Shown here: positions 1-64,000 of the stretch, piece by piece | How positions within the stretch are numbered: the first letter of the stretch is position 1 | Layout of the letters: each line of letters starts with the position of its first letter | From: Candidatus Woesearchaeota archaeon | Lineage (GTDB): Archaea > Nanobdellota > Nanobdellia > Woesearchaeales > GW2011-AR4 | Direction: 5' to 3' | Assembly (NCBI GenBank): GCA_016188245.1 | Contig: JACPIE010000038.1 | Location: 30,939 to 94,938, forward strand | DNA: 64,000 nt | Position numbers and translations under genes: made by a program | The notes under the pieces: generated by a model | What the model saw: only the letters and a program-made list of their open reading frames with translations | Database searches by the model: none | Told to the model about the DNA's origin: nothing

Positions 1-25
1 TGCAATTTTTTTTCTTATTCCCATT

Positions 26-547
26 TTATGCAATCTGCCCTGCAAGCTCCTCCAAAGCCCCTGAAATCCATCCTTCAATCAGCAAAATAACAAGCAATGT
101 CAGCAGCAAAGCCAGCAAAAATCTTCCAAGCTTGCTGTTTATTCCCTTCAGCAGCCACCAGATTAATGTAAATAATAGGAAATACAAAAACAAGGCAATT
201 AGTGGAACTAAAGACAAAATTGATTTTCCCTGTGCTACAAGCAGCAATGCACTCATTAAGCCTAGCACAACTGCAATTAGCTTTTCCGGCTTGTTTAGCT
301 GCCTGAAAGCATACCTTACCCCTATCATGTAAATGGAAATGAACAGCAATGAAAACACCAAAAAATCAATTACTTTGGTGTAATTCTCATATTCGCCGTT
401 TTCAAGGAAATTGTTGAACTTGCCAAGATTCTCTTTTAGGCCTTCAGATAAAGACTGGGCACTGGCAATATTTGAAAGCAAGAACACTATGGCAATTGCC
501 AAGCCCGCTGTTTTAATCAGTTTCATCTTCAAAACCTCGCGGCGCAT
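26..547 (-). CDS. hypothetical polytopic membrane protein
   Basis: N-terminal hydrophobic signal/TM segment and several hydrophobic helices (LIALFLYFLLFTLIWWLL). The real start is probably the internal MKLIKTAG. No recognisable catalytic motif. Confidence 0.4.
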   Translation of the reverse strand: MRREVLKMKLIKTAGLAIAIVFLLSNIASAQSLSEGLKENLGKFNNFLENGEYENYTKVIDFLVFSLLFISIYMIGVRYAFRQLNKPEKLIAVVLGLMSALLLVAQGKSILSLVPLIALFLYFLLFTLIWWLLKGINSKLGRFLLALLLTLLVILLIEGWISGALEELAGQIA

Positions 548-1047
548 TTTTTTATTATCTGGACAAATTTGTCTTCTCCGAACAAGACAGCCCCGTTTTT
601 CAGCAATTCAAGCACTTCAGGATCTTTTCTTCTGAGCAGCTCAATCAGCTCATCCTCAGTTTTAGCAATAATCTTTAAATCAGAAATCTGCACATCGATA
701 GTTGTTACATTGTCAATTAACAGCAGCAAATCTTTCTTGTAGGCAATGGCGGCATTCGCCTGCTTCAGCTTTCCCATATCAATGCCGTGATTTTCACCAG
801 AATACAGCAAAACAATTGCTGCCAAATGCCCGGCAATCCTGCTTTCAAAATTAATCGAATAGAACAACCCCGTACCGAGCTTTTCTCCAACAACAATGTG
901 GTTTTTTTCAAGTTTTTTAAGAATGTTGAAGACTCCTGCAGGGCTGAACTTTAATCTCTGGGCAATATTCCTTATTGTGAGCTTTTCAGTGAAGTTCCTA
1001 ACAAGAAAATTAAGTACGCTGAACTCGTTGTCTGATAAGGATAGCAT
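529..1047 (-). CDS. winged-HTH transcriptional regulator (MarR/TrmB-like N-terminus) with an uncharacterised C-terminal domain
   Basis: N-terminal 'FSVLNFLV...LTIRNIAQRLKFSPAGVFNILKKLEKNHIV' is a typical wHTH. Divergently arranged with the nucleotidyltransferase gene at 1221. Confidence 0.5.
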   Translation of the reverse strand: MLSLSDNEFSVLNFLVRNFTEKLTIRNIAQRLKFSPAGVFNILKKLEKNHIVVGEKLGTGLFYSINFESRIAGHLAAIVLLYSGENHGIDMGKLKQANAAIAYKKDLLLLIDNVTTIDVQISDLKIIAKTEDELIELLRRKDPEVLELLKNGAVLFGEDKFVQIIKKCAARF

Positions 1048-1220
1048 GTTTATTATTTATAAATGAATATTCTCTTTTTAAATGTTTCGATTTTATATTT
1101 AAGAATGAATAAATTATTTTAATAGATAAATAATTTATTTATTAGAATGAATGTTTGATATTTATAAATAAATTTTAAAACAAAAGTTTTAAATACTATT
1201 GTCTATACTAAGTATATACT

Positions 1221-2042
1221 ATGCAAAAACTGGCAATAAAAGAGCAGATTGTGAAAATTGTAAAGAAATCCGGCAATGGCGGAGCTGTATGGGTCCCAAA
1301 AAATTGGCTGGGGCAGGAAGTCATAGTTACGCTTCCAGACAAGCCGAAGTTAGATTTAAAAGAAAAAATTATACACCTGCTTGAGCCTTATTTGAAAGAC
1401 ACAATTGCGGTTTTTGTTTATGGCTCATATGCAAGGCATGAAGAGACAAAAGAGTCCGATATTGATGTGATGGTTATTACAATGAACAAGCCAATGCCAA
1501 TAAGCATTGACGAGCCAAATTTAGAAATAACCTCTTTTCAACTGGATAAGCTAAAGAAAGCAATTGAAAAATATCCGGTCATGTACTGGCAGATTGTGCA
1601 GGAGGCAGTTCCATTAATAAACTCTTTTGTGCTGGACGAGTTAAAAAATATTGAAATCAGCGAAGAAAAATTTAAAAGCTATATTGGCGAAGCTAAAGAG
1701 CATGCTGAAAGCAATAAAGAGCTTATAGAGCTTGATAAATTAGACGGCAAATTCCTAAAATCTTACTCGGCATTGTATTCTGCAATACTGAGGCTGAAGG
1801 GAATGTTTATCATAAACTGCATATCAAACAATGAAAAATTTTCAAGTAAGGCATTTAAGGAATGGATTCTACAAAACAGATTAACAAACCAAGAATTTGA
1901 GCAATGCTATTCAGCTTACCGTGCAGTCAGAAATGATGAAAATGCTAAAGGTATTAAGATTAAGATTTCTGTTGCAGAAAAATTATTAAATATACTGGTA
2001 ACTGAAACAGATTTGATGGAAACCAAGCTTTATGGCAAATAG
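1221..2042 (+). CDS. nucleotidyltransferase-domain protein (MNT-like) with N-terminal AbrB/SpoVT-like swapped-hairpin domain
   Basis: 'KKSGNGGAVWVPKNWLGQEVIV' resembles the AbrB/MazE fold. 'FVYGSYARHEETKESDIDVMVI' is the GS...DxD minimal nucleotidyltransferase motif. Confidence 0.6.
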   Translation: MQKLAIKEQIVKIVKKSGNGGAVWVPKNWLGQEVIVTLPDKPKLDLKEKIIHLLEPYLKDTIAVFVYGSYARHEETKESDIDVMVITMNKPMPISIDEPNLEITSFQLDKLKKAIEKYPVMYWQIVQEAVPLINSFVLDELKNIEISEEKFKSYIGEAKEHAESNKELIELDKLDGKFLKSYSALYSAILRLKGMFIINCISNNEKFSSKAFKEWILQNRLTNQEFEQCYSAYRAVRNDENAKGIKIKISVAEKLLNILVTETDLMETKLYGK

Positions 2043-2223
2043 AAAAAAGAGGCTGCAAAAAGGAATTAACTCGCTTGACAAGCAGATTAAGCTGCACGAG
2101 GAGAAGCTTAAGAAAGCTGGGGAAGAAGACAATATTGAGCTTATCGGATACTACAAAAAAGAGATAAATGCAAAGAAAAAAGATAAAGAAGAGAAGGAAA
2201 GGTTATTGGGCAAAGGAGGGTGA
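2032..2223 (+). CDS. small lysine-rich coiled-coil protein (uncertain)
   Basis: 63-aa K/E-rich ORF immediately downstream of the MNT gene. No motif recognised. Confidence 0.25.
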   Translation: MANRKKRLQKGINSLDKQIKLHEEKLKKAGEEDNIELIGYYKKEINAKKKDKEEKERLLGKGG

Positions 2224-2242
2224 ATTTTTAATTTTATCAAGA

Positions 2243-4180
2243 TTATCTCCCAACAGATTCTTCCTTTCTACTCTCAAAATGACTTCTTGCAGATATCAAG
2301 TCTGATGCACCCAATAAGTCTGTTGGGAAATTTCCGCCTATCAAGGGCTTTCTCAGTCCAATATCCCATCCAACAGGATTTTTGCCTACTCTGACAGCAT
2401 GATCCCAATATAGCTCTCTTAATAGCCTGTCAGCAATATATTTTGGCAGCCCTCTTGAAGATTTTTTAGGAAATGGGTTTTCAGACCATTTGTTTATGCC
2501 GTCTTTGCCTTCATAATAATACATCCTTCCCCAATGGAAGTCAATGCATTTAGCATTTGAAGCCCTTCTGTCATGGGCAGGATTAAGCTGAGACGGCTTT
2601 CTGATTCCGCTTTCTATTGTATAATCATCTTCATTTAAATTTAATTTCATTTGGTATCTTCTTGTAACTTTTTTTTCATCATGAGGCACAGCCATGAAAT
2701 CGCTTGGCTTTGCAGTGACATAGCTTGACATCTGGTCAAATTTCAAAGTTATTTTTTCTTTTGGGATTACAGTCTCTATATCCCTGCCGTTTTCTGTCTT
2801 CGTCCTGTAAGGCAGAGGCCCGCAAATCTGCTTTAGTTCTCCAGGGGCAAAACTCCTGTCTCCTTCGTAAAAAATGGTTGAGAGCCCTTCGCCTGCAAGA
2901 ATGTAGTCCATCGCAGTCTTTGAATGTGGATGGTAAACTCCCGCCCTTAGATCGTCCCTGACTGCATCAAGCTCATGGAACATATACAATGCTGCCTTAA
3001 GCAAGTCCAGCTTCTTGCAAAAAAACTTTGGAACTTTCCTTATTCCGCCTTTACTCACTCCATTGTTAACTTTGGCATTCCAGATTTCTTTTCCCCAAGG
3101 CTTGCTTTTTATGATTTTTTCCTGCCATTCATTTTGGGCTATTTCAGACCACCACTGGTCTAATAAAACTGTGCCGTCTTCACCAACTTCAAGAGGATAT
3201 CCATTTTCATCCAATCCTGCTTCGACTTCATCATTCCTTTTGAAGCTTTCGTTTTCGTGCCTACAATACTCTTCAAAGGTCCAGGTTGCCTTTCTGAAAA
3301 ATTCGTCAGTATTGTTAGGATCGAATTTTGGGTTTTTAATAACAGGGGCTACTATCCGGTATGTATGCTTAAACCTTACATTTTGCGGGCGCAGCTTTTC
3401 CAATGATGTCCACAAAGAATCAAAATCCCTGCTGCTTTCATCTGCCGGGCTTATCCATTTATTTTGAAAACTCGCTTCTCTTTCACGTATTTGTGCCAAC
3501 GCTCCATTTGCTCCATTAATTTTTTCATCTAATTCATTTATAAGATTCCAAATTGCGCCCAAATCCCCTCTTAAGTCACGCGCTTCTTGATCCCAATCAT
3601 CTTTGCGATTTTGCCAGCTTTTCCGAATTGACGGAACTGTTGCATGCCCAATAACGGAAATTTCTTCAGGAAACGCCCCATCATCATCCAAATAAAAAAC
3701 TTTTTCGCTGCCCAGTGTATATTTTTTGACTGTAATAGCATCATTTTCTTCAATTCCATGCCGAATAGGTTCTTCATTTTCAGAAAAACCAGTTCCTATC
3801 TCAAAGAACCTTTTTTCCAATTGGATTATATCGGGATCTGTCAAGAAAGACATACTTCTATAGCGGGCAACAATAGAGTTTTGGCTTTCCCATATTGATT
3901 CTTTAAAGCTTTGCCAGCATCTTTGCTCAATATCTTTAAGCCTTGCTATCAAATTTTCATTTGCTTCAAATTCCGGGCCCAATTCTTTTCTTATCTCAGT
4001 TTCGGATGGGCCGCCTCTTTCCCCTATTTCCGGCTCTTGCATATACCCAAGCCATCGCCCTTTTTTAGTTCTGGCAAATCTATTTTTAAGTCTTATAAGC
4101 CTGTTTTTGATTTTCCACTCAGGATAGCTGCCCGGCGCTTCCATCCCCAATAAATCTTCTTCATCAGCCATAATATTCAC
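2243..4180 (-). CDS. large hypothetical protein (645 aa), last gene of a five-gene operon
   Basis: Long uninterrupted ORF with no recognisable domain and coiled-coil-like stretches. Tightly spaced with the upstream genes on the same strand. Confidence 0.55.
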   Translation of the reverse strand: MNIMADEEDLLGMEAPGSYPEWKIKNRLIRLKNRFARTKKGRWLGYMQEPEIGERGGPSETEIRKELGPEFEANENLIARLKDIEQRCWQSFKESIWESQNSIVARYRSMSFLTDPDIIQLEKRFFEIGTGFSENEEPIRHGIEENDAITVKKYTLGSEKVFYLDDDGAFPEEISVIGHATVPSIRKSWQNRKDDWDQEARDLRGDLGAIWNLINELDEKINGANGALAQIREREASFQNKWISPADESSRDFDSLWTSLEKLRPQNVRFKHTYRIVAPVIKNPKFDPNNTDEFFRKATWTFEEYCRHENESFKRNDEVEAGLDENGYPLEVGEDGTVLLDQWWSEIAQNEWQEKIIKSKPWGKEIWNAKVNNGVSKGGIRKVPKFFCKKLDLLKAALYMFHELDAVRDDLRAGVYHPHSKTAMDYILAGEGLSTIFYEGDRSFAPGELKQICGPLPYRTKTENGRDIETVIPKEKITLKFDQMSSYVTAKPSDFMAVPHDEKKVTRRYQMKLNLNEDDYTIESGIRKPSQLNPAHDRRASNAKCIDFHWGRMYYYEGKDGINKWSENPFPKKSSRGLPKYIADRLLRELYWDHAVRVGKNPVGWDIGLRKPLIGGNFPTDLLGASDLISARSHFESRKEESVGR

Positions 4181-4198
4181 CTTTTTGCTTCATTATTT

Positions 4199-5920
4199 TT
4201 AAAAATATTCCGGCTCCGAAATGCTTATTCCATTTTTAGTGAAATAGCTTGGAGCAGCTCGTTTCAATATTTCATCAACCACTGCTGCCTGAGCCATCCT
4301 CTCTTTCAAAGCCGCTCCCATACCCTGAATTTCTTTGGCTTGATTCTTTAATTCAAGTACCCCTAAATTCTGAACTTTTCGGATCTTTTTTTCATCTTCT
4401 ATGACTCTCTCATCTGCCTCGAAGGAAAATGGATTTATTGCCCTGCCAATCCTTCTTCTTAGGGTTTCAAGCTTTGCTCTGGTCAAGTATACATAAGCGC
4501 CTATGTACGAATTTATCGCCTTATTTTTATTTTCAACCCACGATGCATTTTCTTCAACAAAATTCAATACAGGCTCGCCATAGTCCAGCAACGCATTTGT
4601 GAACGCTATCTTTTCTGCTCTTGTTTCTTTCCTTAAAAAGCCGAGCTCTGTTAGCAGCAGTGCTTCAAACTCCCTTAAGTTTGCTGACTTTCTTTTTGCG
4701 TCTTTGAAAAGATTTCTTAAAATGGCAGCAAGCTCTCTTAATTTTGCATTGATATCTCCTGCTGTCAACTCTTTCCTTCTTTGACTGAATATTTCGGTTA
4801 ATTCTTCCGATGCAGGCAGTATAATATGGGCATTTTGATATGACGGATGGACTAATCTTTTATATTGTAAGTTTAATTCCGCATACCAAGCTGAAGGTGT
4901 TTCATTAGTATGCAAGGCCTCCATCCTATCCGCAAATTTTGTATTTCCAAATTTTTTCCTGAACAACTCAATGAACCTTTCACCACCCATCAAATTTGGA
5001 TAGAATTCATTACCTTGCCCATCCTTTTCGCTAAATCCTTCCCACCTACCTTTGGGCATAGCATCCTTGACTATAGCTATCCATTTTACAAAAAAATCAA
5101 CCTGTCTTTTGTATGTCAACAGGCTTTTTAAGGCATTGGATTTATTGATTTGCGTCACTAAATTTTGTTTATCCTTGAAATACCTGATTAATCCAAGAAA
5201 ATTCTGCTTTTCAAGCTTACCGCCTTGCAAGTAAACCATAACCCTATTCCAGAAGAACATTATATTGTTGCCTATCCTAAAGTCTTTCCAGCTTTGAAGA
5301 TCACCAATACATCTGTCAATTTCAGCAGCTTCTGCCCCGCTGATTTCAATAACAAGCTTTCTTAGTTTGTCTTTAAGCTTATCATCCTCTTTCAATAGAT
5401 TCACCCAGTTAACCAATTCTGCCCCGTGAGTCTGAAGATATGACTTGGCAAATTCCGGATTTGCGTTCAGGGCAGCCAATAATGCGCCCAGGATTGGAAT
5501 TGCATTTTCTTGCGCAGGGCTGAATTTTCTAAGTGCATTTGCCAATCTTGGGTTGTTTGCTTCAATGCCTGCTTCCTTTTCACTGCCTTTTAAAGCCTTT
5601 AATTTTTCATTTTCAAAACTTGCAGCGTCCTGAAGCAGAAAGTATCTAAGCCGAAGGGCTTTTCCGTAGGAATTCCACCTTTTATTCAGCCTAATCAGCA
5701 ATTCCTGCGATTTTAGCACACTCCAATATTTTTCCCATACAAACCTTCTGTCAGCCAAATATTGAAACAGATTGGATGGGGCTGCTTTTGGCTCCATTTG
5801 CCACATTCTTTCCAGTGCCTGCACATCTGCATCAGCAGAAGCTTCATTTCCTCTTTTTTCGATTTTATTAATTACTGCCATTTTATTTGCTCTTTTCAAT
5901 TGTTGCAGTGCCTTTGGCAA
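4199..5920 (-). CDS. large hypothetical protein (573 aa), operon gene 4
   Basis: Long ORF, soluble and alpha-helical in character, no known motif. Its 5' end overlaps the upstream gene by 38 nt, consistent with translational coupling. Confidence 0.55.
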   Translation of the reverse strand: MPKALQQLKRANKMAVINKIEKRGNEASADADVQALERMWQMEPKAAPSNLFQYLADRRFVWEKYWSVLKSQELLIRLNKRWNSYGKALRLRYFLLQDAASFENEKLKALKGSEKEAGIEANNPRLANALRKFSPAQENAIPILGALLAALNANPEFAKSYLQTHGAELVNWVNLLKEDDKLKDKLRKLVIEISGAEAAEIDRCIGDLQSWKDFRIGNNIMFFWNRVMVYLQGGKLEKQNFLGLIRYFKDKQNLVTQINKSNALKSLLTYKRQVDFFVKWIAIVKDAMPKGRWEGFSEKDGQGNEFYPNLMGGERFIELFRKKFGNTKFADRMEALHTNETPSAWYAELNLQYKRLVHPSYQNAHIILPASEELTEIFSQRRKELTAGDINAKLRELAAILRNLFKDAKRKSANLREFEALLLTELGFLRKETRAEKIAFTNALLDYGEPVLNFVEENASWVENKNKAINSYIGAYVYLTRAKLETLRRRIGRAINPFSFEADERVIEDEKKIRKVQNLGVLELKNQAKEIQGMGAALKERMAQAAVVDEILKRAAPSYFTKNGISISEPEYF

Positions 5921-7535
5921 ATCTTAGCGTATCCCTTAATTGCTCTTCTGAATTGGGCCAGTCTTTTGAGTCGTCAGGGAATCTGGCTAAAATTTCCTGA
6001 ATTATTCTTGCCGACTGCCACTCTCTTGCCCTTATCAGAGCTTCCAAATATGCCTGAATTCCGGATACCGTAACCATCGGATATCTATTGTCAGGCTCTG
6101 CTTTCTTAAACTCATTTATTCCCTTGAACGGAATTCTGCCAGGGTTCGCCAAAGCCCTCCTGTCAAATTTTATTCCGCCAATTCCTGTAAACTTAACCAA
6201 GTCATCATTGAGGTGGACATCTTTTTTTTCTTCAAATGCCTTGATATAGTCTGAAGTTGTCCTGCTCTTTGCAGCCAATTCTCCGAATCTGAAATTTTGC
6301 AGATAAGTTTGCCATACCTTTTCCAATTCAGCCCTCATCATCAAGAAATTCGGAATGAAATGCGACATTGCTTTTGGATTGAGAAGCTTTTGCGGCTTTG
6401 CTCCAGACCTATTCACTTCTGCTTCATTCATCTTGTCAACTTCAACTCCGAATATATCCACTTCTAACCCTTTAGGGGCATCTTGTCCGCCAGTTGCCGC
6501 ATGCAAATCTCTCCTGAATTTTGCACCTAGCTTTGTTATTATGTAATGATGCCTGTAATCCCCTGCAATATTGTACATGTCATACAAATTCAGGACTAAT
6601 GAGTGCACTTCATGGTGAACGCCGAAAGCCTCTACCCTTCCTATGCTTTTTACAGCTCCTTCTTCTCCAAAAAACTGGGCGAAATCTGAATGTGCTTCCT
6701 CAGCCGCAGAATCAATTCTTTTTCTTATTTCATTCAGCTTGCCTGTAATCTCGATTAGAGCCCTTTTCTTTGCTGACTGCAGTTCTTTCTTTTTGCTTTC
6801 TGAATCTGTTTTGCCTATTGCCGCATTGTAATCTTTGACAACAAGAATTGATTCAAACATCAAGTCAGTTGTTTTGTTTATTGTGCTTAAAAGCACTTTG
6901 TCAAAAGATGTCCATCCCGAAATCTCTTTTCCTTCAGAAGTAGTGCCGCCGCTCCTGTAAGCCCTTATATCCTGCCTGAGAGCAGACCTTGTAAATGGTT
7001 GTTTTCCAGTTTCTTCCAAACTTTCGGCAAATCCAAATCTTCCCAAATCCTTATTTAACTGCTGTAATTTTTTTTGTATGTCATTTTTAATTGCATACCA
7101 TTTTGCAATCAGCGTGTCAAGCCTTAGCGCATAGTCCAGCAAAACAAAAGTCAATAATCTGTTTTCCCTGAAAGATTTTGGCTGATAGCCCGCTTCCCAC
7201 TCCCATTTTGTTATGGTTTCTGATTTGCCTTTCCATTTCTGCCATTTGTCCCTAATCCTGTTTCGGACAAATGCGCCCCTGCCTTTTCTTGACTGCCTGT
7301 CAAAATTCCTTGTTTCTTTTGATTTGGCAGCCCTTCCGGCAGCATCAAAGCCAAATCCGCTTAAAGTAGATTGTTTTGCGGAATATATTAATGCAAATAC
7401 GAGTCCTCCGCCTAATACGGCCATAACATATGGACTCATAGTTCCAACTAGGCCGTACGTTGGTATCCCTGTTAATTGAATAGCAAATAAAATACCTAAA
7501 CATCCAATACCCCATATCATGTCGTATATATCCAT
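5883..7535 (-). CDS. membrane-anchored hypothetical protein (550 aa), operon gene 3
   Basis: Two N-terminal TM helices ('GIGCLGILFAIQLTG...', 'VMAVLGGGLVFALIYSA') followed by a large soluble domain. No known motif. Confidence 0.55.
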   Translation of the reverse strand: MDIYDMIWGIGCLGILFAIQLTGIPTYGLVGTMSPYVMAVLGGGLVFALIYSAKQSTLSGFGFDAAGRAAKSKETRNFDRQSRKGRGAFVRNRIRDKWQKWKGKSETITKWEWEAGYQPKSFRENRLLTFVLLDYALRLDTLIAKWYAIKNDIQKKLQQLNKDLGRFGFAESLEETGKQPFTRSALRQDIRAYRSGGTTSEGKEISGWTSFDKVLLSTINKTTDLMFESILVVKDYNAAIGKTDSESKKKELQSAKKRALIEITGKLNEIRKRIDSAAEEAHSDFAQFFGEEGAVKSIGRVEAFGVHHEVHSLVLNLYDMYNIAGDYRHHYIITKLGAKFRRDLHAATGGQDAPKGLEVDIFGVEVDKMNEAEVNRSGAKPQKLLNPKAMSHFIPNFLMMRAELEKVWQTYLQNFRFGELAAKSRTTSDYIKAFEEKKDVHLNDDLVKFTGIGGIKFDRRALANPGRIPFKGINEFKKAEPDNRYPMVTVSGIQAYLEALIRAREWQSARIIQEILARFPDDSKDWPNSEEQLRDTLRFAKGTATIEKSK

Positions 7536-7541
7536 TTTTAC

Positions 7542-8846
7542 TTACGGTCCTCTGCCAAACAATCTTCTAATCAAATTAAGCCCAAGCACGTTACGAAATC
7601 TGTAAATCAGGATAGTTCCAATTATAGCCCCAATCCCTCCAATGTAATCTAACCACGGGCCGCCATATGGAACATTCATCCCCCAATCAGCAAAAGCATT
7701 ATTGATTATACCGCCTGACGCAGTTGAAGCAGGAGCAGTAGCAGTATGCTGCGCTAAAAGTTTGCATATGTCATAATTCAACATTGCCCTAAAACCAGAT
7801 CCAAGTGCACCGGTATAATTCACAATGCCAACTATCCCACCGAACAAGGCAATCACTGCGCCCACTACCCAGTTAGGCGATCTTAAAGCAAGCGAAATGA
7901 TCCAAAGTGTTATTAATGTGCTAACAAATCCACTGCTGAGAATTACATATCCAACCTCACCCAAAACTTTCAATGCCCTGCTTTGTTCAAATACGGCACA
8001 AAAAATCCACTCTACAAGTGTAACTCCAATAATCCAGCCCCACCATCTTCCACCAAAACTTGCTGCAACCTGGCTTCCAATCATTAAGAGTGCAAATGAT
8101 TCCCCTATTCCTATCATAGTGCCAGTTGTAGTGCCCTTGCTTGCAAGTTGTGCGCCGATGATAAACGCCATTACATAAGTCAGCCTTGGACTGCCTTGCC
8201 CTAAAGTTGGAATGAATCCCGCAAAGAACCATGCAAACAATATAGTTGCAGTTATGAAGATGAATAACCTGCTTTCAAATATGTTTACTTTGTCTATTGT
8301 TAATATACCATTAGGTCCACGCAGATACTTCCAAAGATTCTGGATATTATTCTCATTCCATATCCAAGTGCCTGCAGGAAGGCTATAAGCTATCATTCCG
8401 GCTAGAAGCAAAGCACCTAATGCGAGCCCTATCTGTCCTTGGAATGTTGGGGGAGCAACGCCTAAAAAGCCCGCTATGTAAAATATTGCAATGGCAAGTA
8501 TTATGGTGTTTACCAGCAAAGTCAATTTTAAGTATTGCGCAATCCATCCGGCTTCCCACAGATAAGCGCTGCCGGCAGGGGCTGGGCTTAGAATATTATA
8601 TGCTATCAACACAGCCAACCCTAAAGTCACAATCCACACAACAACCTTTACTCTCGTCTCTTGGCTTGTAACTAGGAACAGCGACGCTATAAACAAAACA
8701 CTCCAAATTAGCAAGGTATTGACTATGAAAACAACCCACTGATTTCTAAAAAAGCCAGTTAAGGAGCCATGGAAAAATGCAAATGCAGCTGTGCTGCTTA
8801 ATACAAACACCAATCCAAAAATCCAAAACAATTTGTTGATTTTCAT
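7542..8846 (-). CDS. polytopic integral membrane protein (~11 TM), operon gene 2
   Basis: Hydrophobic helices throughout, Gly-rich C-terminal TM segments. Overlaps the ATPase gene stop by 4 nt. Confidence 0.55.
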   Translation of the reverse strand: MKINKLFWIFGLVFVLSSTAAFAFFHGSLTGFFRNQWVVFIVNTLLIWSVLFIASLFLVTSQETRVKVVVWIVTLGLAVLIAYNILSPAPAGSAYLWEAGWIAQYLKLTLLVNTIILAIAIFYIAGFLGVAPPTFQGQIGLALGALLLAGMIAYSLPAGTWIWNENNIQNLWKYLRGPNGILTIDKVNIFESRLFIFITATILFAWFFAGFIPTLGQGSPRLTYVMAFIIGAQLASKGTTTGTMIGIGESFALLMIGSQVAASFGGRWWGWIIGVTLVEWIFCAVFEQSRALKVLGEVGYVILSSGFVSTLITLWIISLALRSPNWVVGAVIALFGGIVGIVNYTGALGSGFRAMLNYDICKLLAQHTATAPASTASGGIINNAFADWGMNVPYGGPWLDYIGGIGAIIGTILIYRFRNVLGLNLIRRLFGRGP

Positions 8847-9988
8847 AATTCTTTTGCTACCTCATTCAGTATTTTATCATCAGGAACATCGTCAAACTCG
8901 TAGCCATGAGAAGTTAACTTCAGCCAAAGCCTTAGCACATTGTCAGCAAAGTAGAACTTGCTGTCTTTCTTGTAGATTATATCGACTTCCATCAGCCTTT
9001 CAAGAATGCTTTTTGCCACAGGCGCGCTTCTGTAAATGCGCTTTGCAATTTCACTCAGCCTTAATTCTTCATTAGCAACAGCCCGTAAAATTGTTTTAAG
9101 AAGTGTTTGCCCTCTTGCCCTGTTGTAGTAAAAATCAAAGGAATCACTGCAGTAATCATAAATCGAATTGTTTTTTTGCAGTAGCTCAATCAAAAATGCT
9201 TTTTTGACATCTTTAACTTCATTGTATTTTTTGGAAATCAAAATTGTAACCAACGGATGCCCATTGCTTAATGCAAAGATTTCATTGCCTGCCTTTTCAT
9301 TTTTGCCGATAATGCTTTCAATTAATTCAAATGCCTCTTTTTTCTCAAGATTTTTTATTTCAAAGCATTCAAATTTCTTCAATAAATGAAGCGACTGCCT
9401 GACAGAAGAGCTTGCCGCAATATACTTGACAAAAGACGAGTCAAAATTTATTATAGAAAGAATATCCTTAATCTGCGAGAAATTGTTCAAATCAAATAAA
9501 TTCTCGAAATTGTCAAGCGCTATCAGGAATTTTTTATTCGTGTCTTTTCCCAAAGTTTCGCTGAACTTAAATGCAGCTTCAACCAACAGTTTTTGGTCAG
9601 GCTTGATTTTCAGCAGCTCATTTTCAACTGCTTTTATCAAGGAAAAGGCATTTTTGCTTTTCAGCTCATCTTCAAGCTTTAGCAGATGCTCAAGCAAAAG
9701 GAATTTTTTATATTCAGCCAAAGGCTTTTTTAGAAAACTAAAGGCAGCATTGCCGATGAATTCAATTGAGAAATTCTCAGGATTCAGGCTGATTTTTTCC
9801 AAATCAATGTAAACTGTAATGGCATCTTTGGCATTTTTGAGATGATTTTTAAGAATCGATGTTTTGCCTGATTTCCTTGAGCCTAAAAGGGCAATATTTT
9901 TTCCGGCGCCTTTTTTGAAAGAATCTGTATTTTTATCTAACAAATCCAAGTAATGCTCTCTGCCAATCAATCCCTCTTTTCCCATCAT
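8843..9988 (-). CDS. archaeal-family AAA+ ATPase (PF01637-like) with C-terminal winged helix, operon gene 1
   Basis: Walker A 'ALLGSRKSGKTS' and Walker B-like 'FLIALDNFENLF'. The C-terminal 'LRLSEIAKRIYRSAPVAKSILERLMEVDIIYK' is a wHTH, the DUF234-like architecture of the archaeal ATPase family. Confidence 0.65.
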   Translation of the reverse strand: MMGKEGLIGREHYLDLLDKNTDSFKKGAGKNIALLGSRKSGKTSILKNHLKNAKDAITVYIDLEKISLNPENFSIEFIGNAAFSFLKKPLAEYKKFLLLEHLLKLEDELKSKNAFSLIKAVENELLKIKPDQKLLVEAAFKFSETLGKDTNKKFLIALDNFENLFDLNNFSQIKDILSIINFDSSFVKYIAASSSVRQSLHLLKKFECFEIKNLEKKEAFELIESIIGKNEKAGNEIFALSNGHPLVTILISKKYNEVKDVKKAFLIELLQKNNSIYDYCSDSFDFYYNRARGQTLLKTILRAVANEELRLSEIAKRIYRSAPVAKSILERLMEVDIIYKKDSKFYFADNVLRLWLKLTSHGYEFDDVPDDKILNEVAKEL

Positions 9989-10353
9989 ATAACTATACCG
10001 AATGGAATATATACTATTAATATAAAAACATTCCGATTTGTTGTTTTATACTTTTTGGTATATACTTTTTAAAATTATATTCTGTTTAGTAGAGAAGTAA
10101 TATTTAAAGCTTGTGATTTGATAATTTATACTAATTGGTATATATATTTTTTGGTATAATCATTATTTGAGCACCCGAATGAGTTTAATAATTGCTATCA
10201 ATTTAAACTTTCCATATAGAAAATAAATTTGTTTTGCTCTATAAACCGAAAGATTTAAATATAAGTGTTATCATGTATAAGTAGTAACATATTAGATATA
10301 ATTGCAATAAAATATTTAAACAATAAAAACAAACAAAAGAGTGAACAAAGAAA
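9989..10353. promoter_or_regulatory. AT-rich divergent promoter region with three copies of a TTGGTATA(T/A) element
   Basis: Copies at ~10055, ~10135 and ~10151. TATA/BRE-like AT tracts lie between the divergent 5-gene operon and the gene at 10354. Confidence 0.3.
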
Positions 10354-11073
10354 ATGGGAAGAATCTGGAATTCAATTAGGGCTGCCGCAAGTAAAAAATG
10401 GAAAGAGGATAAGAAAGAAGTTAGGGAAGTATTAGGTGCCTTAAGAGGCAGAAAAGTACCTGAAGTTATAAAAGATAAATGGTATGGGGATATCAGGGCA
10501 ACAGGGAGATTTGGAAGAGATTATCTTGGAGAAGAGCCTAGATATGATACGGAAATCTTATCAGCATTGTCTCCAGATTTTTATGTAGCAAGCAAAGGCA
10601 GAAGGCTTGAAGATTATACTTTTGAAGTAGCTCCTCCATTTCAAATTCCAGTATATGCAAAGAAAGGCATGCAATTGCAAGATGCAGTTGCTATAGCATT
10701 AAAGGAATTGACAGATAAAGACAAAATACCAAACTTGGAAGATTTGGCAAACAGAGGAATTGTAGAAAAAATTTTATATCAAGCTAGCGGTGGACAAGAT
10801 GTTGCAGCTGAAGCTGGTATAGGATATAGTTTAAGATCCATATTTGCATCTGCAAGAAATGATTTGAGTCGTACTGGAGCGGTTAAACCAACTAAGGGAC
10901 CAGAAGCCAAGGCAACAGGAAAAGGGTACATGGTAACTATAACACCCATGATACTTAAAGATGTATCGGGTTATGCCGGAGGGTCTACAGGCCCTACAGG
11001 TGCATCGATACCTTTAACTTTTGACCCATCCTCAGGATACCATATACCATCTGGCGGCCCTGGCTCTCCATAA
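10354..11073 (+). CDS. hypothetical protein (239 aa) with Gly/Pro-rich C-terminus
   Basis: Clean ORF transcribed divergently from the operon. No motif recognised. Confidence 0.45.
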   Translation: MGRIWNSIRAAASKKWKEDKKEVREVLGALRGRKVPEVIKDKWYGDIRATGRFGRDYLGEEPRYDTEILSALSPDFYVASKGRRLEDYTFEVAPPFQIPVYAKKGMQLQDAVAIALKELTDKDKIPNLEDLANRGIVEKILYQASGGQDVAAEAGIGYSLRSIFASARNDLSRTGAVKPTKGPEAKATGKGYMVTITPMILKDVSGYAGGSTGPTGASIPLTFDPSSGYHIPSGGPGSP

Positions 11074-11117
11074 AACTTTTTTCTTTTTTTTATAATATTT
11101 TTATAATATCCTCCATC

Positions 11118-11507
11118 TCAATACCTCTCAACCCTTAACCCTTCTATTCTCTCAAAATGTTTGTCTCTTGTCAGAACTTTCCTGTTGTTTTTGATTGCAA
11201 TGCCTGCTATCATGGAATCTTCCGTGTCAATTTCTAACCCTTTTTTCATCAGTTTTCCGTCTATTGCGCCTGCGATTTTTGCGCTTTCCCCATCAAGAGG
11301 ATATACAATAAATCCCTTTAAAAAGGAAGTCAATTTTTGCTCCTCTTTTTCAACTTTGCCAAATTGGATTAACCCCCCGTACAATTCAAAAACTGTTGGT
11401 GATGCCAGCTCAACAGGAATGTTTTCGTCTATCAAGCCTTTCATTTTAGCTTTTGCATCTTCCCTGCCTTTAAGAAAATCTATTGCAAATGTTGTTTCTA
11501 AAATCAT
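11118..11507 (-). CDS. vapC: PIN-domain ribonuclease toxin (VapC)
   Basis: N-terminal 'ILETTFAIDFLKG' with acidic residues spaced as in PIN domains. The upstream antitoxin-like gene overlaps it by 4 nt. Confidence 0.7.
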   Translation of the reverse strand: MILETTFAIDFLKGREDAKAKMKGLIDENIPVELASPTVFELYGGLIQFGKVEKEEQKLTSFLKGFIVYPLDGESAKIAGAIDGKLMKKGLEIDTEDSMIAGIAIKNNRKVLTRDKHFERIEGLRVERY

Positions 11508-11737
11508 TTCATCATCTCTCTTATTTTGTTAGAGCGTTCTCGGCTGGCTTTGCGCCTTTCTTTTATGTATTGTGTAAGCTTTTCTCCCTCTTCTTCGCTA
11601 AGAATCCCGGCAAATTCCATAATTGACCTTTTGCCGGCGATCCTGTTTATCACGTCTGTAAAGCTTTCCTTAGGCTCTTTTTGTATTTTAAGCCTTTCAT
11701 AAGCCTCCTCAGTTATAGATATTGTTTTTGTCGCCAT
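11504..11737 (-). CDS. vapB: VapB-like antitoxin
   Basis: 77-aa protein ('ISITEEAYERLKIQKEP...') directly upstream of the PIN gene with a 4-nt overlap. Confidence 0.5.
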   Translation of the reverse strand: MATKTISITEEAYERLKIQKEPKESFTDVINRIAGKRSIMEFAGILSEEEGEKLTQYIKERRKASRERSNKIREMMK

Positions 11738-11868
11738 AATCTGTGTATGTATATGTATTTAATATTTAAATCTTTCTAAAATTTGTAACTACTCTAAAAT
11801 AATAAAAAATCAAAAACTTTATAAACCGTCGCCTATTATCCTACTTAGTAGCGCTTAACGCAACCAAA

Positions 11869-12012
11869 ATGAAGCAAAAAATCAGCATCACAATTGACGA
11901 GAAATCAATTTTAGATATTCTAAAGAATGTTGAAAGCGGCAAGTTTCGCAGCAAAAGCCACTTTGTAGAGTTTGCAGTAAAAAAGCTGCTTGAGGTGGAA
12001 AATGGCAGATGA
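11869..12012 (+). CDS. small ribbon-helix-helix (CopG/Arc-like) protein, not in ORF track
   Basis: Manual translation gives MKQKISITIDEKSILDILKNVESGKFRSKSHFVEFAVKKLLEVENGR, a beta-strand followed by two helices. Its stop overlaps the start codon of the downstream gene (ATGGCAGATGA). Confidence 0.45.
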   Translation: MKQKISITIDEKSILDILKNVESGKFRSKSHFVEFAVKKLLEVENGR

Positions 12013-12901
12013 GCATGGGCGGCAACAGGCACAGCCTGCTGAAAAGAAAGGCCCATCTAAATTCGAGGTAATAGTAAATGAATATGTAAAACAAATTGCC
12101 ATTCCTGTCGCAATAGGAGGAGTAGTAGCTGCTGCGCACAAAGTAGCGACATTATTTGGCTCAATTCCCGCAGCTGCTTCTGCAATTGGAGCTACACTTG
12201 AGCAGATTGTAAGCAAAGGAAATATAGACATCTCAACCGGAAGATTACTAAGTGAGACAGCAACTGGAGCAGCAGTTGGAAGCGCAGCTTATGCAGGTCT
12301 TCAAGCAGTCAACGGCATTCCAAAGGTTTTTGGGCTTGAACATGCTGTTGCAAATGTACTTGGTTATGTGATTCCAGTCAGCACTTTTGCTGTTGGAACT
12401 GCAACACTGGGAATTTTAGCGCCAGCAGCAGTCGCTCTTTATTACTCCGTCAGTCATTTATTCAATAATAACTTTAAATTTGAAGGAATGGGTAAGGATT
12501 TCAAGGAGCACTATCTGAAAGGATTGGCAAGAACAATGCCATTAAACATATTATCTTCTCTTGGAGTTGCGGCGCTTTATGCAGGATATACATTAACTCC
12601 TTACATTGCAATTCCTGCTGCTCTTGGACTTGGGGCATTATACAGGCTTGCATTGTCAAGAGAAAAAATAAATTATTTTTATTTGAAATTAGCTACTTTA
12701 CCTGTATGGGGCCCTATCGTTGGAGCATCTCATCTGATTGCAGGAGCAGTTACAACAGCGTATGAAGCCGTAAAAGGAGCCATTTATCAAGGCTTATCAA
12801 TACTTAATCATGCCCGTGTAGGTATCCATGATTTGGGGTTCGCAACCCACATGGCAATGATGGGAGCTGTTCCTGCACCGGCAGCAAAGAAAGGGCATTA
12901 A
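12002..12901 (+). CDS. Gly/Ala-rich membrane protein
   Basis: Likely starts at ATG 12002 (MADEHG); the track start at 11990 is TTG. Repeated G/A-rich hydrophobic helices. Translationally coupled to the RHH ORF. Confidence 0.45.
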   Translation: MADEHGRQQAQPAEKKGPSKFEVIVNEYVKQIAIPVAIGGVVAAAHKVATLFGSIPAAASAIGATLEQIVSKGNIDISTGRLLSETATGAAVGSAAYAGLQAVNGIPKVFGLEHAVANVLGYVIPVSTFAVGTATLGILAPAAVALYYSVSHLFNNNFKFEGMGKDFKEHYLKGLARTMPLNILSSLGVAALYAGYTLTPYIAIPAALGLGALYRLALSREKINYFYLKLATLPVWGPIVGASHLIAGAVTTAYEAVKGAIYQGLSILNHARVGIHDLGFATHMAMMGAVPAPAAKKGH

Positions 12902-13056
12902 TCCTTATGCATAGCTTCAGCCAAAAATAGTCAGAAATCCACCCAAACACCCATCAAGAAAGCCACAAGCAGGTTTCCTTCATAACTATGCTGCAAAAGG
13001 AAGCTCTCGTTTTTTAATTTAATCAATGAACTGAATTATAATTAATTTAAAAAATT

Positions 13057-13572
13057 CTATTTTCTTAAAGCTTTTATTATCTCCCTGCAGAATGCAGGCA
13101 AATCATCCGGCTTTCTTGAAGTGATTATGTTGCCGTCAACAACAACCTCTTCATCTGAATATCTTGCGCCGGCATTCATCACATCGTCTTTTATCGCGCT
13201 TACACAGGTTAATTTCTTTCCTTTCAGTATGCCTGCGCTGACCAAAACCCATGGGCCGTGGCAGATTGCAGCAACAATCTTTCCGGCGGAATGCATTTCC
13301 TTTACGAAATCAAGAACCTCCTTGTGCCTTCTTAATTTATCGGGAGCAAACCCTCCCGGCACGATAACAGCATCAAAATCTTTTGCCTTGTAATTTGTAG
13401 CATCTCCATCCACTTCAAGCGGATAGCCGTTCTTGCCCTTGTAAGTTTTGTCTCCGGTGCCTGCAACAACAACCTTTGCGCCTTCTTCCGCAAGCCTCAG
13501 CTTTGGGTACCAGAGCTCCAAATCTTCGTAAATGTTTTCCGCAAAAATCATAACTTTTTTGTTGTTTAGCAT
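13057..13572 (-). CDS. DJ-1/PfpI family protease/deglycase
   Basis: Nucleophile-elbow 'AAICHGPWVL' (Cys-His) and overall PfpI length and layout. Confidence 0.8.
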   Translation of the reverse strand: MLNNKKVMIFAENIYEDLELWYPKLRLAEEGAKVVVAGTGDKTYKGKNGYPLEVDGDATNYKAKDFDAVIVPGGFAPDKLRRHKEVLDFVKEMHSAGKIVAAICHGPWVLVSAGILKGKKLTCVSAIKDDVMNAGARYSDEEVVVDGNIITSRKPDDLPAFCREIIKALRK

Positions 13573-13607
13573 ATTAAATGAGATATTTTTGCTGTTTATT
13601 TATTTTT

Positions 13608-14552
13608 CTAGTGTGTCCAGTCAAGCACAGCGCCTTTTCCGCCTGTTATCCATTTGTAGCATTCAAGTGCAGCCTTTGCGCCTTCGCCTGCCGCAATGAC
13701 AGTCTGCTTGAACGGAACCGGAGTTATGTCGCCGCATGCAAAAATACCGGGACAGGAAGTGTTCCCCCTTTCATCGACAATTATCTCTTTCTTTTCATTG
13801 ACCTTGACAAGGTGCTGCACAAAATTTGTGTCCACAACATACCCTATTTCAATGAAAATGCCGTCAACTTTCAGCTCTTTCCTATCTTTTGTCACAATAT
13901 CTTCAACTTCAATGCCATCAACATTTTTCCCCCCTATGACTTTAGTTGAAACGCTGTTTAATACCAGCTCGATATTTGGGCTGTTTTTGAGCTTTTCAAC
14001 AGTTATCTCGTCTGCCCTGAATGAGTCTCTCCTGTGGACAAGATAAACCTTTCTTGCGATTGTTGCAAGCTCCAAAGTGCCTTCTATAGCAGAATTTCCG
14101 CCTCCAATCACGCAAACATCCCTGTTCTTGTACAGCGGCGCATCGCAGGTCACGCAAGTCGAAACCCCCCTGCCCATAAATCTTTCTTCGCCTTCAATCC
14201 CAAGTGATTTAGGAACTTTCCCATAGGCAAGAATGAGGGATTTGCATTCATATTCCTCGCCGTTTGCCAGCCCAATCCTGAACCCATCTTCTGTCTTTTC
14301 AGACTTAACCGCCTTGCCCATTATTATTTCGGCGCCAAAGCCGACAGCTTCGTCCTGGAATCTCCTCATGAGCTCGATTCCGCTCATTGGGCCTGTGCCG
14401 GGGTAGTTTTCAATGTGGCTTGTAAGGTTAGTCTGCCCGCCGACATCAATGCTCAAAATTGCAGTCCTTAATTTCTTCCTGCAGGTGTAGATGGCTGCCG
14501 TCATTCCGGCTGCGCCCGCTCCTATAATTATGACGTCGTGCATGAGAACCAT
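13608..14552 (-). CDS. trxB: thioredoxin-disulfide reductase
   Basis: FAD motif 'DVIIIGAGAAGMTAA', redox-active 'CVTCD', NADPH motif 'VCVIGGGNSA'. Probable start at the internal MHDVIIIG. Confidence 0.85.
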   Translation of the reverse strand: MVLMHDVIIIGAGAAGMTAAIYTCRKKLRTAILSIDVGGQTNLTSHIENYPGTGPMSGIELMRRFQDEAVGFGAEIIMGKAVKSEKTEDGFRIGLANGEEYECKSLILAYGKVPKSLGIEGEERFMGRGVSTCVTCDAPLYKNRDVCVIGGGNSAIEGTLELATIARKVYLVHRRDSFRADEITVEKLKNSPNIELVLNSVSTKVIGGKNVDGIEVEDIVTKDRKELKVDGIFIEIGYVVDTNFVQHLVKVNEKKEIIVDERGNTSCPGIFACGDITPVPFKQTVIAAGEGAKAALECYKWITGGKGAVLDWTH

Positions 14553-14643
14553 GTTTTAGGATAAATGCGGATTTTAAAAATGTTATGTTGTTTACAAATT
14601 TAAAAAGAAAAATTTTATATATCCTCCTCTGTATTCGGGCAGT

Positions 14644-15033
14644 ATGCTGGTGAAAGACTGCACTTTGATAAAGCCATTGTATTGCAAAAAGGAAGCAAAT
14701 CTGGTTGAAGTAGCTAAGCTTCTTAGGCAAAACAAGCAAAGAAGAATCACAGTTATAGACGAAAATGAATTTCCTGTCGGGATAATATCAACAACTGACA
14801 TCAACAACAAGGTTGTGGCGGAGAACAAGAATGCGTCAGAACTCAAAGCAGAATCCATAATGACTTCCCCGATTTACCTCACCTGCGACATTAACGATAA
14901 GCTAAATGACATATTCAACAGGATGCTGAAGCATGAATCATTCTTTTGTCCTGTGACCAAGGAAGGAAAATTGTATGGAGTCATAACATATGGGGAACTG
15001 ACAAGCCATATAAATCAAAAAGTGAAAAAATGA
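14644..15033 (+). CDS. CBS-domain pair protein
   Basis: Two CBS-like repeats ('VIDENEFPVGIISTTDI', 'PVTKEGKLYGVITYGEL'). Confidence 0.7.
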   Translation: MLVKDCTLIKPLYCKKEANLVEVAKLLRQNKQRRITVIDENEFPVGIISTTDINNKVVAENKNASELKAESIMTSPIYLTCDINDKLNDIFNRMLKHESFFCPVTKEGKLYGVITYGELTSHINQKVKK

Positions 15034-15782
15034 TAGCTAAATTTTTGCTGGAGGCCGGCAAAAGAGCGGCATTGGCTGGCTTGGCGGAACGTGCTACCAA
15101 ATTGTATACTGCAGTAAGGCATGGAGGAAAAAAATTCTTTGACAGGATTGGCGATTATGCTGTGAAAAGGGCTGATGGAACACAATACACTTTGGGGGAA
15201 ATGGCAGCTCATCACGGCTTGGAGTCATACCTTGAAGATTCCAAGCAGGCCATGCAGCAAAAATTTAAGGACTACCTAATCCGCCTAAACAAATTTATAG
15301 GATACATCCAGAATTTAGGGCAAATTGCCAACCATAAACTGGAAGATTACAAAATTAATGTTTATGTGGCTGCAAGAGGCGCATTTGACGAATTGTCCAA
15401 GCTTGCAGGCTACACTCCCAAAGTCAAGATAGGGAAGTATGGCTATTTGACTGACTTTTCCACCGCATACATGGACGCAATAGGGGATATAAACAAGAGG
15501 CTTGAAAGATTACTGAGTATGGGTTCTGCATTGGATAGCGCAAGACTGGCTTATCACGGATTTAGCATAGCTTTGAGAAATTTGGAACAAAAAGCCATTG
15601 AGAAAAAAAGGATTATTTCAGCAGGCCTCGAGAAAATTGTAAGCGCTCCGCTTGATTTCGACCAAGCAAGAAAAGCAACAAAACCGGTTTTCAGGATGTA
15701 TGGTGACTTGGTAAGGGAAATCAAGGCAAGCTACGCAGCGGATTTGGATAGAGGGATATATCTGGCACGTTCACCTGCTTAA
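15030..15782 (+). CDS. hypothetical protein
   Basis: The track ORF begins at 14946 and overlaps the CBS gene. The internal Met at 15030 (MIAKFLLEAG) is the more plausible start. No motif recognised. Confidence 0.4.
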   Translation: MIAKFLLEAGKRAALAGLAERATKLYTAVRHGGKKFFDRIGDYAVKRADGTQYTLGEMAAHHGLESYLEDSKQAMQQKFKDYLIRLNKFIGYIQNLGQIANHKLEDYKINVYVAARGAFDELSKLAGYTPKVKIGKYGYLTDFSTAYMDAIGDINKRLERLLSMGSALDSARLAYHGFSIALRNLEQKAIEKKRIISAGLEKIVSAPLDFDQARKATKPVFRMYGDLVREIKASYAADLDRGIYLARSPA

Positions 15783-15783
15783 T

Positions 15784-17280
15784 TTATTTCCACTCCCTCA
15801 TCATTTCCATAAGCAGCCTTACAGTAGCCCCTGTCGCCCCTTTTGTTAAAATCCCTTTGTCAACTTTTGACCATACTGTCGTGCCTATGTCTATGTGCGC
15901 CCAAGGAATATCGCCAACAAAATTCTTGAGGAACATTGAAGCGGTTATCACCCCTGCTTCGCCTTCATCTCCGATGTGCTTCACATCAGCCACATCGCTT
16001 TTCAGGCTGTCTTCATATTCCTGCCAAAGCGGAAGCTCCCATAATTTTTCAAGGCTTTTTGCAGAAGCATTGTTCAGCCTTTTCCTTAAGCTTTCATCTG
16101 TGCATACAAATGGCGTGCCGGCATACCCCAAAACAATCAAGCTTGCCCCTGTCAAAGTTGCAATGTCTATGATTGCCTGAGGCTTCTTCTCGGCAGCATA
16201 GCTCAATGCATCGGCCAAAATCAGCCTGCCTTCCGCATCAGTGTTTTTTATTTCAACTGTTGTCCCGTTATATGCCTTTAAAACATCGTCCGGCCTGAAA
16301 GAAGTCCCGCTTGGCATGTTCTCGCACAATGGAGTTATCACGATTATGTTTACAGCCAGCCTTAATCTGGCGCAGGCTTCAATGATATGCATCGCTGCAA
16401 CAGCCCCTCCTTTGTCGTCCTTCATGTTTAAGATGTAAGGATAAGGCTTCAGGTTCAATCCTCCACTGTCAAAAGTGACGCCTTTGCCGACTATGGCAAT
16501 CGGCTTTTGCGTTTTGGCAGCCCCATAATATTCAAGCACTATCATTCTTGGCTTGTTGATGCTGCCTTGGGAAACTCCAATAAAGCAGCCCATTTTCATG
16601 CTTTCAATCTGCTTTTCGTCAAATATGGTACATTTCAAATTTGATTTTTTTGCAATTTCTTTGGCATAACCTGCAACATATTCAGGAGTTGCAACATTTG
16701 GCGGAGTATTAATCAAATCTCTTGTTTTGTTGACTGCATCAGCCACAGCAGAGGCATATTTTATTTCATTATCGAAAGTTTTCCCTGAATTTGAGATGAT
16801 TGTGGCCTGCCTTATTTTTTTTATTTTGTCCTTGTCCTTTGTTTTGTACTCTGTAAACTGGTAAACCCCCATCAAAATGCCCAATGCCGCCTTTTCAACA
16901 CAATCTTCCTCCCTGAATCTGCCTTTGAATGATTCCAGGAAAATACTGAAGTTTTCAGTTTTGCTGTCCCTCATCCTTTTTGATGCATCTGCTATTGTGT
17001 TAGAAAGAACATCCAGGCCGTATTTTTCCTCTTCGCCCAATCCTACCAAAACAATGTTTTTTATTCCCTTATTTGCGTAAATGCTTTTTATTTCGCCCTT
17101 ATCGCCCTTGAAGCTGTTGCCCTTAATGTATGAGCTGACGGCATTTCCGTATTCTTTGTCCAATTCCGACAATTCTGCGTTTAATCCAGTCTTGTCTTTG
17201 AAAAACCCTATCAGCAAAGCGCTGTCCTTGGCTTTGGCTAAGCCTACCTTTGCAGTTATCACAGAAGCAGTTTGGTTCAT
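15784..17280 (-). CDS. pepA: leucyl aminopeptidase (M17 family)
   Basis: Diagnostic 'NTDAEGRL' signature and 'VGKGVTFDSGG'. Confidence 0.85.
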   Translation of the reverse strand: MNQTASVITAKVGLAKAKDSALLIGFFKDKTGLNAELSELDKEYGNAVSSYIKGNSFKGDKGEIKSIYANKGIKNIVLVGLGEEEKYGLDVLSNTIADASKRMRDSKTENFSIFLESFKGRFREEDCVEKAALGILMGVYQFTEYKTKDKDKIKKIRQATIISNSGKTFDNEIKYASAVADAVNKTRDLINTPPNVATPEYVAGYAKEIAKKSNLKCTIFDEKQIESMKMGCFIGVSQGSINKPRMIVLEYYGAAKTQKPIAIVGKGVTFDSGGLNLKPYPYILNMKDDKGGAVAAMHIIEACARLRLAVNIIVITPLCENMPSGTSFRPDDVLKAYNGTTVEIKNTDAEGRLILADALSYAAEKKPQAIIDIATLTGASLIVLGYAGTPFVCTDESLRKRLNNASAKSLEKLWELPLWQEYEDSLKSDVADVKHIGDEGEAGVITASMFLKNFVGDIPWAHIDIGTTVWSKVDKGILTKGATGATVRLLMEMMREWK

Positions 17281-17312
17281 AAAAATTGAAATTGAAAGGT
17301 GGTTTATTAATC

Positions 17313-18794
17313 TTATGAATTGCCGAGAATCATCTCAACTCCAACGGCATACAAGGCTGCGAAATATCCGAAATTAAGATAACTGTCGGCAAAGTACAGC
17401 AAAGTTTTCTCAGCAGCCTGCCTGTATTCTTCCTCTTTGGCAATGGAATGCAGCCTTAAAAAAACAACTGCGCAAAAAGAATTGTCCAGGAATTGCCTGC
17501 TTCTCTGATTCAAAGTTCCAAAATCTCCTTTCTCGATTATCCTGTCAAAAAACCCCCCATTTTTAACATCATAAAAACTTTCCAGTATAAATCCGGCAAG
17601 CTCCTTCATTGTGCCGAGGTATTTTTGATTTTTATTTATGGCGTAAATATCAACAAGGCAGTTTAAAAAATGAATATTGTCGGCTAATAAGCCGCGGATA
17701 TGGGGTTCTCCGTCATAATAATGGGACATTCCTTTGCCCTTGTCATAGCATTTCTCAAGTATGAAATCTGCAGTTTTTACCGCAAAATCAGTTATTTTGC
17801 CGTCATTCAGCACAACCCCTGTTTTTATGTAAGAGGAGATCATCATTGCATTCCAGTCCACATAAATTGTCCTGTCAACATGCGGATAGCCTTTTCTTTT
17901 TCTTTCATCGGCATTTAAATGATAAAACTCCTCGTCAGCATCCTGCGAGCCGTAAAATCCGCCGCCATTTTGGTCGGATAGGAACTTATTGATGTAGCTG
18001 ATTGTCTCGACTGCAGTTTCCCTATACTTTTCATCCCCGGTTATATCAAAAGCATCAGCATAATTTCTCAGCAATCCGGCATTTGTGTCCAGCATTTTTT
18101 CGTAATGGGGGATCTTCCAGTCTTGCGATACAGAATACCGAAAAAAGCCAAAATCAACATTGTCATAAATGCCGTTTCGCATTTCATCAAGCGTCTTAAT
18201 GGCCATTTCAAGGCATTTTTTGGATTTTGTTTTTTTGTACTGGAGGAACAGCAGGTCAACAACATCGGGGGATGGAAATTTTGGCTGCGCCCCAAATCCG
18301 CCGTAAAAGCTGTCAAAACTGCCCTCTACCAGCAGCAGGATCTCTTTTACAGCATCCTCGCTTATTTTTGCTTTGCTTGCATACTCTCCTTTTATTATTT
18401 TTTCAGCAGCTTCTGAAATCTTTTGCTTAATTTCCTCTTTCCTTTTTTTGTATTCTTCCTTCACAGATTTCAGCATGGCTTTCAGCCTTTCAGGAGGCAC
18501 ATATGTTTCGCCTGCAATTATGCAGCCGTCCGGATTTAGGAAGACAGTTGAAGGAAACCCCCCCATGTTGTACCTTTCCTTTATATCCGGCCTTTTGTCA
18601 ATGTCCACCTTGACTGGCACAAAATCTTTGCTTATGGCTTCTGCAATATCATCGTCGGAATAAGAGCCCGCATCCATCACATGGCACCAGTGGCACCATA
18701 CAGCCGTCAAATCCAGCAGGATTGGCTTGTCTTCTTTTCTTGCCTTTTCAAAAGCTGATTTGCCCCATTCCAGCCAGTTTATTTTGGTTTTCAT
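17313..18794 (-). CDS. thioredoxin-domain protein, DUF255/YyaL-like
   Basis: N-terminal 'AVWCHWCHVMD' (thioredoxin-like CxxC of DUF255), followed by an alpha/alpha-toroid-like C-terminal region. Confidence 0.75.
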   Translation of the reverse strand: MKTKINWLEWGKSAFEKARKEDKPILLDLTAVWCHWCHVMDAGSYSDDDIAEAISKDFVPVKVDIDKRPDIKERYNMGGFPSTVFLNPDGCIIAGETYVPPERLKAMLKSVKEEYKKRKEEIKQKISEAAEKIIKGEYASKAKISEDAVKEILLLVEGSFDSFYGGFGAQPKFPSPDVVDLLFLQYKKTKSKKCLEMAIKTLDEMRNGIYDNVDFGFFRYSVSQDWKIPHYEKMLDTNAGLLRNYADAFDITGDEKYRETAVETISYINKFLSDQNGGGFYGSQDADEEFYHLNADERKRKGYPHVDRTIYVDWNAMMISSYIKTGVVLNDGKITDFAVKTADFILEKCYDKGKGMSHYYDGEPHIRGLLADNIHFLNCLVDIYAINKNQKYLGTMKELAGFILESFYDVKNGGFFDRIIEKGDFGTLNQRSRQFLDNSFCAVVFLRLHSIAKEEEYRQAAEKTLLYFADSYLNFGYFAALYAVGVEMILGNS

Positions 18795-19259
18795 TTATTG
18801 CTCAAGACTGATTATGCCCCTTCTGCCTGCAAAACCTTCATCTATTTCGTGCCATGCCCTTATCTTGGATTCTCCAAGCCTCCAGCACAGGAAAATGTCC
18901 CTTCCCTCAAATTTGCAGTAAAAATCCACAAGCCCCTGCTCCAGGTCCTTGAGCAAGCAGCCTATCCTCTCAAAATTTTCCATCTCATTGTAGAATTCGT
19001 AAGACAGCTTGTGATAATCCTTGTTGAGCTTTGTGCTCATCTCAAGAAAATCGTCATAGCCTATCTCGTCCGGATTAGCCCTTACTGAAAGTATGGAGCC
19101 GATTGCCCTTTTCAGCCCCTGAAGCTTTGCTATTGATTTTTTTATTTCAGGCAGCTTTGCCTGCGCGGCCTCTGCTGTAAAATACTTTTTCGCCATGATG
19201 GCCGGCACATTCCGAAGTTTATAATCCTTTTGGTGGCAAAAGCATACCTTTATATACAA
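18795..19259 (-). CDS. hypothetical protein (DUF2203-like?)
   Basis: Probable start at the internal MAKKYFTAE. Weak resemblance only ('CWRLGE...WHE'). Confidence 0.35.
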   Translation of the reverse strand: MYIKVCFCHQKDYKLRNVPAIMAKKYFTAEAAQAKLPEIKKSIAKLQGLKRAIGSILSVRANPDEIGYDDFLEMSTKLNKDYHKLSYEFYNEMENFERIGCLLKDLEQGLVDFYCKFEGRDIFLCWRLGESKIRAWHEIDEGFAGRRGIISLEQ

Positions 19260-19279
19260 GTTAGGCTAACCTAACTTTT

Positions 19280-19678
19280 ATGTTTACGGCAAGCAGGGAA
19301 GACTACCTGAGGGGGATTTATATACTTGAAGAAGAGAAAGGCAGGATAAAATCAATTGACCTGGCGCATTACCTGAAAGTTTCAAAGCCGAGCGTTTCAG
19401 AGATGGTCAGGGAGCTTGGCAGGGAAGGCCTCGTGTCTCATAAAAAATACTCAAGCCTGAATTTCACCCCAAAAGGAAGGCAAATCGCAAAAAAGCTGAC
19501 ATCGAAGCACAGATTGATAGAGCTTTTTTTGAAAGATATGCTGAAAATAAAATCCAGGAAAGTGCATGAGGAGGCCCATAGGCTTGAGCACGCTTTCAGC
19601 GACGAGTCAATAGGGAGAATAAGAAAACTGCTCCACAATCCGAAAAAAGACCCTCACGGGAAGCCGATACCCCAGTAA
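19280..19678 (+). CDS. DtxR/MntR-family metal-dependent transcriptional repressor
   Basis: 'SREDYLRGIYILEEEKGRIKSIDLAHYLKVSKPSVSEMVREL' is the DtxR HTH. Sits upstream of the metal transporters. Confidence 0.8.
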   Translation: MFTASREDYLRGIYILEEEKGRIKSIDLAHYLKVSKPSVSEMVRELGREGLVSHKKYSSLNFTPKGRQIAKKLTSKHRLIELFLKDMLKIKSRKVHEEAHRLEHAFSDESIGRIRKLLHNPKKDPHGKPIPQ

Positions 19679-19696
19679 TTCTATACCGCATCAAAA

Positions 19697-20863
19697 ATGG
19701 ACAAAACAAAATTAATCAGGGCAATCCAAAGGGCTAAGATCCCATTAGTTATGATTATACTGCTGGCACTTGGCTTTATGCTGTTTGAATTGTCATCAAA
19801 AGACACCAAAGCAGAAACAGAATTTGACAAGATGAAGAAAGCTGCAAAATACTGCACAAATCCCACTTCTACAGACCCAAAATGCATTGAATTATTTGCT
19901 GAAATAAATGGAGCAATGCACTCAAGCTCAAATGACCTTCAGAAAACAGCACAGGAAAAAATAGGGATTGTCGGAAAATATGGAGAAGATGGCGTGTTTA
20001 ATGCAACTGAATACCTGTCAACATGGAATTTTGACAATCTTCCAGCGAATGAAAGAAGCAAATTTTACAGAGAAACAAAGAGACCTGGCGGCAGCTTACT
20101 GAGGGAATACTGGATTTATGCTGAGGACAAGGAAATTGAAATTGCACCCGGTGTTTTCTTTCCCGCATGGACATACAACGGGCAGGTTCCTGCCCCTACA
20201 ATAAGGGCCACAGAAGGCGACAGAATCAGGATTCACTTTACAAATAAAGGGACAAAGCCCCATACAATGCACTTTCACGGATTCCACCAATCTTCAATGG
20301 ATGGCTCAATGCCTGAAGATTTTGTTTATCCTGGACAAAGCTTCACTTACGAATTCGATGCAGACCCTTTTGGAGTCCACTTATTTCATTGCCATTCCGT
20401 TCCGTTGAAGCAGCACATTTCAAAAGGGCTTTATGGGGCATACATTGTAGACCCAAAAAACGACACCAGGCCCAAAGCAGACAAAGAAATGGTCATGGTA
20501 ATGAACGCATTTGATACAACTCTGGACGGAGAAAATGAAGTTTATGCAGTAAACACAAAGGCGTTTTATTATGCTATGGACCCAATTAAAGTTAAAAAAG
20601 ATGAATTGATAAGAATTTATTTAATAAACATTATTGAATTTGATCCAATAAACTCTTTCCATCTTCATGCAACTTTCTTTGATGAGTATAGGACAGGAAC
20701 AAAACAAGAGCCGAATGCTTACACAGATATTGTGTCATTTGCACAAGCAGAAAGATCAATTTTGGATGTAAAATTCAAATATCCTGGCATGTACATGTTC
20801 CATGCCCACGTCACAGAATTCACAGAGCTGGGATGGATGGGGTTTTTTGAGGTAACCGAATAA
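19697..20863 (+). CDS. two-domain multicopper oxidase family protein (laccase/NirK-like), membrane-anchored
   Basis: Copper-ligand motifs 'TMHFHGFH', 'HCHSVPLKQHISKGLYG' (T1 Cys-His) and 'MFHAHVTEF'. N-terminal TM helix. Confidence 0.65.
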   Translation: MDKTKLIRAIQRAKIPLVMIILLALGFMLFELSSKDTKAETEFDKMKKAAKYCTNPTSTDPKCIELFAEINGAMHSSSNDLQKTAQEKIGIVGKYGEDGVFNATEYLSTWNFDNLPANERSKFYRETKRPGGSLLREYWIYAEDKEIEIAPGVFFPAWTYNGQVPAPTIRATEGDRIRIHFTNKGTKPHTMHFHGFHQSSMDGSMPEDFVYPGQSFTYEFDADPFGVHLFHCHSVPLKQHISKGLYGAYIVDPKNDTRPKADKEMVMVMNAFDTTLDGENEVYAVNTKAFYYAMDPIKVKKDELIRIYLINIIEFDPINSFHLHATFFDEYRTGTKQEPNAYTDIVSFAQAERSILDVKFKYPGMYMFHAHVTEFTELGWMGFFEVTE

Positions 20864-20864
20864 A

Positions 20865-22070
20865 ATGGAAAATTCACCGGAAAAACAAAGTAAAGTGAAG
20901 TTTTGGATGAAGGCTTTGCTGCCTTTGATATTGCTGGGAATTCTCCTCATGATTTTTGTAAAATTCGGCCCACTTGGAGTTTTCAAATCATCAGTTGTTC
21001 CAATAGAAAATATTTTCATACAAAGGGTTGTTTTTTCACCCGAGCATATTTCACTGGAAGTGTTTAATGACGGGCCTGAGCCGGTAACAATAGCGCAAGT
21101 TCTTGTAAATGATGCTTACTGGCAGTTTGAAATGGCTCCAAGCGCCACACTTGAGCCTTTGGACAAGGGGAAAATTGAGATAGATTACCCGTGGCTTGAG
21201 GGAGACTTTGAAAAAATAACTTTAGTATCCAGAAACGGAGTTACCTTTGAAAAAGAAATTGAAGTCGCTTCCATGACGCCTACATTCAACAGATTTTATC
21301 TTAAAACATTTGCGCTGCTTGGAATTTATGTCGGTGTTATTCCAGTCTTGCTTGGACTGCTGTGGCTTCCATTTTTGAGGATGCTAAAAGAAAGATGGTA
21401 CAGCTTTTTGCTTGCCTTGACAATAGGATTGCTCGTATTCTTGGGGTTTGACGCGCTTGCGGAAGCATTTGATCTTTTGGGAGAGATACCCGGCGCATTT
21501 AACGGAATAGGAATCATATTGATTGGATTCACTTTGGCAGTCCTGACTTTGTCTGCTATAAGCTATAAGTCAGAGCACCACAGGCAAATCAAAGGCGAGC
21601 ATTTCCAGGCTCTGATATTCGGCTACCTGATTGCGCTTGGAATCGGGCTGCACAATCTGGGGGAAGGGCTTGCAATAGGAAGCGCTTATGCTGTAGGAGA
21701 AGTTGCGCTGGGAAGCTTGCTTGTGATAGGATTTATGATACATAATGTAACCGAAGGGGTTGCAATAGTGGCGCCTTTAACAAGATTCGTAAGGCAAGTC
21801 GGCAATTTCTATTTTCATCTTATTGTGATGGGGCTGCTGGCAGGCGCTCCCACGATAATCGGCGCCGTCATAGGCGGATTTGCATACTCTCCTGCTATGG
21901 CCGTATTGTTTCTTTCAATAGGGGCAGGGGCGATTTTCGATGTTGCATACGACATAATGCATTACATGGCAAAAGGAAAATGGACTTCACTTTTCACTGT
22001 GACAAATGTGCTTGGATTTTTGGCAGGATTGCTGATAATTTATGCAACGGGATTCTTGGTACTGGGTTAA
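20865..22070 (+). CDS. ZIP-family metal cation transporter with N-terminal extracytoplasmic domain
   Basis: Paired 'HNLGEGLAIGSA' and 'HNVTEGVAIVAP' ZIP signature helices. Confidence 0.75.
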   Translation: MENSPEKQSKVKFWMKALLPLILLGILLMIFVKFGPLGVFKSSVVPIENIFIQRVVFSPEHISLEVFNDGPEPVTIAQVLVNDAYWQFEMAPSATLEPLDKGKIEIDYPWLEGDFEKITLVSRNGVTFEKEIEVASMTPTFNRFYLKTFALLGIYVGVIPVLLGLLWLPFLRMLKERWYSFLLALTIGLLVFLGFDALAEAFDLLGEIPGAFNGIGIILIGFTLAVLTLSAISYKSEHHRQIKGEHFQALIFGYLIALGIGLHNLGEGLAIGSAYAVGEVALGSLLVIGFMIHNVTEGVAIVAPLTRFVRQVGNFYFHLIVMGLLAGAPTIIGAVIGGFAYSPAMAVLFLSIGAGAIFDVAYDIMHYMAKGKWTSLFTVTNVLGFLAGLLIIYATGFLVLG

Positions 22071-23348
22071 TTGAACAAGATGGCATTTTTTCAAAAATTT
22101 TTTGATTATTTCAGGATATTCTCGGACAGAAAGCTATTGGCTTTTATGGGTTCCGGGCTGATTGTAAGCGTTGCCTATATGGATCCCGGCAACTGGGGCA
22201 CGGATATCAGCGGAGGAGCCTCATTTAATTATGATCTGCTTTGGGTTGTATGGCTCGCTTCCGGAATGGCTATGCTGTTCCAGTATCTGTCAGGCAAGCT
22301 TGGAATCGCAGGCTATTCATTGCCGGAACTGGTAAAAGAAAAGCTGAAGAAAAAATGGATGGTTTTGCTGTACTGGATTTTGGCAGAGATTGCGATTCTT
22401 GCAACTGACTTGGCAGAATTTTTAGGCATTGTCGTTGCATTAAATCTGCTTTTCGGGATTCCATTATTGTTTGGGGCCTTTGTTGCAGTGGCTGATGTGC
22501 TCATCATACTTCTGCTCACACAAAAAAAATTTCGGGCTTTGGAGCAGTCATTCATCATTTTTGTATCGGTAATAGGGATAGGCTACATTTATGAGCTGTT
22601 CATCACAAAGCCAGATATCTCTTCTGTTGTCCTTCATTCAGTCAAGCCGATACTCACAAAAGAAAGCGCGCTGATTGCAGTCGGAATCATAGGGGCGACT
22701 GTCATGCCGCATGCATTGTTTGTCCATTCATGGCTGATTAAAAACAAGATAATAAGCGCAAATTTCGGCAGCAGGCTTAAAGCGTTGAAGTACCATCTTA
22801 TAGACAATGTAGCTTCACTTACAATTGCGGGGTTCATCAATGCGGCAATAATGATAATGTCTGCAGCGGCTTTCTACAATTCAGGCATAAAAGTCGCAAC
22901 TCTTGACCAGGCTTACACAACCTTAATCCCTCTTTTCGGCAATTTTGCAGCAATTGTCTTTGCGCTTGCGCTTCTCTCCGCAGGCATTTCTTCTTCAGTT
23001 ACAGGCACTTTAGCAGGCCAGTCAGTCATGGACGGCTTAACAGGGTTCAGGATCCCACTGTGGATAAGGAGGGTAATCACAAGACTAATCAATTTGATAC
23101 CGGTTATGGTTGCAATACTGCTTGGAATAGAGCCTTTAAGAATCCTCATCCTGAGCCAGGTTGCACTGAGCCTGCTGATTCCGCTGCCGCTAATCCCTTT
23201 GATAATCTACACTTCAAATAAAAAAATAATGAAAGAGCTGGTAAACAAAAAAATTACAACTGTGTTTGCTGTAATCTTTACTGCCTTGATTTTGGGCTTC
23301 AACGGATACCTGCTTTACCAGGTGATATTTCAAGGAGTGGGGATTTAG
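22071..23348 (+). CDS. mntH: NRAMP-family divalent metal (Mn/Fe) transporter
   Basis: 'AYMDPGNWGTDISGGA' (DPGN motif) and 'MPHALFVHS'. 11-12 TM segments. Confidence 0.85.
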   Translation: MNKMAFFQKFFDYFRIFSDRKLLAFMGSGLIVSVAYMDPGNWGTDISGGASFNYDLLWVVWLASGMAMLFQYLSGKLGIAGYSLPELVKEKLKKKWMVLLYWILAEIAILATDLAEFLGIVVALNLLFGIPLLFGAFVAVADVLIILLLTQKKFRALEQSFIIFVSVIGIGYIYELFITKPDISSVVLHSVKPILTKESALIAVGIIGATVMPHALFVHSWLIKNKIISANFGSRLKALKYHLIDNVASLTIAGFINAAIMIMSAAAFYNSGIKVATLDQAYTTLIPLFGNFAAIVFALALLSAGISSSVTGTLAGQSVMDGLTGFRIPLWIRRVITRLINLIPVMVAILLGIEPLRILILSQVALSLLIPLPLIPLIIYTSNKKIMKELVNKKITTVFAVIFTALILGFNGYLLYQVIFQGVGI

Positions 23349-24028
23349 CCGGATTTTGGCAAGTAAACTTCCTTGTAATATTTGCAATATTGGTTTATTG
23401 GACACTCTCGGCAATGCGGGCTTATTGGCTTGCATATGTTCTGCCCAAAAGTCACGAAAATATCGTTAATGTCCTGCCAATATTTTTTCAGGATTATTTT
23501 TTTTAATTCTTCCTCGGTTTGATGCGGATTTTTTGTTTTAACCCAGCCCAATCTGTTTGGAATTCTGTGAACGTGAGTGTCCACAGCAATATATTCTTTT
23601 TTGAAAAATCCGTAAGTCATGACTATATTTGCTGTTTTTCTTCCAACACCCTTGAATTTCATCAATTCATCGAAATCACCAGGAACTTTGCCGTTGTATT
23701 TTTCCAGCAAAGTTTTTGATATTTCTTTTATTCTCTTTGATTTGGTTATATAAAAGTTTACTGATTTTATTATTTTTTTTAGTTTTTTTAATGGAAGCTT
23801 GTTGATTTTTTCAGGAGTGTCGGCAATTTTAAACAAATTTTTAGAAACAGGCCCCGTTATTTTGTCATTTGTCCTTAAGCTCAAAAGGCATGACACAAGA
23901 ACCATGAATGGGCTTCTGGTTTTTTCGCCGATTTCCGTGACAATTGGGTTGGCAAAATTTTTGGCCTCCTTTTTCAGGATTTGCATTACTTTTATTATAC
24001 CCCAATCCTGCATTTTAGAATATTTCAT
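23345..24028 (-). CDS. nth: endonuclease III (HhH-GPD, 4Fe-4S)
   Basis: HhH 'FKGVGRKTANIV', 'VDTHVHRI', and C-terminal Cys cluster 'CKPISPHCRECPINQYC'. Confidence 0.8.
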   Translation of the reverse strand: MKYSKMQDWGIIKVMQILKKEAKNFANPIVTEIGEKTRSPFMVLVSCLLSLRTNDKITGPVSKNLFKIADTPEKINKLPLKKLKKIIKSVNFYITKSKRIKEISKTLLEKYNGKVPGDFDELMKFKGVGRKTANIVMTYGFFKKEYIAVDTHVHRIPNRLGWVKTKNPHQTEEELKKIILKKYWQDINDIFVTFGQNICKPISPHCRECPINQYCKYYKEVYLPKSG

Positions 24029-24078
24029 TTAATTTTGAATATCTGAATTTCAAATGTATTTTTTGCTTACCTATATGC

Positions 24079-24801
24079 TTAACAATTTAGTTTCAGTACT
24101 CCTTCTTTCATCATTTTATCAATTGCCATTTTGACATACCCTTCTATTGTGTCAACGAGATCAAGGTATAATTGTTTGTGCAAGTACTCTCGAGCAACTT
24201 TATCTCTTGAGTCAAATTTTTGAAATTCCCAATACTTCGCCAACCTATCTTCAGGCGGCAGATGCTTAATTGCACGATATTGCTCATCTGGAAGCTTTTT
24301 CTTTAAATTGTCTATTCTTCTTATCTCAATTTCCGGATGCCCTATGTAACCCGTTAAAGTATCAATTACCTTTCTTTCTAAATCAACAGGCATTATTGGA
24401 GAGGCACCACCTGAAACCCCATCATCTGGATACTCTTTTCCAAAAATTTTGTTAAATTCCACTAAATCACTAGTTTCAAAGCCAAGTATGAAATCTGCAG
24501 GCGAGATTATCTTCGGCGTAAGCTTTCTTGCAATGTGCTGGCTATTCAAGAACTCACCTGGTCGATGTTCCCGAACATAAAGAGGATTGTACCCTCGGTC
24601 CCTTAATGCCAGAAAAAGATCGTGGGGCAACCCGGAATATTTACCGGGGTTTAAGCCCGCAGAGCTTACATCTAGCCAAAGGCCGTGCCTTAATGCAATC
24701 TCTCTTGTTATAATTTCTCCGACAGGGCTCCTATACCTATTTGCAATGCAAAAATAAAGTACATTCAATGGGCGCTCGGATATATCTAATTCTTCTGCCA
24801 T
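24079..24801 (-). CDS. low-molecular-weight phosphotyrosine phosphatase/ArsC-like domain protein with C-terminal extension
   Basis: P-loop 'LYFCIANRYRSP' matches CX5R(S/T). The ~120-aa C-terminal extension is not recognised. GC content looks higher than in the neighbouring genes. Confidence 0.45.
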   Translation of the reverse strand: MAEELDISERPLNVLYFCIANRYRSPVGEIITREIALRHGLWLDVSSAGLNPGKYSGLPHDLFLALRDRGYNPLYVREHRPGEFLNSQHIARKLTPKIISPADFILGFETSDLVEFNKIFGKEYPDDGVSGGASPIMPVDLERKVIDTLTGYIGHPEIEIRRIDNLKKKLPDEQYRAIKHLPPEDRLAKYWEFQKFDSRDKVAREYLHKQLYLDLVDTIEGYVKMAIDKMMKEGVLKLNC

Positions 24802-24802
24802 A

Positions 24803-25501
24803 TTATTTCAAAATCCTCCCGTTCTTCCTGCTCCACAGCAATAAGTCCAGCTCATCCATGCCAATTCCAATTTCTTTTGAAAAGTCAATGAATTTTTGCT
24901 CCATTTCAAGATATTCTTTTGCATTTTTCGGCTTGTCGTTTGTTTTCAAGATGCCAAATTCATAAAGTGAATTGATTATATGCTTGTCCAAAATAGCATA
25001 GCCCTTAAACCCAATGTTTCTCAAGAAATGGGAAGCTTCTTTCATGGCAAGCCCTTTAATATCCTTGTTTAATGCAAAGAAATCCCTCAATTCGTTTTTG
25101 TTTTTGAATGATTTTATTTTATTTTTTAATTCAAAATTCAATGCGTTTTTAAGGTATGCCCTCGTATGGACAATATGGGATGGCCTAACATTATTAAACC
25201 TGTAAATTCCTTCCAGCCTTCTGGTCATCTCATCTGCAGTTCCGCTTATCAGAACATTCCTGACAGCATCAACAGCCTTGGCGCTCATCTCAGCGCTCGT
25301 GTTGGCCGTGAAGATGCAGAAGGCAAGTTCCTCAAAAATCCTATAGTCATCCTTTGCCCCTGAAGGAAGCAGCCTTAACTCTCCATTGGCGTAATGCCAG
25401 GAATAAGGCTCATTGAAGAATTTTTCAAACTGCTGCAGCCTTTCCTGTATCATGCTTCTTTTATTTTTATAGTCCGAAGTTAACTGCCCAATCTTGTCCA
25501 T
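24803..25501 (-). CDS. N-glycosylase/DNA lyase, archaeal Ogg2-type (8-oxoguanine)
   Basis: HhH-GPD-like 'KEASHFLRNIGFKGYAILDKHI', length ~230 aa. Confidence 0.6.
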   Translation of the reverse strand: MDKIGQLTSDYKNKRSMIQERLQQFEKFFNEPYSWHYANGELRLLPSGAKDDYRIFEELAFCIFTANTSAEMSAKAVDAVRNVLISGTADEMTRRLEGIYRFNNVRPSHIVHTRAYLKNALNFELKNKIKSFKNKNELRDFFALNKDIKGLAMKEASHFLRNIGFKGYAILDKHIINSLYEFGILKTNDKPKNAKEYLEMEQKFIDFSKEIGIGMDELDLLLWSRKNGRILK

Positions 25502-25669
25502 GAAAAAAGAATATCGGGATGTTTTTTAAAGCTTGCCTTGGCAGAGGAGCCAGCGCTGGCAAGCCATAAAAACACCTGAGAGTTCACATTATTCGCCTCA
25601 TCACTTGGAATCACCTCTTAACGCCCAGAGGCTATTCTTATATAAATATTTAATTGAAAAAATTATTCC

Positions 25670-26161
25670 TTAAAGAATATTAACCTTTGCATTTTTGGCC
25701 TTATTATGCGCAATCAAAATGAAAACAGCCATTAATGCGGAGTAATTTACAGCCATAAACCATGGAGTGCCCCAGCTTATGCCGTCGAACCTGTAGCTGG
25801 AAACCGGCCAGAGAAAAGGCGTTGGAAAGTACCTGAAAGAATGGGTTGGAATGTCGATAATGATATGCATGGCCCAGGCAGTCAAAGGCCAGAACCATTT
25901 TTTTGTGAATAGGTAAACAAGGGCAAAAACAGCGCCAAACATCACAAGGCTGTGTGTCATATTATAGGCGGCAAAAAGCCATTCCGGAAGCCCATTAACG
26001 GATGGAGGCCCCCTGTGAAAATTTCCATTGAATAAATTCATAACAAAGATTATCCCAAAAGAGAGGAAATCCGGCAGCAATCCGAATAAAACAGCCATCC
26101 AAACATATTTTTTCCTGTGAAATGCAGCGTAGCTCCACAATCCATGCGCAAAGATGTCCAT
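25670..26161 (-). CDS. membrane-bound metal-dependent hydrolase (DUF457/YdjM-like)
   Basis: Small 4-TM protein with conserved His residues ('FAHGLWSY', 'HSLVMFG', 'HIIIDIPTH'). Confidence 0.4.
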   Translation of the reverse strand: MDIFAHGLWSYAAFHRKKYVWMAVLFGLLPDFLSFGIIFVMNLFNGNFHRGPPSVNGLPEWLFAAYNMTHSLVMFGAVFALVYLFTKKWFWPLTAWAMHIIIDIPTHSFRYFPTPFLWPVSSYRFDGISWGTPWFMAVNYSALMAVFILIAHNKAKNAKVNIL

Positions 26162-26162
26162 T

Positions 26163-26720
26163 TTATTTTAACTTCAAGCTAAACTCAATACCGCTTCCAA
26201 TCGGCACCAGCACACTTCTCAAATCTTTATGGCTTCTTAAATAATGCAAGTAGTCCATCATGTATTTTTCAAACATTATTGCATTGTCAGCCACGATTAT
26301 CGCATTTTTTGTCAATTTAGGATAAGCCAATTTAAAGTAATTGATGTAGTCTTCTTTAATTGCGTCCAGAAACAAGAAATCAAATTTATCCTTTAATTTC
26401 GGAATTTCTTCAAGAGCATCGCCATGAACTATTTTCACATTGCTTAATCTTGCTCTCTTGAAGTTTTCTTTGGCTATCTTTACTTTATGCTCTGAAATCT
26501 CAATTGTTGTTACATTGCCTTTATTCTGCTTAGCTGCCTCCCCAAGCCAGATTGTGGAGTAGCCATTAGAAGCTCCAATCTCAAGAATATTCTTTGCCTT
26601 TGAAATCAAAACCAAAATATAAAAAAATTCTCCTGTGGCAGCAGAAATATTGTAATAACCGCTATTCCTATTGCCAAATTCTTCCAACTCCATCAATAAC
26701 ATTCTTGTTGATCCTTTCAT
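26163..26720 (-). CDS. class I SAM-dependent O-methyltransferase (family 3, caffeoyl-CoA OMT-like)
   Basis: 'ILEIGASNGYSTIWL' SAM motif and 'FDFLFLDAIKEDY'. Confidence 0.75.
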   Translation of the reverse strand: MKGSTRMLLMELEEFGNRNSGYYNISAATGEFFYILVLISKAKNILEIGASNGYSTIWLGEAAKQNKGNVTTIEISEHKVKIAKENFKRARLSNVKIVHGDALEEIPKLKDKFDFLFLDAIKEDYINYFKLAYPKLTKNAIIVADNAIMFEKYMMDYLHYLRSHKDLRSVLVPIGSGIEFSLKLK

Positions 26721-27889
26721 TGGATTATCGGGTGCGCTTTTGTCCTGTACTCCTTGTTGTCTTTCATCAGTTTGTAAAAAGCTATTGTGCCTGCGAGCAC
26801 TACCAAAGCGCTTGATACAAAAACAAATGTAATCCCGGTTCCAATCATAATGAGCCCTGCAATTATCGGCCCTAAACCTCCCCCGATTCCAAATGCAGTG
26901 TTGAACAGCCCCATCACAGAGCCCATGCCGAGCTTCTTTCCGAGCCTGGCGGTTATTGCGCTTCCAGCCGGGATTGAAATTGCAGAGCCAAGTCCCATGA
27001 GTATGTTAAAGAAAAGCAAAGTGTAAAAACCTGTCGACAAGGGCATGAGCGCAAGCGCAGCAAGCATAACTATGCTCCCTGTTATTGTCATCTTTATCTT
27101 GTCGCTTTTATCCGCCATTATTCCAAAATATCTCTGCAATAATGAAGACGCCAGAAGATTTGAAGAAACTATGAAGCCAATCTGGAATATGCTTACATTA
27201 ATTCTTTCCGCAATCAATGGCAAAAAACCCATAACTGCGCCGATGCCGTATGCGTTCGCCATCCTGAACATGAGCATTGCCTGCATTGTTTTGTCTTTTA
27301 TTATGGTTCTCAGTGGAGACGGATGTGTATTCTTGTGCGCATTAATCTCCGGCAGCATGAACATGAGCAAAAGAAGCGACAAAAAGCTTATCGCCCCCAT
27401 TGTGTAGAACGCGGCATTCATGTTCCACATGTCATGCAAGGTTCCACCTATTATTGGGCCGACAGCCAATCCCATGAAAAATGCTATTGTGAAAGTGCCA
27501 AGATACTTGCCTTCCTGGTTTTTCGGGGCAATATCTCCAATGTAGGCCATTGCTATGGGCAGAACCATTGCGGATGCCAAGCCATGCAGCAGCCTTATTA
27601 TTGTAAGCAAAGCTGTTGTTGACGCAACCGCATAAAAAAAGGATAATATTGTGTAGCCTGCCAGCCCCACTACCATTATGTTTTTTCTTCCTTTCAACTC
27701 AGAGAATTTGCCGATTAAAGGCGTGAACAAAGCCCTTGACAAAGTGAATGAGCCAAAAATCAGCCCGATCATCAGCCCATTTGCGCCAAGGTCTTTTGCA
27801 TAGATTGCCATGAACGGCTCTATTATGCCTGCCCCAAGCATCGTTGCAAAAACAGCGATGAACAAGACTGTAAAAATCCTTTTTTCCAT
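26717..27889 (-). CDS. MFS transporter
   Basis: 12 TM helices. Overlaps the OMT gene by 4 nt. Confidence 0.75.
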   Translation of the reverse strand: MEKRIFTVLFIAVFATMLGAGIIEPFMAIYAKDLGANGLMIGLIFGSFTLSRALFTPLIGKFSELKGRKNIMVVGLAGYTILSFFYAVASTTALLTIIRLLHGLASAMVLPIAMAYIGDIAPKNQEGKYLGTFTIAFFMGLAVGPIIGGTLHDMWNMNAAFYTMGAISFLSLLLLMFMLPEINAHKNTHPSPLRTIIKDKTMQAMLMFRMANAYGIGAVMGFLPLIAERINVSIFQIGFIVSSNLLASSLLQRYFGIMADKSDKIKMTITGSIVMLAALALMPLSTGFYTLLFFNILMGLGSAISIPAGSAITARLGKKLGMGSVMGLFNTAFGIGGGLGPIIAGLIMIGTGITFVFVSSALVVLAGTIAFYKLMKDNKEYRTKAHPIIQ

Positions 27890-27920
27890 CAGAACAGAAA
27901 TTCTTTCTTATTTTTAAGCA

Positions 27921-28481
27921 TTATCCTTCTCCCAAATTGGTTACCATGCATTCCAGCAAAAGCGGGAAGGTGTCAAAGCCTGCTTTGCTGTTTAAATGCC
28001 CCCCATTCGGGATTATGTTCAGCTCTGCATTTAATATGCCTGCCATCTCTTTTGTTAATTCAAGCGGTATGTACTGGTCGTTGTCTGACGCGAACACAAA
28101 AAAATTGCCGCAGCTCCCTTTTATTTTTTCCCAGTCGAATTCCCTGCCGACAAAAGTCGCGTTTAACTCCTTGAACTCATTTTCTATCAGCTTATGGTAG
28201 CCTGCCACCAGGAATGCCGCTTTTATCTTTTTATCTGGCTGTTCCAGGTAATCAAGTATGAACGCAGCTCCAAGGCTATGCCCAATCAAAACTGTCTCTT
28301 CATTTATCTTGGCTTCATACTTGGAGATTATCCTCATCCAGCTTTCAAGCGACTGGTCCAGAGGTGTTGGAAATTTAGGCACAATGGCTTCATAGCCTCT
28401 GCTTTCAAGCTCTTTTTTCAGCCACGGAAACCAGTTTTCCCCGGGATGCCCGTAAATTCCGTGAATTATTATGAAGTTCAT
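27921..28481 (-). CDS. alpha/beta-hydrolase (RBBP9/YdeN-like serine esterase)
   Basis: 'IIHGIYGHPGENW' and nucleophile elbow 'LIGHSLGAAF'. Confidence 0.6.
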   Translation of the reverse strand: MNFIIIHGIYGHPGENWFPWLKKELESRGYEAIVPKFPTPLDQSLESWMRIISKYEAKINEETVLIGHSLGAAFILDYLEQPDKKIKAAFLVAGYHKLIENEFKELNATFVGREFDWEKIKGSCGNFFVFASDNDQYIPLELTKEMAGILNAELNIIPNGGHLNSKAGFDTFPLLLECMVTNLGEG

Positions 28482-28990
28482 TTTATCTTTGCAAATATCA
28501 TCACATCAATGAGTTTGCCGTCTTTTAAAGTGTATTTTTTCATCACACCTTCCAGTTTATAGTTGTTTTTTTTGAGTATTCTGGCGGAAGCCATGTTTCT
28601 GCAAAAAACTATGGCATATACCCTTCTAAGCCTTAATTTTTTGAACCCAAAATCTGTGGCTAATCTTAATGCTTCGCTCATTATTCCCCTATTCCAATAT
28701 TTCCTGCCAAGCCAATATCCAATTTCAGCCCTGTGGATTTTGATTTCCCTGAAGCCAATCCCTCCAATGGCCTCTCCGCCCACATCAATCGCAAAATTAA
28801 TCATTTTTTTGCCAGCATCAGGAAGCTTATTGCTTTTTATGAATTCCAGGGCGTCTTTTCTCGTGTAAGGATAAGGTATGCTGCATGTATTCCTGTAGAC
28901 ATGCCTGTCATTAATATTCCTAATCAGGGATGATTCGTCGCCTTTTCTGTAAGGCCGCAAAATAAATTTCCTTGATTTTAAAATGGCCAT
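28478..28990 (-). CDS. GNAT family N-acetyltransferase (RimJ/RimL-like)
   Basis: 'RAEIGYWLGRKYWNRGIMSEALRL' acetyl-CoA binding motif. Confidence 0.7.
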   Translation of the reverse strand: MAILKSRKFILRPYRKGDESSLIRNINDRHVYRNTCSIPYPYTRKDALEFIKSNKLPDAGKKMINFAIDVGGEAIGGIGFREIKIHRAEIGYWLGRKYWNRGIMSEALRLATDFGFKKLRLRRVYAIVFCRNMASARILKKNNYKLEGVMKKYTLKDGKLIDVMIFAKIK

Positions 28991-28991
28991 T

Positions 28992-30752
28992 TTACCTTCT
29001 CAAAAACCCGCTCAAAGTAATCTGCTCATCACGTTTTGAGCTCAAATAAATCACCTGGCCTTCTCTTGAGCCATACCTGTAAACAGAAATTCCTTTACAG
29101 CCGAGCTCATAGGCCATCATAAAGATTTTCTCAACATCTTCAACAGTTGCGTCTTTTGGCAAAGTTACGGTTTTTGAAATGCCGTTGTCAACATATTTCT
29201 GGAAGGCAGCCTGCATCCTGACGTGCCATTCCGGGGCAATGTCGGAGCCGACAACAAATATCTTTTTTAGTTTATCAGGAATCTCGTCTATATTTTTTAA
29301 CGAGCCTTCTTTGTTGATTTTATCAATTATCTCGTCATTGTACATATAATTTTCCTTAAGGGATTTCTTCAGCTCTTCATTAAAATAAATTAATGTTTTT
29401 CCTTCTGCAGTCCTCCTTGCATAGCTCAGGGCAAACAAAGGCTCTATGCCGCTTGACACGTCTGCAATTATGCTTATTGTGCCTGTCGGCGCAATTGTTG
29501 TTCTTGTTGCGTTCCTTAAGGGCATGTGGCAGCCTTTGAAGTATTTTGATTTCTTGTTGTAAACACTGTTTTTCCATTCCGGGAAAGCGCCTCTTTTCCC
29601 TGCAAGCTCAAGTGATGCAATGCTTGCTTCTTTTGAGATGAATTTCATGATTTTTTCTGCCGCATTTAGCCCATCTTGGGAATCATAGGCAATTCCGAGC
29701 TTTATGAGCATGTCGGCAAATCCCATGACCCCAAGCCCGATTTTTCTGTTCTTGTAAACAATTTTTTTATTTTCTTCCAGCGGGTATTGGCACATGTCAA
29801 TCACATTGTCAAGAAAATGCACGGCAGAATGCACAATTTTTTTTAATCTTTCAAAATTTATTTTTTTGCCATCAGCCATATTTGACAGGTTAATGCTTCC
29901 CAGATTGCATGCTTCATACGGCAGAAGCGGCTGCTCGCCGCAGCTGTCTGTGCTCTCAATTTTTCCAAGCTTTGGAGTCTGGTTAAACTCATTAATCCTG
30001 TCTATGAAGATGACTCCGGGGTCTCCATTTAGCCATGCCTGCCCGCAAATCAGCCTGAAAATTCTTTTTGCGCTTTCTTTTTTTTCAATTTTTTTTGTTC
30101 TTGGGTTCTCCAGGCTGTAATTCTTGTTTTTCCTGGCAGCCTGCATGAATTTGTCAGTTATGGCAACTGAAACATTGAAATTAGTGAGCACATTCTCTTT
30201 GCTTTTTATTGTTATGAACTCTTCAATATCTGGATGGCTTGCATTCAGAATCCCCATGTTGGCCCCCCTTAAAGTGCCGCCGAGCTTTATCTGCCCAGTT
30301 GCCGCGTCAAACACCTTCATGAAGGAAACAGGCCCAGAAGTAAAGCCGGAACTTTCTATCATGTCTCCTTTTGGCCTCAGCCTTGAAAAATTGAATCCTG
30401 TGCCGGCCCCTGTTTTATGAATCAAGGCCGCATCATGCAGAGTCTTAAAAATTGAGCTTATGTCATCTTCAATCGGCAGGACAAAGCAGGCTGCAAGCTG
30501 CTGCAGCTTTCTCCCGGCATTGAGCAGAGTCGGAGAATTCGGCAGAAAATCCAAAGACACCATCAAATCGTAGAATTCCTGCTCCGTTTTTTTGGCATTT
30601 CCCCCGTATCTTGCATCAGGCTTGGCAATATTCCTTGCAACTCTCCTGAACATGTTTCCCGGCCCCTCGACAACTTTTCCATTTTCATTTTTTTTCAGGT
30701 ACCTATGCTCAAGAATCAATAACGCATTTTTTGACAGGCTAAGCTTTTGCAT
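28992..30752 (-). CDS. nrdJ: adenosylcobalamin-dependent ribonucleotide reductase (class II), compact paralog without ATP cone or inteins
   Basis: Matches the large RNR at 33971 in 'GAGTGFNFSRLRPKGD', 'LRGANMGILNASHPDIEEFI', 'DPGVIFIDRINEFN', 'STDSCGEQ...EACNLGSINLS', 'TIAPTGTISIIADVSSGIEP'. It lacks the N-terminal ATP cone and the C-terminal Zn ribbon. Confidence 0.8.
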   Translation of the reverse strand: MQKLSLSKNALLILEHRYLKKNENGKVVEGPGNMFRRVARNIAKPDARYGGNAKKTEQEFYDLMVSLDFLPNSPTLLNAGRKLQQLAACFVLPIEDDISSIFKTLHDAALIHKTGAGTGFNFSRLRPKGDMIESSGFTSGPVSFMKVFDAATGQIKLGGTLRGANMGILNASHPDIEEFITIKSKENVLTNFNVSVAITDKFMQAARKNKNYSLENPRTKKIEKKESAKRIFRLICGQAWLNGDPGVIFIDRINEFNQTPKLGKIESTDSCGEQPLLPYEACNLGSINLSNMADGKKINFERLKKIVHSAVHFLDNVIDMCQYPLEENKKIVYKNRKIGLGVMGFADMLIKLGIAYDSQDGLNAAEKIMKFISKEASIASLELAGKRGAFPEWKNSVYNKKSKYFKGCHMPLRNATRTTIAPTGTISIIADVSSGIEPLFALSYARRTAEGKTLIYFNEELKKSLKENYMYNDEIIDKINKEGSLKNIDEIPDKLKKIFVVGSDIAPEWHVRMQAAFQKYVDNGISKTVTLPKDATVEDVEKIFMMAYELGCKGISVYRYGSREGQVIYLSSKRDEQITLSGFLRR

Positions 30753-30831
30753 TTGCCCAATCTATCCATTGCGGTTTATAAATATTGCCACTATCAAAAA
30801 ATTTATATAAACCAAAATCCAATAATCCAGC

Positions 30832-31113
30832 ATGGAGCACTTATCCATCAGGGAAGTCCATGACCGGCTTTTGGAGCTTCAAGGCTGGGAGATGTCAGAC
30901 CATTCTTCCATCTTCAAGGAATTCGAGTTTGACAATTTCAAGGAAGCTATGGAGTTTGCAAATAAAGTCGGGGAAGAGGCCCAAAGGGAAAATCACCATC
31001 CGGACATCCTGGTGAAGTACAATAAAGTCACTTTAACTTTGACAACTCACGATGAAGGCGGATTGACTTATAAGGACTTTAAGCTGGCCAAGATCATTGA
31101 GCAGATGGTTTGA
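30832..31113 (+). CDS. phhB: pterin-4a-carbinolamine dehydratase
   Basis: 'ENHHPDILVKYNKVTLTLTTHDEGGLTYKD' is the PCD/DCoH signature. Confidence 0.8.
   Translation: MEHLSIREVHDRLLELQGWEMSDHSSIFKEFEFDNFKEAMEFANKVGEEAQRENHHPDILVKYNKVTLTLTTHDEGGLTYKDFKLAKIIEQMV
31078..31113. repeat. direct repeat copy 1 (3' end of phhB, 36 bp)
   Basis: tttaagctggccaagatcattgagcagatggtttga. Identical at 34 of 36 positions to 32283..32318. Confidence 0.8.
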
Positions 31114-31241
31114 ATCTTAGAATTGAAAGGGCAAATAGCGATAATGGGATTTGAGGCTAGAGTTTCGAAATTATTAGACGAACTCATAATAACAAAAATT
31201 AAGGGCGTAATATTTATATAGTTAAGAGTACAAATAGTTTA

Positions 31242-31466
31242 TTGCGATTAAAAATGCAATCTTTTACAGCAGTTTTGCATAAGGAAGAAGACATGTATGT
31301 AGCAGAATGCCCGGAAGTTGGTACAGTTAGCCAAGGCAAGAACATTGACGAAGCAGTTTCTAACCTCAAAGAAGCCACCGAACTTTACTTGGAAGAATTT
31401 CCAGTAAAGGAAAAACGAAAAACTTGGCTGACGACTTTTGAGGTGGCTATTGATGCCGGAACTTAG
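31242..31466 (+). CDS. hicB: HicB-family antitoxin (UPF0150)
   Basis: 'FTAVLHKEEDMYVAECPEVGTVSQGKNIDEAVSNLKEATELYLEE'. Likely start at MQSFTAV. Confidence 0.7.
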   Translation: MRLKMQSFTAVLHKEEDMYVAECPEVGTVSQGKNIDEAVSNLKEATELYLEEFPVKEKRKTWLTTFEVAIDAGT

Positions 31467-31683
31467 GAAAGTATCTGGCGAAAAGGCTGTAAAGATTCTT
31501 TGCAACAAATTGGGATTTTCTATAAGCGGGCGAACTGGCTCTCATGTTAGATTATCGAAAGAAACGCCAGAAGGGAAAGTCGGAACAGTTGTGCCAATTC
31601 ATTCTGAACTGAAAATTGGAACTCTGAAAGGAATTTTGAAGCTTGCAAAAGTGGACGAAGAGGAGTTTAAAAAATACCTATGA
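31438..31683 (+). CDS. hicA: HicA-family mRNA interferase toxin (YcfA-like)
   Basis: 'LRKVSGEKAVKILCNKLGFSISGRTGSHVRL' and 'VPIHSELKIGTLKGILKLA'. Overlaps the end of hicB. Confidence 0.75.
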   Translation: MRWLLMPELRKVSGEKAVKILCNKLGFSISGRTGSHVRLSKETPEGKVGTVVPIHSELKIGTLKGILKLAKVDEEEFKKYL

Positions 31684-32282
31684 CGGGAAAACTTGAAAAG
31701 AAAAGTTTTAAATTTAAGCCTAAAACTGATACTAAAATGGGATTGTTTTCAGACCATGATATAAATGAGGCTGAAAGAGCTTTAGGCGCATTGCAACCGC
31801 CTATAGATCGCGAAACAAAGATTTTAATTCTTAGGGGTTTTGAAAAAGGGTGGAAAGCGCTAGGAGACATAAGTGGCAATATTCATTATGATGAATCTAT
31901 TAGGGAGCAAGTGATAACCCTTAGGAATGAAGCTACTCGAATTAAAGTTGAAAATTTAACAAAAAAACCCTTTGATTTTGGATATATATTGGGATGTTTA
32001 ATTGGCACTTTAAGATTTCATCCAACATCTTTACTCAAATATGGGGACAAAAGGTTCCTTAAAAAACTTTCCCGGAGTATTAACTCTTTAAGAAAAATTT
32101 CCCCCATTCATGACTTGGTCATAAGATATTTAAGAGAATGGCAGGAATGGATAGTGTTCTATTCCAGATTTCCAAGTGCTATCCTTTACAGGAATGCTAC
32201 AGTGGGCAGGCCTCCAACCGAAGATGAAAAAAATAAGATGCGCCAGCTTTACGAGCTTTTTGTCAGGGAGGTAGGGCTTTAG
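31680..32282 (+). CDS. hypothetical protein (200 aa) carried on the inserted segment
   Basis: Clean ORF overlapping the hicA stop by 4 nt. No motif recognised. Confidence 0.4.
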   Translation: MTGKLEKKSFKFKPKTDTKMGLFSDHDINEAERALGALQPPIDRETKILILRGFEKGWKALGDISGNIHYDESIREQVITLRNEATRIKVENLTKKPFDFGYILGCLIGTLRFHPTSLLKYGDKRFLKKLSRSINSLRKISPIHDLVIRYLREWQEWIVFYSRFPSAILYRNATVGRPPTEDEKNKMRQLYELFVREVGL

Positions 32283-32318
32283 TTTAAGCTGGCCAAGATA
32301 ATAGAGCAGATGGTTTGA
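32283..32318. repeat. direct repeat copy 2 (displaced phhB 3' end remnant)
   Basis: tttaagctggccaagataatagagcagatggtttga. The two differences from copy 1 are synonymous Ile codon changes (atc/att to ata). Confidence 0.8.
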
Positions 32319-32638
32319 GGTTTTATAAGATGGGCAAAACTGCGCGAAGAATTTTGATTGGCTCTGCAGCCTTTGTGTTCACAGGATTGGTGCATAGAAT
32401 ACTTGAAGATGAAATTTTAAGGCTAAAATCACTTAAATTTATAAGCGAGACTGCAGCAGAAAGAGCCAAAACCCCAGACGATAGGTATATTCATCAAAAA
32501 CGCTCTGAATACTATGGAAGGCTTGCCATCATTGCTGAAACTATTCAGTCTATAAACCCCTTTTCCATCCCATCCCATTTAAGAAATGTTTACAACAACT
32601 ATTCATCAAAAAAGCACTATGAAGCTGGCAAATCTTAA
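32315..32638 (+). CDS. hypothetical protein
   Basis: Likely start at MGKTARRIL. One hydrophobic segment. No motif recognised. Confidence 0.3.
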   Translation: MRFYKMGKTARRILIGSAAFVFTGLVHRILEDEILRLKSLKFISETAAERAKTPDDRYIHQKRSEYYGRLAIIAETIQSINPFSIPSHLRNVYNNYSSKKHYEAGKS

Positions 32639-33246
32639 TACTCAATCCCTTTTCTCGCCACAATCCCTTTTTGCCACGGATGCTTAACGCTTTGAATGGC
32701 ATTGACATAATCTGCCGCTTCCATTAATTCTTTTGGAGCGTCCCTGCCTGTGAAAACCAGCTCGACTTTTCCGTGCTCTTTGGCAATTTCCAAAACTTCT
32801 TTTAAAGGAATCAATTCCTTTGCAAGAGCGCAGTTTATCTCGTCCAGAATGACCATGTCATAATCATTGCTTTTAATGATTTTTTTGGCATGCTCCCACC
32901 CTTCCATCGCAGCGTCTTTTTCCTTGATGTCCGGCTGGAAAACAAATCTTCCTGTTTTGTCCTCAAACTCCTGCAGGTGCTTCTGCCTTTCTTTCAGCGC
33001 ATCAACCCCGAACTGTTCAATCTCAAATCCAAGTTTTTTGGCCGAATAAATTTCTCCTGTGAACCCGCTTTTCAGGAATTGTATCATATGGACTTTTAGA
33101 TTATTGCCGACTGCCCTCAAAGCCAGCCCAAGCGAAGAAGTTGTCTTGCCTTTGCCGTCCCCAGTGATTACATGGACTAATCCGAGGCTTTCCCTGCTGT
33201 TGTCGCCGGTTACTTTGATTGGAGACTTTATTTTTGTCAGTGACAT
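32635..33246 (-). CDS. cobO: cob(I)alamin adenosyltransferase (CobA/CobO/BtuR type)
   Basis: P-loop 'ITGDGKGKTTSSLG' and 'MVILDEIN'. Lies between the two B12-dependent RNR genes. Confidence 0.8.
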   Translation of the reverse strand: MSLTKIKSPIKVTGDNSRESLGLVHVITGDGKGKTTSSLGLALRAVGNNLKVHMIQFLKSGFTGEIYSAKKLGFEIEQFGVDALKERQKHLQEFEDKTGRFVFQPDIKEKDAAMEGWEHAKKIIKSNDYDMVILDEINCALAKELIPLKEVLEIAKEHGKVELVFTGRDAPKELMEAADYVNAIQSVKHPWQKGIVARKGIEY

Positions 33247-33247
33247 T

Positions 33248-33859
33248 TCATTTAAGCTTTTTATTTTTTATAGTAAAATATGATATTGACATTGTGATTA
33301 TTGCGCCGATTGCAGCCATAAGCATGTCTTTTTCAGCGTCAAACACATCTCCCTGGATGCCGAGCCACGCAATTGCGTTATCCGGCTGGACAATTGTTGC
33401 AACAGCCCATTCAATAACCTCATATGCTGCGCTTGCCGACATTATGGTGTTTGTAGGGATAGAATAGCTTAAAAAGCCGGTTATGCCCGTCAATCTTGTT
33501 ACAAATTCCCTTACAGGATAAACTATCAACAATCCGAATGTGAAATGGACTAATCTGTTGTAGTTGTCCCTTTGGAAATGCAGGACATTGAACAGCGATT
33601 TAACAAAAGGAACTTCTGAATAAGTGTAGTGGGCGCCAATTGCGTGCAAAATCATAAAGATTGCGATTAAAGTATATGAGAGATTTGAAAACCGGAATTT
33701 TCCGTATGTTAAAATCAGCAATGGAACAAACACAAAAGGCAATAAATTCTCCAGAAGCCAGTCAAATCTGTTTAACGGGCTTATGGCCAGCAAAGCCCAG
33801 GCTATCAAATAAGCAAAAAGGCAGTATTTCGGATAATTTTCTGAAAATGAGGATTTCAT
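33248..33859 (-). CDS. membrane protein (DUF2238/YjdF-like)
   Basis: Approximately 6 TM helices. Weak family resemblance only. Confidence 0.4.
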   Translation of the reverse strand: MKSSFSENYPKYCLFAYLIAWALLAISPLNRFDWLLENLLPFVFVPLLILTYGKFRFSNLSYTLIAIFMILHAIGAHYTYSEVPFVKSLFNVLHFQRDNYNRLVHFTFGLLIVYPVREFVTRLTGITGFLSYSIPTNTIMSASAAYEVIEWAVATIVQPDNAIAWLGIQGDVFDAEKDMLMAAIGAIITMSISYFTIKNKKLK

Positions 33860-33970
33860 TTTTGAATTTGATTATGCTAATGAGCTGATAATGCCCATAA
33901 CTTAAGCTATTGGCTGTAACATCCAACAAAACTCCACCCGTGTTTTGAAAGAAAAAACAAATAAAAGAAA

Positions 33971-36900
33971 TTAAGTGCAGAGGCCCCATCCGCATCCCGG
34001 GCAGTGCAAACATCCTTCTTTAAGCTCAACTTTAGTGCCGCACTCCGGGCAGTTCTTGATTGTCTGTTTTGTAATCGGCCTTGCATCGCTTCCATTGCCG
34101 TTGGCAAAAACAAGCCCGGATTCCGACTCTTTGACCATCTTTTTCATCTCTGGCTTTATGTCCACTTCAATATTTGCGCCTTCCTTTTTCTCTTTGGCTT
34201 TTGGGGCGACAAGCACTTGATCCTTGATGCTGGAATCCCTGAACACAGTCACATCCTTGCAGCCAAGCGTGTAAGCCAGGATATAGCTTTCTTTCATGTC
34301 CTCAACAGTTGCATCTGCAGGAAAATTGTTTGTCTTTGAAATGCTTGAGTCCACCCATTTCTGGAATGATGCTAAAGCTCTTATATGGTCTTCCGGAGTC
34401 ATGTCAGTTGCCGTAACAAGCACCTTCCTCAGTTGCTCAGGCAGATATTCAATTCCCTGTATGCTGCCCCTGTGCTCGTTTATGTCTTCCATGAGCTTTT
34501 CATTCAACAGACCTTCATCCCTGAGCACTTTTTCAGCAGCGGGATCCACATAATAAAAGCTGCCGACTTTCACATTCTTCTCAAACACAAGGGAATAAAC
34601 CGGTTCCATTCCTGATGAGCATCCGGCAATCATTGAAATGCTCCCTGTTGGGGCGATTATTGTAGTATACCCATTCCTGATGCCGTGCTTCTTTATGTCT
34701 TCGCTTATTTTGCCCCAGTCAAAATGCGATTCATCTTTTAAATAAGGGCCCCTTATCGGCAATTTTCCCTGCTTGTAAAAGCTTTTGTCATAATATGGAA
34801 GATTGCCCCTTGCCTTTGCAAGCTCTATGCTTTCAACCTTGCTCCAGTAGGCTATGAACTCCATCAGCAGCTCCATGAATTTTCTTCCTTGTTCTGAGTT
34901 GTAGGCAAGCCTTAATTCATACAGCAAATCACCGACTCCCATTACACCCAATCCTATCTTCCTTGTGCTTAAGCTCATCTCCTCGATTGCTTTTAACGGG
35001 AAATTGTTGACATCAATAACATTGTCCAAAAATCTTGTGCAGCCCCTTACAACCTCCCTTAATGAGTCCCAGTCAACTGTCTTGTTGCCTTCCTCATCTT
35101 CTTTTGTAAATGCCCATACATTTATGCTGCCAAGATTGCACGGCTCATTTGGGTAAAGCAGAACTTCGCCGCAATTATGCACAACAATGCCATTGGCTAT
35201 GAAAGAATGTGTTGATGGTTCTGTAATGTCATAAACTTCTTCAATGCCACTTATCTCTATTCTATCTATGCTGTCTTCATGTTCTTCATTAGTAGTTATT
35301 ATCCTATCTTCTTCCGTTAATTTTGCAGCTTCTATCCACCCATTTGAAGTCAGTATTTTATGATCTGGTGTGCATCTCAAGTCATTTCCTTTTTTGGTAA
35401 TCAATTTAATGGTTTGTTTTAAGCCGGTTTTGAACACTTTATATTGCGTAACATGATTTATCAATTCCAAAAATTGATTTCCGTTTTTTACCGTTTGATG
35501 TACGGCTATTCCCACACCTCCATTAGGATATTTTTCAGCCAATTCTTTTATACTTATCGAACCACTCTTGGTCAAAATCATTGTATCTCCTGTTACGCAA
35601 GGATTAGTCGTGACAATAGGCCCAAGATGCTCGTAAAATGGGTTGTATTCATTTACCCTGTCAAAAAATATAATGCCGGGCTCTGCAGATTCCCAGGCCT
35701 GATAGACAACCTTGTCAAATAACACTCTTGGGTTTACAGTTTTGACCACTTTTCCGTCCTTTGGATTGACTAAGGGATATGGCTCGTTCTTTTCATAATG
35801 CTCCCAAAAATCAGGCATTATCAGTATGCTTATGTTGAAATTCCTCAATGACTTGTTGCCATCCTTGGCGGTTATGAACTGCTCTATGTCAGGATGGTTT
35901 GAATTCAGGATGCCCATGTTTGCCCCTCTTCTTATCCCCCCTTGCTTTATCACTTCAGTCATTGTATCAAACAGCCTCATGAAGCTCAAAGGCCCTGAAG
36001 CTACCCCCCCTGTGGAGCTGACAAAATCGCCTTCCGGCCTGAGCTTTGAGAAATTGTAACCCATGCCGCCTCCTGCTTTAAACACAATTGCAGTATTCTT
36101 TAGCGTTTCCATGATTCCGTCTATGGAGTCCGGAACATCCAATACAAAGCAATTATGCACAGAAACCATATTTGCAACATAAGAATGGTCTTCTTCAATC
36201 TCAAGATTGTATACAGTTCCGACATAATCCACTTTCGATATTTCGTCTATTTCTGTAAAGGTTATGCCATCTGCAACAATGGTATTTGGCTTGTAACCAC
36301 TATCAACTTCCTGCCTGTCAAATAATTCATTAATAAGCAAAAGGCCATTTTCTCCGCTTATTGTGCACCTATAAGGCTGGGTTGTTCCAAGCTTCGGCAT
36401 AGACTCCTTACCTAAAGCAGTAAAGACACCGCAGCGCATAGCCATCTGCCAGAAAGCATAAACTAAATTTTGATTGCACATCACAAGTTTTGCGTTTGTT
36501 TTATGCGAGTTTTTGAATATGGTGCCGTCTCCTCTTATCAGTCCAGCCATAATTCCTTTTTGCTTATTCTGGGGCAGTTTTATAATCCATTGCGGTATAT
36601 ATTTATTTTTATACCCTCTGCCTAAAATGTTTTCAAAGAAATTAGCCAGTATTGTAGAATGAAACCTTAACGATAGCCATTTTCTAGCTTCGCTATTTGT
36701 TTTTTCTATTCTTGCAGAAACTCCAAATTTATTCTCCATTATTGATATAACTTCTCTGCAATAATTTTCCTCATCGGCCGAAAATGTAAATCTTACACAA
36801 TCCTTGTCTGCAATTGAGCCTTCAGAAAGATAATACCCAAATAACTTCATAAGCTCGTAATCAACAGTAATGCTATTTTTTACAGGCTTTGTAGTGTGTA

Positions 36901-38104
36901 CAAATGCATTGAATTTTCCTCCCTTATACTCATAGGCACACTCATCCTTTTCATTCAAGGTTACATTTTTAACTACGTCATTAATCCTTATTTCTGTAAT
37001 TTCTTCTGTTTCTGTAGGGTAAGATAAAGCTACATAATCTCCTTCATCAAGCATATTAAGCTGTATCCATTGAATCTTGTTGTCCTTATAGCTCAGTATA
37101 GGATGCTCTTCTGTTACAAGCATGGAAGGCTTTGGGAGTTTGCTGCAACTCACTTTGTATAAAGAGTTCGTATCTCTAACATATACTTTTTCAACTTTTC
37201 TAAACCTGCCCCTGTGTGTCAGTACTTCATCTCCAACTTTAATGTTTTTTATTTCCTTTGGACCATCTTTAGCCATTATTGGTTGGTTTGGATGAAAGCA
37301 TGCGCTTCCCATTCCCAAAGGATTGCCAAAATTGGCAATTGCAGGGGTATTCGGCATAAACAGCTTTCTTGTCATCAAATTGTAAAGCTCATCAAAATTC
37401 TTCTCATAGCTGTCAAGCTCGCCTTTCTTTATCATATCAAAGAGCTTGCTCCATGACACTTTCATCTGCCCGTTGCCGTTGAACCTGTCGTACATTCTCT
37501 TCAGCGCTTCCAGATGATACCTGTTAAGCCTGTATTTTCCAATTCCATACTGGTCTTCATTAATAGCGGGCTTGAAGTCTTCTGTGAAGTTTACCGGCTG
37601 CTGGCCGTGTATATCGAACAATCTTGCATCGTAAAACAAGTCAGGCAAAGCCGCATGCACTGCAACTCTTGTAAATAGCTGCTTGGGAGTTTCAATCAGC
37701 TTGCCTGTTGCATCCTTTCTCAAGTACCTTGCTTTCAGGACCCTTAACGCGTTTACATCAAAGCGCTTGTCAACTTCGTCAATTTCCTCTTTTTCAAGCA
37801 CAAGCTGCTTTTCCTTTCTTACCTCTGACCTTTGCTGCCTGTAAAGAATGTAGGCTTTTGCAGTTGCAGCATGCCCTTCCTCAATAAGCACTTTTTCCAC
37901 AATGTCCTGAATTTCTTCAACAGAAGGCACGTCTTTGTTGAGATTTTCAAGCTGCCCAATAACTTTGTCGCTGATTTGCCTGGCTGCTTTCCTGTCTTTT
38001 CCTCCGACAGCCCTTGCAGCCTTGAAAACAGCCTCTGTAATCTTGTTTTGGTCAAATCCTGCCACAGTCCCGTCCCGTTTCCTTATCTGAAAAAGCTTTT
38101 GCAT
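33971..38104 (-). CDS. nrdJ: adenosylcobalamin-dependent ribonucleotide reductase (class II) with ATP cone, two inteins and C-terminal Zn ribbon
   Basis: N-terminal ATP cone 'IRKRDGTVAGFDQNKITEAV'. Catalytic exteins 'GGGMGYNFSKLRPEGD', 'GIRRGANMGILNSNHPDIEQFI' and NPC|GE. C-terminal 'CPECGTKVELKEGCLHCPGCGWGLCT'. The intein-free product would be 852 aa. Confidence 0.9.
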   Translation of the reverse strand: MQKLFQIRKRDGTVAGFDQNKITEAVFKAARAVGGKDRKAARQISDKVIGQLENLNKDVPSVEEIQDIVEKVLIEEGHAATAKAYILYRQQRSEVRKEKQLVLEKEEIDEVDKRFDVNALRVLKARYLRKDATGKLIETPKQLFTRVAVHAALPDLFYDARLFDIHGQQPVNFTEDFKPAINEDQYGIGKYRLNRYHLEALKRMYDRFNGNGQMKVSWSKLFDMIKKGELDSYEKNFDELYNLMTRKLFMPNTPAIANFGNPLGMGSACFHPNQPIMAKDGPKEIKNIKVGDEVLTHRGRFRKVEKVYVRDTNSLYKVSCSKLPKPSMLVTEEHPILSYKDNKIQWIQLNMLDEGDYVALSYPTETEEITEIRINDVVKNVTLNEKDECAYEYKGGKFNAFVHTTKPVKNSITVDYELMKLFGYYLSEGSIADKDCVRFTFSADEENYCREVISIMENKFGVSARIEKTNSEARKWLSLRFHSTILANFFENILGRGYKNKYIPQWIIKLPQNKQKGIMAGLIRGDGTIFKNSHKTNAKLVMCNQNLVYAFWQMAMRCGVFTALGKESMPKLGTTQPYRCTISGENGLLLINELFDRQEVDSGYKPNTIVADGITFTEIDEISKVDYVGTVYNLEIEEDHSYVANMVSVHNCFVLDVPDSIDGIMETLKNTAIVFKAGGGMGYNFSKLRPEGDFVSSTGGVASGPLSFMRLFDTMTEVIKQGGIRRGANMGILNSNHPDIEQFITAKDGNKSLRNFNISILIMPDFWEHYEKNEPYPLVNPKDGKVVKTVNPRVLFDKVVYQAWESAEPGIIFFDRVNEYNPFYEHLGPIVTTNPCVTGDTMILTKSGSISIKELAEKYPNGGVGIAVHQTVKNGNQFLELINHVTQYKVFKTGLKQTIKLITKKGNDLRCTPDHKILTSNGWIEAAKLTEEDRIITTNEEHEDSIDRIEISGIEEVYDITEPSTHSFIANGIVVHNCGEVLLYPNEPCNLGSINVWAFTKEDEEGNKTVDWDSLREVVRGCTRFLDNVIDVNNFPLKAIEEMSLSTRKIGLGVMGVGDLLYELRLAYNSEQGRKFMELLMEFIAYWSKVESIELAKARGNLPYYDKSFYKQGKLPIRGPYLKDESHFDWGKISEDIKKHGIRNGYTTIIAPTGSISMIAGCSSGMEPVYSLVFEKNVKVGSFYYVDPAAEKVLRDEGLLNEKLMEDINEHRGSIQGIEYLPEQLRKVLVTATDMTPEDHIRALASFQKWVDSSISKTNNFPADATVEDMKESYILAYTLGCKDVTVFRDSSIKDQVLVAPKAKEKKEGANIEVDIKPEMKKMVKESESGLVFANGNGSDARPITKQTIKNCPECGTKVELKEGCLHCPGCGWGLCT
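35174..35599 (-). mobile_element. intein 2 (142-aa mini-intein) inserted at the NPC|GE radical-Cys motif
   Basis: 'VTTNP|CVTGDTMILTK...GIVVHN|CGEVLLYPNEPCNLGSIN'. Cys1, a terminal HN and a +1 Cys are present and there is no endonuclease domain. The paralog reads '...SCGEQPLLPYEACNLGSINLS' at this site. Confidence 0.85.
36152..37300 (-). mobile_element. intein 1 (383 aa) with LAGLIDADG homing-endonuclease domain, inserted before a conserved active-site Cys
   Basis: Begins with Cys ('GMGSA|CFHPNQ') and ends 'MVSVHN|CFVLDV'. LAGLIDADG blocks 'LFGYYLSEGSI' and 'IMAGLIRGDGTI'. The extein junction aligns with 'LAACFVLPIEDD' in the intein-free paralog. Confidence 0.85.
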
Positions 38105-38158
38105 TTTTTAACCTCTTTGCGTTTTTTACTACTCACACGAAAACACAACATATAGTAT

Positions 38159-38188
38159 ACAAGATGTCGTCGGCATACTACATCTTGT
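38159..38188. promoter_or_regulatory. 9-bp inverted repeat (acaagatgt/acatcttgt) in the nrdJ upstream region
   Basis: Perfect 9-bp arms separated by 12 nt, about 55-85 bp upstream of the nrdJ start codon. Confidence 0.25.
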
Positions 38189-38361
38189 GTATTTTTAGTT
38201 CATGCTTATATTTAAAGATTGTGATTCCGCTATATAAAAACAAAGCACCTTTTTACCAAAACCCGAACAAAAATGGAAGATTTTGAGGTTTATATATTTT
38301 AGGCAGGGATGTCCAGTGGTTGATTATGCGCATTTAAATACAAGCTTAACATTATGCATTT

Positions 38362-38778
38362 ATGAATAAAAATCGTGAAGAATGCTATGTTTTAACTGAG
38401 AAACTTGAAGAGATTACATGGGCATTGGATGGGAGCTGCAATGACATAGACTGTGACAAGTACATGTATAAACGGCTTCTTAAAAAGAAATACAAGCCGG
38501 TCCTAAAGCATAGCTACTCATGCATTCCTAAATTAAAAATGGAAAAAGAAGCAGTTATGCGCTTGTTATCTTTAAAAAAATTCCGACAGTTTCGATACAA
38601 AAAATGCGAAGTATGCGGCAGGAAAATAGATTCGTTAGGAAAACATTATGCGATTGTAAGTTTTACAAAGCCTGCTGAATATAATGGCAAGAGAGTATAC
38701 GAATGTAAATTGATTCGAACACACAAAAAATGCAAGCATAAAGTTAGCATACCGATGGGCTGGCAAAAAATGGGATAA
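38362..38778 (+). CDS. Cys-rich hypothetical protein (Zn-ribbon-like)
   Basis: 'CEVCGRK...YECKLIRTHKKCKH' CxxC pairs. Lysine-rich. Confidence 0.35.
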   Translation: MNKNREECYVLTEKLEEITWALDGSCNDIDCDKYMYKRLLKKKYKPVLKHSYSCIPKLKMEKEAVMRLLSLKKFRQFRYKKCEVCGRKIDSLGKHYAIVSFTKPAEYNGKRVYECKLIRTHKKCKHKVSIPMGWQKMG

Positions 38779-39187
38779 TTCTTTTGTCAGAAAAATAAGA
38801 GAAAAGTTCACATAACGTACAATATTTCACGAGGTTTTTTTCCTCACAAAATTTTCCCTCGTGAGCAAATTTCGGCAACCCATGAAATTTGCGAACAGAG
38901 TTGGAAAATTTTGAGAGCTGGAAAAAACTTAGGACAAATCGAAAAATGCTTGGCATTTTAGCTTAAGCGTTCGATTTTTCCGTGAAATATGTGTTATATT
39001 CTTTTCCCATGCGTAGTGTGGGAAAACTGCGTCCGCAGACTTTTTTAGACATCGTAAATCTGAGAGGCACTGTAGTTTTTACAGTAGATTTCTGCCTAAG
39101 GCAGACTAGATGTCCGAAGGACTAGAGAAGGGGCTTTTAAATTACATTAATATTTATATATGTTAATTATTTCTAGTTAAGTCAAAA

Positions 39188-40327
39188 ATGGATAAGAAAC
39201 TTCCAGATATCAGTGAATTGCCTGAAAGTCAAAGGATTCTTCTTAGGAGAGGGGGCAAAATAAAAGTTCCAAGTGAAAAAACGATTGGGTTTTTAAAATT
39301 ATACAATAAAAATATAAGAGGCACGATTGCTGGCAATGCTGTATATGCTATCCTTAACCCAGAAAAAATTGATGAAAAATTCAGAAAAGAGAATCAAGAA
39401 AAAATTGAGGAAACTCTGAACAATTACCTAAAAATAGCTTTAAAAGATATGAACAAGCAAATTGATTTGCATAAGGTCAATGAAAATATCTGCCTTTTTG
39501 ATGAGGGAATTGGTTTAGGAATATATGTGCCAAAGCTTATTCAGCAATACTTTCGCAAAGAATCTACTTATTTCAGTGATCTACTTTATGGAGCAAAATA
39601 TAATAGAAATCTTCTTAATCTTTCTGTTTTTAGCAAAATACTTTCAAAGAACATAAGGAATTTTACAGATCATGTGAATATTGATTACTTAATTTTCATG
39701 CCTTACTCACATAAAGGTTCAAAATCATTTTTTCCTTTGGAAATAATTGAGAAGGAGATACAAAAACAAGTGAACATTCCAATTTTTAGAATAATCAATA
39801 CGTCACAGCAAGAAAATCTCAAATATTCTACTTGGGCGCATAAAATACAGAGCATACTTCCAAATTTAAGAATAGACAATCCTGAAAAATTAAAATTTAA
39901 GAATATCATTCTAATTGATGATATCTATAATACTGGTGCACATCTTGCAGTTGCTTGCATAAAATTAAGACAAGCTAGTGTAAACAATATTTTTGTTTTA
40001 ACGTTGGGAGTATCCGATAATGTTAAGAATGATTTAAGCAATGAATTTGATTGGGAATGGCTGGATTTTTATAATGAAAGAAAAGAAACAAATATGATAA
40101 CTACTTCCCTCAGTCTAATAACTTTAAATTATCCATTAGACACGATAAACAAGAAGACTTCCCATTACAACTTAAAAGACTATGGAATCAAAGAATTATT
40201 GTTGACTAATACGTACCTCAAGAAAATGTTCAGAATCCATGTGAGATATTCTTCTAACAGAAGGAGTTATGTTCTTTTCATTGAGCCAGAATTAAAAGAA
40301 AAATTGAAAAGCTTTATAGGGAAATAA
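39188..40327 (+). CDS. phosphoribosyltransferase (PRTase)-domain protein, ShosT-like
   Basis: Type I PRTase PRPP-binding motif 'IILIDDIYNTGAHLAVACIKL'. Strongly AT-rich gene. Confidence 0.5.
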   Translation: MDKKLPDISELPESQRILLRRGGKIKVPSEKTIGFLKLYNKNIRGTIAGNAVYAILNPEKIDEKFRKENQEKIEETLNNYLKIALKDMNKQIDLHKVNENICLFDEGIGLGIYVPKLIQQYFRKESTYFSDLLYGAKYNRNLLNLSVFSKILSKNIRNFTDHVNIDYLIFMPYSHKGSKSFFPLEIIEKEIQKQVNIPIFRIINTSQQENLKYSTWAHKIQSILPNLRIDNPEKLKFKNIILIDDIYNTGAHLAVACIKLRQASVNNIFVLTLGVSDNVKNDLSNEFDWEWLDFYNERKETNMITTSLSLITLNYPLDTINKKTSHYNLKDYGIKELLLTNTYLKKMFRIHVRYSSNRRSYVLFIEPELKEKLKSFIGK

Positions 40328-40925
40328 TATCAGAGAGCTTGTTAAAGCTAAAATCTGGCTTTTCTTTTATTTTGTTATTATTATGCCAAAGTACAAGCCC
40401 AGAAAGACATCCAGCGTTTTTTGCAGCCAGAATATCCACATCCTGATCGCCGATATAGATTGTATTTTCAACATCTCCTTTTAGGTAATTGATGGCAATT
40501 AGTAAGGGTTTTGGGCTAGGCTTTCTAGCTCTTGTTTCACTGGGAGTTACTATCACATCTCCATATCTCAATAGATTGAATTGATTTAGCAATTTAAACG
40601 CAAACTCCTTTTTCAAAGAAGTTACAAATCCAATCTTTTTATCATTGCTTTTAAGGACTTTCATAGTTTCTTGAGTATTTTCAAAAAATAGTCTAATTTT
40701 GTCCAAATTGCTAGCATAAAATTTCCAGTATTTATTTAAGGACATAATACGGAATTCTGACAATATAGAGGTAAAAGATGCTCCCTTTCTTAATTTTGTA
40801 AATACATCTTCTTGATTAATATTTTTTCCTCCAGAATCCAAGATTGTATTAAATATTGCTTCAGCAATGCAATTTTCTGAATGCCAAAGTGTACCATCTA
40901 AATCAAATAAAATTGTCTTAATCAT
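40314..40925 (-). CDS. HAD-superfamily phosphatase
   Basis: Motif I 'ILFDLDGTLWHSE' and C-terminal 'IYIGDQDVDILAAKNAG'. Confidence 0.75.
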   Translation of the reverse strand: MIKTILFDLDGTLWHSENCIAEAIFNTILDSGGKNINQEDVFTKLRKGASFTSILSEFRIMSLNKYWKFYASNLDKIRLFFENTQETMKVLKSNDKKIGFVTSLKKEFAFKLLNQFNLLRYGDVIVTPSETRARKPSPKPLLIAINYLKGDVENTIYIGDQDVDILAAKNAGCLSGLVLWHNNNKIKEKPDFSFNKLSDIISL

Positions 40926-41830
40926 TTAAAGGGAAATTTTACTTCATGACCATTAGCAAAAGCAATGATTTCGGCTTTTTGGTCATTTTTAATTTTCAAA
41001 TTACCACTATACGCTTCGGTATTGTCTTGGAATGGGATAAGAACCCCAATTGGCTTTTTTTGCTCCTTTGCTGCAATATAGGAATTCATAGTTCCTCCTT
41101 TTTCAGAAGTCTGCACAATCAAAACATAATTTGATAGCCCAACTATTATTTTATTCCTTTTTTTCAGGGCAAAATCTTGAACTTTGGTTCCTGGAGGGTA
41201 TTCACTTATAATTATCCCGTGTTTAATTATTTCATTTTTTAAAATTAAATTTTCTTTAGGATAATCAACGTCAATTCCACATCCTAATACTGCAATAGTA
41301 TCCCCACTATTATCTAATGCTGTTTTATGAGCTATTGCATCAAGTCCCATAGCTAAACCGCTAACTATACAAAAACCATCATTAACTAGTTTTTTTACAG
41401 CAATTTTGCCATTTTCTATTGCCCATTCATCAGGTTTTCTTGTACCTACAACAGCGCAAGATTTTAGTTTATTTAGAGTACTTAAATTTCCTTTAACATA
41501 TAGAATAGGCACAGAATGACTGGACTCAAAGAGGGTTTTGGGGTAATCTTGTTCAAAAAAGGTAATTATCTTTACCTGATTTAAATTTGTTTTTTCTATT
41601 ATCTTGTGTGCTTCATGTTCAAAATATTCTAATTTTGGTTTTCTTTCTAAAATTTGAGAAACTACCTCTTTTTTTAACTTAAATTCACTTTCTAATTCCT
41701 CTTTTGTCATATCAAATACTTTTTGAAATGATTTGTAAGCCTTAAAAAAAGTCTTAAATTTAACTGGGCCAAATCCTTTAACTTCTAAAAGATTTAGAAT
41801 CGCCCCTAGCTCCTTTAGATCATTCACCAT
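40922..41830 (-). CDS. dprA: DNA-processing protein DprA/Smf
   Basis: N-terminal SAM/HhH domain, then Rossmann DprA core 'IVSGLAMGLDAIAHKTAL...TIAVLGCGIDVDYPKEN...RNKIIVGLS'. Confidence 0.8.
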   Translation of the reverse strand: MVNDLKELGAILNLLEVKGFGPVKFKTFFKAYKSFQKVFDMTKEELESEFKLKKEVVSQILERKPKLEYFEHEAHKIIEKTNLNQVKIITFFEQDYPKTLFESSHSVPILYVKGNLSTLNKLKSCAVVGTRKPDEWAIENGKIAVKKLVNDGFCIVSGLAMGLDAIAHKTALDNSGDTIAVLGCGIDVDYPKENLILKNEIIKHGIIISEYPPGTKVQDFALKKRNKIIVGLSNYVLIVQTSEKGGTMNSYIAAKEQKKPIGVLIPFQDNTEAYSGNLKIKNDQKAEIIAFANGHEVKFPFK

Positions 41831-41952
41831 AATATAAAGTCTATCAATGTTAATTTAAAAAATTATCTAATTATATGGGGCAAACAAGCTAGGGAGTTGG
41901 GGCTTTAAAATACCATTTATGATTTTAGAATTTTTGATTTTTTACAAATATA

Positions 41953-44835
41953 TTACCAATTTACTTTAATCTTTAGTACTTCGTTGTGCAATTTATTAAA
42001 ATAATCTAATTTACCGTCTTTTTTTCCTTTTTCATATAGTTTTTTTATTAATCTTACATCATGCTTACAGTACTCTGTAACTTTATCTATTTTTCCCTCC
42101 TTAAACCATTTTAAAGATTGCAGTCCATCCGCTATCTTATTCTCATTAAAATTTATTTGGGCAAGGTCTCCTAATTTTAATCTAAAATTAAGCCTGTTTC
42201 TTATATGTTCTAATAAATCTAATGGTTTAATCAAATTCTGATTAAAATTTTCATACCCAGATAAAACTCTAAAATCGAAATATTTGATATTATACCCAAT
42301 AACTAAATCTGCCTTGTATAAAGATTCAATTAGTGCCTGCACTTCATTTTCTGTATAAACTTGATAGTTATCATTATTATCTAGGGTAACAGCTATAGCT
42401 ACCTTCATTTTGTCAATATTTCTCCATCCGCCTACTTCATCTGCACCTTTCTGAGTTTCTACATCAAAAAAGATTATATTTTGTTGAATTTTAGTATCTT
42501 CATCAATTAGTTTCGTAACTAATTGAGGCTCTACCTTTATATCTTCCACTTTTAGATAGCCACGCATATATTTTAATATTTCAATTGCAGTGGCTTTACT
42601 TAGTGGTTCATTATCATTACCACACTTAGGACTCATTATACATTTAGGGCAGCCATTGTCTTTATTACATTTGCATTTACTTATTAGTTCATTCGTAAAA
42701 CCTAATAGCTCGTCAAATATATTATATGCTTTTTCACAAAGTCCAATCCCTCCATCATATCCGTCGTAAATAAAGATAGATGCTCTTTTAGTTTGTGGAT
42801 GGAATAACATGGAATATCCGCCTATGTCCCATCGGTCACATAAAACTTTGATTGGAAATAAAGAAATTATGCCATGTTCAATTGCATGCAATCCACCTCC
42901 ATAAAGTGTCTCTTTATCTATGTTATTTTTTGGACAAAATGTAGAACTAACTACATCTGGTAGTTCTATCCAACAAGATTTAGTTATTAGCTTTACCATA
43001 GGGCAATCTACATCTATTAAAGAACTCATTTTTTCTCTTGTAGACTTCTTTATTTTATAGTAACCAATTACTTGTTCATTTACTTCGACTATTCCAAATT
43101 TTAGTTTGAAACTATTAAATGTTTTTTCATCTAACACCTTTATAACTCTAATGTCTTTGAGAGAATATGGCTCAGTATAATAATCAACAAAACAAGGTTT
43201 GACATAAATATCTTTTCCATAATCATCAATTTCTGTAACGATGAATTCCCTTCCCCCATGTAAGTATATAGCTCCGCTATGGCATTCATTGTAGATATTA
43301 AATATTGAAATATCCCCGATGACTTCTTTTTTGTTTTTGTTGATAATTGTATATTGTTGTCTCGAATCCCTTAAAGTAACTTTTCTGTGTAGGTCTTGGT
43401 GAGATATTAAATCGCCCCTATAATTTCTTGCTAATCTTCCCTCACTCTCTAATTCTTCCATGATTTTTTTGGCATAAACAGGAAAATATTTTTCATTATC
43501 TTTTTGTAATGGAAACTCTATCGATGCACACAATAGATGATTCATTAGGACATACCTATTATTAATATCAATTATGGCTTCCTCAAATTTATTCTCAAAA
43601 AGATAATTTGGATTATCTAAAAAATAGGAGTCCATCGGAGAACTACCATCAAATAAAATTACTACAAAAGATTCCTTATCCCTTCTTCCAACCCTGCCTG
43701 CTTGTTGCCAAGTGCTTATTAAACTCCCCGGATAACCAACCATAATGCAAAAATCTAAATTCCCGATGTCTATTCCAAGTTCAAGTGCATTTGTGCTAAT
43801 AATACCTTTTAATTTTCCTGTTCTAATTTTTTTCTCGATTTCTCGTCTTTCTTCTGGGAGCAAGCCTGCTTTGTACGGTTTAACAACTTTTTTTATGTCA
43901 TTATCACTCCACATATAAAGTAACTCAGTAATTTTTCTTGCTCTGGTAAAGGCTATCGTTTTCAAATTTGATTTAATACCTAACTTCAATAACTCAACAG
44001 CTTCTGTATTGATTGACCTTTGCTCGATATCTTGATTTTTGAGAAGCTCATTAATATCACTAATTGTAGGTGTCCAATAAATAAAATTTTTCTTGCTGGA
44101 AGGGTGATGAGATTCAGTAATTACTTTAAAATATCTGCCAGGGATTAAGTTATCTATAAATGATTCTGGATTACCAATTGTCGCCGAGGAACTGATAAAT
44201 TGAGGATTTGAATTGTATAAGTCGCATATTCTCAACAATCTCCTCATGACCATTGTAAAATGTGTCCCAAATATTCCTCTGTATATATGAGACTCATCTA
44301 CAATAACATATTTCAAATTTTTAAAAAATTTCTCCCATTTTTCCCTATATCTTAAAATTGCACAATGTAATTCATTAGGGTTAGTAATGATTATATTAGG
44401 CAGGTTGTGTCTTATGAATCTTTTCTTTGAATCATCAGTGTCTCCATCGTAAACTTCAAAGCTAAAACCTTTATTGTAAGGTAGATTTTCGTCTATTTCT
44501 CTTAATTTTTCTAATTGATCTTGTTGTAGAGCTTTCAAAGGAAAAATATAAAGTGCTCGAGTTTCTTTATTTCTTAATATACTATTTAAAACTGGAATGT
44601 TATAGACTAGTGTCTTGCCACTTGATGTTGGGGTTGTTAATAATACATTATCCTTTCTGTGTACAAGTTCGATAGCTATTGATTGATGTTTGTATAATTT
44701 TGTAATTCCTAATTTATTTATAGCATTCTTCAAATCTTGGTCTATCCAGTGGGGGAAATCAAAGTATTGTCCCTCTTTCTCATCTATAACTTTCCAAAAT
44801 TTTATTTTTTTGTTATCGAGATTTAAAAAGTTCAT
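41953..44835 (-). CDS. MrfA-like DEXH-box helicase with DUF1998 zinc domain fused to a C-terminal MrfB-like DEDD 3'-5' exonuclease
   Basis: Helicase motifs 'LLTTPTSSGKTL', 'VIVDESH', 'QQAGRVGRR'. DUF1998 Cys cluster 'CKCNKDNGCPKCIMSPKCG'. Exonuclease Exo I 'IFFDVETQ', Exo II 'YNIKYFDFRVL', Exo III 'YCKHDVRLIKKLY'. Confidence 0.75.
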   Translation of the reverse strand: MNFLNLDNKKIKFWKVIDEKEGQYFDFPHWIDQDLKNAINKLGITKLYKHQSIAIELVHRKDNVLLTTPTSSGKTLVYNIPVLNSILRNKETRALYIFPLKALQQDQLEKLREIDENLPYNKGFSFEVYDGDTDDSKKRFIRHNLPNIIITNPNELHCAILRYREKWEKFFKNLKYVIVDESHIYRGIFGTHFTMVMRRLLRICDLYNSNPQFISSSATIGNPESFIDNLIPGRYFKVITESHHPSSKKNFIYWTPTISDINELLKNQDIEQRSINTEAVELLKLGIKSNLKTIAFTRARKITELLYMWSDNDIKKVVKPYKAGLLPEERREIEKKIRTGKLKGIISTNALELGIDIGNLDFCIMVGYPGSLISTWQQAGRVGRRDKESFVVILFDGSSPMDSYFLDNPNYLFENKFEEAIIDINNRYVLMNHLLCASIEFPLQKDNEKYFPVYAKKIMEELESEGRLARNYRGDLISHQDLHRKVTLRDSRQQYTIINKNKKEVIGDISIFNIYNECHSGAIYLHGGREFIVTEIDDYGKDIYVKPCFVDYYTEPYSLKDIRVIKVLDEKTFNSFKLKFGIVEVNEQVIGYYKIKKSTREKMSSLIDVDCPMVKLITKSCWIELPDVVSSTFCPKNNIDKETLYGGGLHAIEHGIISLFPIKVLCDRWDIGGYSMLFHPQTKRASIFIYDGYDGGIGLCEKAYNIFDELLGFTNELISKCKCNKDNGCPKCIMSPKCGNDNEPLSKATAIEILKYMRGYLKVEDIKVEPQLVTKLIDEDTKIQQNIIFFDVETQKGADEVGGWRNIDKMKVAIAVTLDNNDNYQVYTENEVQALIESLYKADLVIGYNIKYFDFRVLSGYENFNQNLIKPLDLLEHIRNRLNFRLKLGDLAQINFNENKIADGLQSLKWFKEGKIDKVTEYCKHDVRLIKKLYEKGKKDGKLDYFNKLHNEVLKIKVNW

Positions 44836-45348
44836 TTTATCTTGTTATACCCTATTCTTTTGTTGGTTAAAGTAAAATATTATATAAATATTCCCTTATA
44901 AAAGCTCCTTCTCCCGTCGTTAAGTAAAAACTTAGGAGAACGAAGTGAACCGTATAATCTCTCGTTATGCGAATCTCCTTGAGTTTGCATTTCTAAGATT
45001 ATGCGAAAGTGTCTCTCAATTAAGATTTACGGCGTAAGCCTTTTCATAGGTGTCTAAAAAAGTGAATATAACGCCGTTATGGCGAACTTTTCAATCTGCA
45101 TTTTTTGTATTTTGCCCTAAAAACAGAATTCACTTACAATGCACTATTCTGTTGTTCTTGGTGTAACAAACCAGTTTATTTTTCCATATTGTAGACAACT
45201 ATTCCAAGATAGCAACAAAAATGTACATTTTGTACAAAAGTTTATATATAATCTCTACATTATACTAATTTAGCAGGTAAAACCTGTTGGTCAGTGTACT
45301 TTGAAGTGCACGCACAACAGTACCAGCAGGTGCTGCTTTTCTTTCGTT

Positions 45349-45960
45349 TTACCATAAATGGGCTACGTTAACTTTTTTCTCGATTACCCTGAAATAAATG
45401 TCATTGCCGTGTTCAAACTTATGAAAAACTGCCCATGACACAATATCTGCTATCTGCAATCCGGGCCAAGCATGTGACCAGCTGTGGTATATCTCTATCT
45501 CCCTAGCCCATCTCGCTTCTTTGAACTTCATCTCCATATACTTGTTAAAGTCTTCAATTAAAGTCTGCTTTCCTTTTGACCTGTCAATCCTCATAGTCAA
45601 TCTTCTGGAATCAACCGATATATTGGCTAAATGGCTGCACACAAAATTATACAATTTGTGCTTGTCGCTTTTGAGAAATTGGCTATACAATTTTTTCTTT
45701 TCAAGTATAATGCTTTGTGCATGGGCGGATTCAATTTCCATAAACTTTTTTAATGTATGCATAATCAATTCTGCACTTGAGTCATTCGCCTTGATTTCAG
45801 AAGCATTTTTTAGCTCTTTTTTAAATTTGTTTCTTCTCATATTTTTTATTATTCGTTCTAAGAAAGCGGGATTGTCTACCCAAATTGCAGTAATCACAAA
45901 ATATTTTGAGCCCTTTTCTCCTAAATCTCCAGTTTCATCAATGTAAACGTATCTTTCCAT
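45349..45960 (-). CDS. DUF3800-domain protein
   Basis: N-terminal 'VYIDETGDLG' is the signature start of DUF3800. Confidence 0.65.
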   Translation of the reverse strand: MERYVYIDETGDLGEKGSKYFVITAIWVDNPAFLERIIKNMRRNKFKKELKNASEIKANDSSAELIMHTLKKFMEIESAHAQSIILEKKKLYSQFLKSDKHKLYNFVCSHLANISVDSRRLTMRIDRSKGKQTLIEDFNKYMEMKFKEARWAREIEIYHSWSHAWPGLQIADIVSWAVFHKFEHGNDIYFRVIEKKVNVAHLW

Positions 45961-46000
45961 TAAGAAAATACATGTTTATTAATTTAAAAATCTTTAGAAT

Positions 46001-47554
46001 CTATTCAACACTCTTTCCTAATTTAGATAGCTTTTCCCCTTCCATAAACCTCCTTAAAACATCCTTCAAGTCTTTTATTTTGACTCTGATTTGCTCTGTC
46101 GTATCTCTCGATCTTATTGTCACAGATTCATCCTCCAGGCTTTCAAAATCAACAGTGACAGATGCGCAGATTCCTGATTCATCTGCCCTTGCATACCTTC
46201 GCCCTATCGAGCCCGAAGTGTCAAAAGTGCAGGTCCATCCTGCCTTTAGCTCATCATACACGCTCTTTGCTTTCTTGACAAGCTCTGCCTTATTGGAAAC
46301 AAGAGGAAAAATTCCTATTTTTATGGGCGCCAGCCTCGGATGCAGCTTCAGCACTACATTGTCCCTTGACTTGTCGTAATTGTAGGCATCAAACATGAAT
46401 ACAAGGAAAGCCCTTTCCACCCCTTGCGACGGCTCGCAAATGACATGAGGCAAAATTTTTTTCTTTGTCTCTTCGTCAAAAATGCTCAAGTCAGTCTTGC
46501 TGTGCTCCATGTGCTGCTTTAAGTCAAAGTCTGTCCTGTTTGAAAGCCCCTGCAGCTCCTTCCATCCGAAAGGAAACTCGTATTCCAGGTCCCATGTGTC
46601 AAGCGCATAATGCGAAAGCTCGTCTTTTACATGCTGCCGTATCCTGAAATGCCCGGAAGAAGCCCCCAAATCAACAAACCATTTGTGCATTATAGCCAGC
46701 CAGTAAGCATGCCATCTTGTCTTTATTATCTTTTTGCTGAGGCATTCTTTTATCGGCATCTTCTGCATTTTTTGGCCTTTTTTTTGCATTTCAGCTGAAA
46801 GCACATTCAGCTCATAGTCAATGACATCTTCAATGTAGGCGCATTCATCCTGCTTTTCAGGATGGACAAAATATTCAATCTCCATCTGCTCGAATTCCCT
46901 CATCCTGAACAGGAAATCCCTTGGTGAAATTTCGTTCCTGAATGATTTTCCGATTTGGGCAATCCCAAACGGAAGCTTCAGCCTTGCATTCTCCTGCACA
47001 AGCCTGAAGTTGGCAAAAATCAGCTGGGCTGTTTCCGGCCTCAAATAAGCCGCTGAGGCATCGCTCTGAATCGGCCCAATGTGGGTTGTGAACATAAGGT
47101 TGAATTTTTTGGCATCACCTAGGCTGCCGCTGCACTTTGGGCATTTGATTTTATGCTCTTTTATCTCTGCATTCAGGCCTCCAATAGTCATGCCTGCTGT
47201 GGGAATCTTCAACGTATCCTCGACCAAAGTATCTGCCCTGAACCTTGAATTGCACTTCCTGCAATCGACAAGCACGTCAGAAAAGCCGGCTGCATGCCCG
47301 CTCGCTTTCCACACAAGCGGATTTGATATGATGCTTCCGTCAATGCCGACAACATCATCCCTCTGGTGTACAAATGTTTTCCACCACTCCTTCTTTATGT
47401 TGTTCTTTAATTCAACTCCAAGATGCCCGAAATCATAAAATCCGGCAATTCCCCCATAAATCTCGGAATTAGGGTAGACAAACCCCTTTCTCTTGCAGAA
47501 AACAGCCATCTCATCGATTGTTAGTTTTTTTGCGTCTTGCTTGATTTTTTCCAT
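46001..47554 (-). CDS. glyS: glycyl-tRNA synthetase (archaeal/eukaryal type)
   Basis: Class II motifs 'GIAGFYDFGHLGVELKNNIKKEW', 'FRNEISPRDFLFRMREFEQMEIE', and the anticodon-binding C-terminus. Confidence 0.9.
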   Translation of the reverse strand: MEKIKQDAKKLTIDEMAVFCKRKGFVYPNSEIYGGIAGFYDFGHLGVELKNNIKKEWWKTFVHQRDDVVGIDGSIISNPLVWKASGHAAGFSDVLVDCRKCNSRFRADTLVEDTLKIPTAGMTIGGLNAEIKEHKIKCPKCSGSLGDAKKFNLMFTTHIGPIQSDASAAYLRPETAQLIFANFRLVQENARLKLPFGIAQIGKSFRNEISPRDFLFRMREFEQMEIEYFVHPEKQDECAYIEDVIDYELNVLSAEMQKKGQKMQKMPIKECLSKKIIKTRWHAYWLAIMHKWFVDLGASSGHFRIRQHVKDELSHYALDTWDLEYEFPFGWKELQGLSNRTDFDLKQHMEHSKTDLSIFDEETKKKILPHVICEPSQGVERAFLVFMFDAYNYDKSRDNVVLKLHPRLAPIKIGIFPLVSNKAELVKKAKSVYDELKAGWTCTFDTSGSIGRRYARADESGICASVTVDFESLEDESVTIRSRDTTEQIRVKIKDLKDVLRRFMEGEKLSKLGKSVE

Positions 47555-47604
47555 TATTAACGGATTTTACAGCTCACAATAAAAAGATTTTGGTAGAATC
47601 CTGC

Positions 47605-47874
47605 CTATTTTGATGCTTGGGCATTTTTCAAATATTTCATCGCAACCTTAACTACAATAGGCGCAAATGGATTGGGAGCTTGAACTGGCCTGCCATAATC
47701 CATCACTGTCAGTTTGCGAGTGCGGCCATCATATGCCAAATTAAAAGAGTCAGAGTCAGCTGCAGAGAATCCAAGTCCCAGAAAAGCCGCTTGGAGGTCT
47801 GCCAACATCTCAAGTGAATTTTTTTTCATATTTCTGAATTGTGCTTCGGTAACACGGGATATCTCATAAACCAT
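47605..47874 (-). CDS. hypothetical protein
   Basis: 89-aa ORF, no motif recognised. Confidence 0.3.
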   Translation of the reverse strand: MVYEISRVTEAQFRNMKKNSLEMLADLQAAFLGLGFSAADSDSFNLAYDGRTRKLTVMDYGRPVQAPNPFAPIVVKVAMKYLKNAQASK

Positions 47875-47916
47875 AATGCCATGACAAACAGGATTATTTA
47901 TAAATTTTTTCCCGTT

Positions 47917-48879
47917 TTATTGTTTTTTAACTTCCTTATAAGACTTCCAGAAGAAATACCCTATTATGAGGAATGTGACAACAGGAGACAGCCAGTCCGG
48001 AATGTGGCTTATGAAGTAAAGAAGGGGATGCCTGCTTTCCCTGACATAGTGGCCGAAGGCGTGCAAGACCATGATGCAGCCAAGCGCAAGTATTGAGTAC
48101 ATAGCGCCGTTTTTAAGATATTTGTATTTCTTGACATTCTCTATATTGCTGACAGTGAGCTGCCTGACAACTAAAGCGCCTATTCCATTTCCCACCAGTA
48201 TAAGGGGAATGGAAAACGTAAAGGCGAATGCGCCAAGAACTCCATCAATAGAGAAAGTGGCATCAATGACTTCGAGGTAAAGGATTTTGCTCATATCTGA
48301 CATCTTTGAAGCGCCTTTAATCATCTGCTGCTCTGCCCTTTCGGCATTTTCCTTGAAGCCGTGTGTAATGAAAAAGGCAGTTGAGCCTATGACTGCGCCG
48401 AATGCCATGTTTGGATTTGCCTTGTTTGCTACAAAAACAAAGACTGCAAGCACCACAGAAACAACTGCAAAGAACCATATCCCCTGCCTGTGGAAAAATT
48501 TTTCGCCAATCAAGCCATAATGTTTTTCCTCCAGAAAAATCCAGTGGAAGAACAGGAATATCAAGAAAGTGCCGCCGCCCATCAATAATATCGGGGCAGA
48601 CTTTTCAATAGTATCTTTTACGCTGGGGTCATTGCTGAATGATGCCGTCAAAGCCCCTATGGCGCCAAGGCTTGGGTTGTTTGCCCATATTATCAGCCAC
48701 GGCAATAGCCCCCTTACAAGAAAAACGGCAATCAGGATTCCCCAGATTAAAAACCATTTTCTGGCTTTTTTGGACATAGTGCCAAGGACTTCTGCATTGA
48801 TTATGGCATTGTCCACGCTTATTATTATCTCGAAAAGCCCAAGGCCAAGAACTACAATTATGATTGAAAACAGGTCCAT
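47917..48879 (-). CDS. TerC/DUF475-family integral membrane protein
   Basis: 'IIISVDNAIINAEVL' resembles the TerC signature. Multiple TM helices. Confidence 0.5.
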   Translation of the reverse strand: MDLFSIIIVVLGLGLFEIIISVDNAIINAEVLGTMSKKARKWFLIWGILIAVFLVRGLLPWLIIWANNPSLGAIGALTASFSNDPSVKDTIEKSAPILLMGGGTFLIFLFFHWIFLEEKHYGLIGEKFFHRQGIWFFAVVSVVLAVFVFVANKANPNMAFGAVIGSTAFFITHGFKENAERAEQQMIKGASKMSDMSKILYLEVIDATFSIDGVLGAFAFTFSIPLILVGNGIGALVVRQLTVSNIENVKKYKYLKNGAMYSILALGCIMVLHAFGHYVRESRHPLLYFISHIPDWLSPVVTFLIIGYFFWKSYKEVKKQ

Positions 48880-48996
48880 TTGTATAAGTTATGCTTTTTA
48901 GGTTAAAAGGTTTGCTATGATTTATTATTTGTATCAAGCTAAACCCAGTAACCAATAACCGCAATATTTTTAAACCGCGTATTATTACATGAAAAG

Positions 48997-49572
48997 ATGG
49001 TAAGTTATATAGTTGCCGCGACAGACACCCAAGTATGGGCTGTTAATCCCACAACACGACAATTATTAAGAATGACTGCAGGGTCAGAAAGGCTTCCAGT
49101 TTTAGGTATTTATGCTAACGGTGCAGTATACCATGCTGTAGAAGTTCGCGAAAGAAAAGAACATACTTTTGGCAGGCAAAAGGTTGAGTATGATGAGAAT
49201 TCTGTTCAAGTAAAAGATACTATTTCAGGAAATACTGCTATTACAGTGCACCCATCAGGCCAAAAAAGTTTGCCGCTCGAGCAAAGGGTGGTTCCTCTTA
49301 ATTTTCGCTTTATTAGAAGAGGAAATTCTCTTTTGTACAGCCTTAACGGTTCAGAGGGTGTTATATTCCCACAAATTGGTTCTGTGGAAGAACAAGATTA
49401 TGGAATAGTTTCTGTGGATGGCAAAAACATTTATCTAGGTGCAAGAAGGGTAGCAACTTTGGATAGTGAGCCAAAATTTGTAGCTGAAATTAATCAATCA
49501 AAGCTTTCAGGTTCTTTTAGAAAGAAAAATCCACATAAATTTGAAAAAAATAAAGAGTTCTTTAAAGTGTGA
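48997..49572 (+). CDS. hypothetical protein
   Basis: 191-aa ORF, no motif recognised. Confidence 0.35.
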   Translation: MVSYIVAATDTQVWAVNPTTRQLLRMTAGSERLPVLGIYANGAVYHAVEVRERKEHTFGRQKVEYDENSVQVKDTISGNTAITVHPSGQKSLPLEQRVVPLNFRFIRRGNSLLYSLNGSEGVIFPQIGSVEEQDYGIVSVDGKNIYLGARRVATLDSEPKFVAEINQSKLSGSFRKKNPHKFEKNKEFFKV

Positions 49573-49575
49573 TTT

Positions 49576-51018
49576 TCATCTCCTGTCAAAAATTCTCCTT
49601 GGCATCAGAAACGCGGCTGCAACCGGAATGGCAACAGTTCCGGCGCCAAAAACAAGCAAAGCCCACAATGGGTAGCTGCCGTAATTGGCCGAAATGTCCG
49701 ATTTTATCCGGAAAAGCAAAAGCGGCAGCAGTATTAATGGAATGATGTATCTGATGAAAAGCCTCCATAATGCCCCAACTTTCAATGCTGAATTCTGGTT
49801 TATATATGATGATATTTTTTCGCTTTCAAAAAACCACCCAATTGCGGCAGCCTCGAGCAGAATGGCAATCAAAATGTTGTAAAAAATGAAATGGCTCACA
49901 ATGTCCATTATGTAAAACCCCGGCTTGATGATAAACGCTAATCCAAATAAAAATCCGAGCCCTGAAACAAAGATTGCCGCATTTGTGTGTTTTGTCTTGA
50001 ACTTATGCACAAGGACATGGGTTATTGAGTATGCAAGCGCCGCTGTTCCCAATATAAAAAACATTGACAAGAGCGCAAAAAACAGAATGCTCAGCAGAGT
50101 CGGCTTGTAGAACAAAGGCAGCGCCTGCGCCAAAACTGTGAACGGAAAGCTGAAATCGTTTGATGCCAGCTTATCAGCCCCTATCCCATTGTTCATGCTT
50201 AAAAACCCGAGAACCGCAAACACGATAAACCCTAAAATAAGGCCTGCCATCAGCTCGAAAACTGCAATTATAAATGAGTTTTCTGCTGCAAAGCTCCTGC
50301 ATTTTCTTGCAAGCGCATGCATTATTCCAAAAGACAATCCCAGTGATACAACCGCCAATGAAAAAGATGCAGCCCAGGTTTCTAAGTCAAAAAGGCCTGC
50401 AAAGCCCGGCTTTAGAGCAGCATAAACCCCGCTTAATGCATTGTCAAGCGCCAATGAATACATCAAAAAAAACAGCATCAAGATTATTAAGACATGGAAT
50501 GTTGCCAGAAACCATTTTTTCATGCTTTCAAAGCCTTTTCTTATGTAGAAAAAAATGATTACCCATGCTAAAATCAATGCAATAAAAACAGGCAGTGAAA
50601 ATTGCGTAAAGCCGCTAAAGCCGCCAGAAACCTGAAGCACTTTGCTAAAAAAATATTTTTCAGCGTCATTTTTCCACTGCAGGCCAAATGAGGTAAAAAG
50701 ATAGATTATGTGCCATGAAAGCGCAACAGCATAATACCCCATCACAATAAATGCATTAAAAACCATAAGCCATCCGATGCTGCTGAACCATTTCCTTATG
50801 GATGCGAACAAATCCACGACATTCTTGTTGAAATGCTGCCCCGCTGAAAACTCCAGCATAAGCAAAGGCACTCCCAAAACAATCAAGGCAATAAAATAAG
50901 GAATGAAAAACAAGCCCCCAAGCCTGTATGAAAAATAAGGGTAAAGCCAAACGCCCCCTATTCCTAAAGCGGCCCCGACTGCCGATAGCACAAAAAAGAA
51001 CCTTGAATTGCTGATCAT
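49576..51018 (-). CDS. sodium-dependent transporter, SNF/NSS family (divergent)
   Basis: N-terminus 'SRFFFVLSAVGAALGIGGVWLYPYFSYRLGG' resembles the NSS 'FxLSxxGxAxGLGNxWRFPY' signature. About 12 TM helices. Confidence 0.55.
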   Translation of the reverse strand: MISNSRFFFVLSAVGAALGIGGVWLYPYFSYRLGGLFFIPYFIALIVLGVPLLMLEFSAGQHFNKNVVDLFASIRKWFSSIGWLMVFNAFIVMGYYAVALSWHIIYLFTSFGLQWKNDAEKYFFSKVLQVSGGFSGFTQFSLPVFIALILAWVIIFFYIRKGFESMKKWFLATFHVLIILMLFFLMYSLALDNALSGVYAALKPGFAGLFDLETWAASFSLAVVSLGLSFGIMHALARKCRSFAAENSFIIAVFELMAGLILGFIVFAVLGFLSMNNGIGADKLASNDFSFPFTVLAQALPLFYKPTLLSILFFALLSMFFILGTAALAYSITHVLVHKFKTKHTNAAIFVSGLGFLFGLAFIIKPGFYIMDIVSHFIFYNILIAILLEAAAIGWFFESEKISSYINQNSALKVGALWRLFIRYIIPLILLPLLLFRIKSDISANYGSYPLWALLVFGAGTVAIPVAAAFLMPRRIFDRR

Positions 51019-51136
51019 GGGCGGAGTATTCCAATATTAAATTTAAACCTTTTGATTGTGTTTATTTTAAAGTGATAACATGGCATATTGAAGGCAAACC
51101 GCAAAAAATTTAAATGGAAATGGTTAATCCGCTTTT

Positions 51137-52123
51137 GTGATTATCGGGCTTAAGCGTGTGGTTGCTGTCCAATTTGTCCTTATAGTCATATTGCTTGCAA
51201 TAACTGCAAACTATTATCTTGAAAAAAAAGAGATAGAAACATCCCCCAGTAATGGGCTTCTTTCCCAAAGGGTATACTCGGGCTTATTGGAGCCAAAAAG
51301 CTTCCTTATAGTGAATTTTGCCGAGCCGAAAGAAAAAATAAAGTCATACATCTCAAAAAACAACCTTAACATATCGGTCTATGTTGAAAATTTCCGCAAT
51401 GGGGCATATATCGGAATAAACGAGAAAGCAGGATTCTTTCCTTCAAGCCTTATCAAGCTGCCTGTTGCCGTTATGATAGTAAAAAGGATTGAAAATGGCG
51501 AGCTTAGCTTTGACACAATGATTGACCTAAAAGATTCAGACAGGACAAGCAGCTTTGGCGAGCTTTACAAAACTGAAGAGAAGCGGCTGCCTGTCCGGCT
51601 TTTGCTTGAACAAATGCTTAAAGAATCCGATAACACGGCTTTTAGGGCTCTAGTGCGCAATATTGATGCCGGAGATTTTCAGCTGGTTTTGGATTATTAC
51701 AACATTGATGTTAATGCAGACTTCCAGGACGGGGAAACGGCAGTGCATCCTAATCTGCTAAGCCCGAAATCAATGTCCACTTTATTCTCAAGCCTTTACT
51801 TCTCCACAGTGCTCGAGGCAGAGAACTCAGAGTACCTGCTCTCTTTGCTGGCTGATTCTGCTTTTGATGTAAGCCAAGCCGCCGACATTCCTGAAGATGT
51901 CATTATAGCCCATAAATTCGGCAGCACCCATTACAATAATTTTGATTTTTTTCATGACTGCGGCATAATGTACATCCAGGAAAGCAGGATATTCTACTGC
52001 ATCATGACCAAAGATTTAAATGAAAAACAGGCTACTAAAGCCATAGGCGTAATAGTTAATGAAATATACAGTTATGTCAAAACTGCCAGGGCACGATTTG
52101 ATGATTACAAAGGCAACAGCTAA
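51137..52123 (+). CDS. serine hydrolase, class A beta-lactamase/PBP-like
   Basis: 'SLIK' (SxxK), 'ESDNTA' (SDN) and 'HKFGST' (KTG-like) in the canonical order. N-terminal TM anchor. Confidence 0.55.
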   Translation: MIIGLKRVVAVQFVLIVILLAITANYYLEKKEIETSPSNGLLSQRVYSGLLEPKSFLIVNFAEPKEKIKSYISKNNLNISVYVENFRNGAYIGINEKAGFFPSSLIKLPVAVMIVKRIENGELSFDTMIDLKDSDRTSSFGELYKTEEKRLPVRLLLEQMLKESDNTAFRALVRNIDAGDFQLVLDYYNIDVNADFQDGETAVHPNLLSPKSMSTLFSSLYFSTVLEAENSEYLLSLLADSAFDVSQAADIPEDVIIAHKFGSTHYNNFDFFHDCGIMYIQESRIFYCIMTKDLNEKQATKAIGVIVNEIYSYVKTARARFDDYKGNS

Positions 52124-52162
52124 ATAAGTATATTAATAAATCAGAAACTCTTTCTTTATCCC

Positions 52163-53374
52163 ATGCAGCCCCTAATCAATAAATACATCCCAAAAGCCAC
52201 GAAGGAAATTCTCGGGCAGGAAGAGACAGTCGGTAAGCTGAAGAATTTTATACTTAATTTCAAAAATGAAAAAAAGAATGCCGCTTTGATTTACGGCCCG
52301 AGCGGCACGGGCAAGACATGCTCCGTTCATGCAATATCCGGTGAATTGGGGCTTGAAATTATCGAGGTCAATGCATCTGATTTCAGGAATGCGGAGCAGA
52401 TAGGCCAAAAGGTCGGAAGCGCAATCAAACAGCAAAGCCTTTTTGCAAAAGGAAAAATAATACTTGTTGACGAGATTGACGGGCTGAGCGGGCGCGAAGA
52501 CAGGGGGGGTGTGCAGGCCATCACAAAGCTAATCCAAGATTCATCATATCCTGTGATACTTACAGCCACAAACCCTTTTGACAACAAGTTCAGCTCTTTA
52601 AGGAGCAAGTCGAGCATGATTGAATTCAGGCAGCTTGATTACTTGTCAATCTTTGCAATATTAAAAAAGATATGCGATGGGGAAGGGATAAAACACGAAG
52701 ATGATGTGCTGAAAGCCCTTTCAAGAAGGGCAGGGGGTGATGCAAGGGCTGCAATAAATGACCTGCAAACTTTGTCCAATAGCAAAAAAGAGCTGACAAA
52801 GGAAAGCCTGCAGGAATTGTCGGAAAGAAACAAGACTGACAATATAATGACTGCATTGAATAAAATATTCAAGACAACAGACATGAAAATTGCAATATCG
52901 GCTTTTGAAAACGTTGAAGAGGATTTGAACGAGCAGCTGCTGTGGATTGATGAGAATCTGCCAAAAGAATACACCAAGCCGGAGGAGCTTGCAAAAGCTT
53001 ATGATATGCTCAGCAAGGCAGATGTATTCAGCAGAAGGATAAGAAGATGGCAGCATTACAGGTTTTTAATCTATATAAACGCGCTTATAACTGCAGGAAT
53101 AGCCTCTGCAAAAAAAGAAAAATACAGGGAACTGGTCCAATACAAGCCAACTGGAAGAGTCTTAAAAATCTGGTGGGCAAACCAAAGAAACGCGAAGAAA
53201 AAAGAAATTGCCAGGAAAATAGCGGAAAAAACACATTCGTCAAAAAAGGAGATAATAAAAAATACGATGCCCTATCTGCCCCTGATGTTCAGGAACAAGG
53301 AAATGAGAAACCGCATTGTTGGTTATCTCGATTTGAATGAAGAGGAATCTGAATGGCTGAAAGGAAAAAGTTAA
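52163..53374 (+). CDS. rfcL: replication factor C large subunit
   Basis: 'ALIYGPSGTGKTCSVHAISGELGLEIIEVNASDFRN' and 'LVDEIDGL'. Confidence 0.8.
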   Translation: MQPLINKYIPKATKEILGQEETVGKLKNFILNFKNEKKNAALIYGPSGTGKTCSVHAISGELGLEIIEVNASDFRNAEQIGQKVGSAIKQQSLFAKGKIILVDEIDGLSGREDRGGVQAITKLIQDSSYPVILTATNPFDNKFSSLRSKSSMIEFRQLDYLSIFAILKKICDGEGIKHEDDVLKALSRRAGGDARAAINDLQTLSNSKKELTKESLQELSERNKTDNIMTALNKIFKTTDMKIAISAFENVEEDLNEQLLWIDENLPKEYTKPEELAKAYDMLSKADVFSRRIRRWQHYRFLIYINALITAGIASAKKEKYRELVQYKPTGRVLKIWWANQRNAKKKEIARKIAEKTHSSKKEIIKNTMPYLPLMFRNKEMRNRIVGYLDLNEEESEWLKGKS

Positions 53375-53390
53375 ATGAAGCTGGGCAAAA

Positions 53391-53717
53391 ATGGAATTCA
53401 TAACAGCAAAAGAACTGTCGGAGAGCAAGAATAAATTCATTGTTCTGGATATAAGAGATGAAGACAAATTCAGGCGGAATACGGTGCCCGGGAGCATAAA
53501 CATTGATATTTACGGCGACATCCATGAGGGGAATTACGGAGCTGTGATGGAAAAATTGAATGCACTTCCTAAGGAAAAGGAGATAGTGTTGGTTTGCAAT
53601 ACCGGAAGCACAACACAGCCGGCATGCCAGATCCTTGAATCTATGGGGTACAGGGCAAAGGTCCTTGAGCTGGGAATGGTCGGATGGAATTCTTTCGTTA
53701 AGCATGGTCACTCTTAA
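53391..53717 (+). CDS. rhodanese-domain sulfurtransferase
   Basis: Active-site loop 'VLVCNTGSTTQPA'. Confidence 0.75.
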   Translation: MEFITAKELSESKNKFIVLDIRDEDKFRRNTVPGSINIDIYGDIHEGNYGAVMEKLNALPKEKEIVLVCNTGSTTQPACQILESMGYRAKVLELGMVGWNSFVKHGHS

Positions 53718-53758
53718 AGTTAAACTTTTAAATAATAGCGCAAATCCAGCTTAATAAG

Positions 53759-56176
53759 ATGGACATTCCGAAAAACTACAATCCTAAAGAGTCAGAGCCA
53801 AAATGGCTTGAGTTCTGGGAAAAGGAGAAAATATACGCTTTTGACCCTGAAAGCAAGGCAGAGGTTTACTCTGTTGACACTCCCCCACCAACAGTTAGCG
53901 GGAATATGCATATTGGTCATTCATTTTCTTATTCACAACAGGATTTTATTGTTAGGTTCCAGAGAATGTCCGGAAAGAATATTTTTTATCCATTTGGCGT
54001 AGATGACAATGGACTGGCTACGGAAAGGATGATTGAGAAAATGAAAAATGTAAAGGGCCAGTTCATGCCCAGGCAGGAATTTGTAAAGCTATGCTACACA
54101 ACTGTAGAGAAAATAAGAAACGATTTTGTCCAAGACTGGAAAAAGCTGGGGGTTAGCGCTGACTTTAATATATTTTATTCAACAATAAACAAGCATTCAC
54201 AAAAAATATCGCAAAGATCCTTCATCGAGCTTTACAAGTCAGGAAGGCAGTACAGGAAGGAAGGCCCTACAATCTGGTGCCCTGAATGCCGGACAGCAAT
54301 AGCCCAGGTGGAGATGAAAGATGAGGAAAAAGCAACCAGTTTAGTGCACATTGAGGCAAAGACGGAAAAAGGAGAGCCGCTTGTGTTTGCAACAACAAGG
54401 CCGGAGCTTTATCCTTCCTGTGTGGGAATTTCCGTCAACCCAAATGATGGGAGGTACAAAAAATATGTCGGCCAAAAAATTATAATGCCGCTGACAAATG
54501 CCGGGATTGAGCTGACCACAGACGAAATGATAGACCCGGAATTTGGCACAGGAGTTGTATACTTCTGCAGCAGCGGAGATGCGCAATTTTTGGACTGGGA
54601 GACAAGGCACCCTGTCAAAAACAAGATCTACATCCTGAATTTTGACGGCACCATGAATGAAAAGGCAGGAGTGTACAAGGGGCTTACAATAGCAGAAACA
54701 AGAAGGAGAATAGTTGAAGATTTAAGCAGGCTTGGAGCGGTCAAGAAAACGGAGCAATTGAAGCACTCCGTTAATGTTCATGAAAGGTGCGGAACAGTTG
54801 TTGAATACATGGTTTCCAAGCAGTGGTACATCAAGTATCTTGACTTAAAGGAAGAATTCATAAAATACGGCAGGAAAATAAAGTGGTATCCTGAGCACAT
54901 GCGCATCAGGTATGAAAACTGGATAAATGGATTGAAGTGGGACTGGAACATTTCAAGGCAGAGGCATTTTGGAATTCCAATTCCTGTCTGGTACTGCAAA
55001 AAATGCAATGCAATAATCGCTGCAGATGAAAATCAGCTGCCTGTTGACCCATTGGTTGACAAGCCATCAAAAAAATGCAAATGCGGCTCAGGCGATTTTA
55101 TTGGGGAGAAAGATGTTTTGGACACTTGGGCAACTTCCTCTTTGACTCCCGATATTGCAGTTGCCTTATTCGATAAAAAAACCCAAAAAAAATTATTTCC
55201 GATGAATTTACGGCCGCAGGCGCATGACATAATAACCTTCTGGCTTTTCAATACTGTTGCAAAGAGCTATCTTCACCATAAGGAGGTGCCATGGCATAAT
55301 GTCATGATATCCGGATTTGTTCTCGATCCTTACGGGAAAAAAATGAGCAAGAGCAAAGGCAATGTTATTGACCCAAGGGAGATAATTGAAAAATACTCGG
55401 CAGATTCCCTGAGATTTTGGGCAGCCGGCTCAAGATTGGGGGATGACATGCCTTTCCAGGAAAAAGATTTGGTTACCGGCAGCAAATTCATAACAAAAAT
55501 CTGGAATGCCTCGAAGTTTGCATCCATCCACCTTAAGGATTATGATTTGAGAAATCCGGGCAAGCTGCATTTGATGGAAAGGTGGATTTTGTCAAAGCTG
55601 AGCAAAGTTGTAAAGGAATCAACCGAAAATTTCATGAATTATGAGTATTCGCATACAAAGCTTGCGGCAGAAACATTCTTCTGGCACACTTTTTGCGACA
55701 ATTACCTTGAAATCATAAAGGATAGGTTGTACAATGCTGAGAGAAGGGGGGAAGATGCAAGATTATCTGCGCAATACGGGCTGTACCAAACCTTGTTGGC
55801 AATAACCAAGCTGATGGCCCCAATTATGCCGTTCATAACCGAAGAGCTTTACCAGCTTTATTTCAAAAGCCATGAAAATTCAAAGTCAGTGCATCTTGAA
55901 AAATGGCCAGATATAAACTTGATTGATGAGCATGCAGAGCACATTGGAGATTTTGTTGTGCAAGTTGTCGAATTTGTAAGAAGGCAGAAGACGGCAAAGC
56001 AGCTGTCCTTGAAAGCCCCTGTGAAGAAGCTGACGATAAAGGCAAAAATAGAGGAAACTGATTTTGATGAAGTTGAAGCCGAGATAAGGGCAGCGACATC
56101 GGCTGAAAGCATAGTTTTCGAGCCGACAAGAGGCAAAGCTCCAGAGAAGGATGTCGAGATTGAAGTTGAGTTTTGA
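53759..56176 (+). CDS. valS: valyl-tRNA synthetase
   Basis: Class I 'PPPTVSGNMHIGHSFSYSQQD...PFGVDDNGLATE', 'KMSKSKGN' and 'DVLDTWATSS'. A length of 805 aa fits archaeal ValRS better than LeuRS or IleRS. Confidence 0.75.
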   Translation: MDIPKNYNPKESEPKWLEFWEKEKIYAFDPESKAEVYSVDTPPPTVSGNMHIGHSFSYSQQDFIVRFQRMSGKNIFYPFGVDDNGLATERMIEKMKNVKGQFMPRQEFVKLCYTTVEKIRNDFVQDWKKLGVSADFNIFYSTINKHSQKISQRSFIELYKSGRQYRKEGPTIWCPECRTAIAQVEMKDEEKATSLVHIEAKTEKGEPLVFATTRPELYPSCVGISVNPNDGRYKKYVGQKIIMPLTNAGIELTTDEMIDPEFGTGVVYFCSSGDAQFLDWETRHPVKNKIYILNFDGTMNEKAGVYKGLTIAETRRRIVEDLSRLGAVKKTEQLKHSVNVHERCGTVVEYMVSKQWYIKYLDLKEEFIKYGRKIKWYPEHMRIRYENWINGLKWDWNISRQRHFGIPIPVWYCKKCNAIIAADENQLPVDPLVDKPSKKCKCGSGDFIGEKDVLDTWATSSLTPDIAVALFDKKTQKKLFPMNLRPQAHDIITFWLFNTVAKSYLHHKEVPWHNVMISGFVLDPYGKKMSKSKGNVIDPREIIEKYSADSLRFWAAGSRLGDDMPFQEKDLVTGSKFITKIWNASKFASIHLKDYDLRNPGKLHLMERWILSKLSKVVKESTENFMNYEYSHTKLAAETFFWHTFCDNYLEIIKDRLYNAERRGEDARLSAQYGLYQTLLAITKLMAPIMPFITEELYQLYFKSHENSKSVHLEKWPDINLIDEHAEHIGDFVVQVVEFVRRQKTAKQLSLKAPVKKLTIKAKIEETDFDEVEAEIRAATSAESIVFEPTRGKAPEKDVEIEVEF

Positions 56177-56220
56177 GAATTAAAAAGATTTAAAAATAAC
56201 TGGTATTTAGTCAAGAATGC

Positions 56221-57294
56221 GTGATTTTTATGCGATATAACAATTATGTCATGGCTTTAACAGAAAGATTGGATCAAGCTATTGCTTCAGCTAGAGAACA
56301 GCATGGCTTGCGCCCATTTGAGTACTCCAGTCATGATTATGAAGCAGCAAGACGATTGGTTTTAGGGGGAAGTCCCGTAGATAGGGTTGTAGCATTATTT
56401 TCACAGCCAGTTGCATTTTCTACAAGACCATCTGATAATCCTTCTGCTAATGGGGCAAGTTTAGAGGGCAGAACAAATGGCTTGCTTTGGAATCCCGGAA
56501 GCGGAACACCTCAACAAAATAAAATTGCTTCGTATGGGGATGTATCGATGCATGTGGGATACGGAAAGCGATTAGACTCAAATGTAGACTATAGTGGAAA
56601 TGTACCGTCTGATATGAAATCTTCAATAAGGAAAAGAGGATCATTACAATTACCATCTGTTAAAGCGGCTACTGGTGTGTTAAGGGCTGCAAATAGGCAA
56701 AATTGGAAAAGGGCTGAAAAATTATTTGAACAAATGATTGGATTTAATGCACCTATTTTTTACGATACCGCTTTGTATTCCAGATTCCTATCAGAATTAG
56801 GCTCTGTGATACTGCAAAGAAATTTCGAGTATAGATTCCGATGGATAAAAGATGAAAGAAGAAAATTTATAGTTGGGTACGAAGTAGCCCCTCCGCCAAG
56901 CGAGTCAAATCTGGTGCAGATGTTGAAAGCTATCAATCAGCGTGATATTGCAACAGCACGTTCAATTTATGATGTGCTATTAAAGGGCGGCTCAAGTGTT
57001 TTTGCAGAAGAGCATGAGTCTGAACAGCAGGGGTTTTATAGGGAGGTTGGCCTGCTTTTAAGAAAAAACCTGAATGCTAGAGTCAAATGGTGGTTAGATA
57101 CGAAAGGCAAGATTTTGAGATATGAAATTCTGCAACCTAGCAGAATGAGGGCATTTCCTGATGGCATTGGAACTAGCCGAACGAACCCTTCATCCAGAAA
57201 CCCACATAGGAAAATTACAAGAAAAGCTTTTAGATTCCATGAAAATAGAACTGTAAGAACAGAGAAGGTATTACAGGCGCCCCCGTTATATTAA
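56221..57294 (+). CDS. hypothetical protein
   Basis: Probable start at the internal MALTERLD, ~56251. No motif recognised. GC content looks higher than in the neighbouring genes. Confidence 0.4.
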   Translation: MIFMRYNNYVMALTERLDQAIASAREQHGLRPFEYSSHDYEAARRLVLGGSPVDRVVALFSQPVAFSTRPSDNPSANGASLEGRTNGLLWNPGSGTPQQNKIASYGDVSMHVGYGKRLDSNVDYSGNVPSDMKSSIRKRGSLQLPSVKAATGVLRAANRQNWKRAEKLFEQMIGFNAPIFYDTALYSRFLSELGSVILQRNFEYRFRWIKDERRKFIVGYEVAPPPSESNLVQMLKAINQRDIATARSIYDVLLKGGSSVFAEEHESEQQGFYREVGLLLRKNLNARVKWWLDTKGKILRYEILQPSRMRAFPDGIGTSRTNPSSRNPHRKITRKAFRFHENRTVRTEKVLQAPPLY

Positions 57295-57319
57295 ACCATT
57301 TGAACAAGAAACTAACTTT

Positions 57320-58723
57320 TTAGGTATAATTTGTACTTTTCCACCTAACCCCTTCTTTTGTATCCTCAAGAACTATCCCTTTCTCCTTTAGCTGATTCCT
57401 TATTTCATCGGCTTTTGCAAAGTTTTTTTCATTTCTTGCGATTTCCCTTTCGTCAATCAGCTTTTTCAAGTCCTGGCTTAATTTTTCATCTTTTTCCACG
57501 AGAACCCCAAGAACTTTGTCAAATCCTTCCATCAGTTTTATTATTTCCTTGGCATCATTCTTTCCTATCTTGCCCCCCATGATTAATGTGTTTGTTTCTT
57601 TTACAAACTCAAAGATATGCGATAATGCAATGCTTATGTTTATATCATCATCCATTGCCTCTTCGAATTCTTTTTTTGTTTTTTGGATTAATTTGCCCAT
57701 TTCTTCATTTTTAATGTTATCCCTTATCTCCTTTAATCTAATCATGAAATCATTCAGCCTTTGCACTGCATTCTCAGCAGCCTTGACAGATTCCTCTGTA
57801 AAATTTAATTGCATCCTGTAATGCGCCGAAAGAAGAAGGTACCTTATTGCCTTTGGATTGAAATTCTTATTCAATAAGTCTCTCAAAGTCCAGAAATTTC
57901 CCAATGACTTTGACATTTTCTGCCCGTTGACCAGCAAGTGCTCGTTGTGCACCCAGTAATTGGCGAATTTTTTCCTTGTCGAGGCTTCACTTTGCGCAAT
58001 CTCGTTCTCATGGTGCGGAAACACCAGGTCAATTCCGCCTGCGTGTATGTCAAAATGTTTTCCCAAACATTTCATTGACATTGCGCTGCATTCAATGTGC
58101 CAGCCCGGCCTGCCTTTCCCAAGCTCGGTTTCCCAGAAGACATCTCCATCTTCACTGTCATAATTTTTCCACAGGGCAAAATCATGGGCATGCTCTTTTT
58201 CATATTGGTCTTGCCTTACCCTTTTTCCGGCTTCCAGCCCCTCCAGCTTGGCGTGCGACAGCTTGCCGTAATCCCCGAATTTGGAAATGTCAAAATATAT
58301 TCCATCCTCGCTTTTGTATGCAATGCCGTTCTTTAACAGTTTTTTAATAATCTCAGTCATTTCCTTGACATGCTCCGTTGCCCTTGGATAATAGTCTGCC
58401 CTGTCAATATTCAATGTTTCGATGTCATCAAAGAATGCTTTTTCATATTTTCTTGTAAAATCCTTTAAAGAGATTTCTTCTTTGTTTGCGCCTTTTATTG
58501 TCTTGTCGTCAACATCAGTTATATTCATCACATGCTTTACTTTATAGCCTGAATACTTCAAATACCTTTTAAGGATATCGCTGCATACATAAGCCCTGAA
58601 GTTGCCGATGTGGGCGAAATCGTATACAGTGGGGCCGCAGGTATACATCTTCACAGCCTTGCCTTTAATTGGCTTGAAGATTTCCTTTTCTCTTGTTAGT
58701 GTATTGTATAATCTTAAAGTCAT
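57320..58723 (-). CDS. cysS: cysteinyl-tRNA synthetase
   Basis: '[20 protein letters not shown]' (HIGH region) and 'KMSKSLGN'. Confidence 0.9.
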
Positions 58724-58773
58724 TTTTCAAATTGTTTGACGCCTGTTAATAGATTTTATTTGAAATAAAAAAA

Positions 58774-58906
58774 AGCGAGGGATGGGATTTTCGTCATTCT
58801 TGAACTCGAACCCATGATAAAGCGGGCTTGGCGCGAGCATTTCATCACCTTTCAGTTCAAATTGCTGCTTTGCAGCCGCTCCCCTTAGCCGCTTGGGCAC
58901 CCTCGC
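58774..58906 (-). tRNA. tRNA-Cys (GCA) with two introns: 43 nt at the anticodon loop, 17 nt in the T-loop
   Basis: Manual minus-strand fold: acceptor GCGAGGG/CCCUCGC, U73 discriminator, anticodon stem AGCGG/CCGCU, anticodon loop CUGCAAA. T-arm AUGGG-UUCGA[GUUCAAGAAUGACGAAA]AU-CCCAU gives the consensus UUCGAAU loop after a 17-nt excision. Mature length is exactly 73 nt. Poly-U follows the 3' end. Adjacent to cysS. Confidence 0.7.
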
Positions 58907-59373
58907 TTGAAAACAACTGATAGAACTAGCAACAGCCGCATATATAATAATCTTGCTTAATCATATTATGAATGTTAATCCAATGATTATTCAGATGTGT
59001 ATGCTCCATTTTATGCCTAAATCGCTTTTCCCATTCTTTTACTTGTCCAAGCCGCGGCTGTTGAAGTCTACTGAAAGCAGGTTTTGAAGGAATTCTTCAA
59101 ATTCTTCCTTGCTTTCCGCGCCGAACTTCGTCCGCTGGTTAGAGTTTAGTTTTGTCTTTTGTACCAATTTTAACACCTCCGAATTTTTTAGAAAAAAAGT
59201 AAGGTTAAAATCGGCAACTAACACACCATCACAGCTGTATGGGCTGTGGTGTGGATAGGGCTGACTGTTGTATGCAGAATACTACTCCTATTCCACGTGT
59301 TACTTGCCATTCTTAATAGATTAATGACCATCTTATATTTAAATATTGCGTTTTTGTGCGAATATCGCACATA

Positions 59374-60591
59374 TTATTGCGGTTCCTGGCTTGCCCGGCT
59401 AAGCTCATTCAGCTGCTTCAAGGACTCGCATGACTGCCTTAAATGATTGTTGATTATGCTGCCGCATACAGAATAGTCTTTGTTGTCGAGCACAAATGTC
59501 ATGTAGCAGGAATCCTTTCTGCTGTCCGCCGATATATCCCGGCAGATTGAATTGTCATTGGAGGACTTGGCAATGCCTGAATAGCACAAGTCCTTTATCC
59601 TTGCATTTGATATTCTGGCGCAGTAGCTCTTGTCGCGCTGCACCCCACCAATACTGCTTATGCATTCGTCTTTCAGGTCAGGCACTTCAATTGCGCTGCA
59701 CTGCTGCAGCGCTTTTAGCGGATTTGCCCTTGCAGCTTCCTTGATTTCATCTAAATCCTCCGGCAATGCTGGAAAGGAAGGTTCTGCAGCCTTTGGGCAA
59801 TCAGCCAAGCAATCATCATTTTCCTGGGATTCGCATGCATTATTGCCGCAGCATGGTTCGATAGGCTTATTTGAGCAAATGCCGTTTTCAACCAGGTCAT
59901 CAGTGCATTGGTTGTTGTCATTGCATTCCTTGGCCTGCCCATTGCAGGGATTGCATGCCCCTCCGCAGTCAATATTTTCTTCATCCTGATTTTTTACTCC
60001 GTCAAAGCATGTCTCTTTTTTTGCAGCCCTCGCAATCTTGACAGGCAATGTTGCAACTGCTTTCTTGTTTTCATATTCAACAATGGCCCTCAATATGTAA
60101 TCTCCTGTTTTTGTGTCGTCTGGAATCAGCATTTTTGTCTGGGTTGAGCCGAAAGTTTCAATAGCCCTTGTTTCAATTTTTTGGGTTACAATCTCGTTAG
60201 TTAAAGGATCTATGATCTCCTGCTTTATCACCACATCATATCTTTTTGCAGACCCGAGGTTTGAAAGCTCTTTGATAAAGGCGATGCTTTGCCCTGGCGC
60301 TACATTCGTTGCTATTGGCTCAAGGTTAAGGTCAAGAAGATTAGATGGAGTTTGCACTGGCTTGTAGCGCAAGAATAGCACAATCCCAGTTAAAAAAACC
60401 AAAATCAAAACCACAACAAAAACCGATGTGCGCGACAGGTGTATCTCATGCCTTATTGTAGTTGAGCCTATGGCGTCGTCAATCTCGCTGCCCGAGTAGC
60501 CATACTTAAGCAAAACATTCCTTATTGAAGAAACATCATACCCTTTTTTAAGCTGCTTTTTAATATAGTCTATCAGGCTCTTTTTTGGCAT
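59374..60591 (-). CDS. membrane-anchored Cys-rich extracellular protein
   Basis: N-terminal cytoplasmic segment, one TM helix ('VFVVVLILVFLTGIVLFL'), then a Cys-rich ectodomain (more than 30 Cys, CxxC and CC motifs). Confidence 0.45.
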   Translation of the reverse strand: MPKKSLIDYIKKQLKKGYDVSSIRNVLLKYGYSGSEIDDAIGSTTIRHEIHLSRTSVFVVVLILVFLTGIVLFLRYKPVQTPSNLLDLNLEPIATNVAPGQSIAFIKELSNLGSAKRYDVVIKQEIIDPLTNEIVTQKIETRAIETFGSTQTKMLIPDDTKTGDYILRAIVEYENKKAVATLPVKIARAAKKETCFDGVKNQDEENIDCGGACNPCNGQAKECNDNNQCTDDLVENGICSNKPIEPCCGNNACESQENDDCLADCPKAAEPSFPALPEDLDEIKEAARANPLKALQQCSAIEVPDLKDECISSIGGVQRDKSYCARISNARIKDLCYSGIAKSSNDNSICRDISADSRKDSCYMTFVLDNKDYSVCGSIINNHLRQSCESLKQLNELSRASQEPQ

Positions 60592-60950
60592 TGAACAATT
60601 TTTATTTCTTATTGTATTTAAAGTTATTTGTCAAAATTCTTAAATAGGATTTGGGTGTCTTTTTATCACAATAACTTACAGAAGATTATTGTTAAATGCT
60701 TTTCCGGCTGCGAAGTGCCAATAAATTATGCATTTTAAACAGCGTTCCGAAAAGTAGTTTTTAATGGCCCGTGCTCAATCAGGCGAACAAAGGTGAGCAG
60801 TCAAGAACAAACATCAAGTTGGACATTTTGTTTCAGTAGTTTTGTTAGTTAGCCGTTAGGGTGGTCATCAATTCATCAGCCTAACTGATAGTTGCAGAAC
60901 AAATATAAATAGATAAAAATTTAAATCTCCTAAAAACACAAAAAAATAAG

Positions 60951-61427
60951 ATGGAAAAAATAATGCTCGACACTAATGTCTTTTCTAGACCTTTAGATGA
61001 TTTGTCAGACAAAAGTGTAAAACTGGAAGCTGAATCATCAAAGAGAATATTCAATTTTGCCCGCGATAAAACAGCATCAATAGTTACATCAGAAATCTTG
61101 TTTTATGAAATTGGCTTGATTAAAGAGAAAGACAAGCGCGAAGTGATTTTTCATCTTGCAAAAAATGTTGAAAGAAGCATGATTATGATTAATCCTGACA
61201 TTGAAAAACTTGCAGATGATCTTAAAGCCCACATTAAAGATTATGCTGATTGCCTGCATATCGCTTCAGCAGCTTTATCAGGCTGCAGCTATCTTGTCAC
61301 CTGCGACAAAGAATTATTAAGAAAGGCAGGAAAAATAGGAAGTTTTTTATTAAGCCTTAATATTAAGCTCCATATAATCAATCCTGTAAATCTTCCAAGC
61401 ATAATAGGCGAACAAAATGGAAACTGA
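60951..61427 (+). CDS. PIN-domain protein
   Basis: 'IMLDTNVF' N-terminus and a distal 'VTCD' acidic residue. Confidence 0.65.
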   Translation: MEKIMLDTNVFSRPLDDLSDKSVKLEAESSKRIFNFARDKTASIVTSEILFYEIGLIKEKDKREVIFHLAKNVERSMIMINPDIEKLADDLKAHIKDYADCLHIASAALSGCSYLVTCDKELLRKAGKIGSFLLSLNIKLHIINPVNLPSIIGEQNGN

Positions 61428-61626
61428 AATGCACCATCCACTGGTTGAGAAGGGAATAGCAGCTCTGTTCAAAGAGCTTGGACCAGTGGAAACCATAGAA
61501 TTCTTCCAGAGATTGGGCATCAATAGAGGAGACAGTGTAAAAGAAATTGAGAGTATCACAGAAAAGATGAGTAAAGAGGAGATTTTGCAAGGCATTAGGA
61601 AATCAAGGAAACAGATTCATTCTTAA
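61417..61626 (+). CDS. small hypothetical protein overlapping the PIN gene end (possible cognate partner)
   Basis: 69-aa ORF overlapping the PIN gene by 11 nt. No motif recognised. Confidence 0.3.
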   Translation: METEMHHPLVEKGIAALFKELGPVETIEFFQRLGINRGDSVKEIESITEKMSKEEILQGIRKSRKQIHS

Positions 61627-61880
61627 GTAGTAACAGAAAGCTTTATATACTAGCTCTTCTTTTCTTACAGCTATGAAAGGAGTTGGTTGTTTTCATTGTG
61701 GGCAAATTTTATTCTGATTTAAATAATTTATACTCCATTAATTTGATTGGTTTTAAGTTTCTAGATAATGTTATTTCTATTCATCATCATCGCTAAAATT
61801 CTTGCATTGTTTAATTTAAAATCTTTTTTTATTTCAATTATTAAAATTTTGAGCTAAAATGGAATAAGGCAAAACAATAT

Positions 61881-61988
61881 GGTGGCAGTAGTTCAGTGGT
61901 AGAATAAGCGGCTGTGGTGCAACAAGTGAGCACTCACTTACGTTCGTGCAGCTCCCGCTTGGCGCGAGTTCGATTCTCGCCTGCCGCC
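61881..61988 (+). tRNA. tRNA-His (GUG) with encoded G-1 and a 36-nt anticodon-loop intron
   Basis: G-1 plus acceptor GUGGCAG/CUGCCGC, C73 discriminator, D-arm GUUC-AGUGGUA-GAAU, anticodon stem AGCGG/CCGCU with loop CUGUGG, intron ~61918..61953, T-arm GCGAG-UUCGAUU-CUCGC. Confidence 0.8.
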
Positions 61989-62031
61989 CTTTAAAATATG
62001 GAGGCAAAAATGGAAAATATGGTATCAACCA

Positions 62032-62613
62032 GTGATTGTATTCATTGTCGTGCCAAACAATAAGAGCTTGGCAAATTATTTAGATATAACTCTGCGCTAT
62101 TTAGGAAACCCATCTAAAGATAAGGTAGTCGTTTCCAGAGGGGAAGATGTACCATTTATTATAGAGGAGTTATCTCAAAATGGTAAAAAGGCAATTGGCT
62201 TAACAGGCAGGGATTTGTTTAAAGAATACGAGCTATCCAAGTACAACACTAATCTTCTTGTGCTAAAAACTATTGACTGGAATGATAAAAACGCAATGTT
62301 TGGAAAGCCAGTTTTATGCCTGTTAGGCCCAAAAGGTAAAAAGCTGGAAGATTTTCCTAAAAATCTTAGAGTTTCCATTAATTCAAAATACAAAAACCTT
62401 GCTAAAAAATATCTTAATATTCTGGAAGACAAGGGCTATAGGTTTGCTAAAATCTATTTATCGGGTTCAACTGAATCCGCATACTGCAATGGCATTTCTG
62501 ACTTGGTTATTGATATTGTCTATACCGGCTCATCTATCAAAAATGCTAATCTTGAGGTTTATGACAAGATCTTTGAAAGCGATTTTGTAATTATAGGTGT
62601 GAAAAATGATTAA
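62032..62613 (+). CDS. hisG: ATP phosphoribosyltransferase (short form)
   Basis: 'AIGLTGRDL', 'KIYLSGSTESAYCNGISDLVIDIVYTGSSIKNANLEV'. The N-terminal PKGRL motif is degenerate. Confidence 0.65.
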   Translation: MIVFIVVPNNKSLANYLDITLRYLGNPSKDKVVVSRGEDVPFIIEELSQNGKKAIGLTGRDLFKEYELSKYNTNLLVLKTIDWNDKNAMFGKPVLCLLGPKGKKLEDFPKNLRVSINSKYKNLAKKYLNILEDKGYRFAKIYLSGSTESAYCNGISDLVIDIVYTGSSIKNANLEVYDKIFESDFVIIGVKND

Positions 62614-63343
62614 GCCAAGACAAGCTGTAATGGAAATGCAGGCATATAATCCGCCAACTTCAAATAGAGAAGGCTCTTTAAGATTGGATTTTAATGAAAA
62701 TACCAGTGGGTGTTCTAAAAATGTAATAAAGTCGCTTAGAAAAATAAAAAGAGGAACTCTATCAACATACCCAGAATATACGGCATTAAAAAAAGAAGTG
62801 GCGAAATATTGCAAAGTTAAATCAGACGAGATTATCGCAACTAATGGAACGGATGAGGCAATTAAAACAATCATTGAAGTATACATTGAAGTATACATTG
62901 AGAAAGGTAAGAACGAAATTATTATTCCTATGCCGACTTATGCCATGTTTAAATTTTATGCTCAATTGAATGAGGCAATAAATATAGCAAATGAAAAATC
63001 GCCAGAACACTTGGAATTACAAATAAAAAATCCAGAAAATACAATAAGGAAACTTAAAAATTACGGCTCATTGTTTATAGGAGAGAATACAGCAGAAGTT
63101 TTTGGAGATTATTGCAGCGGCACTAATCACGTACTTCCAACAAATGGTGCAGCCAGATTTACTGGAGGCCTATCAGTAAAGGAATTTGTAAAGATTGTAA
63201 CGTGTCAGAGATTTAGTAGAAAAATTCCAAAGAGTATGATTAAGACAGCTTCAAAACTTGCAGAGATAGAAGGACTTGATGCACACCGAAAAGCAGCTTT
63301 AATTAGGTCAAAGAGTAAAAGTGAAGAGAACTCCACCTCGTAG
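62606..63343 (+). pseudogene. chimeric his-operon remnant: hisC (histidinol-phosphate aminotransferase) N-terminal fragment fused in frame to a hisD (histidinol dehydrogenase) C-terminal fragment
   Basis: N-terminal 'LRLDFNENTSGCSKNV...IATNGTDEAI...IIIPMPTYAMFKFYAQL' is HisC-like. C-terminal 'GDYCSGTNHVLPTNGAARFTGGLSVKEFVKIVTCQRFS...AEIEGLDAHRKAALIR' is HisD-like. A 12-bp tandem duplication (gaagtatacatt x2, EVYIEVYIE) sits inside the HisC-like portion. Confidence 0.6.
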
Positions 63344-63617
63344 TTTAGTGTAGTTTCGTTAGTCTTCGAAATGTCCCCCAATTAACCATAAAGCCACTAA
63401 AAATTATTGAGATTAACAAGCTTTCGCAAAATTTATATCCCTCTTTTATACTTAAAATAGTCTATATTAACTACTTTTTTAGTATTAATTTTTAAATTTA
63501 ATACATTAAAAATACTTTATTTATGCTTAAAATCGTATAAATTTTATTTTTTTATAATCACAATCTTTAAATAGTTATACTTAAAATAGTATAAAAAAGG
63601 TATATTAATAGGTAAAA

Positions 63618-63791
63618 ATGAGTATTCAAATTAGAATTACTGTATCTAAAGAAATCAACGATTTACTAGAGAGAGTTTCTAAAAAGCTTGGCAAAAAGAA
63701 GTCAATGCTCGCCCGCGAGCTGATGGAGCAGAAAATGTACGATCTTGACCTTATACAGAAAGAGCTGCAGGAAATGGACAAAAAAGGCTGA
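63618..63791 (+). CDS. small ribbon-helix-helix (CopG/MetJ/Arc-like) protein, not in ORF track
   Basis: Manual translation gives MSIQIRITVSKEINDLLERVSKKLGKKKSMLARELMEQKMYDLDLIQKELQEMDKKG. Preceded by AT-rich promoter-like sequence. Confidence 0.45.
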   Translation: MSIQIRITVSKEINDLLERVSKKLGKKKSMLARELMEQKMYDLDLIQKELQEMDKKG

Positions 63792-63863
63792 CGATGAACT
63801 TGGCAAAATATCAAATTTCAAATTTTTTAAAAGCATAATCAAAATAAGCCATAAAAGCAAAAA

Positions 63864-64000
63864 ATGAAAATAAATTCAAACAAGAAATCCCAAACAACAA
63901 TATTCATGATAGTTGGCCTGATGATAATAATAGGCGGAGTAATCTTCTTTTACTCAACACAGAATCTTCCGGGGCAGCTTGAGCCTGAAATCAAAATCGT
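63864..64000 (+). CDS. partial CDS (5' end) of a secreted/membrane protein
   Basis: 'MKINSNKKSQTTIFMIVGLMIIIGGVIFFYST' is a signal/TM segment. The ORF runs off the window end. Confidence 0.3.
   Translation, partial: MKINSNKKSQTTIFMIVGLMIIIGGVIFFYSTQNLPGQLEPEIKI

Follow-up and report, generated by a model that had tools for sequence, protein, structure and literature searches.

A single gene of a Candidatus Woesearchaeota archaeon encodes an MrfA-like helicase fused to a predicted DEDDy exonuclease (Table 1; coordinates are those of the window, by which we mean the whole stretch of 64,000 nt that was analysed). Proteins encoded nearby are 100% identical to database entries with this source annotation. 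MrfA and MrfB, the mitomycin C repair pair of Bacillus, are two proteins, whereas here the two activities would reside in one polypeptide. We favour the view that the gene product is a single-chain DNA-processing machine of the MrfA/MrfB type, and that the adjacent DprA-HAD/PRTase module is probably independent of it. The ORF begins with ATG and has no internal stops. Homologs of its 960-aa product cover 96-100% of that length, so a frameshift merging two separate genes, which an earlier note on this DNA had seen as a threat to its own proposal of a helicase-exonuclease fusion, is excluded.

Table 1. Features of the helicase-exonuclease gene and its neighbourhood, with positions in the window
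Feature	Position	Strand	Basis or remark
Whole gene, MrfA-like helicase fused to predicted DEDDy exonuclease	41953..44835	-	960 aa
RecA1 / DEAD domain, residues 49-223	44167..44691	-	Pfam DEAD, E 3.7e-30
RecA2 / Helicase_C domain, residues 286-385	43681..43980	-	Pfam; motif VI QQAGRVGRR
Winged-helix domain, Hrq1/MrfA type, residues 422-485	43381..43572	-	Pfam WHD_HRQ1, E 8.4e-8
OB fold and beta-sheet connector, residues ~490-650	42886..43368	-	6znp alignment; strand-rich in full-length model
MZB / DUF1998 zinc-binding domain, residues 653-733	42637..42879	-	Pfam MZB, E 1.1e-20
Flexible linker, residues 765-783	42487..42543	-	pLDDT < 50 in full-length AF2 model
C-terminal DnaQ-fold 3'-5' exonuclease domain, residues 786-960 (175 residues)	41956..42480	-	Pfam RNase_H_2, AF2, Foldseek
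Exo I motif FFDVETQ, residues 789-795 (D791, E793)	42451..42471	-	D791, E793 invariant
Exo II motif YNIKYFDFRVL, residues 848-858 (D854)	42262..42294	-	N849, F853, D854 invariant
Exo III motif YCKHDVRL, residues 922-929 (Y922-x3-D926)	42049..42072	-	D926 invariant
DprA-like protein, ShosA type, 302 aa	40922..41830	-	PADLOC ShosA, E 1.9e-69
HAD-IA phosphatase, 203 aa	40314..40925	-	4 bp overlap with DprA-like gene
PRTase-like protein (PRT1), ShosT/ComF type, 379 aa	39188..40327	+	convergent with HAD
Promoter-like element upstream of helicase gene	44881..44921	-	GAGAAGGAGCTTTTA then AATATTTATATA
Matching promoter-like element upstream of PRTase-like gene	39117..39160	+	GAGAAGGGGCTTTTA then AATATTTATATA

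The helicase part matches B. subtilis MrfA (YprA) in one collinear alignment (residues 8-734 against residues 18-731 of PDB 6znp; E 8e-147), and the two proteins share the full order RecA1-RecA2-WH-OB-CON-MZB together with four cysteines. In an alignment of 26 full-length homologs (41-46% identity), motifs I (TSSGKT, with K74), II (DESH, residues 180-183) and III (SAT, residues 217-219) of RecA1 and motif VI of RecA2 (QxxGRxGR, residues 377-384) are invariant, as are the zinc-site residues C721, C723, C729 and C732, which bears out the four-Cys DUF1998 module described in the earlier note. The 6znp alignment places no large insertions in the OB/connector region relative to MrfA, and neither this alignment nor Pfam reveals the inserted zinc modules described for the YprA defence branch. 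With an SF2 DExH core and a WH-OB-CON-MZB array that carries the four-Cys site and is collinear with MrfA, the helicase is assigned by its sequence to the MrfA/YprA family, and the protein may be expected to have 3'-5' ATP-dependent helicase activity. We rejected the possibility that it is a DISARM (DrmA) or Druantia (DruE) component, since defence-type insertions and partner genes are absent: none of the ORFs between 33 and 51 kb encodes DrmB, DrmC, a methylase or DruA-D/H. The link to these systems that had been drawn earlier holds for the shared helicase core and DUF1998 and for nothing beyond these; indeed, PADLOC matches to DISARM and Druantia do not extend past the generic helicase core and DUF1998.

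Beyond a linker whose length differs between homologs, the C-terminal region matches Pfam RNase_H_2 (PF13482; residues 788-936; E 4e-6, 27.3 bits against a cutoff of 22). AlphaFold2 modelled the last 191 residues with a pLDDT of 93.9, and the full-length protein with a mean pLDDT of 84 and a pTM of 0.74. In Foldseek, the exonuclease model is matched by the proofreading (3'-5' exonuclease) domains of several polymerases, namely the archaeal family-B, T7, RB69 and Pol epsilon enzymes, the best match with an E value of 9e-7, a probability of 1.00 and a TMq of 0.64; this confirms by fold the expected alignment of the region to DnaQ-like exonucleases and, together with the MrfA alignment and the PF13482 match, substantiates the central claim of the earlier note, a single 960-aa fusion of an MrfA-like helicase and a DEDD exonuclease. 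The three exonuclease motifs that had been quoted are all present (Table 1), and D791, E793, D854 and D926 are invariant in the 26 homologs. The DEDD residues thus stand, but the histidine inside the third motif does not: H925 is variable, whereas Y922 is conserved in at least 90% of the homologs. We assign Tyr922 as the putative fifth catalytic residue, which would make the domain an exonuclease of the DEDDy rather than the DEDDh type.

The description of this domain as MrfB-like survives in part. The domain shares with MrfB (YprB) a DnaQ fold with DEDD residues, and MrfB is presumably also a member of PF13482. The motifs of MrfB, which we reconstructed from published mutagenesis primers, are FFFDTETTG (Exo I), YNGKAFDWPQ (Exo II) and H258-NEM-D262 (Exo III), such that the pattern common to the two proteins is FFD[VT]ET, YNxKxFD[FW] and [YH]xxxDV. 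However, the fifth residue is a tyrosine here and His258 in MrfB (DEDDh), and both the TPR domain and the N-terminal extension of MrfB are missing: the 960-aa protein ends 34 residues past D926, Pfam finds no TPR, and the covalent linker takes the place of the extension. Neither phmmer nor a 20-sequence profile retrieved MrfB from among PDB sequences at E values up to 1-10, and the 50 best Foldseek matches listed for the exonuclease model do not include MrfB. The structural neighbours of MrfB are the proofreading domains of PolB and Pol epsilon (PMC11194089), and the exonuclease model has the same neighbours. Overall, the exonuclease appears only loosely MrfB-like. The hosts differ too, being a Woesearchaeota (DPANN) archaeon here and Bacillus for MrfA and MrfB, and the function of MrfAB has been reported to be species-specific.

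The helicase-exonuclease fusion is not new; it is widespread in bacteria and already in the literature. We found the fused architecture in 120 of the 120 best database matches and, when species genomes were considered, in 40 of the best 80, all of them bacterial (Desulfobacterota, Acidobacteriota, Latescibacterota, Firestonebacteria, KSB1, Patescibacteria and other groups), which bears on how common it is, a point the earlier note had marked for checking. A preprint mentions in passing, for the DNA-repair branch and without characterisation, YprA helicases "fused to MrfB/YprB homologs" (Bell et al., 2025; bioRxiv 10.1101/2025.09.15.676423); the Woesearchaeota gene has the same architecture and most probably belongs to this group. 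Near-identical copies aside, no relative exceeds 46% identity to the protein in the window, whose exact sequence has no record in the contig index; its cluster representative, reported as 100% identical to it, sits on a 5.8-kb contig with DNA 99.9% identical to the window. In other proteins, too, an SF2 DNA helicase shares a single chain with a 3'-5' exonuclease of the DnaQ fold. The Werner syndrome protein WRN consists of an SF2 RecQ helicase and an N-terminal DEDDy 3'-5' exonuclease, and S. aureus DinG carries an N-terminal exonuclease (PMC12345164). The helicases of WRN (RecQ) and DinG (XPD-like) belong to other families, and their exonucleases are N-terminal, whereas the exonuclease here is C-terminal; the WRN, DinG and MrfA-type fusions arose independently.

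The surroundings of the bacterial homologs offer little sign of dedicated partners. These homologs are solitary genes amid housekeeping genes; no conserved partner gene was detected beside the 40 fused loci, at which the largest neighbour cluster, an ABC-F ATPase, accounts for 6 loci. The fused family is essentially absent from the 2.9 million viral contigs of IMG/VR. Beside unfused MrfA genes, a search of 40 loci at E values up to 10 found no separately encoded homolog of the exonuclease. By inspection, the genes downstream of these unfused MrfA helicases look mutually unrelated. The occurrence of the fusion as a solitary gene in ordinary bacterial chromosomal contexts fits a repair or housekeeping role.

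We propose that the N-terminal 760 residues function as an SF2 helicase of the MrfA/YprA family, which by homology would translocate along ssDNA 3'-to-5' and carry a WH-OB-CON-MZB canopy, and that a disordered tether of ~20 residues connects this helicase with a compact 3'-5' exonuclease of the two-metal kind, similar to the proofreading domains of polymerases, in which Tyr922 would serve as the fifth catalytic residue. The helicase would load on a gap or 3' tail and unwind the DNA, and the 3' end freed in this way would be degraded by the tethered exonuclease, so that a damaged or unwanted strand is excised or resected. The structure of the gene, its domains and catalytic residues, the fold, and the distribution and neighbourhoods of the family come from the analysis itself, whereas the polarities of the helicase and the exonuclease, the substrate and the biological role are what we infer; the coupling of helicase and nuclease, which had been suggested before, fits with their presence in a single polypeptide.

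The helicase-exonuclease gene is one of four in an AT-rich block of ~5.8 kb, the others encoding the DprA-like protein, the HAD phosphatase and the PRTase-like protein. GC content is 30-31% in the block (29.6-31.0% for each of the four genes) and 41-44% in the flanking genes on either side. Five Logan contigs, each from its own read set, cover these four genes and no others, with ends at 39066-39099 and 44836-44952, and three shorter Logan contigs begin at the same left end. The two outer genes are preceded by matching promoter-like elements (Table 1), which align locally with a score of 35 (19.9 +/- 2.9 for shuffles) and share a 15-mer with only two occurrences in the window; this 44-nt promoter-proximal similarity was the only one to score above shuffles in a repeat search around the block. 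In a search for long terminal repeats around the block, a gapless repeat finder gave short pairs only; the direct repeat D17, of 15 nt, is by rough estimate what chance alone would give, and the window contains no tRNA genes that could be integration sites. A viral origin of the block was considered and rejected, given that the fused family and the clade of the DprA-like protein are both essentially absent from IMG/VR. The four genes were probably acquired together, horizontally, and therefore a local functional link between them is possible.

Three of the four genes make up a DprA-HAD-PRTase module, which is similar to Shosta and, on the evidence of related loci, conserved in its own right. 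The DprA-like protein matches DprA and ShosA proteins in the PDB with E values near 1e-22 to 1e-26 (7.5e-22 for the ShosA entry 9vzo). It reaches 168.3 bits with TIGR00732, below the curated cutoff of 191.15, and lacks the C-terminal DprA_WH domain (PF17782) that the more distant canonical DprA matches possess; by these measures it would not qualify as a canonical DprA (transformation protein). The HAD phosphatase is fused to DprA in many relatives, and the order DprA-HAD-PRTase is kept in 18 of 25 related loci. The PRTase-like protein, which has a PRPP loop (IILIDDIYNTGAH), matches ShosT (PADLOC, E 9.5e-13), the C-terminus of PsyrT (2.5e-7) and ComF (NCBIfam, 3.9e-7), and has only 3 matching protein clusters among 5.8 billion. 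As in ShosTA (Shosta) and RqlHI/PsyrTA, a DprA-like protein is thus accompanied by an adjacent PRTase-like protein; the differences from Shosta are the extra HAD phosphatase, linked or fused to the DprA-like protein, and the PRTase gene of the window, which is convergent and highly divergent. PsyrT/RqlH also brings an SF2 helicase into the set, but the one in the window belongs to the MrfA family, is encoded separately from the PRTase and does not recur with the module. Indeed, in none of the 25 module loci is there an MrfA-like helicase, nor is any other additional gene conserved in them, and in the closest relative, L090, the gene upstream of DprA is unrelated. Conversely, we found no DprA, HAD or PRTase gene within 10 kb of the fused helicase homologs at any of 40 loci, nor beside the two closest relatives that were looked up. 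The DprA-like gene also has its own TATA-like element, positioned as in relatives where DprA is the first gene. We conclude that the helicase-exonuclease is not a conserved component of the Shosta/PsyrTA-like module, and we interpret its position beside DprA as shared residence in one island rather than as a conserved partnership.

An alternative that we consider unlikely is that the helicase-exonuclease is a working part of a four-gene, Shosta/PsyrTA-like cassette, in which the PRTase-like protein is a toxin, and DprA-HAD and the helicase-exonuclease either repair or resolve the DNA damage that it causes or sense invading DNA, in parallel with RqlH/RqlI. The shared base composition, the contig breaks and the promoter motif, which within the window is confined to the two outer genes, give a hint that in this Woesearchaeota lineage the helicase-exonuclease moves, and perhaps also works, with the Shosta-like module. 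There are precedents for such a trio in RqlHI/PsyrTA and in ComFA/ComFC/DprA: in RqlHI, the joint action is that of an SF2 helicase and a PRTase domain with a DprA-like protein (PMC4670107). ShosA has been proposed to counter its toxin through DNA recombination or repair (PMC11961720, PMC12961424). Moreover, the co-directional PRTase (PRT2) of most relatives has no counterpart in the window. Nonetheless, because the helicase is absent from all 25 module loci, L090 included, the module genes are absent from all 40 fused loci, and the DprA-like gene has a TATA-like element of its own, the link rests on a single lineage. It is similarly improbable, in our estimate, that an MrfA-type helicase-exonuclease was recruited into a Shosta/PsyrTA-like system in this lineage to give a mobile four-gene cassette that resolves PRTase-induced lesions or attacks invading DNA; such a recruitment would have rebuilt the helicase, PRTase and DprA trio of RqlHI and ComF/DprA from different parts.

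We are more doubtful still that the protein is a stand-alone anti-virus or anti-plasmid effector in a defence island, degrading foreign DNA in the manner of ARMADA or Druantia, whose YprA-family helicases carry a C-terminal nuclease. Its AT-rich setting beside a Shosta-like module and a DUF3800 gene, the latter with a weak PADLOC match to a candidate defence family, would allow an island-type defence role; several defence systems have at their centre a YprA-family helicase with a nuclease fused to it (bioRxiv 10.1101/2025.09.15.676423), and the exonuclease domain has close relatives that are joined to Sipho_Gp157 or WYL domains (phage or conflict-type contexts). By contrast, the helicase is collinear with MrfA and free of the zinc-module insertions of the defence branch, its PADLOC matches are generic, DISARM and Druantia partner genes are not nearby, and the family is represented by solitary genes in bacterial housekeeping surroundings and hardly at all in viral contigs. 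The operon suggested in the earlier note, taken here as a pairing of the helicase-exonuclease with a genuine DprA that would prepare ssDNA for recombinase loading in transformation or recombination, is very improbable: the two genes lie on the same strand, 122 bp apart, and DprA proteins do load recombinases on ssDNA (PMC12961424), but the DprA-like protein falls below the cutoff (168 versus 191 bits) and is without DprA_WH, its clade is linked or fused to a HAD phosphatase with a PRTase following, and the pairing is absent from the other members examined (40 fused loci and 25 module loci).

We therefore prefer a single-chain enzyme of the MrfA/MrfB type, independent of the neighbouring module. 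When two proteins are found fused in nature, this is good evidence that they work as a unit, and the fusion described here speaks for a model in which MrfA-type helicases pass a 3' end on to a DnaQ-fold exonuclease, although the gene adds little to an argument that hundreds of bacterial homologs and the literature already provide. A compact single-chain enzyme would be easier to approach by biochemistry and structure determination than the two-protein MrfAB complex. What is specific to the window is the DPANN archaeal host, the tyrosine (DEDDy) variant of the exonuclease, and the AT-rich block shared with a poorly described DprA-HAD-PRTase relative of Shosta; this last feature may be a more useful lead than the other two.

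The helicase-exonuclease gene is a single frame of 960 codons with an ATG start. The earlier note described it as a single-polypeptide fusion of an MrfA-like helicase and an MrfB-like DEDD exonuclease, and this architecture is borne out: the one frame carries helicase, MZB and exonuclease domains among the six that Pfam assigns to the 960-aa product (see table), and all three exonuclease motifs quoted in that note are found in the translation. Residues 8-734 are collinear, in one alignment, with residues 18-731 of Bacillus subtilis MrfA/YprA (PDB 6znp, crystal structure; E 8e-147); because the alignment runs in one piece, we infer that the helicase part is a genuine MrfA-family member without large insertions. 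Homologs span 96-100% of the query, which excludes a frameshift artefact and hence two separate genes. When the protein was aligned with 25 full-length homologs (41-46% identity), the helicase motifs, C721, C723, C729 and C732 were invariant, as were D791, E793, D854 and D926, confirming the DEDD catalytic residues; a second alignment, of the C-terminal 190-240 residues only, gave the same conservation pattern.

Features of the AT-rich block and its surroundings, and domains of the helicase-exonuclease (nucleotide positions in the window unless marked as residues)
Feature	Position	Strand	Remarks
Corrinoid adenosyltransferase gene	32635-33246
Ribonucleotide reductase gene	33971-38104	-	1377 aa; two apparent intein-like insertions, each ending HNC (from translation)
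Cys-rich ORF	38362-38778	+	138 aa; at block border; no family match
AT-rich block	39054-44952		four genes
Shared 44-nt promoter-proximal element	39117-39160	+	upstream of PRT1
PRTase-like gene (PRT1)	39188-40327		379 aa; convergent with HAD gene
HAD-IA phosphatase gene	40314-40925		4-bp overlap with DprA-like gene
DprA-like gene	40922-41830		302 aa; PADLOC ShosA, full length, E 1.9e-69
Helicase-exonuclease gene	41953-44835	-	960 aa
DEAD	residues 49-223		Pfam
ResIII	residues 46-184		Pfam; overlaps DEAD
Helicase_C	residues 286-385		Pfam
Hrq1-type winged helix	residues 422-485		Pfam
MrfA zinc-binding domain MZB (formerly DUF1998)	residues 653-733		Pfam
RNase_H_2 (PF13482)	residues 788-936		Pfam; 27.3 bits, cutoff 22
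Shared 44-nt promoter-proximal element	44881-44921	-	upstream of helicase-exonuclease gene
DUF3800 gene	45349-45960	-	at block border; weak PADLOC PDC-M04A match, E 3.7e-7

The C-terminal region does resemble DnaQ-like exonucleases: its AlphaFold2 model (pLDDT 93.9) matched 3'-5' proofreading exonuclease domains in Foldseek (best E 9e-7, probability 1.00), including those of archaeal family-B polymerases, T7 polymerase, RB69 gp43 and Pol epsilon. Residues 765-783 come out disordered when the full-length protein is modelled (pLDDT 84, pTM 0.74), and the exonuclease is therefore predicted to be a module tethered to the helicase rather than docked rigidly. The proposed likeness to MrfB holds in part. 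All three Exo motifs of MrfB are clearly similar to those of the window protein (Exo I, NLFFFDTETTG in MrfB and NIIFFDVETQK in the window protein; Exo II, LVTYNGKAFDWPQ and LVIGYNIKYFDFRV; Exo III, LHHNEMDVLSL and TEYCKHDVRLI). However, MrfB is a DEDDh enzyme (D107, E109, D172, H258 and D262) with a C-terminal TPR domain, and its structure is nearest to the DEDDy proofreading domains of PolB and Pol epsilon (PMC11194089), whereas the fifth residue in the window protein is Tyr922, four positions before the last Asp and kept in at least 90% of homologs. Homologs vary at His925, which lies within the third motif quoted earlier; by this pattern of conservation the domain is DEDDy. The protein also lacks a TPR domain, its C-terminus lying 34 residues past D926. 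The exonuclease is thus a relative of the MrfB type without two of MrfB's defining features.

Although real and informative, the fusion is not new; YprA helicases "fused to MrfB/YprB homologs" are mentioned in passing in a 2025 preprint (Bell et al., bioRxiv 10.1101/2025.09.15.676423). Among 5.8 billion proteins, the best 120 hits all share the helicase and MZB domains at a length of 939-1032 aa, and for most of them an exonuclease-domain match is on record as well; their sources, where named, include KSB1, Firestonebacteria, Acidobacteriota, Syntrophaceae and Thermodesulfobacteriota. As for its frequency, the fused exonuclease is present in 40 of the best 80 loci from a scan covering one genome per species, and every one of the 80 is bacterial. 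A profile of the exonuclease domain found 3,948 cluster representatives (50% identity) at E <=1e-3 and 573 at E <=1e-30. Many short hits appear to be pieces of fused genes; true alternative architectures among them are a stand-alone domain of ~180 aa and fusions to Sipho_Gp157 or WYL domains, so that the module is shuffled among phage-type or conflict-type proteins. Four relatives with such architectures (P0305, P0311, P0385 and P0387) score >200 bits to the profile.

The earlier note also paired the helicase-exonuclease with DprA in an operon, and comparison with other loci does not support this pairing. The window's DprA-like, HAD, PRTase-like and DUF3800 proteins had no match among all ORFs of the 80 helicase loci, and no conserved partner emerged when the genes beside the 40 fused ones were clustered, the largest cluster being an ABC-F ATPase at six of these loci. 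One of the two closest relatives looked up lies among glycosyltransferase genes, and the other occurs in two contexts, beside an EcoRV-type restriction-modification pair and beside secreted protease genes. Hardly any members of the fused family occur on viral contigs. This pattern is consistent with a solitary enzyme that has a repair or housekeeping role.

The reverse comparison covered 25 metagenome loci with a DprA-HAD-PRTase module. In all 18 with sufficient contig, the order is DprA, HAD (separate or fused), then PRT2, a co-directional 373-aa PRTase; neither an MrfA-like helicase nor any other conserved extra gene was found at any of the 25 loci, and L090, the closest relative, has upstream of DprA a gene with no relationship to the helicase-exonuclease. 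The DprA-like gene therefore belongs to a self-contained module similar to Shosta. Its product falls below the curated DprA cutoff, matches DprA and ShosA about equally among solved structures, and has its closest homologs (42-59% identity) in a clade distinct from canonical DprA; DprA-HAD fusions of ~515-520 aa are numerous among these homologs, one of them named as from an Asgard archaeon. The window copy has no PRT2, only the convergent PRT1, a type seen as an additional convergent gene in just three other lineages and forming three protein clusters in the whole database of 5.8 billion proteins. PRT1 has the PRPP-loop motif IILIDDIYNTGAH and matches PADLOC ShosT (9.5e-13), the PsyrT C-terminus (2.5e-7) and ComF (3.9e-7). 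In ShosTA, the PRTase toxin disturbs purine metabolism and DNA replication, and the DprA-like antitoxin binds ssDNA and RecA (PMC11961720, PMC12961424); the HAD-containing variant was not found in the ShosTA papers covered. Two module loci, L093 and L099, share a gene resembling a type I restriction-modification methylase, which fits a defence-island setting.

Two neighbouring proteins are 100% identical to database entries whose source is given as a Candidatus Woesearchaeota archaeon. Within the window, the four genes of the AT-rich block, namely PRT1, HAD, DprA-like and helicase-exonuclease, are linked. Their GC content is 29.6-31.0%, against 35% for the small genes bordering the block and 41-44% for flanking housekeeping genes (an intein-containing ribonucleotide reductase, a class II aminoacyl-tRNA synthetase and a TerC-family gene). 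The corrinoid adenosyltransferase gene near the reductase would be in line with B12 dependence of that enzyme. Eight independent read sets gave contigs that match the window at 99.9-100% identity: five, of ~5.8 kb each and from one sequencing series (SRR121133xx to SRR121134xx), cover exactly the four genes, with ends at 39066-39099 and 44836-44952, and three shorter contigs share the left end, starting at 39054-39099. This suggests a discrete cassette, which may be polymorphic. The two outer genes, which face inwards, carry a shared upstream element, GAGAAGGRGCTTTTA, followed ~10 nt downstream by a TATA-like AATATTTATATA; local alignment of the two upstream regions scores 35, versus 19.9 +/- 2.9 for shuffles, and the element's 15-mer has only two sites in the window, the same two from which the pattern came. 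The element could be the site of a common regulator; at this position L090 has a purine-rich stretch of only vague similarity. Uniform GC, shared contigs and shared element together suggest a joint arrival of the four genes, which may also be regulated jointly.

The same three features would be in keeping with a functional four-gene cassette, in which helicase-exonuclease, DprA-like, HAD and PRTase proteins act together, and there is a precedent in RqlHI/PsyrTA, where an SF2 helicase, a PRTase and a DprA-like protein act as one system (PMC4670107). However, this local evidence comes from one lineage and the comparative data are contrary, so we consider joint function unlikely. Helicase-nuclease coupling in one chain, as proposed earlier, stands along with the fusion. 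The reading we favour is an MrfAB-type helicase-exonuclease in a single chain that would serve to excise or resect DNA; this DPANN archaeon probably gained it horizontally, and the AT-rich block that carries it also holds an independent, Shosta-like DprA-HAD/PRTase module.

Follow-up and report, generated by a model that had tools for sequence, protein, structure and literature searches.

A probable tRNA-Cys gene with two protein-spliced introns and an intronic K-turn signature upstream of cysS in a Woesearchaeota-like archaeon

The window, by which we mean the whole 64,000-nt stretch of DNA analysed here, from a tiny archaeon of groundwater type, carries on its minus strand a 133-nt locus that was described in an earlier note as a tRNA-Cys gene interrupted by inserts of 43 and 17 nt, with a product of 73 nt. 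The sequence is as described there, although both splice junctions had to be moved, as shown below. The gene for cysteinyl-tRNA synthetase lies next to it. The features of the locus are as follows.

58774..58906, minus strand: tRNA-Cys(GCA) gene, 133 nt, with no encoded CCA and with the discriminator U73 at 58774
58870..58906, minus strand: exon 1, positions 1-37, GCGAGGGTGCCCAAGCGGCTAAGGGGAGCGGCTGCAA, a 100% match to exon 1 of relative L005
58827..58869, minus strand: intron 1, 43 nt, at the canonical 37/38 site, with a relaxed bulge-helix-bulge (BHB)
58842..58858, minus strand: K-turn signature in intron 1, composed of GA, the stem-loop ACU-GAAA-GGU, the bulge GAU and GA, recognised from 34 homologous introns
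58805..58826, minus strand: exon 2, positions 38-59, CCCGCTTTATCATGGGTTCGAG, set by the BHB cut and by relatives
58788..58804, minus strand: intron 2, 17 nt, TTCAAGAATGACGAAAA, at the 59/60 site, with a strict hBHBh'
58774..58787, minus strand: exon 3, positions 60-73, TCCCATCCCTCGCT, set by the BHB cut and by relatives
58767..58773, minus strand: T7 run directly 3' of the tRNA, a putative archaeal oligo-T terminator
57320..58723, minus strand: cysS, cysteinyl-tRNA synthetase, 467 aa (PF01406, E = 1.2e-119)

Once the 43 and 17 nt were removed, the 73-mer was called tRNA-Cys(GCA) by ARAGORN, which accepted both the old and the corrected junctions. The cloverleaf of the spliced form was canonical, with the correct anticodon and U73, so that the GCA anticodon and the discriminator base named in the earlier note both hold. 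The unspliced locus received no ARAGORN call in either the default or the intron mode, and the Rfam tRNA model missed it at the gathering score, at E ≤ 10 in a scan of the local 400 nt, and in the whole window at E ≤ 0.5. The warning that annotation tools may overlook this gene was justified for these two. The MFE fold of the unspliced RNA was not significant (z = -1.4) and contained no cloverleaf; in the centroid fold, the T-stem, the central helix and a 3-nt bulge of the T-arm BHB were present. Neither ARAGORN nor Rfam found a second tRNA-Cys within the 64-kb window.

Homologs were collected in two ways, and all comparisons reported here are comparative genomics on metagenome-derived sequence. 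With the adjacent CysRS as the query, 80 loci were retrieved, the closest of which share ~80% identity and belong to Woesearchaeota MAGs. A pattern scan of metagenomes, in which exon and intron-edge sequences served as the sole anchors, added 32 further genes. Splicing in silico yielded tRNA-Cys in 32 of 32 distinct homologous genes, each with one to four inserts, and the spliced product of the window is identical at 73 of 73 positions to the tRNA-Cys, spliced or contiguous, of relatives L003, L005, L110, and L113. Because of this identity in four relatives and the consistent splicing of 32 distinct genes, the gene identity predicted for the locus is far beyond chance.

We enumerated all possible BHBs of the locus, defined by 3-nt bulges on opposite strands with 4 bp between them and a cut after the second bulge base. 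By far the best of them in the whole locus, and the sole strict one, places the second intron between positions 59 and 60. This hBHBh' comprises the T-stem of 5 bp, the central helix UUCG/CGAA with four of four pairs, and the inner helix UCA/UGA of 3 bp closed by the loop AGAA; its bulges are AG↓U and AA↓U, and the motif reads auggg UUCG AG↓U uca ... uga CGAA AA↓U cccau (arrows mark the cuts). In the 17 homologs whose T-loop is uninterrupted, the corresponding sequence is GGTTCGAxTCC, and L005, L003, L110, and L113, which are without the T-loop insert, read GGTTCGAGTCCCAT across the junction. The strict BHB and the insert-less relatives together give UUCGAGU as the mature T-loop. The earlier note had placed this intron between positions 58 and 59, which produced a T-loop of UUCGAAU; both assignments give way to the 59/60 cut, on which the sole strict BHB and the 17 insert-less relatives agree.

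Introns at 59/60 were present in 14 distinct homologs and varied in length from 16 to 90 nt. All of these introns retain both 3-nt bulges, 5/5 pairs of the T-stem and 3-4/4 pairs of the central helix, in which UUCG has CGAA, CGGA or AGAA as its partner. Their inner helices are unrelated in sequence and yet paired (TCA/TGA, GCA/TGC, CAACC/GGTTG, GATGCAA/TTGTATC, GATGCGCG/TGCGCATC, and others), and covarying inner helices of this sort are what a functional BHB intron should show. The site itself is a listed non-canonical position of archaeal tRNA introns (PMC4090602); the earlier note had remarked that non-canonical intron sites occur in some archaeal lineages.

The anticodon intron has a weaker motif, with the bulges AA↓A and AG↓C, the inner helix GCAGC/GCU(C)GC, and both bulges and the flanking helices in register. 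The central helix of the window copy, CUGC/GCCA, forms two of four pairs, and at most three of four are formed in any of 34 homologs. The earlier note had asked for BHBs at both junctions; this is borne out in part, by a strict motif at 59/60, whereas at 37/38 there is no strict motif and the best candidate is a relaxed one (central pairs 2/4). In an alignment of the 34 distinct 37/38 introns, the inner helix is nearly invariant and 93% paired, and the central helix is 65% paired, with C32 paired in 0, U33 in 25, G34 in 34, and C35 in 29 of the 34 sequences. The 37/38 BHB is thus relaxed throughout the clade, and the window copy is weaker by one pair. Homologs that lack this intron (L002, L004, L018, L021, and L024) have the anticodon loop CUGCAAC, so that position 38 is C, the intron lies at 37/38, and the loop CUGCAAA proposed previously has to be replaced by CUGCAAC. 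Natural alleles without one or the other intron match the predicted junctions exactly. A competing hairpin, GCUGC-AAA-GCAGC, which sequesters the anticodon, is present in the MFE fold. We also considered an intron nested within intron 1, suggested by a BHB-like AGCA/UGCU pairing, and rejected it, as its removal left the outer BHB no better.

Efficient cleavage at the 37/38 site depends on a broad-specificity endonuclease. Relaxed and non-canonical introns have been tied to such enzymes, including the L3-loop alpha4 EndA in DPANN archaea, a group with many disrupted tRNA genes and with tRNA sets that appear incomplete through undetected disrupted genes (PMC5829648). Among the ORFs scanned in the window, there was no splicing or K-turn protein. 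The exact junctions of the earlier note (intron at 58/59, T-loop UUCGAAU, anticodon loop CUGCAAA) have a very small chance of being right: their product is also accepted by ARAGORN as tRNA-Cys and UUCGAAU T-loops exist in relatives L009, L083, and L101, but no BHB forms in the 58/59 register whereas the 59/60 register gives a perfect hBHBh', the closest insert-less relatives have UUCGAGU and match the window product at all other positions, and C38 is found in homologs without the anticodon intron.

Intron 1 contains an element whose architecture recurs in 34 of 34 distinct introns on 21 different stems. Each of the 34 introns could be parsed into a 5' strand of 11 nt, GA, a stem-loop of 3-7 bp, a 3-nt bulge, a second GA, and a 3' strand of 11-17 nt. 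The distance to the 5' splice site is fixed at 11 nt, the loop is often GAAA, and the bulge is GAU or AAU throughout (34/34); the GA of the 5' strand occurs in 32 of the 34 introns and the GA that follows the bulge in 33. The three proximal pairs of the stem are 97% paired, and double changes that compensate each other occur in 6, 3, and 13 sequences. Covariation scored 0.183, compared with 0.113 in shuffles, none of 500 of which reached it, and registers that were slid scored at most 0.073. With shuffled segments, the three terminal pairs arose 5% of the time, and none of 2000 trials produced them for the full set of 34. The positions of the non-canonical stem are mostly not Watson-Crick (30% paired), which is usual in K-turns but does not count as positive evidence for one. 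The conserved element is a K-turn signature, an assignment drawn solely from the sequence signature and the covariation of the canonical stem. It was also identified in the tRNA-Cys introns of distant relatives L025 and L027, and it was absent from the introns of tRNA-His (in the window), tRNA-Phe, tRNA-Lys, and tRNA-Leu(GAG). Since one tRNA-Leu(UAG) intron (L068) has a weak look-alike, the specificity of the K-turn to tRNA-Cys is not absolute.

The element could be a plain hairpin that rigidifies the intron and has no protein partner, with GA and GAUGA kept for other reasons. Covariation is limited to its Watson-Crick stem, and the flanking bases are invariant and hence uninformative. However, the invariant parts are the exact K-turn signature, that is, tandem GA on both strands and a 3-nt purine-A-U bulge on one strand, which a plain hairpin would not need; the spacing does not change in any of the 34 introns, and the element persists where the remaining intron has diverged. 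We regard the plain hairpin as unlikely and prefer the K-turn. Even less probable is a box C/D guide RNA within intron 1 that would direct 2'-O-methylation of the tRNA, possibly at C32. There is a precedent in the tRNA-Trp intron, a guide for Cm34 and Um39 (PMC7994747), and the segment GCAGC, complementary to G31-C35, lies at a fixed distance from GA, such that the N+5 rule, by which the target pairs with the fifth base upstream of the xxGA box, would indicate C32. Moreover, the sole sign of a different RNA class in covariance-model scoring, a concern of the earlier note, was an Rfam match to the C/D RNA sR17, but this match (19.1 bits, E = 0.032) is sub-threshold, being well under the family cutoff of 36 bits, and is explained by the K-turn in intron 1. 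Furthermore, only one GA/GAUGA box pair exists and terminal C/D boxes are missing from all 34 introns, the duplex would have 5-6 bp and thus far fewer than the usual 9-12, and the introns of L025 and L027 have the K-turn although they are not complementary to positions 31-35. A guide for Cm32 was rejected on these grounds.

The intron K-turn has counterparts among known RNAs. The pre-tRNA-Trp intron of Euryarchaeota (sR50) likewise occupies the 37/38 site and contains an L7Ae-type K-turn motif, and there too BHB folding competes with the intron's own structure. It has two guides of ~10 nt and a full set of boxes (C, D', C', and D), whereas the tRNA-Cys intron, 42-50 nt long, contains one K-turn, which a stem-loop closes, and lacks a terminal C/D pair and any convincing guide. 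With Kt-7 and the K-turns of box C/D and H/ACA sRNAs and of archaeal RNase P RNA, the intron element has in common the canonical stem and the 3-nt bulge on one strand, and, as in the K-turns known to be bound by L7Ae, tandem G.A/A.G pairs are followed by a non-Watson-Crick non-canonical stem. It differs from these in its place, at the apex of an intron hairpin and continuous with the inner helix of the BHB.

The 3' end of the tRNA-Cys gene lies 50 nt ahead of the cysS ATG on the same strand, and the tRNA is therefore upstream of cysS. The earlier note had put it immediately downstream of cysS, which was correct as to adjacency and reversed as to direction. The order from tRNA-Cys to cysS is conserved in relatives, and a tRNA-Cys gene upstream of cysS on the same strand was seen in many of those retrieved. 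T-runs follow the tRNA-Cys gene in nearly all homologs, and the T7 run of the window is likely an archaeal oligo-T terminator. That the locus is a decaying pseudogene whose insertions are never removed is very unlikely: the unspliced sequence does fall below every tRNA detector tried and the 37/38 BHB is weak, but the cloverleaf is perfect once spliced, the exons are identical to those of relatives while the introns diverge freely and yet compensatory changes preserve their BHB and K-turn pairing, the place upstream of cysS and the T-run are both conserved, and no other tRNA-Cys was seen in the 64-kb window. We conclude, with a confidence of roughly 85%, that this Woesearchaeota-like DPANN archaeon has here a functional tRNA-Cys(GCA) gene with two protein-spliced introns.

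Some relatives carry more introns than the window copy. Four BHB introns, at 8/9, 30/31, 37/38, and 59/60, were found in eight distinct genes (L001, L007, L008, L081/L092, L085, L086, L096, and L099), and the published maximum for archaeal tRNA genes is three (tRNAscan-SE 2.0 paper, PMC8450103). The central helices of the non-canonical introns in these genes are paired at 3-4/4 positions, and only L007 and L086 fall short of 4/4, in their 59/60 introns; the inner helices of the three non-canonical introns covary. A fifth intron was considered as the reason why GCGAGGG is duplicated at the 5' end in relatives, and rejected, since no register gave a consistent BHB. ARAGORN took several multi-intron tRNA-Cys genes for others (L003 for Arg, L102 for Leu, and L106 for Gly). 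Archaeal tRNAs with two introns, one of them at 59/60, are an already known kind. Multi-intron tRNAs of Thermoproteales, Thaumarchaeota, and ARMAN or other DPANN archaea likewise combine a 37/38 intron with one at a non-canonical site, both defined by BHBs (in the tRNA-Cys family a relaxed one at 37/38) and spliced by proteins; a broad-specificity endonuclease is reported for DPANN (PMC5829648), and intron presence varies between close relatives, as it does in the tRNA-Cys family. This family differs from them in its Woesearchaeota-like host, in the K-turn of the canonical intron, and in having up to four introns.

How the window transcript might mature can be proposed as follows. Transcription, ending at the T7 run, would yield a pre-tRNA of ~133 nt. 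The archaeal splicing endonuclease EndA cuts BHB bulges, and RtcB ligates. Cleavage by an EndA within the 3-nt bulges of both BHBs would remove 17 nt between positions 59 and 60 by way of the strict T-arm motif and 43 nt at 37/38 by way of the relaxed one; an RtcB-type ligase would presumably join the three exons, and addition of CCA would complete the 73-nt tRNA-Cys with the loops CUGCAAC and UUCGAGU. L7Ae binds K-turns, and it is most likely L7Ae, or another K-turn binder, that would bind the K-turn at the tip of the 43-nt intron hairpin and clamp the intron helix. Such a clamp may help the weak BHB to form over the competing hairpin GCUGC-AAA-GCAGC that hides the anticodon.

The region upstream of the tRNA gene contains three further features.

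58926..58964, minus strand: mini-ORF MIKQDYYICGCC, 12 codons and a stop, a candidate Cys-sensing leader ORF, with a longer in-frame version from 59009
59167..59039, minus strand: ORF1, 42 aa, TTG start preceded by a perfect GGAGGTG, upstream of the mini-ORF
59310..59192, minus strand: conserved RNA of ~119 nt, from promoter to T-run, with a covarying closing stem

ORF1 probably encodes a real protein, as is supported by indels that preserve its frame in relatives. A 61-aa version of it was discarded as mis-started: it has in-frame stops in six relatives, and the real start is the TTG after GGAGGTG. No match was found in Pfam with the mis-started 61-aa version or in NCBIfam with the 42-aa version. 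The conserved RNA further upstream corresponded to no Rfam family.

The mini-ORF stops 19 nt before the tRNA-Cys gene, and a TATA-like TTATTATATA lies inside it, 33 nt before the tRNA. Short ORFs with poly-Cys ends flank tRNA-Cys at 17 of 31 loci, against ~1.2 expected from the background rate. Their peptides are unrelated between lineages (MASVCCCC, MRTPCCC, MKSPGMCCCC, MNSATTNECCCCC, MNSQHQVMCCCC, and MIRQDYYRCYCCC, each followed by a stop). In five lineages with unrelated peptides, the ATG lies 22-23 nt past the end of a TATA box, which is the geometry of leaderless mRNAs; the mini-ORF of the window has a weaker box of its own, CTGAATAAT. A second family of short ORFs lies downstream of tRNA-Cys, with the Shine-Dalgarno sequence GGTGA 9 nt before the ATG, and in L027 a short ORF directly precedes a gene for cysteine synthase (TIGR01136, 406 bits vs a cutoff of 344). 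After the stop of the mini-ORF, a U-rich motif resembling TTCTCAYTG is conserved. The mini-ORF had no significant match in Pfam; seven small proteins encoded downstream of the short ORFs had none in Pfam, and one of them (L006) had none in NCBIfam either.

These observations have to be set against a simpler explanation, namely that the conserved block upstream is only the tRNA promoter (BRE/TATA) and that a spacer rich in T and G happens to produce the Cys codons. Several findings are in keeping with it. The codon positions of the mini-ORF vary equally (0.18/0.18/0.18), so that there is no third-position excess and no coding signature by this measure; TTATTATATA lies 33 nt before the tRNA, and the 3-nt indels could reflect slippage of (TGT)n. 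C-terminal Cys clusters are not rare in the window either, where six were seen vs 1.8 expected, the other matches being alternative frames of real genes, and the window cluster taken alone is not unusual. A conserved leader fold was also missing: RNAalifold gave -2 kcal/mol and no covariation for an alternative fold of the Cys tract, and pairing of the tract with the intron segment GCAGCAA or with any downstream segment showed neither covariation nor a conserved fold. However, lineages without TTATTATA and with unrelated peptides still keep the ATG, 7-13 codons, three to five terminal Cys codons, and an immediate stop (TAG, TAA or TGA), and they keep the TATA box at its 22-23 nt spacing ahead of the ATG. 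The frequency of such frames at tRNA-Cys loci, the second, Shine-Dalgarno-led family on the other side of the tRNA, and the short ORF directly before cysteine synthase likewise speak against a promoter alone. We give the promoter-only explanation a substantial chance, if somewhat below even.

The pattern of the poly-Cys short ORFs suggests that they may be Cys-sensing leader peptides. We put forward tentatively, and with less than even confidence, that the tRNA-Cys locus is a cysteine-sensing regulatory unit in which stalling on a leaderless mini-ORF is combined with K-turn-gated folding of a BHB. The mini-ORF would be translated from a leaderless transcript, and when charged tRNA-Cys is scarce, the ribosome would stall at the terminal Cys codons. 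The stalled ribosome might shield the U-rich motif after the stop, whereupon transcription or processing would continue into tRNA-Cys; in relatives, read-through would extend into cysteine synthase and cysS. The L7Ae-type K-turn would gate the folding of the weak BHB of the anticodon intron within this unit.

A parallel exists in mycobacteria, in which polycysteine leaderless short ORFs act as Cys-responsive attenuators (bioRxiv 10.1101/834739). Like the archaeal short ORFs, these are very short, have leaderless 5' ends and at least three terminal Cys codons, and lie upstream of cysteine-related genes, which in the archaeal case are tRNA-Cys, cysS, and cysteine synthase (L027). The archaeal short ORFs differ in that the next gene is usually a tRNA rather than an mRNA, and in that no pairing was found between the Cys tract and a downstream ribosome-binding site; the mini-ORF of the window ends in C-G-C-C, unlike the uninterrupted Cys run of the mycobacterial attenuators. 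In the literature searched, we found no report for Archaea of a ribosome-mediated amino-acid-sensing leader peptide, or of one that controls a tRNA gene. To our knowledge, amino-acid sensing by leader peptides has so far been described in bacteria, and we know of no ribosome-mediated example in Archaea. If the reading as a sensing unit is true, the locus would provide one, controlling a tRNA gene.

The gene matters for annotation, as a genome in which it is missed would seem to be without tRNA-Cys. Unidentified disrupted tRNA genes had been predicted for DPANN archaea in the literature, and this gene is of that kind; both the K-turn of its 37/38 intron and the Cys-rich mini-ORF upstream look new. 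The natural alleles of this one tRNA, with one to four introns, offer a ready system in which to follow how introns are gained and lost and in what order they are spliced. The retention of a single K-turn in the canonical intron of one tRNA suggests that L7Ae or another K-turn binder may take part in the maturation of a pre-tRNA with a weak BHB, and leader-peptide sensing may exist in Archaea too, as is suggested by the poly-Cys mini-ORFs beside tRNA-Cys, cysS, and cysteine synthase.

Four BHB (bulge-helix-bulge) introns were found in each of the tRNA-Cys genes at L001, L007, L008, L081/L092, L085, L086, L096, and L099 (L-numbers denote loci of relatives recovered by CysRS search and a metagenome pattern scan). 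The introns occupy sites 8/9, 30/31, 37/38, and 59/60, and in silico splicing of each gene yielded a clean tRNA-Cys. The published maximum of BHB introns in a single tRNA gene is three (PMC8450103). In intron mode, ARAGORN called the multi-intron tRNA-Cys genes of L003, L102, and L106 as tRNA-Arg, tRNA-Leu, and tRNA-Gly, respectively, which points to a risk of mis-annotation for DPANN genomes.

Furthermore, the 5′ acceptor strand, GCGAGGG, has a second copy 12-52 nt upstream of the genuine one at L001, L002, L004, L006-L008, L081, L082, L085, L086, L088, L094, L096, L099, and L109, frequently in the form GCGAGGG...GCTTTGCGAGGG. At these 5′ ends, the search for a BHB register gave no consistent solution for the duplicated strand. 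The extra copy may mark a fifth intron, form a leader hairpin, or be a scar left by intron insertion.

The only tRNA of the window found by standard tools was tRNA-His(GTG), whose intron lacks the K-turn (kink-turn) carried by the 37/38 intron of the focal tRNA-Cys. A weaker look-alike, GA[GC-UUCU-GC]UAU-GA, occurs in a relative's tRNA-Leu(UAG), and the restriction of K-turn introns to tRNA-Cys may therefore not be strict.

Intron-containing tRNA genes other than tRNA-Cys
Window 61882..61989 (+): tRNA-His(GTG), canonical intron of 36 nt
L068 c[4850..4977]: tRNA-Leu(UAG), 42-nt intron

HisG-like and histidinol dehydrogenase-like ORFs (window 62032..63343) adjoin tRNA-His. A 13-kb stretch of the window holds three genes for aminoacyl-tRNA synthetases.

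Synthetase genes in the window
46001..47554 (-): class II, with HGTP anticodon-binding domain
53759..56176 (+): class I, Ile/Leu/Met/Val-type
57320..58723 (-): CysRS

Poly-Cys mini-ORFs accompanied tRNA-Cys at 17 of 31 loci, against approximately 1.2 expected. Homologs of the mini-ORF in the window end in C.CCC followed by the stop codon, and the window's mini-ORF has a longer in-frame form starting at 59009. In other lineages, the mini-ORFs 5′ of tRNA-Cys are likewise poly-Cys and have a leaderless TATA geometry, with unrelated peptides. A U-rich TTCTCAYTG-like motif follows the stop in most lineages and was retained despite the unrelated peptides at L021, L024, L025, L090, and L113. Further upstream in the window lie a conserved RNA and a conserved ORF (ORF1).

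Elements upstream of tRNA-Cys in the window
59344..59332: TATA box of the conserved RNA
59310..59192 (-): conserved RNA, approximately 119 nt
59180..59174: Shine-Dalgarno of ORF1
59167..59039 (-): ORF1, 42 aa, MVQKTKLNS...VDFNSRGLDK and stop
58964..58926 (-): mini-ORF, MIKQDYYICGCC and stop, the stop 19 nt upstream of tRNA-Cys
58925..58907: TTCTCAYTG-like stretch, TTCTATCAGTTGTTTTCAA

The RNA starts approximately 22 nt past a strong ATTTAAATATAAG box and terminates in a T-run 11 nt upstream of the ORF1 Shine-Dalgarno. Its closing stem covaries at 3 of 11 pairs, its AUUCUG loop motif is conserved, and no Rfam family was found for it. Its candidate identities are a small RNA and a structured 5′ leader. 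ORF1, mis-started as 61 aa in the ORF listing, has a TTG start and a perfect GGAGGTG Shine-Dalgarno. Indels across relatives preserve its frame, and it had no match in Pfam or NCBIfam.

Further poly-Cys short ORFs form a second set, located 3′ of tRNA-Cys at L027 (about 2030..2995), L009 (2251..2346), L090, L093, L102, L106, L100, L006, and L088, with a GGTGA Shine-Dalgarno at L009, L090, and L093. At L027, the short ORF is followed directly by cysteine synthase (TIGR01136, 406 bits) and then cysS. At six loci, small proteins of 97-163 aa come after the poly-Cys short ORFs 3′ of tRNA-Cys (starting at L006 2613, L090 2260, L009 2400, L088 3762, L094 1120, and L005 2675). None matched Pfam, nor did the L006 protein, the one searched there, match NCBIfam. 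Most share, by eye, a G.xYxVxV-like motif, and these proteins may constitute a candidate Cys-regulated family.

Follow-up and report, generated by a model that had tools for sequence, protein, structure and literature searches.

A hisC::hisD fusion ORF, probably left by a microhomology deletion, in the histidine operon of a woesearchaeal archaeon, with a candidate +1 frameshift signal at the spared operon front

The sequence analysed here (the window) is a 64-kb stretch from Candidatus Woesearchaeota (DPANN), a small groundwater archaeon. It contains an open reading frame that begins as hisC and ends, in the same frame, as hisD, directly behind hisG and a tRNA-His gene. This arrangement raises the question of how the two gene ends were joined, and whether the product is a remnant of a decaying pathway or a protein with a role of its own. 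The favoured answer, with a probability of about 0.88, is a single microhomology deletion of the operon middle, which gave a dead hisC'::'hisD remnant in a decaying his pathway. Related loci used for comparison are designated by L-numbers.

The Intact Histidine Operon in Related Archaea

In intact relatives, the operon lies on one strand in the order hisG-hisC(/HAD)-hisB-hisH-hisA-hisF/IE-hisD. Close relatives at 92% nucleotide identity hold all of tRNA-His, hisG, hisC/N, hisB, hisH, hisA, hisF/IE and hisD, and the intact locus nearest to the window is L008. The gene hisS adjoins the his operon in several relatives. Near relatives with an intact operon are common in similar groundwater samples. 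A search confined to the 64 kb of the window found neither hisS nor any other his gene.

Several apparent irregularities in the comparison loci were rejected. The hisG gene of L007 seems to be split in two because of a run of N in the scaffold. The hisD genes of L009-L011 are not orphans; each is preceded by hisF/IE, the two being separated by an inserted 141-aa gene. L048 and L061 are not further deletion variants, their alternative orders (hisG-hisE-...-hisD, and a hisG/hisE fusion) being common in distant lineages. Nor does the low G+C content of the his region in the window (0.32-0.34 vs 0.41) point to decay or recent transfer, since the same low value is found in intact relatives (0.32 in the his region vs 0.46 in the flank). 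A 95-nt intergenic repeat at 60747-60852 showed neither an Rfam match nor a stable fold.

Anatomy of the Fusion ORF

The fusion and its parts are as follows:

62606-63343, forward strand: fusion ORF hisC'::'hisD, 245 aa, HisC residues 1-124 plus the last 121 HisD residues, in frame
62606..62965, forward strand: hisC-derived head, codons 1-120, TIGR01141 positions 1-121/349, 92% nucleotide identity to L008 hisC
62872..62901, forward strand: 12-bp tandem duplication (Tandem Repeats Finder: period 12, 2.5 copies, 100% match)
62966..62977, forward strand: deletion junction, microhomology TTGAATGAGGCA, codons L121 N122 E123 A124
62978..63343, forward strand: hisD-derived tail, last 121 codons and hisD's own stop, PF00815 positions 285-410/411

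The start of the ORF overlaps the hisG stop codon (ATGA). Fusion residues 5-127 match positions 1-121 of 349 in TIGR01141 (68.4 bits, cut-off 276.55), and residues 109-234 match positions 285-410 of 411 in PF00815 (E 1.2e-41); against TIGR00069 the score is 139.9 bits with a cut-off of 243.8. A profile match to the start of HisC followed by one to the end of HisD identifies the ORF as a true chimera and not a short member of one family. The chimeric reading in an earlier note on this DNA, made from the sequence alone, is thus borne out, and the alignments to both families that it had called for place the breakpoint between HisC residues 1-124 and the last 121 residues of HisD.

Structure-based mapping equates the HisC-like residues 47-120 with E. 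coli HisC 47-118, and the HisD-like residues 120-239 with E. coli HisD 312-431. The fusion is neither a complete fold-type I aminotransferase, its alignment to E. coli HisC stopping at 118, nor a complete histidinol dehydrogenase, of which it has the counterpart of E. coli residues 312-431 only.

Compared with HisC (TIGR01141; fold-type I PLP enzymes, PF00155), fusion residues 1-124 run colinearly with the start of the full-length L008 HisC/HAD protein at 87% identity. About one third of the aminotransferase is left, however: the deletion took the large-domain core with the PLP lysine, the C-terminal domain and the HAD phosphatase fused to it; the lysine, near residue 214, falls within the absent region. 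The head also carries a 4-residue insertion, EVYI, which is the product of the extra 12 bp. This perfect 12-bp tandem duplication, already pointed out within the HisC-like part and recovered by Tandem Repeats Finder, is private to the window, being lacking in L008, L003, L012 and L007 (4/4 relatives aligned); by an arithmetic estimate, about 0.004 such duplications would be expected by chance in 64 kb.

With respect to HisD (PF00815, TIGR00069; E. coli structure 1K75), fusion residues 121-245 match the C-terminus in L002 and L008 at 89-91% identity, with the same stop codon and 3' flank as hisD in these loci. At the nucleotide level, the tail is 89-93% identical to hisD of L002, L003, L008 and L009, and homology extends into the hisD 3' flank, to 63417. 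The motifs PEH, GDYCSGTNH and AHR are retained, whereas the counterpart of E. coli residues 1-311 is absent. In E. coli, this missing N-terminal two thirds forms the greater part of the two Rossmann-like domains. By the E. coli residue assignment, two of the four zinc ligands are missing as well. The NCBI name for the fusion is aminotransferase, which calls for caution in annotation.

A Single Deletion between Two Short Repeats

Aligned with blastn against L008, the window forms two colinear blocks, 61628-62977 with 53-1387 and 62966-63417 with 6720-7167, whose overlap is the 12-bp microhomology. The window is 5,344 bp short between two copies of TTGAATGAGGCA that lie in the same phase and each encode LNEA, and five genes are absent. 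In L008, 11-12-mers of this type lie in the same codon phase in hisC (1376-1387) and hisD (6720-6731), and the perfect 12-mer is found in L002 hisD (1317-1328). The complete, co-directional gene order in relatives means that one internal deletion is enough to join the hisC head to the hisD tail. The comparison of orthologous loci proposed earlier has therefore yielded both intact operons in relatives and the two-block colinearity with L008, which together with the microhomology support the original suggestion of a deletion-driven gene fusion.

The ancestor would have carried a complete, co-directional operon consisting of leader, tRNA-His, hisG, hisC/hisN, hisB, hisH, hisA, hisF/hisIE and hisD. 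One illegitimate recombination or replication-slippage event between the copies of TTGAATGAGGCA, at hisC codons 117-120 (L008 numbering; 121-124 in the window) and hisD codons ~282-285, would then have deleted ~5,344 bp. Lost with it would be the parts of hisC for PLP binding and the HAD domain, the whole of hisB, hisH, hisA and hisF/IE, and two thirds of hisD, counted from its start. Since both copies encode Leu-Asn-Glu-Ala in the same phase, the two ends join seamlessly and stay in frame. The likely product is the 245-codon hisC'::'hisD ORF, which would have kept its translational coupling to hisG.

Loss of the Histidine Pathway

The his operon has also been hit in a sister genome. L002, a metagenome-assembled genome (GCA_016192955.1), shows a different 5.5-kb loss, known from one contig, in which everything from tRNA-His to hisF is gone, hisD stays intact and the leader now runs into the 3' end of hisIE; its junction is an imperfect microhomology, AAATTTTGA(G/A)(C/A)TA. 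This independent deletion backs the view, expressed from the window sequence, that the his pathway is in reductive decay. De novo histidine synthesis appears to have been lost in this archaeon, and the cell would therefore depend on external histidine; tRNA-His and its leader presumably survive because the tRNA is needed.

Upstream of the fusion, one biosynthetic gene is left:

62032..62613, forward strand: hisG, short-form ATP phosphoribosyltransferase, called start GTG 62032, 193 codons, intact

The hisG product matches PF01634 (E 1.6e-20; 74.1 bits vs a cut-off of 25.5) and falls just under the cut-off of the equivalog TIGR00070 (71.6 vs 75.75 bits). It is colinear with L008 HisG and 94.8% identical over the full length. 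Bacterial short-form HisG requires the partner HisZ; no hisZ homologue was found in the 64-kb window. Changes specific to the window in hisG (10 synonymous, 3 nonsynonymous) give no sign of relaxation, which counts against the favoured reading; a comparison of these counts with those of the fusion is biased by the unequal number of comparator sequences.

The persistence of a constrained-looking hisG is one of the points in favour of an unlikely but serious alternative, namely that the deletion is real but a strain-level variant, with histidine synthesis persisting through an intact copy in the population or in this genome. The frequency of intact-operon near relatives in similar groundwater samples also fits this alternative. 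A separate Logan assembly, of run SRR12113429, covers 61989-63662 at 100% identity, junction included, although both assemblies probably derive from the same reads. Its contig is broken off at the tRNA boundary (61989), a break of the kind that sequence shared between strains should produce, but it is unbranched at the junction, and the other his genes are absent from the available 64 kb.

Loss of the pathway is the preferred reading. The DPANN lineage is known for small genomes and patchy biosynthesis. The internal operon deletion between short direct repeats, with its truncated flanking genes, resembles the deletion-driven pseudogenes and fused gene remnants of reductive evolution in obligate symbionts and parasites such as Buchnera, Rickettsia and Mycobacterium leprae. 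The event in the window differs in having been caught very early, with an in-frame junction and no stop codons, and in coming with an intact reference at 92% identity and an independent second deletion in a sister genome. As a step in genome reduction the hisC::hisD deletion is ordinary, but it has been caught cleanly. It offers a textbook-quality snapshot of a biosynthetic pathway dying in a small-genome archaeon and, together with the intact reference and the second deletion, direct material on how fast and by what mechanisms DPANN archaea lose genes.

Fate of the Fusion Protein

Judged from its sequence, the fusion looks like a dead remnant and not a bifunctional enzyme. It forms a one-member cluster (MBI2542343.1) among 5.8 billion proteins, and the remaining matches, among those listed, are full-length HisC or HisD. 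In the best 120 of 2,997 matches, the fusion alone has both Pfam domains in one protein. Two Aenigmatarchaeota loci, L035 and L042, match fusion residues 1-243, but there hisD immediately precedes hisC, and they are therefore not chimeras. No description of a hisC::hisD fusion was found in a literature search.

Substitutions specific to the window in the fusion comprise 8 nonsynonymous and 2 synonymous changes, which fits the neutral site ratio of 3.76, compared with 10 and 13 in the same segments of four relatives. The excess is not significant (Fisher p = 0.07), and the lineage-specific counts are suggestive at most. Changes at otherwise invariant sites are L65V, V109M, D73E, Y80C, K82R and L115S. 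Pairwise dN/dS between the fusion and its relatives is still low (0.18-0.34), as expected if the deletion is recent, and does not set the window apart.

The open frame of 245 codons, in a context that looks expressed, counts against a dead remnant. A functional new protein, either bifunctional or a neo-functional remnant, could be, for example, a regulatory or scaffolding protein in which the N-terminal arm of HisC is combined with the C-terminal part of HisD, the region of dimerisation and of the zinc site. This is quite improbable. The intact, ATGA-coupled ORF and the PEH, GDYCSGTNH and AHR motifs kept in the HisD tail are in its favour, as are C-terminal-only hisD ORFs upstream of hisS in L033 and L037 (dN/dS 0.16 between them), although these fragments came from a query biased to exactly that part of HisD. 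Against it stand the singleton status among 5.8 billion proteins, the few profile positions left (121/349 for HisC and 126/411 for HisD), the absence of the PLP-lysine region, of two of the four zinc ligands and of the N-terminal two thirds of HisD, and the private 4-codon duplication together with the 8:2 nonsynonymous excess at otherwise invariant sites. The earlier alternative of an unusual bifunctional remnant finds no support in such a singleton, with most of both folds missing and no sign of conservation. As a dead remnant, the fusion protein would lack enzymatic function and be drifting.

That the junction was made by the assembler or a chimeric read, with the real operon intact, is hardly credible: the window does come from a metagenome assembly, and a short repeat sits at the junction, but this 12-bp repeat is shorter than the k-mers normal in de Bruijn assemblers, the Logan assembly gives the same 1,674-bp stretch unbroken across the junction, and the junction is in frame with uniform flank identity to relatives on both sides.

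The tRNA-His Gene Upstream of hisG

The part of the operon spared by the deletion begins with a leader and a tRNA gene:

61881..61988, forward strand: tRNA-His(GUG), encoded G-1 (61881), discriminator C73 (61988), no encoded CCA
61918-61953, forward strand: tRNA-His intron, 36 nt, position 37/38, canonical bulge-helix-bulge

Default ARAGORN reported zero tRNAs, a false negative due to the intron, which was overturned by Rfam (RF00005, 61882-61988, 51.5 bits, gathering score 29; the anticodon loop contains an insertion of 39 nt) and by ARAGORN with introns allowed (tRNA-His(gtg), 61882-61989, 36-nt intron at position 38). G61881 stands opposite C61988 as G-1:C73, paired in the MFE fold, and G-1 is found in 5/5 aligned relatives. 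These results confirm the intron-containing tRNA-His with an encoded G-1 that had been recognized directly before hisG. Read by hand from the sequence, the bulge-helix-bulge has a 4-bp helix (C32-G, U33-A, G34-C and U35.G with intron nucleotides 31-34) between two 3-nt bulges, 5' GG/U and 3' CU/C38. The tRNA-His of L003 has a 39-nt intron with the same GCAG strand.

A tRNA-His gene lies directly upstream of hisG also in L003-L008, L012, L018, L019, L021, L062, L071 and L079. The linkage is ancestral and belongs to a conserved leader, a point missed by the earlier note.

A Conserved Leader with Histidine Codons

Ahead of the tRNA, the following features were distinguished:

61632..61649, forward strand: archaeal promoter inferred from consensus, BRE-like AACAGAAAGC then TATA box TTTATATA (61642-61649)
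61673..61717, forward strand: leader ORF MKGVGCFHCGQILF followed by a stop, with the cassette GGTTGTTTTCATTGT at 61685-61699 and the His codon CAT at 61694-61696
61695..61796, forward strand: +1-frame leader continuation, 33 codons, IVGKFYSDLNN...VISIHHHR, stop 61794-61796
61824..61834, forward strand: oligo-T tract TTTTTTTATTT, candidate archaeal terminator/attenuator site, putative function

The promoter motif is conserved in all related loci at a constant 22-23 nt before the leader ATG, a spacing that implies a leaderless transcript. A homologous leaderless ORF ending in (C/Y)(I/L/F)-H-x-x-stop occurs in ~35 distinct loci. In the window clade, 19 loci have the +1-frame continuation, which in the window bears three consecutive His codons at 61782-61790, at the same length, free of stops and rich in His at its end, and a T5-T7 run is kept at the oligo-T position in a 16-sequence alignment. 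The cassette GGTTGTTTTCATTGT is found exactly twice in the window (leader and hisG 5' end), with 0.31 expected; a duplication of the hisG 5' end as the source of the leader was rejected, the 15-nt cassette alone being in common.

The bacterial his attenuator has a leader peptide, hisL, with seven His codons, and is represented in Rfam as His_leader. As in this attenuator and in T-box leaders, a short ORF with His codons precedes the first his gene, and in the window clade a three-His run is followed by a T-rich tract. However, conserved terminator and antiterminator hairpins are not found in the archaeal leader: RNAalifold on 16 leaders gave -0.29 kcal/mol and 3 pairs, with no covariation and no conserved fold. 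Nor does the leader match any structured RNA in Rfam (T-box, His leader or riboswitch; E <= 1). It further differs in its TATA/BRE promoter, its leaderless mRNA and the position of the His run in the +1 frame. A literature search found no description of an archaeal his leader.

A Candidate +1 Frameshift at the 5' End of hisG

The start of hisG itself is unusual:

62000..62063, forward strand: zero-frame ORF MENMVSTSDCIHCRAKQ followed by a stop, with Shine-Dalgarno (SD) GGAGG 62000-62004 and ATG 62010
ATT 62040-42, CAT 62043-45, forward strand: candidate +1 shift site ATT-CAT-T, where skipping C62043 enters the hisG frame

In the window, the SD-ATG of hisG is out of frame with the hisG body. 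The body would be reached only via a +1 shift at NUU-CAY, CAY being a His codon, in 58/77 distinct 5' ends (class A, 53 strictly defined sequences plus 5 further). NTT-CAY is present in 53/53 of the strict set and in the 5 further sequences. The main-frame Phe codon at the shift site is always TTC, compared with TTT:TTC = 409:160 elsewhere in hisG, and entropy is near zero across the shift cassette. An SD-like motif stands before the zero-frame ATG in 34/49, but before the in-frame GTG position in 2/49.

In-frame homologues match the predicted shifted product exactly (L027 ..KDCIIVVPNN; L133 MINTQDYIIVVPKN). The predicted shifted products are MENMVSTSDCI joined to IVVPNN in the window and MINSRGCI joined to IVVPKN in L129. 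The sister sequences L129 and L133 are separated by a single 1-nt indel, and in-frame forms of hisG are scattered over at least 8 places in the HisG tree.

These patterns suggest, at somewhat better than even odds, that in these DPANN archaea hisG is reached from an SD-ATG or leader start through a NUU-CAY-N +1 shift that senses charged tRNA-His. Ribosomes would start at the upstream SD-ATG or the leaderless leader ORF and then shift +1 at NUU-CAY-N into hisG. When His-tRNA is scarce, the ribosome would pause with the His codon CAU in the A site, favouring the shift, which would switch on the first enzyme of histidine synthesis as a natural 'hungry-codon' sensor. The main alternative is that hisG starts at the SD-less GTG 62032, the overlapping upstream ORF having another role or none. 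Nevertheless, 8/53 class A genes lack an in-frame ATG, GTG or TTG for hisG, and two of these, L145 and L164, are without a start of any kind except through a double shift.

Known +1 programmed frameshifting includes bacterial prfB (CUU-UGA-C), the yeast Ty1 'hungry codon' (CUU-AGG-C) and antizyme. Like these, the proposed hisG shift has a short ORF in the zero frame that brings its own start signals, an NUU codon for the P site with a potentially slow codon next to it in the A site, and a putative functional product in the +1 frame, matched by in-frame homologues. It differs in its archaeal host and in having a sense codon in the A site, one for the amino acid whose synthesis the operon encodes; up to two such candidate sites also occur in series, sometimes with a tRNA-His gene within the connecting ORF.

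A 2021 review (PMC8211752) lists one cellular frameshift case in Archaea, a -1 frameshift, and according to a 2016 recoding review (PMC5009743) no natural amino-acid-starvation sensing by hungry-codon frameshifting is known. A literature search found no description of a hisG frameshift. Should the proposed mechanism hold, Archaea would have their first cellular +1 programmed frameshift, and such starvation sensing its first natural case. The larger potential value of the locus lies in the operon front that the deletion spared, where the conserved His-codon shift signal may be a new kind of amino-acid sensor.

In many loci, two candidate shift sites lie in series, in the order leader, +1, connector ORF, +1, hisG. 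The tRNA-His gene lies within the connector ORF in many loci, or shortly before the point where a stop codon overlaps the hisG start.

Layout of the his locus

The his locus of the window contains the following features, all on the forward strand:

61632-61649 (+), predicted archaeal BRE/TATA promoter, from the sequence
61673-61717 (+), predicted short leaderless ORF
61824-61834 (+), T-rich tract
61881-61988 (+), tRNA gene
62000 / 62010 (+), Shine-Dalgarno (SD) motif / ATG
62032-62613 (+), hisG, called from GTG
62606-63343 (+), fusion ORF of 245 codons, its start overlapping the hisG stop

The promoter, terminator and frameshift roles discussed below are predicted from sequence. The sole tRNA across the 64 kb is tRNA-His. 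Rfam finds it with a score of 51.5 bits and an anticodon-loop insertion of 39 nt; ARAGORN, when introns are allowed, calls it tRNA-His(GUG) and places an intron of 36 nt at position 38; the default ARAGORN run missed it. The intron that an earlier note had described ahead of hisG is borne out, and so is the encoded G-1, G61881 pairing with the discriminator C61988 as G-1:C73. Read directly, the intron forms a canonical bulge-helix-bulge (helix C32-G, U33-A, G34-C, U35.G; bulges GG/U and CU/C38). These traits are ordinary for Archaea.

A hisC-hisD fusion made by deletion

The fusion ORF had been proposed to be a hisC::hisD chimera, and alignment to both families confirms it. Residues 5-127 match positions 1-121 of 349 of the NCBIfam hisC model TIGR01141, while residues 109-234 match positions 285-410 of 411 of the Pfam histidinol dehydrogenase model PF00815 (E 1.2e-41). 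Aligned to the solved E. coli structures, the head corresponds to residues 47-118 of HisC and the tail to residues 312-431 of HisD. The Pfam/NCBIfam split rules out a complete protein of a single family. The amino-acid sequence is exactly that of MBI2542343.1 (Candidatus Woesearchaeota MAG, 144,575-bp contig) and forms a one-member cluster among 5.8 billion proteins; the other matches listed are all full-length HisD (at most 91% identity, tail) or HisC (at most 82%, head). NCBI names MBI2542343.1 an 'aminotransferase class I/II-fold pyridoxal phosphate-dependent enzyme', which hides the HisD half and the truncation.

Contigs of relatives share one operon design: tRNA-His, hisG (193 aa), a hisC-HAD phosphatase fusion (571 aa), hisB, hisH, hisA, a fused hisF-hisIE (407 aa) and a hisD of about 400 aa, in some cases with hisS behind it. 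The closest intact locus, L008 (CAZIEE010000057.1), aligns with the window in two colinear blocks: 61628-62977 with L008 53-1387 (92.45%) and 62966-63417 with L008 6720-7167 (88.7%). The blocks overlap by TTGAATGAGGCA (62966-62977), an 11-12-mer that intact relatives carry in both hisC (..YAQLNEAVI..) and hisD (..KNLNEAINI..). The two copies lie at a distance of 5,344 bp in L008, and each is translated as Leu-Asn-Glu-Ala, with no difference in codon phase. A single microhomology-mediated deletion would have joined the hisC head to the hisD tail and, acting between in-phase repeats, would account for the fusion, its reading frame, the kept hisD stop and the kept 3' flank. The origin by deletion suggested in the earlier note thus stands, and the fusion adds a new case to a familiar process. 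In the 64-kb window, tblastn found no other copy of the deleted his genes, and no hisS.

It is very improbable that the junction is an assembly artefact. The k-mers normally used by assemblers are far longer than the junction repeat, and a separate Logan assembly of SRR12113429 reproduces 61989-63662 exactly and crosses the junction without a break.

Fate of the fusion and of the operon

As judged from what is left of it, the fusion protein is probably non-functional, a recent remnant. About one third of each enzyme is kept, with key regions missing, which speaks against the bifunctional remnant considered earlier as an alternative. Absent are the HisC region that we take to bear the PLP lysine (E. 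coli residue assignment; the alignment range was computed), what are presumably two of the four HisD zinc ligands (E. coli assignments), the HisD N-terminal two thirds, which we take to comprise most of both Rossmann-like domains in E. coli, and the HAD domain. The 12-bp tandem duplication already noticed in the HisC part was located at 62872-62901; it is private to the fusion and occurs in none of four relatives. Among the lineage-specific substitutions in the fusion, 8 are nonsynonymous and 2 synonymous, and several hit positions that are otherwise invariant; the corresponding counts for the same segments of the four relatives are 10 and 13. The 8:2 ratio matches the neutral site ratio of 3.76, the contrast with the relatives being not significant (p = 0.07). 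Pairwise dN/dS against relatives is still low, so, measured against the split from L008 (dS 0.12-0.34), the deletion would be recent. The window's hisG is intact, with no relaxation seen.

The earlier view of a his operon in decay is strengthened by a second, different deletion in a sister MAG, L002 (GCA_016192955.1; JACPTD010000012.1 1-1700), known from one contig. It comes from the same groundwater sample type and shows 95% identity to the part of the window that precedes the tRNA. Its leader runs straight into the final 100 nt of hisIE, the join lying at the imperfect microhomology AAATTTTGA(G/A)(C/A)TA. The deletion, of about 5.5 kb, removed tRNA-His, hisG, hisC, hisB, hisH, hisA and most of hisF/IE, and full-length hisD is kept behind the leader. 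Since each arrangement retains parts missing in the other, neither is derivable from the other; the two deletions are independent, in support of an operon that is still being eroded in this clade.

Two other loci (L033 1838-2275 and L037 3734-4231), a sample biased by the choice of query, have ORFs of 145 and 165 aa immediately before hisS that comprise the HisD C-terminus only. Their 5' breakpoints differ, and the dN/dS between them is 0.16; they may be additional remnants or a piece of the gene that has been retained. More widely, his gene sets and orders are highly variable in DPANN and related MAGs (L124, L130, L159-L173; L134/L136; L140-L143; L038, L041, L064), with orders such as hisG-hisE-hisS, hisG-hisD-hisC, hisG-HAD-hisD and tRNA-His-hisS-..-hisD. 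Several look like partial pathways with the first two and the last steps.

An out-of-frame start and a His codon ahead of hisG

In the window, the SD motif (GGAGG, 62000) and the ATG at 62010 open MENMVSTSDCIHCRAKQ*, whose reading frame is offset from that of the hisG body by one nucleotide. The candidate shift site is ATT-CAT at 62040-62045, and the whole feature spans 62000-62063. Comparison of 77 distinct hisG 5' ends (GTDB and metagenome scans; L094-L173 and others), which are related by descent and not phylogenetically independent, gave 58 with this arrangement (class A) and 19 with an in-frame ATG and without the His codon (class B). In class A, the zero frame runs through NTT-CAY, always with the His codon, to a stop within a few codons; the 53 strict sites are ATT-CAT (38), CTT-CAT (9), ATT-CAC (3), GTT-CAT (2) and CAT-CAT (1).

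Class B proteins (L027 ..KDCIIVVPNN; L133 MINTQDYIIVVPKN) match exactly the +1-shifted class A product (window MENMVSTSDCI/IVVPNN; L129 MINSRGCI/IVVPKN). The sisters L129 (class A) and L133 (class B) are one 1-nt indel apart, and class B occurs at 8 or more scattered positions in the HisG tree. The hisG-frame Phe codon, set by the nucleotide that would be skipped, is always TTC, against a TTT:TTC ratio of 409:160 elsewhere in these genes. An SD-like motif precedes the zero-frame ATG in 34/49 cases and the in-frame GTG position in 2/49. In eight class A genes, the hisG frame contains no ATG, GTG or TTG.

Leader ORF and chained cassettes

Leader and hisG start share a 15-nt cassette: the window has GRTTRTNTTCAYTGT at exactly two places (61685, 62034), where 0.31 occurrences are expected. 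A TATA box upstream of the tRNA lies at a constant 22-23 nt before the leader ATG, and in about 35 distinct loci (including L003 2226-2349, L021, L071, L079, L039 and window 61632-61834) the predicted leaderless ORF ends (C/Y)(I/L/F)-His-x-x-stop, the His codon standing 1-6 codons, usually 2-3, ahead of the stop. No conserved RNA structure or Rfam family was found in the leader.

Twelve loci form an unbroken chain: leader ATG, +1 at NTT-CAY, a stop-free connector of 17-121 codons, a second NTT-CAY, +1 and hisG. Two of them (L145, L164) have a hisG otherwise without any start codon. In 14 loci the +1 frame is open across the entire tRNA-His gene, introns included, as the tRNA's only open frame. 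In 11 of these (L021, L038, L071, L079/L128, L124, L129, L134, L160, L165, L166, L170) it ends on or beside the downstream start codon (ATGA overlap, TAA-N-ATG or ATGGTAG) or continues in frame into the hisG zero-frame ORF, the downstream gene being hisG (hisS in L038). The connector is broken in the window's clade, where 2-4 His codons close the +1 frame and an oligo-T tract comes next; in the window the +1 ORF has 33 codons and ends IHHHR* (61794-61796), a T7 tract follows, and the tRNA has stops in all three frames.

A tRNA-His gene lies directly upstream of hisG in the window, L003-L008, L012, L018, L019, L021, L062, L071, L079 and many metagenome loci, and within 400 nt of the 5' end in 30/53 class A and 9/12 class B cases; the linkage is ancestral. 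The gap from the tRNA 3' end to the hisG ATG is just 17-40 nt in L079 and L021, which leaves no room for a promoter, so the two genes are presumably co-transcribed. The tRNA-His genes have no intron, one of 17-57 nt, or two. That of L008 (304-411) has A at positions 1 and 4 facing C72 and C69, giving two A.C acceptor-stem mismatches, and that of L007 (about 9215-9390) has a second insertion, of 35 nt, in the T-loop besides the 37/38 intron.

A candidate histidine sensor

The His-codon cassettes are strongly supported as a conserved feature; their mechanism is a proposal. When charged tRNA-His is scarce, the ribosome would pause at CAU, the NUU P-site tRNA would slip +1 (AUU to UUC) and HisG would be made, so that the device would act as a translational histidine sensor; two shift sites in series would sharpen the response. 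We give a probability of about 0.55 to hisG being reached by a +1 frameshift at the His codon, as a candidate His-tRNA sensor. The rival explanation is initiation at an SD-less GTG, with the upstream ORF in another role. This reading accounts for the frequent GTG in the hisG frame (39/53) and leaves unexplained the TTC invariance, the colinearity with class B and the genes without a start codon. For hungry-codon frameshifting with starvation-specific products, 'no examples are known' according to a 2016 recoding review (PMC5009743), and a 2021 review (PMC8211752) lists one cellular frameshift case in Archaea, a -1 shift. No description of a hisG frameshift was found in the literature.

Other features of the window

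On its upstream side, the his leader adjoins a PIN-domain gene and an overlapping 69-aa ORF (60951-61626), possibly a toxin and its antitoxin. The intergenic stretch before the PIN gene contains an element of roughly 95 nt (60747-60852) that has no Rfam match and no stable fold; L008 carries two copies of it in tandem after hisD (7222-7417), at 80-85% identity. A 57-aa ribbon-helix-helix-like ORF (63618-63791) lies downstream of the fusion, and a ribbon-helix-helix gene also follows hisD in L008. Finally, an 8-kb block at 38000-46000, which includes a 960-aa ORF and others, has a low G+C content (0.30-0.33 versus about 0.41).
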